Assembly (NCBI GenBank): GCA_032718475.1
Contig: JAUCBJ010007725.1
Location: 122,569 to 186,568 of the forward strand
Source of the DNA: Nemertoderma westbladi
Taxonomy: Eukaryota > Animalia > Xenacoelomorpha
DNA length: 64,000 bases
Reading direction: 5' to 3'
The notes beneath the pieces are model-generated. The model did not search any database and was not told the DNA's origin. It was given only the letters and a program-made list of their open reading frames with translations. A program made the position numbers and the translations under genes. This document shows, one piece after another, positions 1-64,000 of the stretch. Position 1 is the first letter of the stretch; each line of letters opens with the position of its first letter.

Positions 1-2126
1 TTTGGCAGTTTAACCCGCCAAATTAGGATGTCTTCTAGATAATAATTCGCTTTTAGCCTATGACAAGTATTTGATTCACTACACTAGTCGAAACCAATCT
101 GTGCGCGATCATTCACCCGCTGGATATACCCGGGAGATTGGGTTCGACGGCTTAATCTTATTGCTATGTAAGCCTAATGTATTATTCGACTGACAGTATT
201 ATATAATCTCTGACAATATTATTCACCTTCGGGAAATATTAACAGTTCCTTTAGGACGTGGCGCTCTATCTATATAAACAGAGTTATGACTTAAACTACT
301 CACAACGATATGGCTTAGTTATAATTCACATATATGGCGCATTCTTTAGGAAATGCTTCGTTATCAGTCTCACTCATACACAATGCTGCACAATACTGCA
401 CACTAATCTGCCGATCTTCACTGATTTTAGTCACATATAAAAGGAACACGCACCGACTCATGTAGGGTCTATCAAATAACATTAGATTCACTTCAAACCA
501 CTTTAACATAAGTCACAATCGTTATATGTAACCTTTCTCTCTTACCTTCGGTATATCAAGAATATTGGGGTTTCGGGGTTATTTATCGTTATTCCAAATA
601 TAATAATTCATCAACCATATTATGAAGAACCGACAGTAAATAGCAGTATAACAATATAAAAGTATGCACCAGTGTGTGGTACATGCAGTTCAGTAAGTTG
701 AGTTGCACAGTGATTCAGTGATAACGGATATATGTCCTTATAATTAAGCCTACTAGTGTTAGGCTAAAACAGCAAAGCACAAAATATTTCCAAGCCGCTC
801 TCTCCTGGCTCAGGACAGAATGTAAACACTGCACAATAAGCATTGAGTGATTTCTAGGAAATTTCTGTACAAGAGCCATAAAAATGCTCTGATTGGCTGA
901 CTGAACTGAGAGACGCCGTAGAACAAAGAAAATCAACACGTATGAATGTCAGCTGTTAACCGTCGTCATAGTAACTACTGTTCAAGAGTAGCTATCACCT
1001 TTTGCGTAACGGAATTGCCATAGAATCATCAACTATGCCTTCCACAGTACACATACGGAGGAAATAGCTCTTAGATCCTCTAAAAACACCGATACAGCAA
1101 TAATACGGTTTCTTACACCTATTAAATCAACTACAGAGTATTTTAATGTAAAAATAATAAAAATAACGGGGCAATTCAGCAAAGGCTTTTACACATACGG
1201 TTTGTATGAAGGATAATATAGAATAAGTGAGCGTTCTTACCAACTTAGTCACATCGTTACAGCTAAGACTAACTTAAGTAACTCTAAATGAATACGAGTT
1301 TAGTCTATTTTGGCTGTGTAGATATCGTAATTTCCGCCATGGAAACGCACTTGTTTTAAATAAATTCATTAATATTCCATTCAATACTATTCATTAATTA
1401 TTATACATTCATTATAAATACGATCTAGCTAGACCTACAGTAGTACTAGTCCTACCTACACATAAGGAGTGGAAACACAACACAATTATTTGGGATAAAA
1501 TTCTACAGTAAATAAATACTGTAATATTTATACCATAAAAGACTGCACTTGTGAAGAATACCACCAGGTTATCACATTTCGGCCGAAATATTATTGGGAT
1601 TTTTATGAAGAATTTCTTAACTTTCACTGTACATACAGACTAATTCGTTTATTGTTTTGGTTAGATACAGCCCTTCTATAACTTGTTTTTGATTAAAAAA
1701 AAACTGGTAGGTATTCTTCACAAGGGGTAAACTGAGGTGAAATATAAAAGCAGCTTCACGCGTGCCATGAAAAGACACCGAAGTTAATTTATGTATTATA
1801 AATTATTATAACATTAATTTATTATTGTATCATCCCTGTTAATAAATGAATATTATATTTATTAGCATAACTTATTTATCCTGATAGGCCCAAACGTGCG
1901 CATAGCGCTGGTTCAACCCCCGGTGACGTGCATTCTCATTATTTCCATTTCTGAACAACTTATTACAATATTATTCTACAAGCATATGAGTTATATGTTA
2001 ATTAATATTTTTGTGAGTTCGAAAAGTTTTATAGATGGAAACTAAAATTTACATTATCATATATTTATTAGCTGATGTTAAAAAGCTTTCTATTTGATAC
2101 ATTACATTACGTTTAGTTATGTATGT

Positions 2127-2281
2127 TTATTTTTCTTCAACTTTGTCTTTGTATCTCAGGAATATGCTTTTAAAACCACAACGAAATGGCTTGTTGGTGA
2201 TAATATAGATCCAGAAAGATATAGCTTGGTTACCAAGAGCCATATAGGCCATACACATAAGGGCTATGTGATATTTATTAC
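2127..2281 (-). CDS. GPCR last coding exon (TM7, helix 8, stop)
   Basis: attttcAG acceptor at 2282-2283. The phase-1 join gives NKYHIALMCMAYMALGNQAISFWIYIITNKPFRCGFKSIFLRYKDKVEEK*, with an NPxxY variant (SFWIY) and helix-8 FR. TAA at 2129-2127. The four exons total 891 nt in one open frame. Confidence 0.85.
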
Positions 2282-2477
2282 CTGAAAATATATAAGGAAA
2301 TATTAAACTGACATAGACCTATTTCATTCCAGGATTATGCCCCGGTGGCTAAATTCATAAGATTAGTAAAATGGTGTAACAATGTAACAATGCAATCGGT
2401 ACTGACCGCCCCTGAAATAAAATGGTTATTGAAATATCAAGTAAAAATATATTTATAAATGTAAGAGTTTAAAGATC

Positions 2478-4860
2478 TGTGAGATCTGAGGTCGCTATGT
2501 TGATGGGTCCGCTGCCACTGTGTATGAATGGCTGACCACGAGATCTCGGGGCACTATGTTGCTGGGTCCGCCTGCACTGTGTAGTGTATGGCTGACCGTG
2601 AGATCTGGGGTCGCTATGTTGATGGGTCCGCCGCCTCTGTGTATGGCTGACCGTGAGATCTGGGGGCGCTGTGATGTTGGGTACGCCGGTACTGTGTGTG
2701 GCTGACCGCGAGATCTGGGGGCGCTATGTTGCTGGTCCCGCCGGCACTGTGTATGAATGGCTGACCACGAGATCTGGGGGTGCTATGTTGATGGGTCCGC
2801 CGCCACTGTGTATGAATGGCTGACCACGAGATCTGGGGGCACTATGATGCTGGGTCCGCCGCCACTGTGTGCGGCTGACCGTGAGATCTGGGGGCGCTGT
2901 GATGTTGGTCCCGCCGTCACTGTGTATGGCTGACCGTGAGATCTGGGGGCGCTATGTTGCTGGGGTCTGCCGGCACTGCGTATGGCTGACCACGAGATCT
3001 GGGGCGCTATGTTGCTGGGTCCACCGGCACTGTGTATGGCTGACCGCGAGATCTGGGGGCGCTATGTTGCTGGGGTCTGCCGGCACTGCGTATGGCTGAC
3101 CACGAGATCTGGGGCGCTATGTTGCTGGGTCCACCGGCACTGTGTATGGCTGACCACGAGATCTGGGGGCGCTATGTTGCTGGGTCCACCAGCACTGTGT
3201 ATGGCTGACCACGAAATCTGGGGGCACTATTTTGATGGGTCCACCGCCACTGTGTATGAATGGCTGACCACGAGATCTGGGGGCGCTATGTTGCTGGGCC
3301 CACCGGCACTGTGTATGGCTGACCACGAAATCTGGGGGCACTATGTTGATGGGACCACCGCCACTGTGTATGAATGGCTGACCGTGAGATCTGGGGGCGC
3401 TGTGATGTTGGGTACGCCGGTACTGTGTGTGGCTGACCGCGAGATCTGGGGGCGCTATGTTGCTGGTCCCGCCGGCACTGTGTATGAATGGCTGACCACG
3501 AGATCTGGGGGCGCTATGTTGCTGGGCCCACCGGCACTGTGTATGGCTGACCACGAAATCTGGGGGCACTATGTTGATGGGACCACCGCCACTGTGTATG
3601 AATGGCTGACCGTGAGATCTGGGGGCGCTGTGATGTTGGGTACGCCGGTACTGTGTGTGGCTAAACGCGAGATCTGGGGGCGCTGTTGCTGGGTCCGCCG
3701 GCACTGTGTGTGGCTGATCGTGAGATCAGGGGGCGCTGTGATGTTGGGTACGCCGGTACTGTGTGTGGCTGAACGCGAGATCTGGGGGCGCTGTTGCTGG
3801 GTCCGCCGGCACTGTGTGTGGCTGACCGTGAGATCTGGGGGCGCTGTGATGTTGGGTACGCCGGTACTGTGTGTGGCTGAACGCGAGATCTGGGGGCGCT
3901 GTTGCTGGGTCCGCCGGCACTGTGTGTGGCTGACCGTGAGATCTGGGGGCGCTGTGATGTTGGGTACGCCGGTACTGTGTGTGGCTGTTTAGAGGGAGCC
4001 CAACGGCTCCTCAGCTCATTAGAACATGCTGCTTCTAGTGTTGGTCTTTTTATTAACTCCAGAAAAACCAAAATTTTGACAGTTAACTTTGAAAGTCCTC
4101 AGCAAGTCTCTGATCGGATGAGCATAAGCTCAAAGGTGGTATGCTTGAGCATGTGAACGACTTCTGTTACCTGAGATCATGGATCCGGAAGTCAGGTGAG
4201 GACCTTCGAATACGTAAGGGAAAGGCATAGGCAGCCTTGAATAGGCTTTCCAGGATTTGGAAGTCACCGAGAATTAATCGGAAACTTAAGGTCCGATTAT
4301 TTAGAGCAGCAGTAGTTCCAGTACTCCTCTACGGGAGTCCATGCTGGGCTCTAACTGCTGAGGACACCAAATCTCTGGATGGCACATTCACAAGAATGCT
4401 ACGCCGGGTTCATTGTGTCAAGTACAATGCACACATCTCCAACCAGACACTATATAACATTGGAGGTGTCTCATTGGTTCCCCCAAGCTTGACACTAGAA
4501 CAAAATCGCATCCGCTTTGCAGGACATTGCTTTCGCCGTGAGGACCAGCCAGTGCATAATCTTGTACTTTGGCAGCCTCATGGAGTGAATAAGCATGGTG
4601 GACAGCCCATGACTTTCTTGAGACGCATCTTAAAGGACACTGGCCTTGAAGATGCGGATGATCTAGCAAATGTCATGGGTGATAGGGAGTTGTGGCGGTG
4701 CAATTTTGTTGACAAGCCGGCACAGCATTCTTAAAAATGCAGCTGCAATGCAGCATGCCGATCCTAGTAGTAGTAGTGTGTGGCTGACCGTGAGATCAGG
4801 GGGCGCTGTGTTGCTGGGGTCTGCCGGCGTTACACCTAAGTGCAAGCCAATCATCATCAT
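2478..4860 (+). repeat. ~56-62-bp GC-rich minisatellite (about 26 units), interrupted by a LINE at 3988-4776 and ending in an (ATC)n tail
   Basis: Tandem copies of tgtgtatggctgaccgtgagatctgggggcgctatgttgctgggtccgccggcac at 2478-3987. One more unit at 4777-4828 is followed by tacacctaagtgcaagccaatcatcatcat. Confidence 0.93.
3988..4776 (+). mobile_element. 5'-truncated RTE-like non-LTR retrotransposon (degenerate RT C-terminus)
   Basis: Translation GLFINSRKTKIL...RLFRAAVVPVLLYGS...RIRFAGH...MGDRELWR with stops and a frameshift near 4150-4230. (TAG)4 tail at 4765-4776. TSD tgtgtggctg at 3978-3987 and 4777-4786. Confidence 0.88.
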
Positions 4861-5147
4861 ACATAGAATTCATGGATTCATTTTGATGGGGTCGACTCGA
4901 CAGTCCGTTATAATGATAACTGTTCGTTCATGATGGCTTAAAATCTGCGCGCAAAGGACCACGTTGCTATTCGCTACATATTTATGTGCCAACGTAATTC
5001 ATAGATAAAATCTCGATATTTTTGTTTATTGTTTTGGTTTCCGTTTTAGTAATCTGTTAGTGTATGCATCGTTCATGTATAATATTTAACAACTTTTTAC
5101 TCAATAATTACGATATAATATGTATTATAGAAATTTAAATAACCTAC

Positions 5148-5308
5148 CTAGGGTTGGGATACCGATAGCCCAGTTTACACAGTCAATTAAACCTAAATAT
5201 ACCAAATATGGGCTAATTGGGAACGAGAGAAAGAAAAACGCCAAACATGTGAAAACGAATGTGACCGTTAGAGATTTGAGATGTCCGGATACAGCCTTGC
5301 CTGACGAC
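5148..5308 (-). CDS. GPCR exon (TM6)
   Basis: ttcctacAG acceptor at 5309-5310 and GTAGGT donor at 5147. The phase-2 join gives SSGKAVSGHLKSLTVTFVFTCLAFFFLSFPISPY, a TM6 helix with its Pro. Confidence 0.85.
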
Positions 5309-5606
5309 CTGTAGGAAAGAATTAATTACAATTACTATATAACTTTATGCGTTTGTAGCCAAATATTTTGAGCGAAAAAATAAAAATTATGACTCACCAA
5401 CACGACGTAGTCTACCTACAGTTTCAACCTTTATGCCCTTTTTTAATTAAATTTAAAATGATTAACATTATTAGGACACTAATTATTATAATTGGGTGGG
5501 TGAGTGTCGCTAAAAGACTTTATTCCGTTCGATGGTGTACATAGATAGGCCTACAGTATTATATACAGTCAACATTATGTACAGTATATACGATATAAAT
5601 CCGTAC

Positions 5607-5839
5607 CCTATCTTCCTGAGTTTATATATGATGCGGATATTCAATGGAAACAATAACGACAGCGGTCCAACCACAGAGTAGATTGTTCTAGAGACGTTGT
5701 TATAAAGTCTGAACCCAACCGAATTGATTTCATCTCGTCTGTATCCACATTTATTTTCTTCTTTCCACTCATAAGCGTAATAATGGGTGAAGGCCAGCGG
5801 ATAACAAATACATATTATAGTTGCGCAAATTATCTTGGC
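5607..5839 (-). CDS. GPCR exon (TM4, ECL2 Cys, TM5)
   Basis: ttacAG acceptor at 5840-5841 (phase 0) and GTACGG donor at 5606 (phase 2). Translation AKIICATIICICYPLAF...NKC...IYSVVGPLSLLFPLNIRIIYKLRK. Confidence 0.85.
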
Positions 5840-6139
5840 CTGTAACAACAAGTTTTTAATATTTTATTCTCGCTAAAAATAAATTTGAATTCTATTTCAG
5901 TGTATTTTCTGATTACGATTGATTTCCTGATCTATGAACGAATTAACCTACCGTAGCGAATTAAAATCTCACTTTAATATTAAATAATCAATTTATTGGA
6001 AAGGATCAGGTTACTGCGGCGCGGCACGTTATTCTAACAAAAACATTAAACGAAAGTCAATAGAACAGGATAAATAAACAGTCATTATTTGCGTCGATTT
6101 TCCTCACGAGTCTCCTTACAATATATCTGCTTAACTTAC

Positions 6140-6481
6140 CCTCGTTTTTGAGAAAATGTTTTTCGCCGAAATCGGATAGTATATACTTTGATGGCGTTCG
6201 AATGCCATGGCAACCAACAACCAATGAGATGCCCAATGGCTGGCGAAGTTGAGGAAATGAAAGTAAGCGCAGTACTTGCCGAAATGAACAGAACCTTCTG
6301 GGTGGAAGTGCCAGGCGCGCCAGAGAATGGAGCTGAAGAATATCGCTAAGAAATCGGTGACGGACATTGTGATAAAGTAGACCATAGATCGGTTGTTACG
6401 CAGGGTCGGAGTCTTCATAAATACAGTAAAAACAACAGCGTTTAGAGTCAGTCCGACCGTGAATATTATTAGGCAGACACT
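6140..6481 (-). CDS. Class A (rhodopsin-like) GPCR, first visible exon (TM1-TM3); N-terminal exon not found in window
   Basis: Polypyrimidine-ttgcAG acceptor at 6482-6483 and GTAAGT donor at 6139-6134. Translation SVCLIIFTVGLTLNAVVF...SMVYFITMSVTDFL...KYC...LLVAMAFERHQSIYYP has the TM1 N, TM2 D, ECL1 C and a DRY-like ERH...P. An in-frame stop lies just upstream with no ATG, so an upstream exon is needed. Confidence 0.9.
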
Positions 6482-6536
6482 CTGCAATAAAGAAAAGAAA
6501 AATATGACAAAACCTCAAATAATGTGACATAATGAC

Positions 6537-7334
6537 AAAAATATAGTTCGCCTTAGTTGTACTAAATAAAATATAGTTCGCCTTAGTTGTACTAAATAAA
6601 ATATAGTTCGCCTTAGTTGTACTAAATAAAATATAGTTCGCCTTAGTTGTACTAAATAAAATATAGTTCGCCTTAGTTGTACTTAATAAAATATAGTTCG
6701 CCTTAGTTGTACTTAATAAAATATAGTTCGCCTTAGTTGTACTTAATAAAATATAGTTCGCCTTAGTTTTACTTAATAAAATACAGTTCGCCTTAGTTTT
6801 ACTAAATAAAATATAGTTCGCCTTAGTTGTAATAAATAAAATATAGTTCGCCTTAGTTGTACTAAATAAAATATAGTTCGCCTTAGTTTTACTAAATAAA
6901 ATATAGTTCGCCTTAGTTTTACTAAATAAAATATAGTTCGCCTTAGTTGTACTAAATAAAATATAGTTCGCCTTAGTTGTACTAAATAAAATATAGTTCG
7001 CCTTAGTTTTACTAAATAAAATATAGTTCGCCTTAGTTGTACTAAATAAAATATAGTTCGTCTTAGTTGAACTAAATAAAATATAGTTCGCAGTAGTTGT
7101 AATAAATAAAATATAGTTCACCTTGGTTGTACTAAATAAAATATAGTTCGCCTTAGTTGTACTAAATAAAATATAGTTCGCCTTAGTTGTACTAAATAAA
7201 ATATAGTTCGCCTTAGTTGTAATAAATAAAATATAGTTCGCCTTAGTTTTACTAAATAAAATATAGTTCGCCTTAGTTGTACTAAATAAAATATAGTTCG
7301 CCTTAGTTGTACTAAATAAAATATAGTTCGCCTT
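6537..7334. repeat. 30-bp satellite, segment 1 (~26 units)
   Basis: Tandem aaataaaatatagttcgccttagttgtact. Confidence 0.97.
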
Positions 7335-8544
7335 GTAGTGTGAAGCTGGATCTCACACTTGGCTGTTGCAACAGAGAGGACCAGTCATGCCGCGGCAAGG
7401 CAGATTTCGTTGTTCTGCTAGCACGCAGACTAAGTCTTACCTTGGCCACAATAAGGCGGTGATCACTGGAGAAGGGTCGAAGAGTAAATGCATTACAGTC
7501 TTGTATAGAGCTCCTGTATTTCCTACGAAACAGAATATGGTCTATCTGGGACTTGTGACCACTGGGTCCACTATGAGTCCATAGCTTTCCAGTTCGCTTC
7601 TTGAACTGGGTTCCAGCCGAAAACAATCCATTTCCAGAGATAAAATCCTGAAGATGGACAGAATTTCGGTTAACACTATTGCTATAGACCCAGGGCGATG
7701 TAGGTGATTGATGCAGACTTGCATTAAAGTCTCCCAGGAATGTTAAGAATGCATGCTGATCCACTCCATCAGTTGCTGCTTGTAGATTGTGGTAGAAATT
7801 TTCCACCTCCTCTACAGGGGCAACACTAGTTGGAGAGTAGCACACAATCAGAACCACCTTAGGAAACTTCTTAGCCAGTCTTCCAGAACATGAGAAGTGG
7901 CAACGGATGATGCGGTTAGAGATTTGGTCTATTTTGTCCAATGCTGCATGTGCAGTTGGATTCATCAATAGACCAATTCCACCATTGCCACTATCATCTG
8001 CTGACGCGAGGGCGAGTCGCCAACCGCCCCCCATGTCCTTAATCAGAACCTCATCAGTCTGTCCAGTCTGCATTCGGTGCTCTTGAACACCCACTGCGCT
8101 AAGAGAAAGCTTATCTGCCAAGGCAGTCAGCTCACCTTGTCGCATTGGGGACCCGAGTGTTAGGGTGTTTACTGAGGCTAGTCTAGTGACTTGCCTCAGA
8201 TTCACCAATGGCTTTGTTGGTCGGGGTGGAACATGAGAGTAGCCTCCAACTCCAGAATCCCTCTCCCCATCACAATCTGGCCTCCCTGGTGACCCAGGGT
8301 TTGGGCCAGAAAGGTCATCAGGAAAGGGACTCAAAGAATTGTTGGCTGCTCTCTCTCCAGTAGGGGGTGAGACAGGCAGCCGGTCAGGAGTTAACTGACG
8401 CCTGTGAGGCCGATTGTGTCCGGTAATTCCACTGGCCTCTAGTGGCCGGACCTCCGCATTGCTAATGTAATCCATAGTGGGGGTTGGGGGGTGCTTTTTT
8501 GCCGAGTCAGCTCTCGGGGCAAATACCATACCCTGGTTTGCCAT
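7335..8544 (-). pseudogene. LINE apurinic/apyrimidinic-type endonuclease ORF, truncated before RT
   Basis: APE motifs LASVNTLTL, VGVQEHR, GIG, VCYSPT, FLGDFNA, SQIDHIL and SDHRLI. The frame runs into the satellite at 7334. First ATG at 8544. Confidence 0.88.
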
Positions 8545-8964
8545 TCCACAGGGTGGGTGTCGCAATGGAGTCAGATATGAGGCCCATCACCCATATCTAC
8601 TCTGGCGTACATGACCCACCATTGGCTGTTGCAGCTCATCTGCTGGGTCATGCCCTGTACCCTTGCTGCCAGGTGCAGGTCGCAGTGAAGTGCCCTCAGA
8701 GTGGACATGAGAACACTCTACTCCTAACCAGCCATTGGTAGATCACCATCTGCCTGGTCAGGCCATATACCCCTGCAGCCAAGTATATGGGTCCTTAATC
8801 CAGGACCAAGGACGTCCTTATCCCAGAACGAAGGGGGTCCTAGTTACAGGACCAGATTTGCCCTAGTAAGAGGGTCTATGCAGCTACAGGTGGCACCTCC
8901 TTTATGCTGCATGGAGGTGGCAAGTTTTCTTGATCAATGACCTAGAATACCTGACCTGACCTTG
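7335..8964 (-). mobile_element. LINE (RTE-like) fragment: 5' UTR plus AP-endonuclease domain, 3' part missing
   Basis: Non-satellite block between satellite units, containing the APE ORF and about 400 nt upstream of it. Confidence 0.85.
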
Positions 8965-11900
8965 AAATAAAATATAGTTCGCCTTAGATATACTAAATAA
9001 AATATAGTTCGCCTTAGTTTTACTAAATAAAATATAGTTCGCCTTAGTTGTAATAAATAAGATATAGTTCGCCTTAGTTGTACTAAATAAAATATAGTTC
9101 GCCGTAGTTTTACTAAATAAAATATAGTTCGCCTTAGTTGTACTAAATAAAATATAGTTCGCCTTAGTTTTACTAAATAAAATATAGTTCGCCTTAGTTG
9201 TAATAAATAAAATATAGTTCGTCTTAGTTGAACTAAATAAAATATAGTTCGCCTTAGTTGTAATAAATAAAATATAGTTCGCCTTAGTTGTACTAAATAA
9301 AATATAGTTCGTCTTAGTTGAACTAAATAAAATATAGTTCGCCTTAGTTGTACTAAATAAAATATAGTTCGCCTTAGTTGAACTAAATAAAATATAGTTC
9401 GCCTTAGTTTTACTAAATAAAATATAGTTCGCCTTAGTTGAACTAAATAAAATATAGTTCGCCTTAGTTGTACTAAATAAAATATAGTTCGCCTTAGTTT
9501 TACTTAATAAAATATAGTTCGCCTTAGTTGAACTAAATAAAATATAGTTCGCCTTAGTTGTACTAAATAAAATATAGTTCGCCTTAGTTTTACTAAATTA
9601 AATATAGTTCGCCTTAGTTGTAATAAATAAAATATAGTTCGCCTTAGTTGTACTAAATAAAATATAGTTCGCCTTAGTTTTACTAAATAAAATATAGTTC
9701 GCAGTAGTTGTACTAAATAAAATATAGTTCGCCTTAGTTGTACTAAATAAAATATAGTTCACCTTGGTTGTACTAAATAAAATATAGTTCGCCTTAGTTT
9801 TACTTAATAAAATATAGTTCGCCTTAGTTGAACTAAATAAAATATAGTTCGCCTTAGTTGTACTAAATAAAATATAGTTCGCCTTAGTTGTACTAAATAA
9901 AATATAGTTAGCCTTAGTTTTACTTAATAAAATATAGTTCGCCTTAGTTGAACTAAATGAAATATAGTTCGCCTTAGTTGAACTAAATAAAATATAGTTC
10001 GCCTTAGTTGAACTAAATAAAATATAGTTCGCCTTAGTTGTACTAAATAAAATATAGTTCGCCTTAGTTTTACTTAATAAAATATAGTTCGCCTTAGTTG
10101 AACTAAATAAAATATAGTTCGCCTTAGTTGTACTAAATAAAATATAGTTCGCCTTAGTTTTACTAAATTAAATATAGTTCGCCTTAGTTGTAATAAATAA
10201 AATATAGTTCGCCTTAGTTGTACTAAATAAAATATAGTTCGCCTTAGTTGTACTAAATAAAATATAGTTCGCCTTAGTTGTACTAAATAAAATATAGTTC
10301 GCCTTAGTTGTACTAAATAAAATATAATTCGCCTTAGTTGTACTTAATAAAATATAGTTCGCCTTAGTTGTACTAAATAAAATATAGTTCGCCTTAGTTG
10401 TACTAATTAAAATATAGTTCGCCTTAGTTTTACTAAATAAAATATAGTTCGCCTTAGTTGTACTAAATAAAATATAGTTCGCCTTAGTTGTACTAAATAA
10501 AATATAGTTCGCCTTAGTTTTACTAAATAAAATATAGTTCGCCTTAGTTGTACTAAATAAAATATAGTTCGCCTTAGTTTTACTAAATAAAATATAGTTC
10601 GCCTTAGTTGTACTAAATAAAATATAATTCGCCTTAGTTGTAATAAATAAAATATAGTTCGCCGTAGTTGTACTAAATAAAATATAGTTCGCCGTAGTTG
10701 TAATAAATAAAATATAGTTCGCCTTAGTTGTAATAAATAAAATATAGTTCGTCTTATTTGAACTAAATAAAATATAGTTCGCCTTAGTTGTACTAAATAA
10801 AATATAGTTCGCCTTAGTTGTACTAAATAAAATATAGTTCGCCGTAGTTGTAATAAATAAAATATAGTTCGCCTTAGTTGTAATAAATAAAATATAGTTC
10901 GCCTTAGTTGTACTTAATAAAATATAGTTCGCCTTAGTTGTAATAAATAAAATATAGTTCGCCTTAGTTGTACTAAATAAAATATAGTTCGCCTTAGTTG
11001 TACTTAATAAAATATAGTTCGCCTTAGTTGTAATAAATAAAATATAGTTCGCCGTAGTTTTACTAAATAAAATATAGTTCGCCTTAGTTTTACTAAATAA
11101 AATATAGTTCGCCTTAGTTGTAATAAATAAAATATAGTTCGCCTTAGTTGTAATAAATAAAATATAGTTCGCCGTAGTTTTACTAAATAAAATATAGTTC
11201 GCCTTAGTTTTACTAAATAAAATATAGTTCGCCTTAGTTGTAATAAATAAAATATAGTTCGCCTTAGTTGTAATAAATAAAATATAGTTCGCCGTAGTTT
11301 TACTAAATAAAATATAGTTCGCCTTAGTTTTACTAAATAAAATATAGTTCGCCTTAGTTTTACTAAATAAAATATAGTTCGCCTTAGTTGTACTAAATAA
11401 AATATAGTTCGCCTTAGTTGTAATAAATAAAATATAGTTCGCCTTAGTTGTACTAAATAAAATATAGTTCGCCTTAGTTGTACTTAATAAAATATAGTTC
11501 GCCTTAGTTGTAATAAATAAAATATAGTTCGCCTTAGTTGTACTAAATAAAATATAGTTCGCCTTAGTTGTACTTAATAAAATATAGTTCGCCTTAGTTG
11601 TAATAAATAAAATATAGTTCGCCGTAGTTTTACTAAATAAAATATAGTTCGCCTTAGTTTTACTAAATAAAATATAGTTCGCCTTAGTTGTAATAAATAA
11701 AATATAGTTCGCCTTAGTTGTAATAAATAAAATATAGTTCGCCGTAGTTTTACTAAATAAAATATAGTTCGCCTTAGTTTTACTAAATAAAATATAGTTC
11801 GCCTTAGTTGTAATAAATAAAATATAGTTCGCCTTAGTTGTAATAAATAAAATATAGTTCGCCGTAGTTTTACTAAATAAAATATAGTTCGCCTTAGTTT

Positions 11901-14900
11901 TACTAAATAAAATATAGTTCGCCTTAGTTTTACTAAATAAAATATAGTTCGCCTTAGTTGTACTAAATAAAATATAGTTCGCCTTAGTTGTAATAAATAA
12001 AATATAGTTCGCCTTAGTTGTACTAAATAAAATATAGTTCGCCTTAGTTGTACTAAATTAAATATAGTTCGCCGTAGTTTTACTAAATAAAATATAGTTC
12101 GCCTTAGTTTTACTAAATAAAATATAGTTCGCCTTAGTTGTACTAAATTAAATTTAGTTCGCCGTAGTTGTACTAAATAAAATATAGTTGCCTTAGTTTT
12201 ACTAAATAAAATATAGTTCGCCGTAGTTTTACTAAATAAAATATAGTTCGCCTTAGTTGTAATAAATAAAATATAGTTCGCCTTAGTTGTACTAAATAAA
12301 ATATAGTTCGCCTTAGTTGTACTAAATAAAATATAGTTCGCCTTAGTTGTACTAAATTAAATATAGTTCGCCGTAGTTTTACTAAATAAAATATAGTTCG
12401 CCTTAGTTGTAATAAATAAAATATAGTTCGCCTTAGTTGTACTAAATAAAATATAGTTCGCCTTAGTTGTACTAAATAAAATATAGTTCGCCTTAGTTGT
12501 ACTAAATTAAATATAGTTCGCCTTAGTTGTACTAAATAAAATATAGTTCGCCTTAGTTGTACTAAATAAAATATAGTTCGCCTTAGTTTTACTAAATAAA
12601 ATATAGTTCGCCGTAGTTTTACTAAATAAAATATAGTTCGCCTTAGTTTTACTAAATAAAATATAGTTCGCCGTAGTTTTACTAAATAAAATATAGTTCG
12701 CCTTAGTTGTAATAAATAAAATATAGTTCGCCTTAGTTGTACTAAATAAAATATAGTTCGCCTTAGTTGTACTAAATAAAATATAGTTCGCCTTAGTTGT
12801 ACTAAATTAAATATAGTTCGCCTTAGTTGTACTAAATAAAATATAGTTCGCCTTAGTTGTACTAAATAAAATATAGTTCGCCTTAGTTGTACTAAATAAA
12901 ATATAGTTCGCCTTAGTTTTACTAAATAAAATATAGTTCGCCTTAGTTGTACTAAATAAAATATAGTTCGCCTTAGTTGTACTAAATAAAATATAGTTCG
13001 CCTTAGTTGTACTAAATAAAATATAGTTCGCCTTAGTTGTACTAAATAAAATATAGTTCGCCGTAGTTTTACTAAATAAAATATAGTTCGCCTTAGTTTT
13101 ACTAAATAAAATATAGTTCGCCTTAGTTTTACTAAATAAAATATAGTTCGCCTTAGTTTTACTAAATAAAATATAGTTCGCCGTAGTTTTACTAAATAAA
13201 ATATAGTTCGCCTTAGTTTTACTAAATAAAATATAGTTCGCCTTAGTTTTACTAAATAAAATATAGTTCGCCTTAGTTTTACTAAATAAAATATAGTTCG
13301 CCTTAGTTTTACTAAATAAAATATAGTTCGCCTTAGTTTTACTAAATAAAATATAGTTCGCCTTAGTTTTACTAAATAAAATATAGTTCGCCTTAGTTTT
13401 ACTAAATAACATATAGTTCGCCTTAGTTGTACTAAATAAAATATAGTTCGCCTTAGTTGTACTTAATAAAATATAGTTCGCATTAGTTTTACTAAATAAA
13501 ATATAGTTCGCCTTAGTTAAACTAAATAAAATATAGTTCGCCTTAGTTGTACTAAATAAAATATAGTTCGCCTTAGTTTTACTAAATAAAATATAGTTCG
13601 TCTTAGTTGTACTAAATAAAATATAGTTCGCCTTAGTTGTACTAAATAAAATATAGTTCGCCTTAGTTGTACTAAATAAAATATAGTTCGCCTTAGTTGT
13701 ACTAAATAAAATATAGTTCGCCGTAGTTGTACTAAATAAAATATAGTTCGCCTTAGTTGTACTAAATAAAATATAGTTCGCCTTAGTTGTAATAAATAAA
13801 ATATAGTTCGTCTTAGTTGAACTAAATAAAATATAGTTCGCAGTAGTTGTAATAAATAAAATATAGTTCGCCTTAGTTTTACTAAATAAAATATAGTTCG
13901 CCTTAGTTGTACTAAATAAAATATAGTTCGCCTTAGTTGTAATAAATAAAATATAGTTCGCCTTAGTTGTAATAAATAAAATATAGTTCGCCGTAGTTTT
14001 ACTAAATAAAATATAGTTCGCCTTAGTTTTACTAAATAAAATATAGTTCGCCTTAGTTGTAATAAATAAAATATAGTTCGCCTTAGTTGTACTAAATAAA
14101 ATATAGTTCGCCTTAGTTGTAATAAATAAAATAAAGTTCGCCTTAGTTGTACTAAATAAAATATAGTTCGCCTTAGTTGTAATAAATAAAATATAGTTCG
14201 CCTTAGTTGTACTAAATAAAATATAGTTCGCCGTAGTTGTACTTAATAAAATATAGTTCGCCTTAGTTGTACTAAATAAAATATAGTTCGCCGTAGTTGT
14301 ACTTAATAAAATATAGTTCGTCGTAGTTGTACTAAATAAAATATAGTTCGCCTTAGTTTTACTAAATAAAATATAGTTCGTCGTAGTTGTACTAAATAAA
14401 ATAGAGTTCGCCTTAGTTGTACTAAATAAAATATAGTTCGCCTTAGTTGTAATAAATAAAATATAGTTCGCCTTAGTTGTAATAAATAAAATATAGTTCG
14501 CCTTAGTTTTACTAAATAAAATATAGTTCGCCTTAGTTGTACTTAATAAAATATAGTTCGCCTTAGTTGTACTTAATAAAATATAGTTCGCCTTAGTTGT
14601 AATAAATAAAATATAGTTCGCCTTAGTTTTACTAAATAAAATATAGTTCGCCTTAGTTGTACTAAATAAAATATAGTTCGCCTTAGTTGTAATAAATAAA
14701 ATATAGTTCGCCTTAGTTGTAATAAATAAAATAGAGTTCGCCGTAGTTTTACTAAATAAAATATAGTTCGCCTTAGTTTTACTAAATAAAATATAGTTCG
14801 CCTTAGTTGTACTTAATAAAATATAGTTCGCCTTAGTTGTAATAAATAAAATATAGTTCGCCTTAGTTGTACTAAATAAAATATAGTTCGCCTTAGTTGT

Positions 14901-16493
14901 AATAAATAAAATAAAGTTCGCCTTAGTTGTACTAAATAAAATATAGTTCGCCTTAGTTGTAATAAATAAAATATAGTTCGCCTTAGTTGTACTAAATAAA
15001 ATATAGTTCGCCGTAGTTGTACTTAATAAAATATAGTTCGCCTTAGTTGTACTAAATAAAATATAGTTCGCCGTAGTTGTACTTAATAAAATATAGTTCG
15101 TCGTAGTTGTACTAAATAAAATATAGTTCGCCTTAGTTTTACTAAATAAAATATAGTTCGCCTTAGTTGTACTTAATAAAATATAGTTCGCCTTAGTTGT
15201 AATAAATAAAATATAGTTCGCCTTAGTTGTAATAAATAAAATATAGTTCGCCTTAGTTTTACTAAATAAAATATAGTTCGCCTTAGTTGTACTTAATAAA
15301 ATATAGTTCGCCTTAGTTGTAATAAATAAAATATAGTTCGCCTTAGTTTTACTAAATTAAATATAGTTCGCCTTAGTTGTAATAAATAAAATATAGTTCG
15401 CCTTAGTTGTAATAAATAAAATATAGTTCGCCTTAGTTGTAATAAATAAAATATAGTTCGCCTTAGTTTTACTAAATAAAATATAGTTCGCCGTAGTTTT
15501 ACTAAATAAAATATAGTTCGCCTTAGTTTTACTAAATAAAATATAGTTCGCCTTAGTTGTACTAAATAAAATATAGTTCGCCTTAGTTGTACTAAATAAA
15601 ATATAGTTCGCCTTAGTTGTAATAAATAAAATATAGTTCGCCTTAGTTGTACTAAATAAAATATAGTTCGCCGTAGTTGTACTTAATAAAATATAGTTCG
15701 TCGTAGTTGTACTAAATAAAATATAGTTCGCCTTAGTTTTACTAAATAAAATATAGTTCGCCTTAGTTGTACTTAATAAAATATAGTTCGCCTTAGTTGT
15801 AATAAATAAAATATAGTTCGCCTTAGTTGTAATAAATAAAATATAGTTCGCCTTAGTTTTACTAAATAAAATATAGTTCGCCTTAGTTGTACTTAATAAA
15901 ATATAGTTCGCCTTAGTTGTACTAAATAAAATATAGTTCGCCTTAGTTGTAATAAATAAAATATAGTTCGTCTTAGTTGAACTAAATAAAATATAGTTCG
16001 CAGTAGTTGTAATAAATAAAATATAGTTCGCCTTAGTTTTACTAAATAAAATATAGTTCGCTTTAGTTGTACTAAATAAAATATAGTTCGCCTTAGTTGT
16101 AATAAATAAAATATAGTTCGCCTTAGTTGTAATAAATAAAATATAGTTCGCCGTAGTTTTACTAAATAAAATATAGTTCGCCTTAGTTTTACTAAATAAA
16201 ATATAGTTCGCCTTAGTTGTAATAAATAAAATATAGTTCGCCTTAGTTGTACTAAATAAAATATAGTTCGCCTTAGTTGTAATAAATAAAATAAAGTTCG
16301 CCTTAGTTGTACTAAATAAAATATAGTTCGCCTTAGTTGTAATAAATAATATATAGTTCGCCTTAGTTGTACTAAATAAAATATAGTTCGCCGTAGTTGT
16401 ACTTAATAAAATATAGTTCGCCTTAGTTGTACTAAATAAAATATAGTTCGCCGTAGTTGTACTTAATAAAATATAGTTCGTCGTAGTTGTACT
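8965..16493. repeat. 30-bp satellite, segment 2 (~250 units)
   Basis: Same monomer with recurrent single-base variants. Confidence 0.97.
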
Positions 16494-18410
16494 TAAATTG
16501 GAGAGATACGCCTATTCCTACTATCGGAAGAGACGGTAACAATACCTGCAATATCCTACTGTAAAGTTTGTAAATCAAATCATAAATCCGACCTTCTCAC
16601 CAAAACAGTAAACCCCAAGTAAGCGAATATATTGCAGTATCGATCTCTTTTAACCGGTGAGGCAGAAAACAGTCTACGAGCAGACAAACTTCGATAAAAC
16701 AAAATCCCGCGCAGCGAATCCTAAAATCAGGCTGACTCACTGACGGACTAAGGGGCTCGTATACTTTGCCGCGGTGTGATTTATATGGTTGGGCAAAAGG
16801 ACGCTAGCTAGGTATAGAGCAGATTTGGAGATGTCTAACTAGCGAGCAAAGTGCAGTAAGGACGAAAGTTAATTTTTATATATTTCGAGGTGTAAATAAT
16901 TTCTAACGCGCGTGTGTTAATTCTGAACGGTCAAAGCAGTTTTGCTCCTTCACATATATAATTACTGGGTACGGTGTGCATTTTACGAATATTCTAATTT
17001 TATAACTTGTAGGTCCAATACTCACGAATGATAAGGTTCCTTCCCCTCTTGCGTATTTCCAGGACTCAAATTCAGGCATAAGGTTAATACTACGCCCAGA
17101 ATTCGGCAATTTTAGGTACCAGGTCCCTAATACTGAGAAGAGATGTGTTAGTTTACTACTGTAGGCGTACGGGTACTAATAGCTATCCTGGCTCCTATCT
17201 AGAATTTTAGTCACCCAGGTAGTCCGGGTAACTTCCTATTAGGGCGTTGGCGGGGACACGGTAGATGTTAGTATATCCCTGATAGCCTCAATTTATTTGC
17301 GCCTAGCGTAAACTGCCCTACCGCCTGAACGGTACAATCCCAATTCAGGTGAAAACACAGCAACCCCCCTAGCCTACAAGTTCTGATGTAACGGACACCG
17401 TTGTACGGCAAATAGTCGCACACACACCTGTACTTAGCAAGAGTTAAGCGTACAGTTTGCTGCACCCTAACCAATGTGTATGCCTTGTACCGGTGTGCCT
17501 ACGTCCTATCTGCGTACTAGTATCTGCTCTCTCTCCCTCTCCCCCGTAGGAATATGAAGGTCTACTGCGGTTTTTTCCTGAATCAAGACAGTACAGTCCC
17601 TATGATGTAATTTTGGGCTCACAGCGTGTCACTACGTCTACCTTTGATCTTTTGGTCTTACACTTAGGTAGCAAGGATCGAACGCTGTCTAACCTTTCAG
17701 GCGATGGGCGAATAACTTTAAGATGGTATTGCGGGTTGTCTCTCGTTTACATTCCCGTGATGTTCCCGTTCATTGCTGCGGCCCGATCTCTAGCTGGCCA
17801 TCCTGTCCCTGAGTTTGTTCACCGTAGTGAAACCATATTAAAACAGATAGAAAGGCTGAGAGATGTGACTAGTATTTCTGACTTTATTACAAAACATATA
17901 ATAACTATTTATACAATAAACAATGTAATCTGAAATAAGACAGAAAGTGAATGATGGATTGAGATTAGTAAACTAATGAACGAAATCGCACCTTTATATA
18001 CCAAATTTGTGCCGCAATCAATCGAGAAAGTTCTCGATTGTTCTATGGGTTCTAACAAGGTTTTAAAGATAGCTTATTGGTCCAGCTAATATATAACTTG
18101 CACGACATTGGTTACAATCAAATAACTACAGCCTTATTGGTACAGACAAATGCAATTAATTTGTAGCGGTTAATTTAAATGAGTTGAAATTCTGCACAAA
18201 AAATAATTCGCACTTACTAGGATTCGAACTCGATACCTACTACACATATAATTTCCAACGCTCTACCAACTGAGCTACTGAACCACTTGACCGATAGATG
18301 CATAATAGATAGAACCAATACTAATGAGAACTCAAAGCAATCTTTACAAAGTTAATTCGAATAAAATAAAATTTTGAAAATCCACGGCATTTAGGGAATA
18401 TAATTCTATA
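16494..18410 (-). repeat. 3' LTR of BEL copy 1 (1917 bp)
   Basis: Matches 31118-33035; the only difference I saw is a 1-bp indel near 32290. Sense-strand termini TATAG...AATTTA. Confidence 0.95.
18198..18284 (-). promoter_or_regulatory. tRNA-derived Pol III cassette (A box, B box, oligo-T) in LTR U3; also at 32823-32909, ~40188-40274 and ~53597-53683
   Basis: Minus strand reads ggttcagTAGCTCAGTTGGTAGAGC...gaGTTCGAATCC...ttatttttt. The D-arm pairs; acceptor, anticodon and T stems do not. Confidence 0.75.
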
Positions 18411-19248
18411 CCGCTCCATGAAAACAGGATATTATCGTGCATAAAATATACGGTTTTCACCAATAATCAATCAAACTATAGAATACTTAGGGCGTACTTA
18501 CATATTTACAATTAAGTTTCAAACAATACTTCCTTTCTACGTAATGATTTGATACAAAAATAATTACAAATTCAAACTTTACGTATTTAAGGCTTTACTA
18601 AGTAAGTACAATATAAATCTAAATTAAATTCACCAATATAAATCTATTGCATCTCAATATTGCATAAATTCAAACAATTACAAATACAAATGAATGAAAA
18701 CAATAAGAAAGGCTCGCAAGTCTTCCATCTACTATTGTATCTCAAATACTGCATAAATTCAAGTAATTACAAATACTTTCGTACCTAAATGTAGATTGCA
18801 TAAGTTTTGGAATAATTACAAGTATGAGTCTTTCTGAGCACAAAATTTTCTGTCTATAAAACTTTCTCTTTTACACTGTAAATACAAATACTGCTTATAA
18901 AATATAGTATTCGAAACAATATAAATTGCATAAGTTCGAAATAATCACGTAAATATAAAATATAAATTCTTACTAAATATAAATCTTACTAAATATAAGT
19001 CTTTACTTAAATATAAATATAAACTGCATAAGTTTAGAATAATATAAACCTTTGCATCTCAAATATGAAACATAAATCTTTCAAATATAAGTTCCTTCTA
19101 AACTTTCTAAATTTCATAAATTCGGAACAATACAAATTGCATAAGTTTGGAATAAGCAAAAACTTTCTAAATATAAAACATATAATTCAAATAAATCACA
19201 AATCATAAGAAAGGCTCACGAGTCTTCCGTCCACCCTTGCCCTCCCTT

Positions 19249-20762
19249 TTATCGCTTAGTAGATCGAGCCCTGCCGCGTCCTCGAAAACTGCGCACAGGT
19301 GACTTTGCTCGCGATATGGGACTAATGGGGCGAGTCACTGGTTTACTTGGGACGTTGAGAGACGGTGCAACTATTTCCTCGCAAATTCGTCTATTTGGCA
19401 TCCCAAAACCTCGACCAATTCCTCGTGACCGATCAGTCGTCACTACAGTTGGTAGAACGTCTGGGAACGCGTGAGAAGCGGACGACGCAGACCCAAGAGT
19501 AGCTTGCGCCCCCTGTTGATCAGCTGGTGTATGTCCCGATCCTCCTACTGGTTCTCTTGGAAGTGATACCGTATCCCGAGTAACTCGAATAGTCGGCTCA
19601 ACTCCCTTGCGTTCTTCTACATTAATAATTTTCTTCAATTGTTGGCCCACTTTCTGGACCCGTATGATCCTACCCTGTCCGTCCTCCCGAGGGTGACGTG
19701 CAGACGGCGCAACCGGAGTGGCTGATATATTCGTCGCCTCTAGGACCTCTTCTTCCTCGAATACGCTCGCTCGTATACGTTTATGGTAAAACGCGGCTCG
19801 GTACGCCCATGCGACGGTTAACCAAGCTCCCTTGTTCCGCTTTTCAGTTCGGAAACGATCGAATTCACCATACGTGATACGATTAACGACTTTCTGAAAA
19901 TTCCACGTGTTTTGTTATCTGGGTGAATCTGTAACAGATACTCGCGCACCACTCGAAATCCGCTGTCGTGGGGCAAAATATCGACAACCTCGATAAGTTC
20001 GTCATACTGGGGCATAGCGGAGATATATCCTTCCGACATCATCGTTTGAGGATTTACCGCCCAAAATCCGAGATGCGCTCTCATCGGAAACCGTCTTCTT
20101 TGTGCTGATACATGTTCATCGGCTAAATCTTCCCACTCATCAAATAACTTCCTCACAAGTTTTACAGATTCGTGTTCATAAGGTATGTCCCTCAGTTGGC
20201 ATTCAGATGCTCGATGTCCCTTTATATTGCAGTAAGTACATTGAGCCATAAATCTCCAGCAAGTATAAAAGGTATGAGACCCTTGATCCCCACACCATCC
20301 ACAGATTAGCTGAGTCGTAGTAATGTGCCTTCCACTGCACTTTGCCAAATGATGTCCAGCGACGCCACATTTACTACACATCGTATTAGCAGGGTACCAC
20401 ACTCGTTCGTATATAAGATCTCCAATCGGTCGAGCGCTTCCTCCCATACTATAATCGTAATCATCTGGGTCTATGGGTTGGTAGGTTTCTGAAGGTTGTA
20501 TACAAACTATAGCATCTGTTGCTTCAAGTTGTCGAATCTCCGTCTGAGATTTCTTCGGGAGGTTCCTTTCTATCTCAAGAAGTTCCTCTAAAGGATCGTC
20601 GGCGATCGTAGTAGTTACTTCGAATTCATCACCAAGGTGACCGATAGGCGCGCGCGTCTGCCGTGATTCATCCGTAATCTCCACGATACGTTCTCCTTCA
20701 TAGGGTAACAATGTAAACATAGATGGTCTTTCGATAAGAGATCCCGCACAGCGAAGATACAC
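19249..20762 (-). pseudogene. Extra 3' ORF (three CCHC zinc knuckles) of BEL copy 1, split by a 1-bp indel near 19910
   Basis: Matches the intact 504-aa ORF of copy 2. A T4 run here (T5 in copy 2) splits it into 19818-20762 and 19249-19650. Confidence 0.8.
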
Positions 20763-21058
20763 GTCTCGAAATATACTAAATCCTGCTCGAGTAAAGGCAT
20801 TGCTGTCTTTGCGAGCTTCGCTGTACTTTCTGATAATTCCTTTATACCGAATATAGTATAATCCTTGGCTCCAAATCTTTCGAATGGCGCTGCTGCCTCC
20901 TCTTGGATATCATATCCCCATCTCGGCTCTCTTTGTATCCCTTTCTCCATAATTAGAGGTGTAGTTACATAATCATTACTACTAGAGGGAATACAACAGA
21001 GTTTGTGGTTAGTTGTGAGGAGACGTGAGAGTTTCGTCTGCCTTTTGGGCTTCGACAA
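20615..21058 (-). CDS. Short ORF overlapping the start of the zinc-knuckle ORF; unknown product
   Basis: Open in both copies (42570-43013 in copy 2). An internal ATG (MEKGIQ) would give about 110 aa. No recognisable domain. Confidence 0.4.
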   Translation of the reverse strand: MSKPKRQTKLSRLLTTNHKLCCIPSSSNDYVTTPLIMEKGIQREPRWGYDIQEEAAAPFERFGAKDYTIFGIKELSESTAKLAKTAMPLLEQDLVYFETCIFAVRDLLSKDHLCLHCYPMKENVSWRLRMNHGRRARLSVTLVMNSK

Positions 21059-21613
21059 CGCTCTAACCTCCTACCCATAGCCTAAGATCTAGGGTTTCTT
21101 TAATGACACGCTGCTTCTTATCTAAAATTTTTTGCCGAAGTAAAAACGAATTTGGGCTAAACTGGCCGTGAGTCTAAAATACTCACCTTTTGATCCCAAA
21201 CTATTATCAGAAAATAAGCAGTCAAGAATTAGTAATAAATATAGGGGAGTCTATTTATTGACGTAACTTATTGAAACAAGACCGTGTAAAATTTAATTAA
21301 AATTTTTAAGAAAGGCTCGCAAGTCTTCCTCTCTTGTTTCTCTAATTTTAAGTTCCACCCGACTGTACCCTGAAATCTATTCACTGGAGAAAATTTTAAA
21401 AATTTTTCAAATCCAAATGGATTGTCTAAAATTTCGAAAATGTCTCAATATTGTGAGTTCCAAGTAGAATTCCATTTCTTATACCTACAAATCCCGCTCC
21501 TATGTGACACATAAGGGTACTACCCTCAATGTTCACATATAAAGACAATGGAATTCTACCGCTGTCCATACTACGGTGTACAGGTACGTGGAAATCTATT
21601 TGTAAACTCCTAA

Positions 21614-24600
21614 TTATTTACTAGTATTAGGTGGAGATTTGTAGTCTCCAGACTCGTTACGAGTCTCTTCAAGAAGTACGAGACGTTGAGTCGGTCTGTC
21701 TACTGTACGACCGTCAATTGTCCGTACCGTCACAGTTCTTGTCACTCCATCCATAGATGGATGTGTGGCTAAAATGACACCTGTTATCCAGAAGCGTCTT
21801 TTTAGATTCACTTCTGCCAACAGCACGTGATCTCCCGGCTTTAATGCACGGGTGTTATTGTACCATGTTGTTCTGGCAGAAATAGAGGGCAAATAATGGT
21901 TTTGCCATATTTCCCAGAATTTGTTAGCTAGTAGTTGCGTGATTTTCCACGCTTTTCTACCATAGCTGTCGCTTTCTATTGGAATAGAAATCGGTGTCAA
22001 AGTCGTCGGTGCCTGCATTAGCAGGTGTGCCGGTGTCAAAGCAAACTGAGATTGTTTGTCATCGGGTACTAATACTATTGGTCTAGTATTTAGTATTGCC
22101 TCGATTTCAACAAACAATGTTGTCAGTTGGTCGTCTGTTAATATGTGGTTTACTGGAATGACCTTTGCCATGGCCGTTTTGATAGATCTAATCAATCTCT
22201 CCCAGACTCCGCCTCTCCAAGGACTATCTGGAGGATTAAACTTCCAAACAATCTTGTGAGGTTGCAGTTCGTTCGAGATTTGATCATGATCTAATTTCTT
22301 AAAGGCTCTAGCAATCTCATTCCGAGCACCAACAAAGTTTGTCCCTTGGTCTGAGTACAAGCATTTTACTAGTCCGCGTCTAGCGATAAATCGCCGCAGT
22401 GCTAGTATAAACGCGTTGGTGGAAAGATCCATCACACGTTCAATGTGAACTGCCCTACTGGACATACATGTGAAAATCAGTCCCCAGCGTTTTACTAGTA
22501 TACGTCCACGTTTCGTATGTATGGGACCAAAGCAATCAATTCCAGTCTCTGTAAAAGGTGGTCTGAATGCTTGAAGTCGTGCTTGTGGTAGCTCACTCAT
22601 TTCTTGGGTACCTATTTTAGAATGTACCTTTTTACAAATAATACACGTACGTGTCACTGAACTTAATGCTTTACTGGGTCTAATTAATACAAATCTAGTA
22701 CGTAAGTAGGAAAGACAGTGGTGTCTTCCAGCGTGTTTCAGATGTAAATGTGCGTCCAGTATCATTGCACGTTGTAGTTCGTGATGTTGCGGTATTATTA
22801 TTGGGTACCTAAAGTTCGTGTTAAAGTCAATGTTTTGAAGCCGAGATTTATGACAAATTAAGCCATTATAAATAATCGGACTCCAACTCAGTATCGGTGA
22901 CGACTTGATTGGTTGACCTTGATGTATAGATGTGAATTCGCGCGCGAAATATCGCAGTTGGTAATGGCGAATTAATTTAATCTCACACCTGTCAATCTCA
23001 GCCAATGTAAGTCGACGTGTGAAGTCACGTTTGCCTTTAACGTATTGTACAAAACGTACAATCCACGCTAATTTTCGGCAAGCGCTTGTCCAAGAATCTG
23101 TTAAGTTTACAATACGGTCGACGTAAGTATTTGTGACGTCATCAGGTAAGTCAATGGAGAACTTGGAAGGTTTTGAATTACTAGAAGGGCCCACGGGTCC
23201 GCCGGTAAGTATTCCCTTGTTGACTGTTGATCCGTCCGGGTCTACAAGTAATTTGTCCTTCTTTGTCTTCTTACCTTGATTGTCGGTACTTTGTAAGTCG
23301 ATCGTTAATGGTGGTTTGAACTCTATGGGGTCAGCAGGTTTCGGTAAACTTATTTTCCTGCCGGCATTAATCCCAGGTCTCACCATAGGTTGTAAGTTCG
23401 GTATGTCTCTTGAGCGCAAAGTAACACCTGTATTTACATTAGCGTAGGTACTACCCACATCTGCAATACATGAGGTTTCACCATGCTTATGGTTGCTCAA
23501 GTGTGTCAAAATTGGTAGTTTGTCAATACAAGGCCGCTCCAATAGGGAAACTGCGGCTTTATTGTTAGTCAATACATTACTAGTGTCTAGTCGACTGTCT
23601 AGTAATGTGTCTGGCGATACGTCTGGTAACGTATCTAGTTGTTTGTCAATAGAAGGCCGCTCCAATAGGGAAACTGCGGCTTTACTGTTTGTCAGTGCGT
23701 TACTAACGTCTGGTGGAACATTTTGTGATATGTCTGGCAAAATGTCTGGTTGACTGTCTAGTAACGTGTCTGGTTGACTGTCTAGTAACGTGTCTGGTTG
23801 ACCGTCTGGCGATATGTCTGGTCGACCGTCTGGCGATATGTCTGGTGTAGAAAGGCTCGCAAGTCTTCCTCTCTTGACCTTTGAAGTTATATCCTTCCAT
23901 TTCGCCTTCGGTTTTTTCTTGAGTTTCGCCGCTGTCGTCTTTTTCTTTGTCTTCCCCTTTTTTGGTTTCTTGATTTCGGCGTCCTTAGGAATGGTGTTGG
24001 ACTTGTTGTCGTATAACGGAGGCCAATCTTGTGTCGATTTCTGCAAGAACTGGGGTCCGTGTTGCCAAAACTCTTTGTTCTCCGGTTTACAGAATTCCTC
24101 AGGCATCATTCCTCGCGACGCAATATCAGCTGGGTTTTGTGGTCCGGGACAATGTCGCCAATCCTCTTTTATTGAACGGTCTAGAATTTCCGCGCGACGG
24201 TTAGCAACGAATGTCTTGAATTCGAGTGTGTCGTTGTTTATGTAAAATAAAACCAACGTCGCGTCAGTCCAATAAAATATCTGTAAACTCGACTGTAGTT
24301 CTGTCTGTATGAGGTTCACGATGGTGGTTGACAGGGTCGCGGCTTGTAGCTCGGCTCGTGGTGTCGTCATATACTTAGTAGGCATGGTCTTAGCCTTAGA
24401 AGTAATGAGCGAAACATCGAACTCGTCTGATTCCACTTGTCTGCGCAAATACGCTGCCACACCAAAACCGTTGTCACTGGCGTCAGAAAAACAGTGTAGT
24501 TCCAAGTTGTCAGGAAATGTACTCTGTAATGGAAAGTAAACCCTGGGTATGGAATAATCCTCTAACGAAGACAATTCCGCCTCCCAGGTCTTCCATAAGT

Positions 24601-27600
24601 CCACTTGATCTGATGAGATCGGCTCGTCCCACGTTAGTCCATCCTTCCATATACTGCGCATATAAATGCGAGCTTGCAGTATTACTGGACTGATGAATCC
24701 TAACAGATCGAACAATCGGCTCAACTTTGACAAGCATGATCTCTTCGTCAGTGTGTCTCCTTGACTGTCCAGTCTCACCTTCACTCGAAAGTTGTCTGTG
24801 TTTGGGTCCCAAAAGAGCCCCAACACCTTAGTCGTCGGTAGTGGTTCGAACTCTAGGTCTATATCACCACCTCCACGCTCAGTAGTTCCGAATGAGTCAA
24901 CTAATTCGGCACTGTTTGAGGCGAATTTGGTGAGGTTAAAACCTCCGCCCGCCAAGCAGTCCCGTAATTGATGTGCTACTGTTGTAGCACGTTCTACTGT
25001 GTCGCAACTTTGTAAACCGTCATCAACGTAAAAGTCACGTTCTACAATTCTAATTATCTCTGGGTCATACAGATGTTTCTGATCTCTAGCGGCTTGCTTC
25101 AAGGCGTACATCGTACAATTTGGGCTGTCTCTGGCACCGAAAACGCGAACTTGCATTTGGTAAGTCGCTGGTGGTAGACTTAAGTCCCCTTCCGGATACC
25201 AGAGAAACCGCAAACTGTCTCTGTCTCGCTCTAACGCTTTTACTTGGTGAAACATCGCTTCAACGTCGCAAGTAAAGGCTACTTGACGCTGACGGAAGCG
25301 CATAATCACCCCCATTAGATAATTATTCATGTTCGGTCCATCCATCAATTCACTATTGAGGGACATTCCCTCAAACAGAGCCGCACAGTCATTGACTACG
25401 CGTACTTTATCTGGTTTGTCGGGATGTCTCACATAGTGATGTGGCAGGTAGTATGTCTGGTCGGTCACTTGCTCCGGGTTAGTCATTCGGATAGCGTATC
25501 CCTTCGTCAAATACGTCTCCATCTGAGTGTTGTACTGCAGATGGGCTTTCTCGTCCTTTAATAGACGTTGCCGTATTGAGTGTAGACGTCTTAAAGCCAG
25601 TGGGTAGTTGTTTATAAGTTTAGGACTTTGGCTACGCCATAACATACCCACCTCGTAATGTCCGTCCTCCGTCTGTCGGATAGTATCCTCCATGATCTTC
25701 AGAGATTGTTTCTCCTGTTCCGACATACAAGGGTCGTAGCTACCAGGTTCAGCTGTATCTTGTTCTAACCACCTGATAGTCTTCTCCGTTAATTCTTTGT
25801 CCAAGGCGGCTTGTTCCAACTGATGAATTTTCAACGCGTCATCGTCGATATCGATGGGCACTGTTGAGGTTATTGGGGTAGGTAGACTCGCAAGCCTATC
25901 ATCTGTCGTCGATGGAATCTCTAGCTGATTCGTCTTCCCCCCAAGTTCTAAACTCACCTTGTGGGTTAGCTGCTCCTTGTGACTTATCATACTAGTTACA
26001 CGTCTGTCATGTTTTGTCGACTGTAGCGTAGTATGGTTCACGTCGTGTGAAAAGGAATGAATTGAGTTTGTAGTCAATAAACTACATGTACTCTGTACGT
26101 CGTCTTCCTCGTCACTTACGTCTAGTGTGCGCACAGGCGCTCGAGTATACCACCCTATCGGCGTTCTGCAGGCGTATGCGTTTCCTGCTACAACTGCCGA
26201 TGGTCTGGTTTCCCACACCTGATGTAGGTTGAATTGGTCCGTCCCGATCAGCATTGCTACCGATCTATAATTGACAGGACATTCGGGTACACCAAGGTGT
26301 CTGAAATACTTACGGTCCTCCAGAGATTGTTCCGGCACTGGACCTAGTAGGTTACTAAAGTCCTTCGTGGCCGCAAAGGTTAGATCTCTAAAGGGCAACA
26401 AAGACCTCTCCCTCTCGCTGTGTTGCGATTTTGGAAGAAGAGAGTCTAAGTCCAACTTAACTCGTGTCACTGGTATTGCACGCTGGCCGTGCATACTACT
26501 TACTGTATAACTGACGTGCTTACCTTGTCTAAGATCTGTTACGACGTCAGCTATCTTTTCATCTACGTAACTGTGAGATGAGGCTGAGTCTAGAATCGCG
26601 TAAATCCTCTTACTCCCTTTTGTGCCAGTAACTTTAATCGGGATTACACTGAATCCCTTCAGTTGGTCAGTGGTCAGGAGCGCGATTGACGGTTGTTCGT
26701 CTCCATTTGAATATTCGTCGTCGTCTGATTCTTCGTCCGACGATCCGGATTGTTCTGAAAAGCAATCCTCTATATGGGTCACGAAAGTCGGAGTCGTTTT
26801 CGATTCTCGTTTTCGGTAAGCCGCATCACATCTCGCTGCTGCTTCCGGGTGTTCCCTGGCGAAGCGTTTCGTCGGCGTGTGGCTGTCTGTGTGGAGCAGA
26901 CCGTCGTGGTTGCGTCCACAGGATGGACAAGTGTCGGTATTTGGGCAATCCTTACGGACGTGTCCGTGTCGCGTACACCGCCAACAAGAGTCCAGTGGCC
27001 GTATCTGCAGCCGTCGTTCTTCTGAGTTCAACTCGCGAAATTGTCGACAACCTCGTAACTTGTGACCAATATACCGCTTACCCAAATGTTCGCAGTATTG
27101 GCAGCCGTTGAAGTCGGCGCTGAGTTGCTGTCTCGTCTGTTTCGTTCCAATGGGCGCAGATACTCTATTACCGTCTGAGAATTGTCGTGATTCCGTCGGT
27201 GTGGCGTAAGTGGCCGTCTTTGTGGATGTTGTCTGGGGTTTTTGTCGGTTGGAGGATGGCAGTGTGATCCCTTCTGCCACGATGTGCTGGTCGGTATAGT
27301 TAGATCGAGTTTCTACTACCGCCTCCCTGGATATTAAAAGGTACACATCTTCTAATTTTAGGAATCCTCCTCGCTCCTCTCGCTGGTATTCGACCTTCCT
27401 CCACTCCCGACGAAGTCGATGGTGGAGTCGTCCTATTATCTTTAATAGGACTGTAGGCGTATTCCCGTAATCAAGTTGTCCAATTGATCTTAAGGTAGTG
27501 ATAGCGTTCTTAATCTCGTCAGCCAGTTTTAGTAAGTCGACGGGTTTAGTGATAGCCCCTCCCTTACAGAGTTCTTCTATTACTGACCTGGCCATACTCA

Positions 27601-30309
27601 CTGTACCTCCGTATATCGAAGTCAAACGATCGTACGCTAGTTCGAAAGCGTCTGGTACACCGACGAAAGTCTCCGCCAAACGTTTAGGTTCTCCTGACAA
27701 CGTTTGGAGCAAGTAATTGAACTTCTCTCGTGATGTAAAGGCGCACACGGCGATCTGGGATTCGATATAGTCTACGAAGGTATGCCAGTGTTTTGAGCTA
27801 CCGGAGAACTTCGGTGGTTGTTGTACCGGCAATCCCTGTCTGGCTGCGAATTTCGCTATCTCCTCGGCAACGTTCAGAGTTTCGCGTCCTTGGTTGGTAA
27901 CCTGGTTGATGTTCTCCCTTCTGGCGCTTTTCCCTGATACGATGCGGGGTTTGAAGGTACCGGTCTTTGTGGTGCCTTCGGGTGTCTATTGTGTTCGAAT
28001 TCGGTGTTCCTCGAACTATCGGTTTGAACTTCCTCCAGACGCTCCTCGATCTGAGCCAACTTGTTGACAACTGGTCGCAGAATGTCGGCGAACTGTTGTG
28101 TACTAATTGCGTCCGTTGGTTGTAACGCCTTCTGTGTTGGTGTATTCTGTGGAGGATTGTCTGCAAAGGAGTTGTCTGAACGCTCGCGTTTATATTCATC
28201 GGCCGCCCCTGTTCTAAATACCTCGCGTTTCGGGTAATCCGATTCGCTCGAAGTACTACTATCATCTGGATATGGTGGTCGACGTGCTCGCGTCCGTTGC
28301 GTCGTTCGAATTCTAACGGCTCGTTTCGGAACATCGTCCACTGTTCTTCGTTGTTCGGTAGGCTCACAAGTCTTCCTCGAAGTCGTAGATTGCGATGTAA
28401 ACTGAACCGGTCGCGTATCCACTGTTCTCCGTTGTTCGGTAGGCTCACAAGTCTTCCTCGAAGTCGTAGATTGCGATGTAAACTGAACCGGTGGTCGGAC
28501 GACCGCGTTTGAATCCAAAGGCCTTGTAGGCCGAAATGTCATTGGGTATTCGTAGTGCGTAACGGGTTTAGGTGTCAAAGGTGGACTCACCTGTTTTGTC
28601 GTCAGTAGTGCAGGTCCGACTAATAAACTACTACGATCTGTAATCGGTGGGTTACTTACCTTGACTTTCGGAATGGGCGACGACGTTGCTCTTGGCGGTA
28701 TAAACTCGTCCGGAATAACAAACCTGTGTTCCGTCGCACCATGGATAGGAGAAATATCACTGCTACCCGCAATCGAAACAGGTTCCTTAGTCGTAACCGG
28801 TGCAAACATATGAGTTACCTGTGGGAATCGTTGACACACGTCTTTTACTAATTGTCGTTCCCGTCCGGGTGCTCCTACGCTTCCTTCCTTCTTCCGTTCC
28901 TGAATTTGGCGATGTCTTACCTCTAACTGGTCCAAATCATGTCCGTCACGAGATCTCATCGATCGATCGCGGGCCTTTTGATCCAGATCTTCCTCAGCGT
29001 TCGCTAATTCTCTCGCCTTCTTCTCAAGTTCGAAATGAAGTTTAGCTGTCTTCTCTCGTTGTTCCGTTTGTCGTTGTTGCGCCTCAAATTCTGCTTGTCG
29101 TATGGCGGATTGAGCTTTTATTTGCCGTGTTTTCATTTCGGCCCGTGCTTCCGAAACTAACCTGTCTCGTTCTAATTCCGCCGCTGCCGCTGCCGCTTGT
29201 CGCTCTGACTCGGCCGCTGCCGCTGCCGCTTGTCGCTCTGACTCAGCCGCTGCCGCTGCCGCTGCCGCTTGTCGCTCTAACTCAGCCGCTGCCGCTGCCG
29301 CTTGTCGGGCAATGTCCCGCTCTAACCTTTCTACTTCAGCTGCTTCTAATTCAGCTTGTTCCTGTAGATGAGAGATTCTCGCTATATTCGCAACGCGTAG
29401 CTTCTCTTCCTCTACTGCTGCCTGCATCACTAGAAGTTGAGCTTGTTCCTCCATTTCTCGTCGTTGTCGGCAGAATTCTTGCTGTTGTCGAGCAACTTCT
29501 GACGTGACCATACTTCCCTCGCAGATTTCGCTACGAATACTTACCAGCGATTGATTTAGTATTCCCGGAGCTGATTCGATTTGTGCGAGCGAAGTTTCCC
29601 TCGTAGCCTCCGGCACGGTTTCCCAATCCCCGACGTCTTCGCCGCACATGCGCAAGTGATCCGTCAGGTGTTTCAATTGTCCATCCAGTCGGTACAGTTC
29701 CTGTTCTTCCTCGGGTTGTAATAATTCGTCCGAAACTGACTCACCTAACAACTGGTCCGCTTGTTCCTGTTGTATCTGTCTAATCGTCGACTTAAACTGA
29801 ATCAGTTTCTCTCTAGTGATCATTAGTTTCTCTAGGATTCTAAGTTGAGTATCCATGTCCTGTCTCTGTCTAGCTAGATCTTGTAGGCCAACTAGATTAT
29901 CTACGGACTTATATACTTTACTCTGTACTCTAACCTGGAGGGTGTAGAACTCGAATCGAGACATCGGAGCGGTCAACCCGTCTAATATGCGTTGGCCTTC
30001 TCCAATACTCCTGGTTATATGCGCCATGTAACCTCCGACGCTTCTAACCACACTTTCTGTGCTTCCTGCTGAACTTACCAATTCCGTTTCCCTATATCTA
30101 GGTTGCGGAACAGTTAGAAAGTCCTCGGTCCTGCCGTCGCCTCGTACTACGGCATCCGGTACTCCCGTTGGATGTACTGGTGACGCACACGGTGTAGGTT
30201 CGGTAGGCTCGCGAGTCTTCCCCTGTGGTTCTTCCGCTGCTGACTTATCCGCGTCACATGAGTCATAGTCGGTTTGTGTGTTCTTCGTATAGTCTTGTTT
30301 GTCACTCAT
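21614..30309 (-). CDS. BEL/Pao Gag-Pol polyprotein of copy 1 (about 2,900 aa once a 1-bp deletion near 27921 is corrected)
   Basis: Coiled coil; DUF1759-like PPKFSG...EKFNYL; three BEL knuckles (CQYC..H..C, CWRCTRHGHVRKDC, CPSCGRNHDGLLH); protease AILDSASS; RT YVDD; RNase H FSDAS; integrase H..H..CIIC, GIDCFGP, SDQGTNF, GGVWER. Copy 2 reads through the 27921 position in frame. Confidence 0.93.
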
Positions 30310-31106
30310 TTCGGTAGTTGTAAGTCAAGTAAAGTGAGTGTCAAAGTATCGAGTTTACCGTATTTGTATAAAACGGTACTAATTACAGTCATATAAAATT
30401 AGCCTACCGGCCGATTTTATAGCAGATGGATAAAATTAGCCTAAAACGGCCAATTTTACAGCAAATAAATGTCACGGAATAAGTATATAATAAAATTAGC
30501 CTAGCGGCCAATTTTACAACAAATAAATCGGATAACGATATGCGTTATCAAAAGGTAAATTAAATACAATAATACGGACTAATTCAGCAATGAACAAAGA
30601 AATCGTACGGAATGCATAAATACTTGAGACAGTGGAACCCACAATAATTTTAGCTAATACGGTAATGCCTAACTTATTTATGCAACTTTTCGAACTCACC
30701 CACTCCAATAATTCTCCAGAAAAACAGATTCCCAGATACAAACCGAACGTGAACCTTTCCGTTTTTAACGTTGCGGACGAAACGCGATTTTCCCAACCAA
30801 AGTTGTTGAGTTATCTATCTCCCAAACTTGCTAAACACGGTCTTGCTCCCGTTACAGTCTAGAAATGAGTTCTGAATCCTGAAAAACAAAAGAGTTAGGT
30901 TTTACTTTACGAAAATTTTGTACCGGTACAATATGGTATTTAAACCCTTTTAAACACCGGTATTCAATTCCAAAAATATTTTACACGCGGTTCAAATCAA
31001 ATTTTATTTCAAAAAATTAGCACTTAGCTAATCAAATATAAATTTTTACCTCAAAATACAAAATTTTCAAATAACTTTAGTCCTACCGAACCGTAGTTCA
31101 GTAAAA

Positions 31107-31117
31107 CATATTCCTAC
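31107..31117 (-). promoter_or_regulatory. Putative PBS GTAGGAATATG (non-tRNA type), copy 1
   Basis: Directly abuts the 5' LTR, lacks TGG, and is exactly complementary on the sense RNA to LTR positions 32170-32180. Confidence 0.7.
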
Positions 31118-33035
31118 TAAATTGGAGAGATACGCCTATTCCTACTATCGGAAGAGACGGTAACAATACCTGCAATATCCTACTGTAAAGTTTGTAAATC
31201 AAATCATAAATCCGACCTTCTCACCAAAACAGTAAACCCCAAGTAAGCGAATATATTGCAGTATCGATCTCTTTTAACCGGTGAGGCAGAAAACAGTCTA
31301 CGAGCAGACAAACTTCGATAAAACAAAATCCCGCGCAGCGAATCCTAAAATCAGGCTGACTCACTGACGGACTAAGGGGCTCGTATACTTTGCCGCGGTG
31401 TGATTTATATGGTTGGGCAAAAGGACGCTAGCTAGGTATAGAGCAGATTTGGAGATGTCTAACTAGCGAGCAAAGTGCAGTAAGGACGAAAGTTAATTTT
31501 TATATATTTCGAGGTGTAAATAATTTCTAACGCGCGTGTGTTAATTCTGAACGGTCAAAGCAGTTTTGCTCCTTCACATATATAATTACTGGGTACGGTG
31601 TGCATTTTACGAATATTCTAATTTTATAACTTGTAGGTCCAATACTCACGAATGATAAGGTTCCTTCCCCTCTTGCGTATTTCCAGGACTCAAATTCAGG
31701 CATAAGGTTAATACTACGCCCAGAATTCGGCAATTTTAGGTACCAGGTCCCTAATACTGAGAAGAGATGTGTTAGTTTACTACTGTAGGCGTACGGGTAC
31801 TAATAGCTATCCTGGCTCCTATCTAGAATTTTAGTCACCCAGGTAGTCCGGGTAACTTCCTATTAGGGCGTTGGCGGGGACACGGTAGATGTTAGTATAT
31901 CCCTGATAGCCTCAATTTATTTGCGCCTAGCGTAAACTGCCCTACCGCCTGAACGGTACAATCCCAATTCAGGTGAAAACACAGCAACCCCCCTAGCCTA
32001 CAAGTTCTGATGTAACGGACACCGTTGTACGGCAAATAGTCGCACACACACCTGTACTTAGCAAGAGTTAAGCGTACAGTTTGCTGCACCCTAACCAATG
32101 TGTATGCCTTGTACCGGTGTGCCTACGTCCTATCTGCGTACTAGTATCTGCTCTCTCTCCCTCTCCCCCGTAGGAATATGAAGGTCTACTGCGGTTTTTT
32201 CCTGAATCAAGACAGTACAGTCCCTATGATGTAATTTTGGGCTCACAGCGTGTCACTACGTCTACCTTTGATCTTTTGGTCTTACACTTAAGGTAGCAAG
32301 GATCGAACGCTGTCTAACCTTTCAGGCGATGGGCGAATAACTTTAAGATGGTATTGCGGGTTGTCTCTCGTTTACATTCCCGTGATGTTCCCGTTCATTG
32401 CTGCGGCCCGATCTCTAGCTGGCCATCCTGTCCCTGAGTTTGTTCACCGTAGTGAAACCATATTAAAACAGATAGAAAGGCTGAGAGATGTGACTAGTAT
32501 TTCTGACTTTATTACAAAACATATAATAACTATTTATACAATAAACAATGTAATCTGAAATAAGACAGAAAGTGAATGATGGATTGAGATTAGTAAACTA
32601 ATGAACGAAATCGCACCTTTATATACCAAATTTGTGCCGCAATCAATCGAGAAAGTTCTCGATTGTTCTATGGGTTCTAACAAGGTTTTAAAGATAGCTT
32701 ATTGGTCCAGCTAATATATAACTTGCACGACATTGGTTACAATCAAATAACTACAGCCTTATTGGTACAGACAAATGCAATTAATTTGTAGCGGTTAATT
32801 TAAATGAGTTGAAATTCTGCACAAAAAATAATTCGCACTTACTAGGATTCGAACTCGATACCTACTACACATATAATTTCCAACGCTCTACCAACTGAGC
32901 TACTGAACCACTTGACCGATAGATGCATAATAGATAGAACCAATACTAATGAGAACTCAAAGCAATCTTTACAAAGTTAATTCGAATAAAATAAAATTTT
33001 GAAAATCCACGGCATTTAGGGAATATAATTCTATA
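31118..33035 (-). repeat. 5' LTR of BEL copy 1 (1918 bp)
   Basis: Direct repeat of 16494-18410. Confidence 0.95.
32616..32765 (-). promoter_or_regulatory. LTR Pol II promoter: three CCAAT boxes about 30 bp apart plus TATATAAA
   Basis: Plus-strand attgg x3 (18076, 18107, 18136 in the 3' LTR) and cctttatata (17991-18000; 32616-32625). Present in all four LTRs. Confidence 0.65.
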
Positions 33036-36000
33036 GTACTAAATAAAATATAGTTCGCCTTAGTTTTACTAAATAAAATATAGTTCGTCGTAGTTGTACT
33101 TAATAAAATATAGTTCGCCTTAGTTGTAATAAATAAAATATAGTTCGCCTTAGTTGTAATAAATAAAATATAGTTCGCCTTAGTTTTACTAAATAAAATA
33201 TAGTTCGCCTTAGTTGTACTTAATAAAATATAGTTCGCCTTAGTTGTACTTAATAAAATATAGTTCGCCTTAGTTGTAATAAATAAAATATAGTTCGCCT
33301 TAGTTTTACTAAATAAAATATAGTTCGCCTTAGTTGTACTAAATAAAATATAGTTCGCCTTAGTTGTAATAAATAAAATATAGTTCGCCTTAGTTGTAAT
33401 AAATAAAATATAGTTCGCCGTAGTTTTACTAAATAAAATATAGTTCGCCTTAGTTTTACTAAATAAAATATAGTTCGCCTTAGTTGTAATAAATAAAATA
33501 TAGTTCGCCTTAGTTGTACTAAATAAAATATAGTTCGCCTTAGTTGTAATAAATAAAATAAAGTTCGCCTTAGTTGTACTAAATAAAATATAGTTCGCCT
33601 TAGTTGTAATAAATAAAATATAGTTCGCCTTAGTTGTACTAAATAAAATATAGTTCGCCGTAGTTGTACTTAATAAAATATAGTTCGCCTTAGTTGTACT
33701 AAATAAAATATAGTTCGCCGTAGTTGTACTTAATAAAATATAGTTCGTCGTAGTTGTACTAAATAAAATATAGTTCGCCTTAGTTTTACTAAATAAAATA
33801 TAGTTCGCCTTAGTTGTACTTAATAAAATATAGTTCGCCTTAGTTGTAATAAATAAAATATAGTTCGCCTTAGTTGTAATAAATAAAATATAGTTCGCCT
33901 TAGTTTTACTAAAGAAAATATAGTTCGCCTTAGTTGTACTTAATAAAATATAGTTCGCCTTAGTTGTAATACTTAATAAAATATAGTTCGTCGTAGTTGT
34001 ACTAAATAAAATATAGTTCGCCTTAGTTTTACTAAATAAAATATAGTTCGCCTTAGTTGTACTTAATAAAATATAGTTCGCCTTAGTTGTAATAAATAAA
34101 ATATAGTTCGCCTTAGTTGTAATAAATAAAATATAGTTCGCCTTAGTTTTACTAAAGAAAATATAGTTCGCCTTAGTTGTACTTAATAAAATATAGTTCG
34201 CCTTAGTTGTAATAAATAAAATATAGTTCGCCTTAGTTTTACTAAATTAAATATAGTTCGCCTTAGTTGTAATAAATAAAATATAGTTCGCCTTAGTTGT
34301 AATAAATAAAATATAGTTCGCCTTAGTTGTAATAAATAAAATATAGTTCGCCTTAGTTTTACTAAATAAAATATAGTTCGCCGTAGTTTTACTAAATAAA
34401 ATATAGTTCGCCTTAGTTTTACTAAATAAAATATAGTTCGCCTTAGTTGTACTAAATAAAATATAGTTCGCCTTAGTTGTACTAAATAAAATATAGTTCG
34501 CCTTAGTTGTAATAAATAAAATATAGTTCGCCTTAGTTGTACTAAATAAAATATAGTTCGCCGTAGTTGTACTAAATAAAATATAGTTCGCCGTAGTTGT
34601 ACTTAATAAAATATAGTTCGTCGTAGTTGTACTAAATAAAATATAGTTCGCCTTAGTTTTACTAAATAAAATATAGTTCGCCTTAGTTGTACTTAATAAA
34701 ATATAGTTCGCCTTAGTTGTAATAAATAAAATATAGTTCGCCTTAGTTGTAATAAATAAAATATAGTTCGCCTTAGTTTTACTAAATAAAATATAGTTCG
34801 CCTTAGTTGTACTTAATAAAATATAGTTCGCCTTAGTTGTAATAAATAAAATATAGTTCGCCTTAGTTGTACTAAATAAAATATAGTTCGCCGTAGTTGT
34901 ACTTAATAAAATATAGTTCGCCTTAGTTGTAATAAATAAAATATAGTTCGCCTTAGTTGTAATAAATAAAATATAGTTCGCCTTAGTTGTACTAAATAAA
35001 ATATAGTTCGCCTTAGTTGTAATAAATAAAATAAAGTTCGCCTTAGTTGTACTAAATAAAATATAGTTCGCCTTAGTTGTAATAAATAAAATATAGTTCG
35101 CCTTAGTTGTACTAAATAAAATATAGTTCGCCGTAGTTGTACTTAATAAAATATAGTTCGCCTTAGTTGTACTAAATAAAATATAGTTCGCCGTAGTTGT
35201 ACTTAATAAAATATAGTTCGTCGTAGTTGTACTAAATAAAATATAGTTCGCCTTAGTTTTACTAAATAAAATATAGTTCGCCTTAGTTGTACTTAATAAA
35301 ATATAGTTCGCCTTAGTTGTAATAAATAAAATATAGTTCGCCTTAGTTGTAATAAATAAAATATAGTTCGCCTTAGTTTTACTAAATAAAATATAGTTCG
35401 CCTTAGTTGTACTTAATAAAATATAGTTCGCCTTAGTTGTACTTAATAAAATATAGTTCGCCTTAGTTGTAATAAATAAAATATAGTTCGCCTTAGTTTT
35501 ACTAAATAAAATATAGTTCGCCTTAGTTGTACTAAATAAAATATAGTTCGCCTTAGTTGTAATAAATAAAATATAGTTCGCCTTAGTTGTAATAAATAAA
35601 ATATAGTTCGCCGTAGTTTTACTAAATAAAATATAGTTCGCCTTAGTTGTACTAAATAAAATATAGTTCGCCTTAGTTGTACTAAATAAAATATAGTTCG
35701 CCTTAGTTGTACTAAATAAAATATAGTTCGTCTTAGTTGTACTAAATAAAATATAGTTCGCCGTAGTTGTACTTAATAAAATATAGTTCGTCGTAGTTGT
35801 ACTAAATAAAATATAGTTCGCCGTAGTTGTACTAAATAAAATATAGTTCGCCTTAGTTTTACTAAATAAAATATAGTTCGCCTTAGTTGTACTTAATAAA
35901 ATATAGTTCGCCTTAGTTGTAATAAATAAAATATAGTTCGCCTTAGTTGTAATAAATAAAATATAGTTCGCCTTAGTTTTACTAAATAAAATATAGTTCG

Positions 36001-38494
36001 CCTTAGTTGTACTTAATAAAATATAGTTCGCCTTAGTTGTAATAAATAAAATATAGTTCGCCTTAGTTGTACTAAATAAAATATAGTTCGCCGTAGTTGT
36101 ACTTAATAAAATATAGTTCGCCTTAGTTGTAATAAATAAAATATAGTTCGCCTTAGTTGTAATAAATAAAATATAGTTCGCCTTAGTTGTACTAAATAAA
36201 ATATAGTTCGCCTTAGTTGTAATAAATAAAATAAAGTTCGCCTTAGTTGTACTAAATAAAATATAGTTCGCCTTAGTTGTAATAAATAAAATATAGTTCG
36301 CCTTAGTTGTACTAAATAAAATATAGTTCGCCGTAGTTGTACTTAATAAAATATAGTTCGCCTTAGTTGTACTAAATAAAATATAGTTCGCCGTAGTTGT
36401 ACTTAATAAAATATAGTTCGTCGTAGTTGTACTAAATAAAATATAGTTCGCCTTAGTTTTACTAAATAAAATATAGTTCGCCTTAGTTGTAATAAATAAA
36501 ATATAGTTCGCCTTAGTTGTAATAAATAAAATATAGTTCGCCGTAGTTTTACTAAATAAAATATAGTTCGCCTTAGTTTTACTAAATAAAATATAGTTCG
36601 TCTTAGTTTTACTTAATAAAATATAGTTCGCCTTAGTTGTACTTAATAAAATATAGTTCGCCTTAGTTGTACTAAATAAAATATAGTTCGCCTTAGTTGT
36701 AATAAATAAAATATAGTTCGCCTTAATTGTAATAAATAAAATATAGTTCGCCGTAGTTTTACTAAATAAAATATAGTTCGCCTTAGTTTTACTAAATAAA
36801 ATATAGTTCGTCTTAGTTTTACTAAATAAAATATAGTTCGCCTTAGTTGTACTAAATAAAATATAGTTCGCCTTAGTTGTAATAAATAAAATAAAGTTCG
36901 CCTTAGTTGTACTAAATAAAATATAGTTCGCCTTAGTTGTAATAAATAAAATATAGTTCGCCTTAGTTGTACTAAATAAAATATAGTTCGCCGTAGTTGT
37001 ACTTAATAAAATATAGTTCGCCTTAGTTGTACTAAATAAAATATAGTTCGCCGTAGTTGTACTTAATAAAATATAGTTCGCCTTAGTTGTAATAAATAAA
37101 ATATAGTTCGCCTTAGTTTTACTAAATAAAATATAGTTCGCCTTAGTTGTACTAAATAAAATATAGTTCGCCTTAGTTGTAATAAATAAAATATAGTTCG
37201 CCTTAGTTGTACTAAATAAAATATAGTTCGCCGTAGTTGTACTTAATAAAATATAGTTCGCCTTAGTTGTACTAAATAAAATATAGTTCGCCTTAGTTGT
37301 ATTAAATAAAATATTGTTCTCCTTAGTTGTACTAAATAAAATATAGTTCGTCTTAGTTGTACTAAATAAAATATAGTTCGCCGTAGTTGTACTTAATAAA
37401 ATATAGTTCGTCGTAGTTGTACTAAATAAAATATAGTTCGCCGTAGTTGTACTAAATAAAATATAGTTCGCCTTAGTTTTACTAAATAAAATATAGTTCG
37501 CCTTAGTTGTACTTAATAAAATATAGTTCGCCTTAGTTGTAATAAATAAAATATAGTTCGCCTTAGTTGTAATAAATAAAATATAGTTCGCCTTAGTTTT
37601 ACTAAATAAAATATAGTTCGCCTTAGTTGTACTTAATAAAATATAGTTCGCCTTAGTTGTAATAAATAAAATATAGTTCGCCTTAGTTGTACTAAATAAA
37701 ATATAGTTCGCCGTAGTTGTACTTAATAAAATATAGTTCGCCTTAGTTGTAATAAATAAAATATAGTTCGCCTTAGTTGTAATAAATAAAATATAGTTCG
37801 CCTTAGTTGTACTAAATAAAATATAGTTCGCCTTAGTTGTAATAAATAAAATAAAGTTCGCCTTAGTTGTACTAAATAAAATATAGTTCGCCTTAGTTGT
37901 AATAAATAAAATATAGTTCGCCTTAGTTGTACTAAATAAAATATAGTTCGCCGTAGTTGTACTTAATAAAATATAGTTCGCCTTAGTTGTACTAAATAAA
38001 ATATAGTTCGCCGTAGTTGTACTTAATAAAATATAGTTCGTCGTAGTTGTACTAAATAAAATATAGTTCGCCTTAGTTTTACTAAATAAAATATAGTTCG
38101 CCTTAGTTGTAATAAATAAAATATAGTTCGCCTTAGTTGTAATAAATAAAATATAGTTCGCCGTAGTTTTACTAAATAAAATATAGTTCGCCTTAGTTTT
38201 ACTAAATAAAATATAGTTCGTCTTAGTTTTACTTAATAAAATATAGTTCGCCTTAGTTGTACTTAATAAAATATAGTTCGCCTTAGTTGTACTAAATAAA
38301 ATATAGTTCGCCTTAGTTGTAATAAATAAAATATAGTTCGCCTTAATTGTAATAAATAAAATATAGTTCGCCGTAGTTTTACTAAATATAATATAGTTCG
38401 CCTTAGTTTTACTAAATAAAATATAGTTCGTCTTAGTTTTACTAAATAAAATATAGTTCGCCTTAGTTGTACTAAATAAAATATAGTTCGCCTT
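33036..38494. repeat. 30-bp satellite, segment 3 (~180 units)
   Basis: Same monomer, with 1200-bp and 1620-bp higher-order periodicity. Confidence 0.97.
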
Positions 38495-40401
38495 TATTGG
38501 AAGAGACGGTAACAATACCTGCAATATCCTACTGTAAAGTTTGTAAATCAAATCATAAATCCGACCTTCTCACCAAAACAGTAAACTCTAAGTAAGCGAA
38601 TATATTGCAGTATCGATCTCTTATAACCGGTGAGGCAGAAAACAGTCTACGAGCAGACAAACTTCGATAAAACAAATCCCGCGCAGCGAATCCTAAAATC
38701 AGGCTGACTCACTGACGGACTAAGGGCTCGTATACTTTGCCGCGGTGTGATTTATATGGTTGGGCGAAGAGACGCTAGCTAGGTACAGGCAGAGATTTGG
38801 AGATGTCTAACTAGCGGGCAAAGCACAGTACGGACAAAGTTAATTTTATATATTTCGAGGTGTAAATAATTTCTAACGCGCGTGTTAATTCTGAACGGTC
38901 AAAACAGTTTTTGCTCCTTCACATATATAATTACTGGGTACGGTGTGCATTTACGAATATTCTAATTTTGTAACTTGTAGGTCCAATACTCACGAATGAT
39001 AAGGTTCCTTCCCCTCTTGCGTATTTCCAGGACTCAAATTCAGGCATAAGGTTAATACTACGCCCAGAATTCGGCAATTTTAGGTACCAGGTCCCTGATA
39101 CTAAGAAGAGATGTGTTAGTTTACTACTGTAGGCGTACAGGTACTAATAGCTATCCTGGCTCCTATCTAGAATTTTAGTCACCCAGGTAGTCCGGGTAAC
39201 TTCCTATTAGGGCGTTGGCGGGGACACGGTAGATGTTAGTATATCCCTGATAGCCTCAATTTATTTGCGCCTAGTGTAAACTGCCCTACCGCCTGAACGG
39301 TACAATCCCAATTCAGGTGAAAACACAGCAACCCCCTAACCTACAAGTTCTGATGTAATGGACACTGTCGTACTGCAAATAGTCGCACACACACCTGTAC
39401 TTAGCAAGAGTTAAGCGTACAGTTTGCTGCACCCTAACCAATGTGTATGCCTTGTACCGGTGTGCCTACGTCCTATCTGCGTACTAGTATCTGCCTGCGC
39501 TCTCTCTCCCCCCCCCCCGTAGGAATGTGAAGGTCTACTGTGGGTTTTCCTGAATCAAGACAGTACAGTCCCTATGATGTAATTTTGGGCTTACAGCGTG
39601 TCACTACGTCTACCTTTTGATCTTTTGGTCTTACACTTAGGTAGCAAGGATCGAACGCTGTCTAACCTTTCAGGCGATGGGCGAATAACTCTAGATGGTA
39701 TTGCGGGTCGTCTCTCGTCTACATTCCCGTGATGTTCCCGTTCATTGCTGCGGCCCGATCTCTAGCCGGCCATCCTGTCCCTGAGTTTGTTCACCGTAGT
39801 GAATCCATGGTAAAACAGATAGAAAAGCTGAGAGAATATTCTGACTTTATTACAGAAGATACAATTATAATACAATGTAATCTGAGAATAAACTAAGCAC
39901 GACAGAATATTGACAAGATAATGATATAGGATATTGTATAAGAAGTTTGTGTAAGTGTGATAACTAATGAACGAAATCGCACCTTTATATACTAAATTTG
40001 TGCCGCAATCAATCGAGAAAATTCTCGATTGTTCTATGGGTTCTAACAAGGTTTTAAAGATAGCTATTGGTCCAGCTAATATATAACTTGCACGACATTG
40101 GTTACAATCAAATAACTACAGCCTCATTGGTACAGACAAATGCAATTAATTTGTAGCGGTTAATTTAAATGAGTTGAAATTCTACACAAAAAATAATTCG
40201 CACTTACTAGGATTTGAACTCAATACCTACTACACATATAATTTCCAACGCTCTACCAACTGAGCTACTGAACCACTTGACCGATAGATGTACAAATGAT
40301 AGAACCAATACGAATGAGAACTCAAGGCAATCTTTACAAAGTTAATTCGAATAAAAATAAAATTTTGAAAATCCACGGCATTTAGGGAATATAATTCTAT
40401 A
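38495..40401 (-). repeat. 3' LTR of BEL copy 2 (1907 bp)
   Basis: Near-identical to 51902-53810, differing in poly-C length and a few substitutions. Sense-strand termini TATAG...CCAATA. Confidence 0.95.
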
Positions 40402-41202
40402 CCGCTCCATGAAAACAGGATATTATCGTGCATAAAATATACGGTTTTCACCAATAATCAATTAAACTATAGAATACTTAGGGCGTACTTACATATTTAC
40501 AATTAAATTTCAAACAATACTTCCTTTCTACGTAATGATTCGATACAAAATAATTACAAATTCAAACTTTACGTATTTAAGGCTTTACTAAGTAAGTACA
40601 ATATAAATCTAAATTAAATTCACCAATATAAATCTATTGCATCTCAATATTGCATAAATTCAAACAATTACAAATATATTGCATCTCAAATATTGCATAA
40701 ATTCAAGTAATTACAAATACTTTCGTACCTAAATGTAGATTGCATAAGTTCGGAATAATTACAAATATGAGTCTTTCTAAGCACAAAACTTTTTGACTAT
40801 AAAACTTTCTAAATACAAAATATAACACTTTACAAATGAAACTATAAGAAAGGCCCACGAGTCTTCTATCTACTCTTACTTTCTATTTCACTGTAAATAC
40901 AAATACTGCTTATAAAATATAAATTGCATAATATTCGGAACAATATAAATTGCATAAGTTCGGAATAATCACAAATATAAAATATAAATTCTTACAACTA
41001 TAAGTTTTACTAAATATAAGTTTTACTAAATATGAGTTCTTATTTCTAAATTTCATAAATTCGGAACAATACAAATTGCATAAGTTCGGAATAATATAAA
41101 TTGCATAAGTTCGGAATAAACACAAATATAAATATAAATTCAAATAAATCACAAAATCATAAGAAAGGCTCACGAGTCTTCCGTCCACCCTTGCCCTCCC
41201 TT

Positions 41203-42717
41203 TTATCGCTTAGTGGATCGAGCCCTGCCGCGTCCTCGAAAACTGCGCACAGGTGACTTTGCTCGCGATATGGGACTCGTGGGGCGAGTCACTGGTTCAC
41301 TTGGGACGTTGAGAGACGGTGCGACTATTTCCTCGCAAATTCGTCTATTTGGCATCCCAAAACCTCGACCGATTCCTCGTGACCGATCAGTCGTCACTAC
41401 AGTTGGTAGAACGTCTGGGAACGCGCGAGAAGTGGACGACGCAGACCCAAGAGTAGCTTGCGCCCCCTGTTGATCAGCTGGTGTATGTCCCGATCCTCCT
41501 ACTGGTTCTCTTGGAAGTGATACCGTATCCCGAGTAACTCGAATAGTCGGCTCAACTCCCTTGCGTTCTTCTACATTAATAATTTTCTTTAATTGTTGGC
41601 CCACCTTCTGGACCCGTATGATCCTACCCTGCCCGTCCTCCCGAGGGTGACGTGCAGACGGCGCAACCGGAGTGGCTGGTATATTCGTCGCCTCTAGGAC
41701 CTCTTCTTCCTCGAATACGCTCGCTCGTATACGTTTGTGGTAAAACGCGGCTCGGTACGCCCATGCGACGGTTAACCAAGCTCCCTTGTTCCGCTTTTCA
41801 GTTCGGAAACGATCGAATTCACCATACGTAATCCGATTAACGACTTTCTGAAAATTCCACGTGTTTTTGTTATCCGGGTGAATTTGTAACAGATACTCGC
41901 GCACCACTCGGAATCCGCTGTCGTGGGGCAAAATATCGACAACCTCGATAAGTTCGTCATATTGGGGCATAGCGGAGATATATCCTTCCGACATCATCGT
42001 CTGGGGATTTACCGCCCAAAATCCGAGATGCGCTCTCATCGGAAACCGTCTTCTCTGTGCCGATACATGTTCGTCGGCTAAATCTTCCCACTCATCAAAT
42101 AATTTCCTCACGAGTTTTACAGATTCGTGTTCATAAGGTATGTCCCTTAGTTGGCATTCAGATGCTCGATGTCCCTTTATATTGCAATAAGTACATTGGG
42201 CCATAAATCTCCAGCAAGTATAAAAGGTATGAGACCCTTGATCCCCACACCATCCACAGATTAGCTGAGTCGTAGTAATGTGCTTTCCACTGCACTTTGC
42301 CATATGATGTCCAGCGACGCCACATTTACTACACATCGTATTAGCAGGGTACCACACTCGTTCGTATATAAGATCTCCAATCGGTCGAGCGCTTCCTCCC
42401 ATACTATAATCGTAATCATCTGGGTCTATGGGTTGGTAGGTTTCTGAAGGTTGTATACAAACTATAGCATCTGTTGCTTCAAGTTGTCGAATCTCCGTCT
42501 GAGATTTCTTCGGGAGGTTCCTTTCTATCTCAAGAAGTTCCTCTAAAGGATCGTCGGCGATCGTAGTAGTTACTTCGAATTCATCACCAAGGTGACCGAT
42601 AGGCGCGCGCGTCTGCCGTGATTCATCCATAATCTCCACGATACGTTCTCCTTCATAGGGTAACAATGTAAACATAGATGGTCTTTCGATAAGAGATCCC
42701 GCACAGCGAAGATACAC
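41203..42717 (-). CDS. Extra 3' ORF of BEL copy 2: ~500-aa protein with three CCHC zinc knuckles and a basic R/G tail
   Basis: CSKCGVAGHHMAKC (CX2CX4HX4C), CGWCGDQGSHTFYTC and CTYCNIKGHRASEC. Uninterrupted 504 codons. Most visible differences from copy 1 leave the protein unchanged. True start uncertain. Confidence 0.8.
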   Translation of the reverse strand: MYLRCAGSLIERPSMFTLLPYEGERIVEIMDESRQTRAPIGHLGDEFEVTTTIADDPLEELLEIERNLPKKSQTEIRQLEATDAIVCIQPSETYQPIDPDDYDYSMGGSARPIGDLIYERVWYPANTMCSKCGVAGHHMAKCSGKHITTTQLICGWCGDQGSHTFYTCWRFMAQCTYCNIKGHRASECQLRDIPYEHESVKLVRKLFDEWEDLADEHVSAQRRRFPMRAHLGFWAVNPQTMMSEGYISAMPQYDELIEVVDILPHDSGFRVVREYLLQIHPDNKNTWNFQKVVNRITYGEFDRFRTEKRNKGAWLTVAWAYRAAFYHKRIRASVFEEEEVLEATNIPATPVAPSARHPREDGQGRIIRVQKVGQQLKKIINVEERKGVEPTIRVTRDTVSLPREPVGGSGHTPADQQGAQATLGSASSTSRAFPDVLPTVVTTDRSRGIGRGFGMPNRRICEEIVAPSLNVPSEPVTRPTSPISRAKSPVRSFRGRGRARSTKR

Positions 42718-43565
42718 GTCTCGAAATATGCTAAATCCTGCTCGAGTAAAGGCATTGCTGTCTTTGCGAGCTTCGCTGTACTTTCTGATAATTCCTTTAT
42801 ACCAAATATAGTGTAGTCTTTTGCTCCAAATCGTTCGAATGAAGCTGCCGCTTCCTCTTGGATATCATATCCCCATCTCGGCTCTCCTTGTATCCCTTTC
42901 TCCATAATTAGAGGTGTAGTTACATAATCATTACTACTAGAGGGAATACAACAGAGTTTGTGGTTAGTTGTGAGGAGACGTGAGAGTTTCGTCTGCCTTT
43001 TGGGCTTCGACAACGCTCTAACCTCCTACCCATAGCCTAAGATCTAGGGTTTCTTTAATGACACGCTGCTTCTTATCTAAAATTTTTTGCCGAAGTAAAA
43101 ACGAATTTGGGCTAAACTGGCCGTGAGTCTAAAATACTCACTTTTTGATCCCAAACTATTATCAGAAAATAAGCAGTCAAGAATTAGTAATAAATATAGG
43201 GGAGTCTATTTGACGTAACTTATTGAAACAAGACCGTGTAAAATTTAATTAAAATTTTAAGAAAGGCTCGCAAGTCTTCCTCTCTTGTTTCTCTAATTTT
43301 AAGTTCCACCCGACTGTACCCTGAAATCTATTCACTGGAGAAAATTTTTAAAAATTTTTCAAATCCAAATGGATTGTCTAAAATTTCGAAAATGTCTCAA
43401 TATTGTGAGTTCCAAGTAGAATTCCATTTCTTATACCTACAAATCCCGCTCCTATGTGACACATAAGGGTACTACCCTCAATGTTCACATATAAAGACAA
43501 TGGAATTCTACCGCTGTCCTTACTACGGTGTACAGGTACGTGGAAATCTATTTTTAAACTCCTAA

Positions 43566-46500
43566 TTATTTACTAGTATTAGGTGGAGATTTGTAGTCTC
43601 CAGACTTGTTACGAGTCTCTTCAAGAAGTACGAGACGTTGAGTCGGTCTGTCTACTGTACGACCGTCAATTGTCCGTACCGTCACAGTTCTTGTCACTCC
43701 ATCCATAGATGGATGTGTGGCTAAAATTACACCTGTTATCCAGAAGCGTCTTTTTAGATTCACTTCTGCCAACAGCACGTGATCTCCCGGCTTTAATGCG
43801 CGGGTGTTATTGTACCAAGTTGTTCTGGCAGAAATAGAGGGCAAATAATGGTTTTGCCATATTTCCCAGAATTTGTTAGCCAGTAGTTGCGTGATTTTCC
43901 ACGCTTTTCTACCATAGCTGTCGCTTTCTGTTGGAATTGAAATCGGTGTCAAAGTCGTCGGTGCCTGCATTAGCAGGTGTGCCGGTGTCAAAGCAAACTG
44001 AGATTGTTTGTCATCGGGTACTAATACTATTGGTCTAGTATTTAGTATTGCCTCGATTTCAACAAACAATGTTGTCAGTTGGTCGTCTGTTAATATGTGG
44101 TTTACTGGAATGACCTTTGCCATTGCTGTCTTTATAGATCTAATCAGTATCTCCCAGACTCCGCCTCTCCAAGGACTATCTGGAGGATTAAACTTCCAAA
44201 CAATCTTGTGAGGTTGTAGTTCGTTCGAGATTTGATCATGATCTAATTTCTTAAAGGCTCTAGCAATCTCATTCCGAGCACCAACAAAGTTTGTCCCTTG
44301 GTCTGAGTACAAGCATTTTACTAGTCCGCGTCTAGCGATAAATCGCCGCAGTGCTAGTATAAACGCGTTGGTGGAAAGATCCATCACACGTTCAATATGA
44401 ACTGCCCTACTGGACATACATGTGAAAATCAGTCCCCAGCGTTTTACTAGTATACGTCCACGTTTCGTATGTATGGGACCAAAGCAATCAATTCCAGTCT
44501 CTGTAAAAGGTGGTCTGAATGCTTGTAGTCGTGCTTGTGGTAGTTCACTTATTTCTTGGGTACCTATTCTAGAATGTACCTTTTTACAAATAATACACGT
44601 ACGTGTCACTGAACTTAATGCTTTACTGGGTCTAATTAATACAAATCTAGTACGTAAGTAGGAAAGACAGTGGTGTCTTCCAGCGTGTTTCAGATGTAAA
44701 TGTGCGTCCAGTATCATTGCACGTTGTAGTTCGTGATGTTGCGGTATTATTATTGGGTACCTAAAGTTTGTGTTAAAGTCAATGTTTTGAAGCCGAGATT
44801 TATGACAAATTAAGCCATTATAAATTATCGGACTCCAACTCAGTATTGGTGACGACTTGATTGGTTGACCTTGATTTATGGATGTGAATTCGCGCGCGAA
44901 ATATCGCAGTTGATAATGGCGAATTAATTTAATCTCACACCTGTCAATCTCAGCCAATGTAAGTCGACGTGTAAAGTCACGTTTGCCTTTAACGTATTGT
45001 ACGAAACGTACAATCCACGCTAACTTTCGGCAAGCGTTTGACCAAGAATCTGTTAGGTTTACAATACGGTCGACATGAGTATTTGTGACGTCATCAGGTA
45101 AGTCAATGGAGATTTTGGAAGGTTTTGAATTACTAGAAGGGCCCACGGGTCCGCCGGTAAGTATTCCCTTGTTGACTGTTGATCCGTCCGGGTCTACAAG
45201 TAATTTGTCCTTCTTTGTCTTCTTACCTTGATTGTCGGTACTTTGTAAGTCGATCGTTAATGGTGGTTTGAACTCTATGGGATCAGTGGGTTTCGGTAAA
45301 CTGATTTTCCTGCCGACATTAATCCCAGGTTTCACCATAGGTTGCAAGTTCGGTATGTCTCTTGAGCGCAAAGTAACACCTGTATTTACATTAGCGTAGG
45401 TACTACCCACATCTGTAATACATGAGGTTTCACCGTGCTTATGGTTGCTCAAGTGTGTCAAAATTGGTAGTTTGTCAATACAAGGCCGCTCCAATAGGGA
45501 AACTGCGGCTTTATTGTTAGTTGATACATTACTAATGTCCGGTAGAACATTTTGTGATGTTTCTGACAAAATGTCTAGTCGACTGTCTAGTAATGTGTCT
45601 GGCGATACGTCTAGTAACGTATCTGGTTGTTTGTCAATAGAAGGCCGCTCCAATAGGGAAACTGCGGCTTTACTGTTTGTCAGTACGTTACTAGTGTCTA
45701 GTAGAATGTCTGGTTGACCGTCTGGTAACGTGTCTGGTTGACCGTCTGGCGATATGTCTGGTGTAGAAAGGCTCGCAAGTCTTCCTCTCTTGACCTTTGA
45801 AGTTATATCTTTCCATTTCGCCTTCGGTTTTTTCTTGAGTTTTGCCGCCGTCGTCCTTTTCTTTGTCTTCCCCTTTTTTGGTTTCTTGATTTCGGCGTCC
45901 TTTGGAATGGTGTTAGACTTGTTGTCGTATAACGGAGGCCAATCTTGTGTCGATTTCTGCAAGAACTGGGGTCCGTGTTGCCAAAATTCTTTGTTCTCCG
46001 GTTTACAGAATTCCTCAGGCATCATTCCTCGCGACGCAATATCAGCTGGGTTTTGTGGTCCGGGACAATGTCGCCAATCCTCTTTTATTGAACGGTCTAG
46101 AATTTCCGCGCGACGGTTAGCAACGAATGTCTTGAATTCGAGTGTGTCGTTGTTTATGTAAAATAAAACCAACGTCGCGTCAGTCCAATAAAATATCTGT
46201 AAACTCGACTGTAGTTCTGTCTGTATGAGGTTCACGATGGTGGTTGACAGGGTTGCGGCTTGTAGCTCGGCTCGTGGTGTCGTCATATACTTAGTAGGCA
46301 TGGTCTTAGCCTTAGAAGTAATGAGCGAAACATCGAACTCGTCTGATTCTACTTGTCTGCGCAAGTACGCTGCCACACCAAAACCGTTGTCACTGGCGTC
46401 AGAAAAACAGTGTAGTTCCAAGTTGTCAGGAAATGTACTTTGTAACGGAAAGTAAACCCTGGGTATGAAATAATCCTCTAGCGAAGATAATTCCGCCTCC

Positions 46501-49500
46501 CAGGTCTTCCATAAGTCCACTTGGTCTGATGAGATCGGCTCGTCCCATGTTAGTCCATCCTTCCATATACTGCGCATAAAAATGCGGGCTTGCAGTATCA
46601 CTGGACTGATGAATCCTAACGGATCGAACAATCGGCTCAATTTTGACAAGCATGATCTCTTCGTCAGTGTGTTCCCTTGACTGTCCAGTCTCACCTTCAC
46701 TCGAAAGTTGTCTGTGTTTGGGTCCCAAAAGAGCCCCAACACCTTAGTCGTCGGTAGTGGTTCGAACTCTAGGTCTATGTCACCACCTCCACGCTCAGTA
46801 GTTCCGAATGAGTCTACTAATTCGGCACTGTTTGAGGCGAATTTGGTGAGGTTAAAACCTCCGCCCGCCAAGCAGTCCCGTAATTGATGTGCTACTGTTG
46901 TAGCACGTTCTACTGTGTCGCAACTCTGTAATCCGTCATCAACGTAAAAGTCACGCTCCACAATTCTAATTATCTCTGGGTCATATAGATGTTTCTGATC
47001 CCTAGCGGCCTGCTTTAGGGCGTACATCGTACAGTTTGGGCTGTCTCTGGCACCGAAAACGCGAACTTGCATTTGGTAAGTCGCCGGTGGTAGACTTAAA
47101 TCTCCTTCCGGGTACCAGAGGAACCGCAAACTGTCTCTGTCTCGCTCTAACGCTTTTACTTGGTGAAACATCGCTTCAACGTCGCAAGTAAAGGCTACTT
47201 GACGCTGACGGAAGCGCATAATCACCCCCATAAGATAATTATTCATGTTCGGTCCATCCATCAACTCACTATTGAGGGACATTCCCTCAAACAGAGCCGC
47301 ACAGTCATTGACTACACGTACTTAGTCTGGTTTGTCGGGGTGTCTCACGTAGTGATGTGGCAAGTAATACGTTTGGTCGGTCACTCGCTCCGGGTTAGTC
47401 ATTCGGATAGCGTATCCCTTTGTCAAATATGTCTCCATCTGAGTGTTATACTGCAGATGGGCTTTCTCGTCTTTTAATAGACGTTGTCGGATTGAGTGTA
47501 GACGTCTTAAAGCCAGTGGATAGTTGTTTATAAGTTTAGGACTTTGGCTACGCCATAACATCCCTACCTCATAATGTCCGTCTTTCGTCTGGCGGATAGT
47601 ATCTTCCATGATCTTCAGAGATTGTTTCTCCTGTTCCGACATACAAGGTTCGTAGCTACCAGGTTCAGCTGTATCTTGTTCTAACCACCTGATAGTCTTC
47701 TCCGTTAATTCTTTGTCCAATGCGGCTTGTTCCAACTGATGATTTCTCAACGCGTCATCATCGATATCGACGGGCACTGTTGAGGTTATTGGGGTAGGTA
47801 GACTCGCAAGCCTATCATCTGTCGTCGATGGAATCTCTAGCTGACTCGTCTTCTCCCCAAGTTCTAAACTCACCTGGTGAATTAGCTGCTCCTTGTGACT
47901 TATCATACTAGTTACACGTCTGTCATGTTTTGTCGACTGTAGTGTAGTATGGTTCACGTCGTGTGAAAAGGAATGGATTGAATTTGTAGTTAATAAACTA
48001 CATGTACTCTGTACGTCGTCTTCCTCGGCACTTACGTCTAGTGTGCGCACAGGCGCTCGAGTATACCACCCTATCGGCGTTCTGCATGCGTATGCGTTTT
48101 CCGCTGGTTTCCCACACCTGATGTAGGTTGAATTGGTCCGTCCCGATCAGCATTGCTACCGATCTATAATTGACAGGACATTCGGGTACACCAAGGTGTC
48201 TGAAATACTTACGGTCCTCTAGAGATTGTTCCGGCACTGGACCTAGTAGGTTACTAAAGTCCTTCGTAGCCGCAAAGGTTAGATCTTTAAAGGGCAACAA
48301 AGACCTCTCCCTCTCGCTGTGTTGCGATTTCGGAAGAAGAGAGTCTAAGTCCAACTTAACTCGTGTCACTGGTATTGCACGCTGTCCGTGCATACTACTT
48401 ACTGTATAACTGACACGCTTACCTTGTTTAAGATCCGTCACGACGTCAGCTATCTTTTCGTCCACGTAGCTATGAGATGAGGCCGAATCTAGAATCGCAT
48501 AGATCCTCTTGCTCCCCTTTGTGCCAGTAACCTTAATCGGGATTACACTGAATCCCTTCAGTTGATCAGTAGTCAGGAGCGCGATCGACGGTTGTTCGTC
48601 TCCATTGGAATATTCGTCGTCGTCTTCTGATTCTTCGTCCGACGATCCGGATTGTTCTGAGAAGCAATCCTCAATATGTGTCACGAAGGTCGGAGTCGTT
48701 TTCGATTCTCGTTTTCGGTAGGCCGCATCACATCTCGCTGCTGCTTCCGGGTGTTCCCTGGCGAAGCGTTTCGTCGGCGTGTGGCTGTCTGTGTGGAGCA
48801 GACCGTCATGGTTGCGTCCACAGGATGGACAAGTGTCGGTATTTGGGCAATCTTTACGGACGTGTCCGTGTCGCGTACACCGCCAACAAGAGTCCAGTGG
48901 CCGTATCTGCAGCCGTCGTTCTTCCGAGTTCAACTCGCGAAATTGTCGACAACCTCGTAACTTGTGACCAATATACCGCTTACCTAGATGCTCGCAGTAT
49001 TGGCAGCCGTTGAAGTCGGTGCTGAGTTGCTGTCTCGTCTGTTTCGTCCCAATGGGCGCAGATACTCTATTACCGTCTGAGAATTGTCGTGATTCCGTCG
49101 GTGTGGTGTAAGTGGCCGTCTTAGTGGATGTTGTCTGGGGTTTTTGTCGGTTGGAGGATGGCAATGTGATCCCTTCTGCCACGATGTGCTGGTCGGTGTA
49201 GTTAGATCGAGTTTCTACTACCGCCTCCCTGGATATTAAAAGGTACACATCTTCTAATTTTAAGAATCCTCCCCGCTCCTCTCGCTGGTATTCGACCTTT
49301 CTCCACTCCCGACGAAGTCGATGGTGGAGTCGTCCTATGATCTTTAATAGGACTGTAGGGGTATTCCCGTAATCAAGTTGTCCAATTGATCTTAAGGTAG
49401 TGATAGCGTTCTTGATCTCGTCAGCTAGTTTTAGTAAGTCGACGGGTTTAGTGATAGCCCCTCCCTTACAGAGTTCCTCTATTACTGACCTGGCCATGCT

Positions 49501-51092
49501 CACTGTACCTCCGTATATCGAAGTTAAACGATCGTACGCTAGTTCGAAAGCGTCCGGTACACCGACGAAAGTCTCCGCCAAACGTTTAGGTTCTCCTGAC
49601 AACGTTTGAAGCAGGTAATTGAACTTCTCCCGTGATGTAAAGGCGCACACGGCGATCTGGGATTCGATATAGTCTACGAAGGTATGCCAGTGTTTTGAGC
49701 TACCGGAGAACTTCGGTGGTTGTTGTACCGGCAATCCCTGTCTGGCTGCGAATTTCGCTATCTCCTCGGCAACGTTCAGAGTTTCGCGTCCTTGGTTGGT
49801 AGTCTGGTTGATGTTCTCCCTTCTTGGCGCTTTTCCCTGATACGATGTGGGGTTTGAAGGTACCGGTCTTTGTGGTTCCTTCGGGTGTCTATTGTGTTCG
49901 AATTCGGAATTTCTCGAACTGTCGGTGTAACCTTCCTCCAGACGTTCCTCGATCTGAGCCAACTTATTGACAACTGGTCGCAGAATGTCGGCGAACTGTT
50001 GTGTACTAATTGCGTCCGTTGGTTGTAACGCCTTCTGTGTTGGTGTATTCTGTGGAGGATTGTCTGCAAAGGAGTTGTCTGAACGCTCGCGTTTATATTC
50101 ATCGGCCGCCCCTGTTCTAAATACCTCGCGTTTCGGGTAATCCGATTCGCTCGAAGTACTACTATCATCCGGATATGGTGGTCGACGTGCTCGCGTTCGT
50201 TGCGTCGTTCGAATTCTAACGTTTCGCTTTGGAACATCGTCCACGGATCTCCGTTGTTCGGTAGGCTCACAAGTCTTCCTCGAAGTCGTAGATTGCGATG
50301 TAAACTGATTGAACGGTCGCGTATCCACTAGTCTCCGTTGTTCGGTAGGCTCACAAGTCTTCCTCGAAGTCGTAGATTGCGATGTAAACTGATTGAACGG
50401 TCGCGTATCCACTAGTCTCCGTTGTTCGGTAGGCTCACAAGTCTTCCTCGAAGTCGTAGATTGCGATGTAAACTGATTGAACGGTGTTCTTCCTCGGGCT
50501 GTAATAATTCGTCCGAAACTGACTCACCTAACAACTGGTCCGCTTGTTCCTGTTGTATCTGTCTAATCGTCGACTTAAACTGAATCAGTTTCTCTCTAGC
50601 GATCATTAGTTTCTCGAGGATTCTAAGTTGAGTATCCATGTCCTGTCTCTGTCTAGCTAGATCTTGTAGACCAATTAGGTTATCGACGGACTTGTGTACT
50701 CTACTTTGTACTCTAACCTGGAGGGTGTAGAACTCGAATCGAGACATCGGAGCGGTCAACTCGTCTAATATGCGATGACCTTCTCCAATACTCCTGGTTA
50801 TATGCGCCATATATCCTCCGACGCTTCTAACCACACTTTCTGTGCTTCCTGCTGAACTTACCATTTCCGTTTCCCTATATCTAGGTTGCGGAACAGTTAG
50901 AAAGTCCTCGGTCCTGCCGTCGCCTCGTACTACGGCATCCGGTACTCCCGTTGGATGTACTGGTGACGCACACGGTGTAGGTTCGGTAGGCTCGCGAGTC
51001 TTCCCCTGTTGTTCCTCCGCTGCTGACTTATCCGCGTCACACGAGTCATAGTCGGTAGGTGTATTCTTCATATAGTCTTGTTTGTCACTCAT
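43566..51092 (-). pseudogene. Disrupted Gag-Pol of BEL copy 2
   Basis: ~1.2-kb gag deletion at 50484/50485 (copy-1 equivalent ~28492-29701), frameshifting deletion near 48100, and premature TAA at 47324-47322. RT-RH-IN remains open at 43566-47282. Confidence 0.9.
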
Positions 51093-51890
51093 TTCGGTAG
51101 TTGTAAGTCAAGTAAAGTGAGTGTCAAAGTATCGAGTTTACCGTATTTATATCTAAACGGTACTAATTACAGTCTTATAAAATTAGCCTACCGGCCGATT
51201 TTATAGCAGATGGATAAAATTAGCCTAAACGGCCAATTTTACAGCAAATAAATGTCACGGAATAAGTATATAATAAAATTAGCCTAGCGGCCAATTTTAT
51301 AACAAATAAATCGGATAACGATATGCGTTATCAAAAGGTAAATTAAATACAATAATACGGACTAATTCAGCAATGAACAAAGAAATCATACGGAATGCAT
51401 AAATACTTGAGACAGTGGAACCCACAATAATTTTAACTAATACGGTAATGCCTAACTTATTTATGCAACTTTTCGAACTCACCCACTCCAATAATTCTCC
51501 AGAAAAACAGATTCCCAGATACAAACCGAACGTGAACCTTTCCGTTTTTTAACGTTGCGGACGAAACGCGATTTTCCCAACCAAAGTTGTTGAGTTATCT
51601 ATCTCCCAAACTTGCCAAACACGGTCTTGCTCCCGTTACAGTCTAGAAATGAGTTCTGAATCCTGAAAAAACAAAAGAGTTAGGTTTTACTTTACGAAAA
51701 TTTTGTACCGGTACAATATGGTATTTAAACCCTTTTAAACACCGGTATTCAATTCCAAAAATTTTTTACACGCGGTTCAAATCAAATTTTATTTCAAAAA
51801 ATTAGCATTTAGCTAATCAAATACGAATTTTACCTCAAAATACAAAATTTTCAAATAACTTTAGTCCTACTGAACCGTAGTTCAGTAAAA

Positions 51891-51901
51891 CACATTCCTA
51901 C
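51891..51901 (-). promoter_or_regulatory. Putative PBS GTAGGAATGTG (non-tRNA type), copy 2
   Basis: Abuts the 5' LTR and is complementary to LTR positions 52928-52938. Confidence 0.7.
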
Positions 51902-53810
51902 TATTGGAAGAGACGGTAACAATACCTGCAATATCCTACTGTAAAGTTTGTAAATCAAATCATAAATCCGACCTTCTCACCAAAACAGTAAACTCTAAGT
52001 AAGCGAATATATTGCAGTATCGATCTCTTATAACCGGTGAGGCAGAAAACAGTCTACGAGCAGACAAACTTCGATAAAACAAATCCCGCGCAGCGAATCC
52101 TAAAATCAGGCTGACTCACTGACGGACTAAGGGCTCGTATACTTTGCCGCGGTGTGATTTATATGGTTGGGCGAAGAGACGCTAGCTAGGTACAGGCAGA
52201 GATTTGGAGATGTCTAACTAGCGGGCAAAGCACAGTACGGACAAAGTTAATTTTATATATTTCGAGGTGTAAATAATTTCTAACGCGCGTGTTAATTCTG
52301 AACGGTCAAAACAGTTTTTGCTCCTTCACATATATAATTACTGGGTACGGTGTGCATTTACGAATATTCTAATTTTGTAACTTGTAGGTCCAATACTCAC
52401 GAATGATAAGGTTCCTTCCCCTCTTGCGTATTTCCAGGACTCAAATTCAGGCATAAGGTTAATACTACGCCCAGAATTCGGCAATTTTAGGTACCAGGTC
52501 CCTGATACTAAGAAGAGATGTGTTAGTTTACTACTGTAGGCGTACAGGTACTAATAGCTATCCTGGCTCCTATCTAGAATTTTAGTCACCCAGGTAGTCC
52601 GGGTAACTTCCTATTAGGGCGTTGGCGGGGACACGGTAGATGTTAGTATATCCCTGATAGCCTCAATTTATTTGCGCCTAGTGTAAACTGCCCTACCGCC
52701 TGAACGGTACAATCCCAATTCAGGTGAAAACACAGCAACCCCCTAACCTACAAGTTCTGATGTAATGGACACTGTCGTACTGCAAATAGTCGCAAACACA
52801 CCTGTACTTAGCAAGAGTTAAGCGTACAGTTTGCTGCACCCTAACCAATGTGTATGCCTTGTACCGGTGTGCCTACGTCCTATCTGCGTACTAGTATCTG
52901 CCTGCGCTCTCTCTCCCCCCCCCCCCCGTAGGAATGTGAAGGTCTACTGTGGGTTTTCCTGAATCAAGACAGTACAGTCCCTATGATGTAATTTTGGGCT
53001 TACAGCGTGTCACTACGTCTACCTTTTGATCTTTTGGTCTTACACTTAGGTAGCAAGGATCGAACGCTGTCTAACCTTTCAGGCGATGGGCGAATAACTC
53101 TAGATGGTATTGCGGGTCGTCTCTCGTCTACATTCCCGTGATGTTCCCGTTCATTGCTGCGGCCCGATCTCTAGCCGGCCATCCTGTCCCTGAGTTTGTT
53201 CACCGTAGTGAATCCATGGTAAAACAGATAGAAAAGCTGAGAGAATATTCTGACTTTATTACAGAAGATACAATTATAATACAATGTAATCTGAGAATAA
53301 ACTAAGCACGACAGAATATTGACAAGATAATGATATAGGATATTGTATAAGAAGTTTGTGTAAGTGTGATAACTAATGAACGAAATCGCACCTTTATATA
53401 CTAAATTTGTGCCGCAATCAATCGAGAAAATTCTCGATTGTTCTATAGATTCTAACAAGGTTTTAAAGATAGCTATTGGTCCAGCTAATATATAACTTGC
53501 ACGACATTGGTTACAATCAAATAACTACAGCCTCATTGGTACAGACAAATGCAATTAATTTGTAGCGGTTAATTTAAATGAGTTGAAATTCTACACAAAA
53601 AATAATTCGCACTTACTAGGATTTGAACTCAATACCTACTACACATATAATTTCCAACGCTCTACCAACTGAGCTACTGAACCACTTGACCGATAGATGT
53701 ACAAATGATAGAACCAATACGAATGAGAACTCAAGGCAATCTTTACAAAGTTAATTCGAATAAAAATAAAATTTTGAAAATCCACGGCATTTAGGGAATA
53801 TAATTCTATA
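51902..53810 (-). repeat. 5' LTR of BEL copy 2 (1909 bp)
   Basis: Direct repeat of 38495-40401. Confidence 0.95.
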
Positions 53811-56800
53811 GCCTTAGTTGTACTAAATAAAATATAGTTCGCCGTAGTTGTACTTAATAAAATATAGTTCGCCTTAGTTGTAATAAATAAAATATAGTTC
53901 GCCTTAGTTTTACTAAATAAAATATAGTTCGCCTTAGTTGTACTAAATAAAATATAGTTCGCCTTAGTTGTAATAAATAAAATATAGTTCGCCTTAGTTG
54001 TACTAAATAAAATATAGTTCGCCGTAGTTGTACTTAATAAAATATAGTTCGCCTTAGTTGTACTAAATAAAATATAGTTCGCCGTAGTTGTACTTAATAA
54101 AATATAGTTCGCCTTAGTTGTAATAAATAAAATATAGTTCGCCTTAGTTGTACTAAATAAAATATAGTTCGCCTTAGTTGTAATAAATAAAATATAGTTC
54201 GCCTTAGTTGTAATAAATAAAATAAAGTTCGCCTTAGTTGTACTAAATAAAATATAGTTCGCCGTAGTTGTACTTAATAAAATATAGTTCGCCTTAGTTG
54301 TAATAAATAAAATATAGTTCGCCTTAGTTGTAATAAATAAAATATAGTTCGCCTTAGTTGTACTAAATAAAATATAGTTCGCCTTAGTTGTAATAAATAA
54401 AATATAGTTCGCCTTAGTTGTAATAAATAAAATAAAGTTCGCCTTAGTTGTACTAAATAAAATATAGTTCGCCTTAGTTGTAATAAATAAAATATAGTTC
54501 GCCTTAGTTGTACTAAATAAAATATAGTTCGCCGTAGTTGTACTTAATAAAATATAGTTCGCCGTAGTTGTACTTAATAAAATATAGTTCGCCGTAGTTG
54601 TACTTAATAAAATATAGTTCGTCGTAGTTGTACTAAATAAAATATAGTTCGCCTTAGTTGTAATAAATAAAATATAGTTCGCCTTAGTTGTAATAAATAA
54701 AATATAGTTCGCCTTAGTTTTACTAAATAAAATATAGTTCGCCTTAGTTGTACTTAATAAAATATAGTTCGCCTTAGTTGTAATAAATAAAATATAGTTC
54801 GCCTTAGTTTTACTAAATTAAATATAGTTCGCCTTAGTTGTAATAAATAAAATATAGTTCGCCTTAGTTGTAATAAATAAAATATAGTTCGCCTTAGTTG
54901 TAATAAATAAAATATAGTTCGCCTTAGTTTTACTAAATAAAATATAGTTCGCCGTAGTTTTACTAAATAAAATATAGTTCGCCTTAGTTTTACTAAATAA
55001 AATATAGTTCGCCTTAGTTGTACTAAATAAAATATAGTTCGCCTTAGTTGTACTAAATAAAATATAGTTCGCCTTAGTTGTAATAAATAAAATATAGTTC
55101 GCCTTAGTTGTACTAAATAAAATATAGTTCGCCGTAGTTGTACTAAATAAAATATAGTTCGCCGTAGTTGTACTTAATAAAATATAGTTCGCCTTAGTTT
55201 TACTAAATAAAATATAGTTCGCCGTAGTTGTACTTAATAAAATATAGTTCGTCGTAGTTGTACTAAATAAAATATAGTTCGGCTTAGTTTTACTAAATAA
55301 AATATAGTTCGCCTTAGTTGTACTTAATAAAATATAGTTCGCCTTAGTTGTAATAAATAAAATATAGTTCGCCTTAGTTGTAATAAATAAAATATAGTTC
55401 GCCTTAGTTTTACTAAATAAAATATAGTTCGCCTTAGTTGTACTTAATAAAATATAGTTCGCCTTAGTTGTACTAAATAAAATATAGTTCGCCTTAGTTG
55501 TAATAAATAAAATATAGTTCGTCTTAGTTGAACTAAATAAAATATAGTTCGCAGTAGTTGTAATAAATAAAATATAGTTCGCCTTAGTTTTACTAAATAA
55601 AATATAGTTCGCCTTAGTTGTACTAAATAAAATATAGTTCGCCTTAGTTGTAATAAATAAAATATAGTTCGCCTTAGTTGTAATAAATAAAATATAGTTC
55701 GCCTTAGTTGTACTTAATAAAATATAGTTCGCCTTAGTTTTACTAAATAAAATATAGTTCGCCTTAGTTGTACTAAATAAAATATAGTTCGCCTTAGTTG
55801 TACTAAATAAAATATAGTTCGCCTTAGTTGTAATAAATAAAATATAGTTCGCCTTAGTTGTAATAAATAAAATATAGTTCGCCTTAGTTGTACTAAATAA
55901 AATATAGTTCGCCTTAGTTGTAATAAATAAAATATAGTTCGCCTTAGTTGTAATAAATAAAATATAGTTCGCCTTAGTTTTACTAAATAAAATATAGTTC
56001 GCCTTAGTTGTACTTAATAAAATATAGTTCGCCTTAGTTGTACTAAATAAAATATAGTTCGCCTTAGTTGTAATAAATAAAATATAGTTCGCCTTAGTTG
56101 TAATAAATAAAATATAGTTCGCCTTAGTTGTACTAAATAAAATATAGTTCGCCTTAGTTGTAATAAATAAAATATAGTTCGCCTTAGTTGTACTAAATAA
56201 AATATAGTTCGCCTTAGTTGTAATAAATAAAATATAGTTCGCCTTAGTTGTAATAAATAAAATATAGTTCGCCTTAGTTGTACTTAATAAAATATAGTTC
56301 GCCTTAGTTGTACTAAATAAAATATAGTTCGCCGTAGTTGTACTAAATAAAATATAGTTCGCCGTAGTTGTACTTAATAAAATATAGTTCGCCTTAGTTT
56401 TACTAAATAAAATATAGTTCGCCGTAGTTGTACTTAATAAAATATAGTTCGTCGTAGTTGTACTAAATAAAATATAGTTCGGCTTAGTTTTACTAAATAA
56501 AATATAGTTCGCCTTAGTTGTACTTAATAAAATATAGTTCGCCTTAGTTGTAATAAATAAAATATAGTTCGCCTTAGTTGTAATAAATAAAATATAGTTC
56601 GCCTTAGTTTTACTAAATAAAATATAGTTCGCCTTAGTTGTACTTAATAAAATATAGTTCGCCTTAGTTGTACTAAATAAAATATAGTTCGCCTTAGTTG
56701 TAATAAATAAAATATAGTTCGTCTTAGTTGAACTAAATAAAATATAGTTCGCAGTAGTTGTAATAAATAAAATATAGTTCGCCTTAGTTTTACTAAATAA

Positions 56801-59800
56801 AATATAGTTCGCCTTAGTTGTACTAAATAAAATATAGTTCGCCTTAGTTGTAATAAATAAAATATAGTTCGCCTTAGTTGTAATAAATAAAATATAGTTC
56901 GCCGTAGTTTTACTAAATAAAATATAGTTCGCCTTAGTTTTACTAAATAAAATATAGTTCGCCTTAGTTGTACTAAATAAAATATAGTTCGCCTTAGTTG
57001 TACTAAATAAAATATAGTTCGCCTTAGTTGTAATAAATAAAATATAGTTCGCCTTAGTTGTACTAAATAAAATATAGTTCGCCTTAGTTGTACTAAATAA
57101 AATATAGTTCGTCTTAGTTGTACTAAATAAAATATAGTTCGCCGTAGTTGTACTTAATAAAATATAGTTCGCCGTAGTTTTACTAAATAAAATATAGTTC
57201 GCCTTAGTTGTACTAAATAAAATATAGTTCGCCTTAGTTGTACTAAATAAAATATAGTTCGCCTTAGTTGTACTAAATAAAATATAGTTCGTCTTAGTTG
57301 TACTAAATAAAATATAGTTCGCCGTAGTTGTACTTAATAAAATATAGTTCGCCGTAGTTGTACTAAATAAAATATAGTTCGTCTTAGTTGTACTAAATAA
57401 AATATAGTTCGCCGTAGTTGTACTTAATAAAATATAGTTCGCCTTAGTTGTAATAAATAAAATATAGTTCGCCTTAGTTGTAATAAATAAAATATAGTTC
57501 GCCTTAGTTGTAATAAATAAAATATAGTTCGCCTTAGTTGTACTAAATAAAATATAGTTCGCCGTAGTTGTACTTAATAAAATATAGTTCGCCTTAGTTG
57601 TAATAAATAAAATATAGTTCGCCTTAGTTGTAATAAATAAAATATAGTTCGCCTTAGTTGTACTAAATAAAATATAGTTCGCCTTAGTTGTAATAAATAA
57701 AATAAAGTTCGCCTTAGTTGTACTAAATAAAATATAGTTCGCCTTAGTTGTACTTAATAAAATATAGTTCGCCTTAGTTGTAATAAATAAAATATAGTTC
57801 GCCTTAGTTGTAATAAATAAAATATAGTTCGCCTTAGTTGTACTAAATAAAATATAGTTCGCCTTAGTTGTAATAAATAAAATAAAGTTCGCCTTAGATA
57901 TACTAAATAAAATATAGTTCGCCTTAGATATACTAAATAAAATATAGTTCGCCTTAGATATACTAAATAAAATATAGTTCGCCTTAGTTTTACTAAATAA
58001 AATATAGTTCGCCTTAGTTGTAATAAATAAAATATAGTTCGCCTTAGTTTTACTAAATAAAATATAGTTCGCCTTAGTTGTACTTAATAAAATATAGTTC
58101 GCCTTAGTTGTAATAAATAAAATATAGTTCGCCTTAGTTGTACTAAATAAAATATAGTTCGCCGTAGTTGTACTTAATAAAATATAGTTCGCCTTAGTTG
58201 TAATAAATAAAATATAGTTCGCCTTAGTTGTAATAAATAAAATATAGTTCGCCTTAGTTGTACTAAATAAAATATAGTTCGCCTTAGTTGTAATAAATAA
58301 AATAAAGTTCGCCTTAGTTGTACTAAATAAAATATAGTTCGCCTTAGTTGTAATAAATAAAATATAGTTCGCCTTAGTTGTACTAAATAAAATATAGTTC
58401 GCCGTAGTTGTAATAAATAAAATATAGTTCGCCGTAGTTGTACTAAATAAAATATAGTTCGCCTTAGTTGTACTAAATAAAATATAGTTCGCCTTAGTTG
58501 TACTAAATAAAATATAGTTCGCCTTAGTTTTACTAAATAAAATATAGTTCGCCTTAGTTGTACTTAATAAAATATAGTTCGCCTTAGTTGTACTAAATAA
58601 AATATAGTTCGCCGTAGTTGTACTTAATAAAATATAGTTCGCCTTAGTTGTACTAAATAAAATATAGTTCGCCGTAGTTGTACTTAATAAAATATAGTTC
58701 GCCTTAGTTGTACTAAATAAAATATAGTTCGCCTTAGTTGTACTAAATAAAATATAGTTCGCCTTAGTTGTACTTAATAAAATATAGTTCGCCTTAGTTG
58801 TACTAAATAAAATATAGTTCGCCTTAGTTGTACTTAATAAAATATAGTTCGCCTTAGTTGTACTAAATAAAATATAGTTCGCCGTAGTTGTACTTAATAA
58901 AATATAGTTCGTCGTAGTTGTACTAAATAAAATATAGTTCGCCTTAGTTGTACTAAATAAAATATAGTTCGCCTTAGTTGTACTTAATAAAATATAGTTC
59001 GCCTTAGTTGTACTAAATAAAATATAGTTCGCCGTAGTTGTACTTAATAAAATATAGTTCGCCTTAGTTGTACTAAATAAAATATAGTTCGCCGTAGTTG
59101 TACTTAATAAAATATAGTTCGCCTTAGTTGTACTAAATAAAATATAGTTCGCCTTAGTTGTACTAAATAAAATATAGTTCGCCTTAGTTGTACTTAATAA
59201 AATATAGTTCGCCTTAGTTGTACTAAATAAAATATAGTTCGCCTTAGTTGTACTTAATAAAATATAGTTCGCCTTAGTTGTACTTAATAAAATATAGTTC
59301 GCCTTAGTTGTACTAAATAAAATATAGTTCGCCGTAGTTGTACTTAATAAAATATAGTTCGCCTTAGTTGTACTAAATAAAATATAGTTCGCCGTAGTTG
59401 TACTTAATAAAATATAGTTCGCCTTAGTTGTACTAAATAAAATATAGTTCGCCTTAGTTGTACTAAATAAAATATAGTTCGCCTTAGTTGTACTTAATAA
59501 AATATAGTTCGCCTTAGTTGTACTAAATAAAATATAGTTCGCCTTAGTTGTACTTAATAAAATATAGTTCGCCTTAGTTGTACTAAATAAAATATAGTTC
59601 GCCGTAGTTGTACTTAATAAAATATAGTTCGTCGTAGTTGTACTAAATAAAATATAGTTCGCCTTAGTTGTACTAAATAAAATATAGTTCGCCTTAGTTG
59701 TACTTAATAAAATATAGTTCGCCTTAGTTGTACTAAATAAAATATAGTTCGCCTTAGTTGTACTAAATAAAATATAGTTCGCCTTAGTTGTACTTAATAA

Positions 59801-61630
59801 AATATAGTTCGCCTTAGTTGTACTAAATAAAATATAGTTCGCCTTAGTTGTACTAAATAAAATATAGTTCGCCTTAGTTGTAATAAATAAAATATAGTTC
59901 GCCGTAGTTGTACTTAATAAAATATAGTTCGTCGTAGTTGTACTAAATAAAATATAGTTCGCCTTAGTTTTACTAAATAAAATATAGTTCGCCTTAGTTG
60001 TACTAAATAAAATATAGTTCGCCGTAGTTGTACTTAATAAAATATAGTTCGCCTTAGTTGTAATAAATAAAATATAGTTCGCCTTAGTTGTAATAAATAA
60101 AATATAGTTCGCCTTAGTTGTACTAAATAAAATATAGTTCGCCTTAGTTGTAATAAATAAAATAAAGTTCGCCTTAGTTGTACTAAATAAAATATAGTTC
60201 GCCTTAGTTGTAATAAATAAAATATAGTTCGCCTTAGTTGTACTAAATAAAATATAGTTCGCCGTAGTTGTACTTAATAAAATATAGTTCGCCTTAGTTG
60301 TACTAAATAAAATATAGTTCGCCGTAGTTGTACTTAATAAAATATAGTTCGTCGTAGTTGTACTAAATAAAATATAGTTCGCCTTAGTTTTTCTAAATAA
60401 AATATAGTTCGCCTTAGTTGTAATAAATAAAATATAGTTCGCCTTAGTTGTAATAAATAAAATATAGTTCGCCGTAGTTTTACTAAATAAAATATAGTTC
60501 GCCTTAGTTTTACTAAATAAAATATAGTTCGTCTTAGTTTTACTTAATAAAATATAGTTCGCCTTAGTTGTACTTAATAAAATATAGTTCGCCTTAGTTG
60601 TACTAAATAAAATATAGTTCGCCTTAGTTGTAATAAATAAAATATAGTTCGCCTTAATTGTAATAAATAAAATATAGTTCGCCGTAGTTTTACTAAATAA
60701 AATATAGTTCGCCTTAGTTTTACTAAATAAAATATAGTTCGTCTTAGTTTTACTAAATAAAATATAGTTCGCCTTAGTTGTACTAAATAAAATATAGTTC
60801 GCCTTAGTTGTAATAAATAAAATAAAGTTCGCCTTAGTTGTACTAAATAAAATATAGTTCGCCTTAGTTGTAATAAATAAAATATAGTTCGCCTTAGTTG
60901 TACTTAATAAAATATAGTTCGCCGTAGTTGTACTTAATAAAATATAGTTCGCCTTAGTTGTAATAAATAAAATATAGTTCGCCTTAGTTTTACTAAATAA
61001 AATATAGTTCGCCTTAGTTGTACTAAATAAAATATAGTTCGCCTTAGTTGTAATAAATAAAATATAGTTCGCCTTAGTTGTACTAAATAAAATATAGTTC
61101 GCCGTAGTTGTACTTAATAAAATATAGTTCGCCTTAGTTGTACTAAATAAAATATAGTTCGCCGTAGTTGTACTTAATAAAATATAGTTCGCCTTAGTTG
61201 TAATAAATAAAATATAGTTCGCCTTAGTTGTACTAAATAAAATATAGTTCGCCTTAGTTGTAATAAATAAAATATAGTTCGCCTTAGTTGTACTAAATAA
61301 AATATAGTTCGCCTTAGTTTTACTAAATAAAATATAGTTCGTCTTAGTTTTACTAAATAAAATATAGTTCGCCTTAGTTGTACTAAATAAAATATAGTTC
61401 GCCTTAGTTGTAATAAATAAAATATAGTTCGCCTTAGTTGTACTAAATAAAATATAGTTCGCCTTAGTTTTACTAAATAAAATATAGTTCGCCGTAGTTG
61501 TACTTAATAAAATATAGTTCGCCTTAGTTGTACTAAATAAAATATAGTTCGCCGTAGTTGTACTTAATAAAATATAGTTCGCCTTAGTTGTAATAAATAA
61601 AATATAGTTCGCCTTAGTTGTACTAAATAA
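53811..61630. repeat. 30-bp satellite, segment 4 (~260 units)
   Basis: Same monomer. The rare ggctt variant at 55281 and 56481 marks a 1200-bp duplication. Confidence 0.97.
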
Positions 61631-64000
61631 TGTTAGCTTATTCAATCCCGCCAACACCCCATAAAGTTATTAGCCGATAAGCAATGTTGGGAGCCGCGAG
61701 ATTGGGTAATTAACCAACTCGCGCCATCCCAATAAGAGTGGGAAGGAAGCACACAATAGAGGGTCAGGGGCCAAACCCCTAACCCAGAGAACAGGTGGAG
61801 TGAACGGGAATACTCCACGGGGCGCCAACAAGGGTAACAACCAATCAGAGGGGGGCAAGGCATCGATTAGGTAGCAATTAGGCCAACCGTGCAGTATAGC
61901 CACTTGGCAGTAATATTACCTATTCAGTCATCTCAGTGTAGCAGTGCTAGCGTAGGATAATAGTTAATTAGTTTAGTTAGGGGATCACGGGACTTTAGTT
62001 ACCGTATCCCGCCTTGTACACATTCACAACATATCTATATCTTATAACCTCCTATTATACACCGAACTTCAGAACTCAGTCACTTTATTTCATCCTTATA
62101 CACGGCGGGGACGCGTGGACTAAATTACCACAACCGGATAAATCGGGATCCCTCTTGGATCCCGTCACAGTAACTAAAACCGAGCTGTCGATCTAGTTAA
62201 ACTCTAAGAACTACCGGTACAACCTAGCTAGCCGAATCATCAGCCACAGACGAGATGAGTGAATCGGGCGAGACACCACCGCGGACCCCGGACGAAGATC
62301 AAACGATCCGCGAGGCCGCGACCAGGCGGTATAGGCCCACGACGCCGGAGCCATCGGTAACGGGGGATCCGGAAGTCCAAGATGAGGGGGACCGTCTGGA
62401 ATCAGAACCCGAGTCGAGAGGAGAGGGACTCGAGCCGGAGGATAAAGAGAGCGAGATGGAGGGAGATGGAGACGAGTCGACACGAGAGGGAGAACGGCGC
62501 GCCGATGTCGCCGGCCAGCTACCGGCCGAGGGCGACGGGCGGCCCACCGAAACGGCGACGGTGGGGCCGACGGTGCGACGCCGGACACGAAGAGACGGAG
62601 GAGAGATCAGTACCGATGTCGCCGGCCAGCTACAGGCCGAGGGCGACGGACGGCCCACCGGAACGGCGACGGTGGAGCCGCCGGTACGACGTCGAACCCG
62701 GAGGGAAGGAGGAGAGGTCGGCGACGAGGACGTCGGGGTTTCTGAGCGACTTCGACGGGCCTACAACGCGACCCGGAAGTTGATAAACGACGCCAAGAAG
62801 GAAGGGGCGAAGGTAGACGAGGTGAGACTGAGAAAGCGACTAGGTGAGTCGGATAAACACTTAAATTACCTAATACGTTTTGAGCAGAGAAAACTGGCCG
62901 GGGAGAGAGCAAAAAGGATAGCCGGCGAACTGTTTGAACTATGGGAGTGTGGGAGTATGGGACCTAGCGTAGCGCCAGTGTACATAGGGCCATACTTGGT
63001 CGATGCCCGGGGAGTGAAACCAGTGGGTTGGAAGGGACCTGAGGAGGGCGAATCCGAGGCTAACACCGAGGATTCGGCCTCGTCGGTCGGAGAAAGCTCC
63101 GAAAAGGGGGGGAAAGCTAGTAGGTCGGGAAGGCGGGGGAAGTCCGTCGTAACCGATAAGTCTGCTACATCCTCCGCGAAAGAAAGAGCGGTGAGAAAAA
63201 TAGGAGCCACATACCGTCTCAGCATGGCAGAGCAAGGTCAGAGAGAAATGAAGGAACGGCTAGAGGAGGGAAGAGTGCGGTTAGAGAGGGAAGCGGTATT
63301 GCTTAGAGAAACCGGAGAAAGGGCCGAAAGGGCTTTGAAAAGCCTAAGGGAGTATGATGAGATAGAGGAAAGGGAGTGTAGGGAGCGGGAAGCGAGAGAG
63401 GAAAAGGAACGCGAGGAGCGTGAGGCGAGAATGGAAAAGGAACGCAAGGAGCGTGAGGCGGAACGCGAGGAGCGTGAGGCGAGAATGGAAAAGGAACGCA
63501 AGGAGCGTGAGGCGGAACGCAAGGAACGTGAGGCGGGATTGGAAAAGGAACGCAAGGAGCGTGAGGCGAGAAAGGAAAAGGAACGCAAAGAGCGTGGGGC
63601 GAGACGAAGGGAGAGCATTAAGAGTACCGCAGACTCGGCCATCAAGGACACCCAGGAGCGTGAGGGGATAGTGGCAAAGGGTGAAAAGGAGCGCAAGGAA
63701 TTAAAGGAACGGCAGAGTGAGTATGCGAAAAATATAATTAAAGAGACGCACGAGTTGGAATACGTGCGAGTGGGACCGCCGTCTGAAACTAGGGCCGGCT
63801 CGAGTATTTTTGAGGAGCCGAGGGCCGTAGATGTATTTGTTAATACTCCACTGACAGGGACCGCACGACAGACTCAAGACTGGTGCGACCGTACGAGCGG
63901 GGGGGGTAATAATAATAATGGTACAGTAGACGTTGTTGATATTAATAGTACCGTATGGGATAACGCTAATCAAACCTTTATTACAGGAAATACTTTGCCT
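61631..64000 (+). mobile_element. 5' part of a different LTR retrotransposon (superfamily undetermined); probable 5' LTR 61631-62169
   Basis: The satellite ends abruptly at TGTTAG. A candidate LTR end GTCACA lies at 62169, followed by a long gag-like ORF. The second LTR and TSD are outside the window. Confidence 0.7.
62255..64000 (+). CDS. Gag-like polyprotein N-terminus (at least 582 aa, runs off the window; absent from the supplied ORF track)
   Basis: Manual translation MSESGETPPRTPDEDQ... found no stop up to 64000. Contains a duplicated DVAGQL.AEGDGRPT segment and an E/R/K coiled-coil repeat (EKERKEREA) at 63380-63600. Confidence 0.75.
   Translation, partial: MSESGETPPRTPDEDQTIREAATRRYRPTTPEPSVTGDPEVQDEGDRLESEPESRGEGLEPEDKESEMEGDGDESTREGERRADVAGQLPAEGDGRPTETATVGPTVRRRTRRDGGEISTDVAGQLQAEGDGRPTGTATVEPPVRRRTRREGGEVGDEDVGVSERLRRAYNATRKLINDAKKEGAKVDEVRLRKRLGESDKHLNYLIRFEQRKLAGERAKRIAGELFELWECGSMGPSVAPVYIGPYLVDARGVKPVGWKGPEEGESEANTEDSASSVGESSEKGGKASRSGRRGKSVVTDKSATSSAKERAVRKIGATYRLSMAEQGQREMKERLEEGRVRLEREAVLLRETGERAERALKSLREYDEIEERECREREAREEKEREEREARMEKERKEREAEREEREARMEKERKEREAERKEREAGLEKERKEREARKEKERKERGARRRESIKSTADSAIKDTQEREGIVAKGEKERKELKERQSEYAKNIIKETHELEYVRVGPPSETRAGSSIFEEPRAVDVFVNTPLTGTARQTQDWCDRTSGGGNNNNGTVDVVDINSTVWDNANQTFITGNTLP

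Follow-up and report, generated by a model that had tools for sequence, protein, structure and literature searches.

The window, by which we mean the whole 64,000-nucleotide stretch of Nemertoderma westbladi DNA analysed here, contains two complete BEL/Pao retrotransposons on its minus strand, E1 (33035-16494, 16,542 bp) and E2 (53810-38495, 15,316 bp), which were delimited by self-comparison with tandem repeats masked (Table 1). In both elements the two LTRs are more than 99.7% identical, and because each shows few differences between its own LTRs (one indel in E1, five differences in E2), both elements are young. Target-site duplications of 5 bp, AGTAC for E1 and AAGGC for E2, establish 31118 and 51902, respectively, as the LTR ends. 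The LTRs have TA...TA termini, and both the polypurine tract (PPT) and the site at which the primer binds (PBS) abut their LTR with a spacer of 0. An alternative delimitation, with a TG...CA LTR followed by a 3-5-nt spacer, was rejected because the target duplications contradict it. TA ends that directly abut the PPT and the PBS (33035/31118 and 53810/51902) suggest integration without end trimming. The two elements share the same orientation and lie within one 30-bp satellite array (8965-16498, 33036-38494 and 53811-61630), a location that possibly reflects targeted insertion or survival in heterochromatin.

The long E1 ORF matches the Pfam profiles DUF1759 (PF03564, E 6e-11), Peptidase_A17 (PF05380, E 1e-40), Integrase_H2C2 (PF17921) and DUF5641 (PF18701, E 2e-20). 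RVT_1 scores just E 0.22, and the acidic motifs of reverse transcriptase (RT) and RNase H are present by eye. No Pfam match was obtained for the 816-aa ORF. The gag region of E1 consists of two overlapping ORFs (near 27900), and the corresponding part of E2 (47320-50500) is in four pieces, with a gag region shorter than that of E1. The extra ORF that follows pol carries three zinc-knuckle-like motifs (zf-CCHC E 0.002 in E1, below the cut-off), is kept in both elements (19818-20909 and 41203-42864) and occupies the place where some BEL/Pao elements carry env. When the RT-RNase H region was compared with 5283 candidate proteins, 678 matched at E<=1e-20; identity reached 40-44% in the best of them, and most of the nearest named proteins belonged to molluscs, sea urchins and corals. 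No relatives were found in viral contigs.

Table 1. Features of E1 and E2 in the 64,000-nucleotide window
Feature	Position	Strand	Basis or remark
E1 5' LTR, 1918 bp, TA...TA ends	31118..33035	-	self-comparison, target duplication
E1 3' LTR	16494..18410	-	self-comparison, target duplication
E2 5' LTR, 1909 bp	51902..53810	-	self-comparison, target duplication
E2 3' LTR	38495..40401	-	five differences from E2 5' LTR
E1 polypurine tract, abuts 3' LTR, no spacer	18411..18417	-	
E1 816-aa ORF, N-terminal gag region	27874..30324	-	overlaps next ORF
E1 2123-aa ORF: DUF1759, protease, RT (YVDD), Peptidase_A17/RNase H, integrase, DUF5641	21614..27985	-	
E1 extra 363-aa ORF downstream of pol, zinc-knuckle motifs	19818..20909	-	
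E1 LTR 28-nt extension: former PBS and new LTR end	31118..31145	-	absent from E2
E1 PBS, 11 nt, no spacer, not TGG	31107..31117	-	
E1 11-mer complementary to PBS, candidate self-primer	32170..32180	-	
E2 PBS, variant at base 9	51891..51901	-	
E2 complementary 11-mer, variant at base 3	52928..52938	-	
G/A tract after predicted cut, predicted to pair with LTR end	32151..32169	-	
Pyrimidine run at LTR end, partner of G/A tract	31124..31130	-	
Predicted 11-12-bp hairpin abutting PBS	31080..31107	-	
TATA box, 444 nt upstream of 11-mer	32617..32625	-	motif match only
CCAAT boxes	32765, 32736, 32705	-	motif match only
Proximal AATAAA, upstream of 11-mer	32508..32513	-	3' LTR copy 17888-17883
Distal AATAAA, 249 nt downstream of 11-mer	31916..31921	-	3' LTR copy 17297-17292
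Candidate 84-nt GT-AG intron, ends 21 nt before 11-mer	32202..32285	-	motifs

We assign E1 and E2 to BEL/Pao (Belpaoviridae) on the basis of their predicted proteins. The domain order PR-RT-RH-IN, the two LTRs, the PPT and the 5-bp target duplication agree with the ICTV description of the family (PMC8742986). In that description the PBS is 18 nt long and serves tRNA-Arg or tRNA-Gly, LTRs range from 0.2 to 1.2 kb and genomes from 4.2 to 10 kb, and replication is termed poorly understood. Here, by contrast, the PBS is an 11-nt, non-tRNA site, the LTRs measure 1.9 kb and the elements 15-16.5 kb; in neither copy does the TGG expected of a tRNA 3'-end PBS follow the LTR. With Pao-type predicted domains and no chromodomain among the Pfam matches of E1, the elements are not members of the Tf1/sushi group.

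In place of a tRNA complement, each PBS has an exact 11-nt complement within the LTR. The preliminary description placed these sites correctly, at 31117-31107 and 32180-32170 in E1 and at 51901-51891 and 52938-52928 in E2, and the concerted change that it noted is real: base 3 of the LTR 11-mer is T in E1 (32178) and C in E2 (52936), and base 9 of the PBS is A (31109) and G (51893) on the minus strand. Each 11-mer is also found in the 3' LTR of its own element (17556 in E1, 39529 in E2). Chance would give 0.0006 exact 11-nt matches per LTR at offset 0, and when offsets of 0-5 were allowed, 11 nt were reached in 6/500 and 3/500 dinucleotide shuffles. E1 and E2 differ at 13/786 leader sites and 38/1316 LTR sites; once one base of the 11-mer has changed, its partner would change to match with a probability near this per-site divergence, 1.7-2.9%. 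By themselves, the two copies on which the covariation rests provide modest evidence, with p about 0.01 for the match and 0.02 for the compensating change. Furthermore, the concerted change alone is not proof of templating, since a U-G intermediate permits the same change in a structural helix.

Logan contigs from four runs reveal that the family is present in high copy number. The E2 allele of the LTR 11-mer accounts for 11% of the depth in run X1, 13% of that in X3 and 94% of that in X4 (21, 16 and 1 contigs, respectively); the window may itself derive from one of these runs. Both alleles are real family variants. In X4, one 701-nt contig (31289-31990) carries 90 differences, and the run has 97 places at which T is replaced by C on the plus strand, that is, A by G in the sense of the element, a pattern that ADAR hyperediting would produce. 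Another X4 contig skips 95 nt (32195/32291), overlapping the candidate intron at 32285-32202, and could represent a copy that has lost it.

The boundary of the E1 LTR has moved. The end of the E2 LTR aligns with 31146 of E1, and the 28-nt extension beyond this point is present in both E1 LTRs (3' LTR copy 16521-16494). It consists, in order, of an old PBS (31145-31135), 10/11 bases of which are identical to the present E1 PBS, a second pyrimidine run and the new TA end. The simplest reading is that an end-plus-PBS unit was duplicated, the downstream copy then being used for the start and the upstream copy becoming U5. The moved end in both E1 LTRs would mean that the fully matching site is where minus-strand synthesis begins; it speaks to the place of the start and not to the identity of the primer. 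The locus can be seen as two natural experiments, one being the paired alleles in two young copies and the other the joint shift of an LTR end and its PBS.

Relatives were collected by aligning the RT-RNase H region with 30 of 120 listed homologues and retrieving 80 of 540 matching metagenome stretches, among which 27 contained a long-range direct repeat, 20 were inspected and 13 had both LTR ends; the relatives used share about 40% RT identity. The LTR end of L022 coincides with the contig end and was confirmed by L033, and L063 was dropped because its repeat is not an LTR. Among the 13 with both ends known, 11 lack TGG, and all 11 of these have a 10-15-nt self-complement 0-4 nt after the LTR, matched by at most 5/200 shuffles. 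Three of the self-complements are contiguous and eight are split by an intron of 67-164 nt with canonical GT-AG ends. The two TGG relatives (L066, L036) have a self-complement of just 4 nt. At single-LTR loci, where the LTR end was chosen by eye after viewing the sequence, 11/17 give a self-complement of 10-12 nt. The misses are L062 (6 nt at the chosen end), L003 (7 nt, in an LTR truncated by the contig start), L070, and another three loci with only 16-37 nt of LTR (L065, L037 and L023, the last with TGG). The 22 positives are non-independent, amounting to 16 different PBS sequences, and nearly all of their candidate primers end in AC or AT, as in E1 and E2. A scan of 29 further upstream regions, carried out with no null, gave plausible 11-15-nt split matches in six (L010, L057, L069, L076, L024 and L016); most of the others hold no LTR sequence. 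Scan rows for L035 and L027 were discarded as end-of-region artefacts and that for L063 as not at a PBS; the L072 match is probably a local hairpin. In the E1/E2 family itself a splice-junction primer was rejected, as the best split match is 9 nt vs 11 contiguous.

A quick midpoint-rooted tree was built from 79 of 82 segments, L071, L077 and L080 being left out as too short. Self-matching elements labelled in the tree fall within a 57-row group (SH-aLRT 99), and the three TGG elements lie in a separate 10-row group; the 'tRNA?' label of L065 is a guess. E1 and E2 lie outside the 57-row group on a branch of 1.69, weakly placed (80) beside L069 and L076, and L010 and L057, also self-matching, are near them. 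The predicted self-match signature is found on both sides of the tree; given the long branch and weak placement of E1/E2, the layout of the relatives need not apply to them. One well-supported subclade (L058, L062, L052 and L054) mixes contiguous candidate primers with one apparently intron-split by eye (L062), which suggests intron gain or loss within the primer. The LTRs of L001 and L015 also end in TA, yet a 3-4-nt spacer is retained.

These data bear on two explanations in which the element RNA is not the primer. A chance match in a long LTR might be entertained, as an 11-nt match near the end of a 1.9-kb LTR arises in about 1% of shuffles and the scan covers many elements, but the zero offset, the compensating change, the predicted flanking helix and the same pattern in 11/11 non-TGG relatives make this extremely unlikely. 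Alternatively, a host RNA such as a tRNA fragment or small RNA could prime, with the LTR-PBS helix only regulating access, translation or polyadenylation; structural covariation by way of U-G could then arise with no templating, and copia-type elements use tRNA halves, according to the accessible part of PMC6317226. Against this, each of 16 different PBS sequences has its match of about 11 nt in the LTR of its own element, in register with the end of that LTR and in many cases only after splicing, tRNA-type relatives have no such match, and each family would need a different host RNA. We regard priming by a host RNA as improbable. No tRNAs were found in the 64-kb window by ARAGORN, and Rfam gave just two chance-level matches in 30300-33040, with no ribozyme or tRNA family at the predicted cut site or in U3. 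By eye, U3 contains tRNA-like A and B box motifs (32905-32835) that neither ARAGORN nor Rfam called, possibly a captured SINE piece. Collectively, our results suggest that self-priming, as proposed in the preliminary description, is the best reading, for which the relatives give much stronger support than E1 and E2 by themselves; all self-priming routes taken together, the family probably primes minus-strand synthesis from its own RNA.

In Tf1/Tf2, Tj1, Tosmo and the Tf1/sushi elements, a PBS of about 11 nt is complementary to LTR RNA, and Tf1 requires a 'pretzel' fold of three duplexes in which the PBS is flanked by a helix on either side, as set out in the accessible parts of 10.1101/2022.12.06.519325 and PMC4600332. 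When the two regions of E1 or E2 were folded as a dimer, the prediction contained a central duplex, a helix formed by the G/A tract and a hairpin directly after the PBS. Flanking duplexes on both PBS sides are thus predicted in both copies, the downstream one being a local hairpin, not an LTR-leader duplex; the sole difference between the copies in its stem keeps a pair (G-U vs A-U). That the G/A tract can pair with the pyrimidine run near the end of the LTR, another proposal of the preliminary description, is likewise predicted, shuffles being as stable in 2/1000 (E1) and 52/1000 (E2) cases. Extended pairing between the leader and the sequence upstream of the 11-mer was rejected, as shuffles did as well (199/1000 and 428/1000). 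When the 5' region was folded from the TATA-predicted start, the probability of the 11-bp duplex was 0 in E1 and 0.15 in E2, and it was about 1 when the fold began at the 11-mer, although folds of 1.1-1.5 kb are unreliable and give weak evidence either way.

Motifs point to a start upstream, while predicted folding points to a start at the 11-mer. The latter would be the situation of Tf1 itself, with an RNA whose TATA-less promoter places its start at the 11-mer or immediately beside it and with the upstream TATA and AATAAA belonging to another transcript or being relics. Such a start would account for the high duplex probability, for pairing that ends at 11 nt with a hairpin abutting the duplex, and for the failure of the sequence upstream of the 11-mer to outdo shuffles in leader pairing; it would also remove the problem of the proximal AATAAA. 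It fits the layout of L076, where by eye a TATA lies 31 nt before the first base of the candidate primer. By eye, however, there is no promoter motif near 32210, E1 and E2 have both retained the TATA and the three CCAAT boxes of 32625-32765, and the candidate intron just upstream of the 11-mer would require a longer RNA. We consider a start at the 11-mer rather unlikely. Among the relatives, L077, L079 and L046 have a TATA-like box 132-143 nt upstream of the candidate primer, and L043 has one at -67; that of L077 is absent from its close relative L071. The layouts of L077, L079 and L046 lean to an internal primer and that of L076 leans to a terminal one.

The position of the poly(A) site matters as well. 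It had been argued that polyadenylation at the AATAAA near 17883 would leave no R overlap downstream of the 11-mer. This hexamer exists, but the objection is weakened by a second one at 17297, which the preliminary description did not mention and which lies downstream of the 11-mer; both hexamers are kept in E2. If the proximal signal were used, the 11-mer would lie in U5, and a second, cut RNA or a short transcript would have to prime an uncut template in trans. The textbook spacing of about 110 nt between TATA and proximal AATAAA speaks for such an arrangement, as does the more U-rich sequence that by eye follows this signal. On the other hand, two identical RNAs would have to be treated unequally, and in 16/22 relatives the candidate primer is followed, 9-98 nt downstream, by a poly(A) hexamer, with none found in 5/22 and the primer downstream of all hexamers in only 1/22. 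We judge priming in trans to be very unlikely, and by analogy with the relatives the distal signal is probably the one used. Hexamers on both sides of the candidate primer, as in E1 and E2, are also present in L080 and L046. No canonical donor was found that would splice the proximal AATAAA out of an RNA starting near 32600. The interval from TATA box to proximal AATAAA (32484-32627) is highly variable between copies, with few contigs placeable there; it has two acceptor-like sites and no canonical donor.

We slightly favour a route in which the primer is internal to the RNA and is cut just after the LTR 11-mer. The PBS abuts the LTR end and is complementary to 32180-32170, with which it would form an 11-bp duplex flanked by the G/A-tract helix and the leader hairpin, a predicted fold resembling the three-duplex structure of Tf1. 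Transcription would start near 32600, which places the 11-mer within R, about 420 nt from the cap. By analogy with Tf1, where RNase H is reportedly the cutting enzyme, the RT/RNase H of the element would cut between 32170 and 32169, leaving a 3'-OH from which RT would copy from 31118 to the cut. Also by analogy with Tf1, the 5' copy of R is favoured over the 3' copy as the primer donor. Because this internal-primer route requires the 11-mer to be inside R, polyadenylation would have to occur at the distal signal (17297) instead of the proximal signal, and the product would jump to the 3' LTR through the resulting overlap of about 270 nt. The primer would finally be copied into the new PBS, keeping the two sites in step. 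The U-rich context of the proximal AATAAA, the low duplex probability from the TATA start and the L076 layout stand against this route.

There is an even chance, in our estimate, that a large animal BEL/Pao branch including the E1/E2 family has dropped tRNA priming and is primed by an internal, cut piece of its own RNA. In that case, the piece would here lie several hundred bases away from the cap, and in many relatives it would be put together by host splicing, and the LTR end would follow the pairing. Such priming would resemble that of Tf1/sushi elements in the PBS of about 11 nt downstream of the 5' LTR, complementary to LTR RNA, and in the predicted three-duplex fold, as far as the accessible parts of the Tf1 sources describe them. 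It would differ in the internal primer, in the TA ends with no spacer and in the spliced primers of relatives. Moreover, the Tf1/sushi elements are Ty3/gypsy chromoviruses, whereas the domains here are of BEL/Pao type, and self-priming of Tf1 was shown by experiment, whereas that of E1/E2 is read from sequence alone. Cer7 of C. elegans, a BEL-like element, is said to have been proposed to supply its own primer, reportedly a tRNA-like sequence in its internal region; the self-supplied primer is alike, and the primer here would be a piece of the LTR.

The accessible part of PMC6317226 predicts self-priming for the Tcn1 clade and for the TAR lineage of plant Ty1/copia (Houba, Osr-1) from a complement of at least 10 nt starting 0-5 nt after the LTR, a complement that E1 and E2 also have; there, the elements are plant elements or belong to other superfamilies, and the self-priming is prediction only. 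The main text of a BEL/Pao survey (PMC3118150) makes no mention of primer, PBS or tRNA, the primers of the Sinbad paper (PMC554778) are PCR primers only, and the word primer is absent from PMC6238403. Self-priming of BEL/Pao is absent from the accessible parts of PMC6317226, PMC3601003, PMC5443660, PMC5445492 and PMC2656454 and is not described in those of PMC13524379, PMC5006619 and PMC8220671. A literature search for BEL/Pao, splice-junction or Cer self-priming yielded no paper; GyDB or Repbase notes, supplements and the full ICTV report may record it.

BEL/Pao is one of three large groups of LTR retrotransposons in animals, and if much of it self-primes, it would be a third superfamily in which self-priming has arisen or survived. 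The proposal that priming by a hairpin came before priming by tRNA, put forward in the accessible part of PMC3601003, would become testable across superfamilies. An internal or spliced primer would imply an RNA cut and a connection with splicing not described for Tf1, and such priming would also account for the failure of PBS-based finders to detect these elements.

Elsewhere in the window, by eye, we noted a LINE-type endonuclease fragment (7312-8586, minus strand), the start of another retroelement (61630-64000, plus strand) and a GPCR-like exon (6140-6520, minus strand). A 55/114-bp tandem array occupies 2479-3987.
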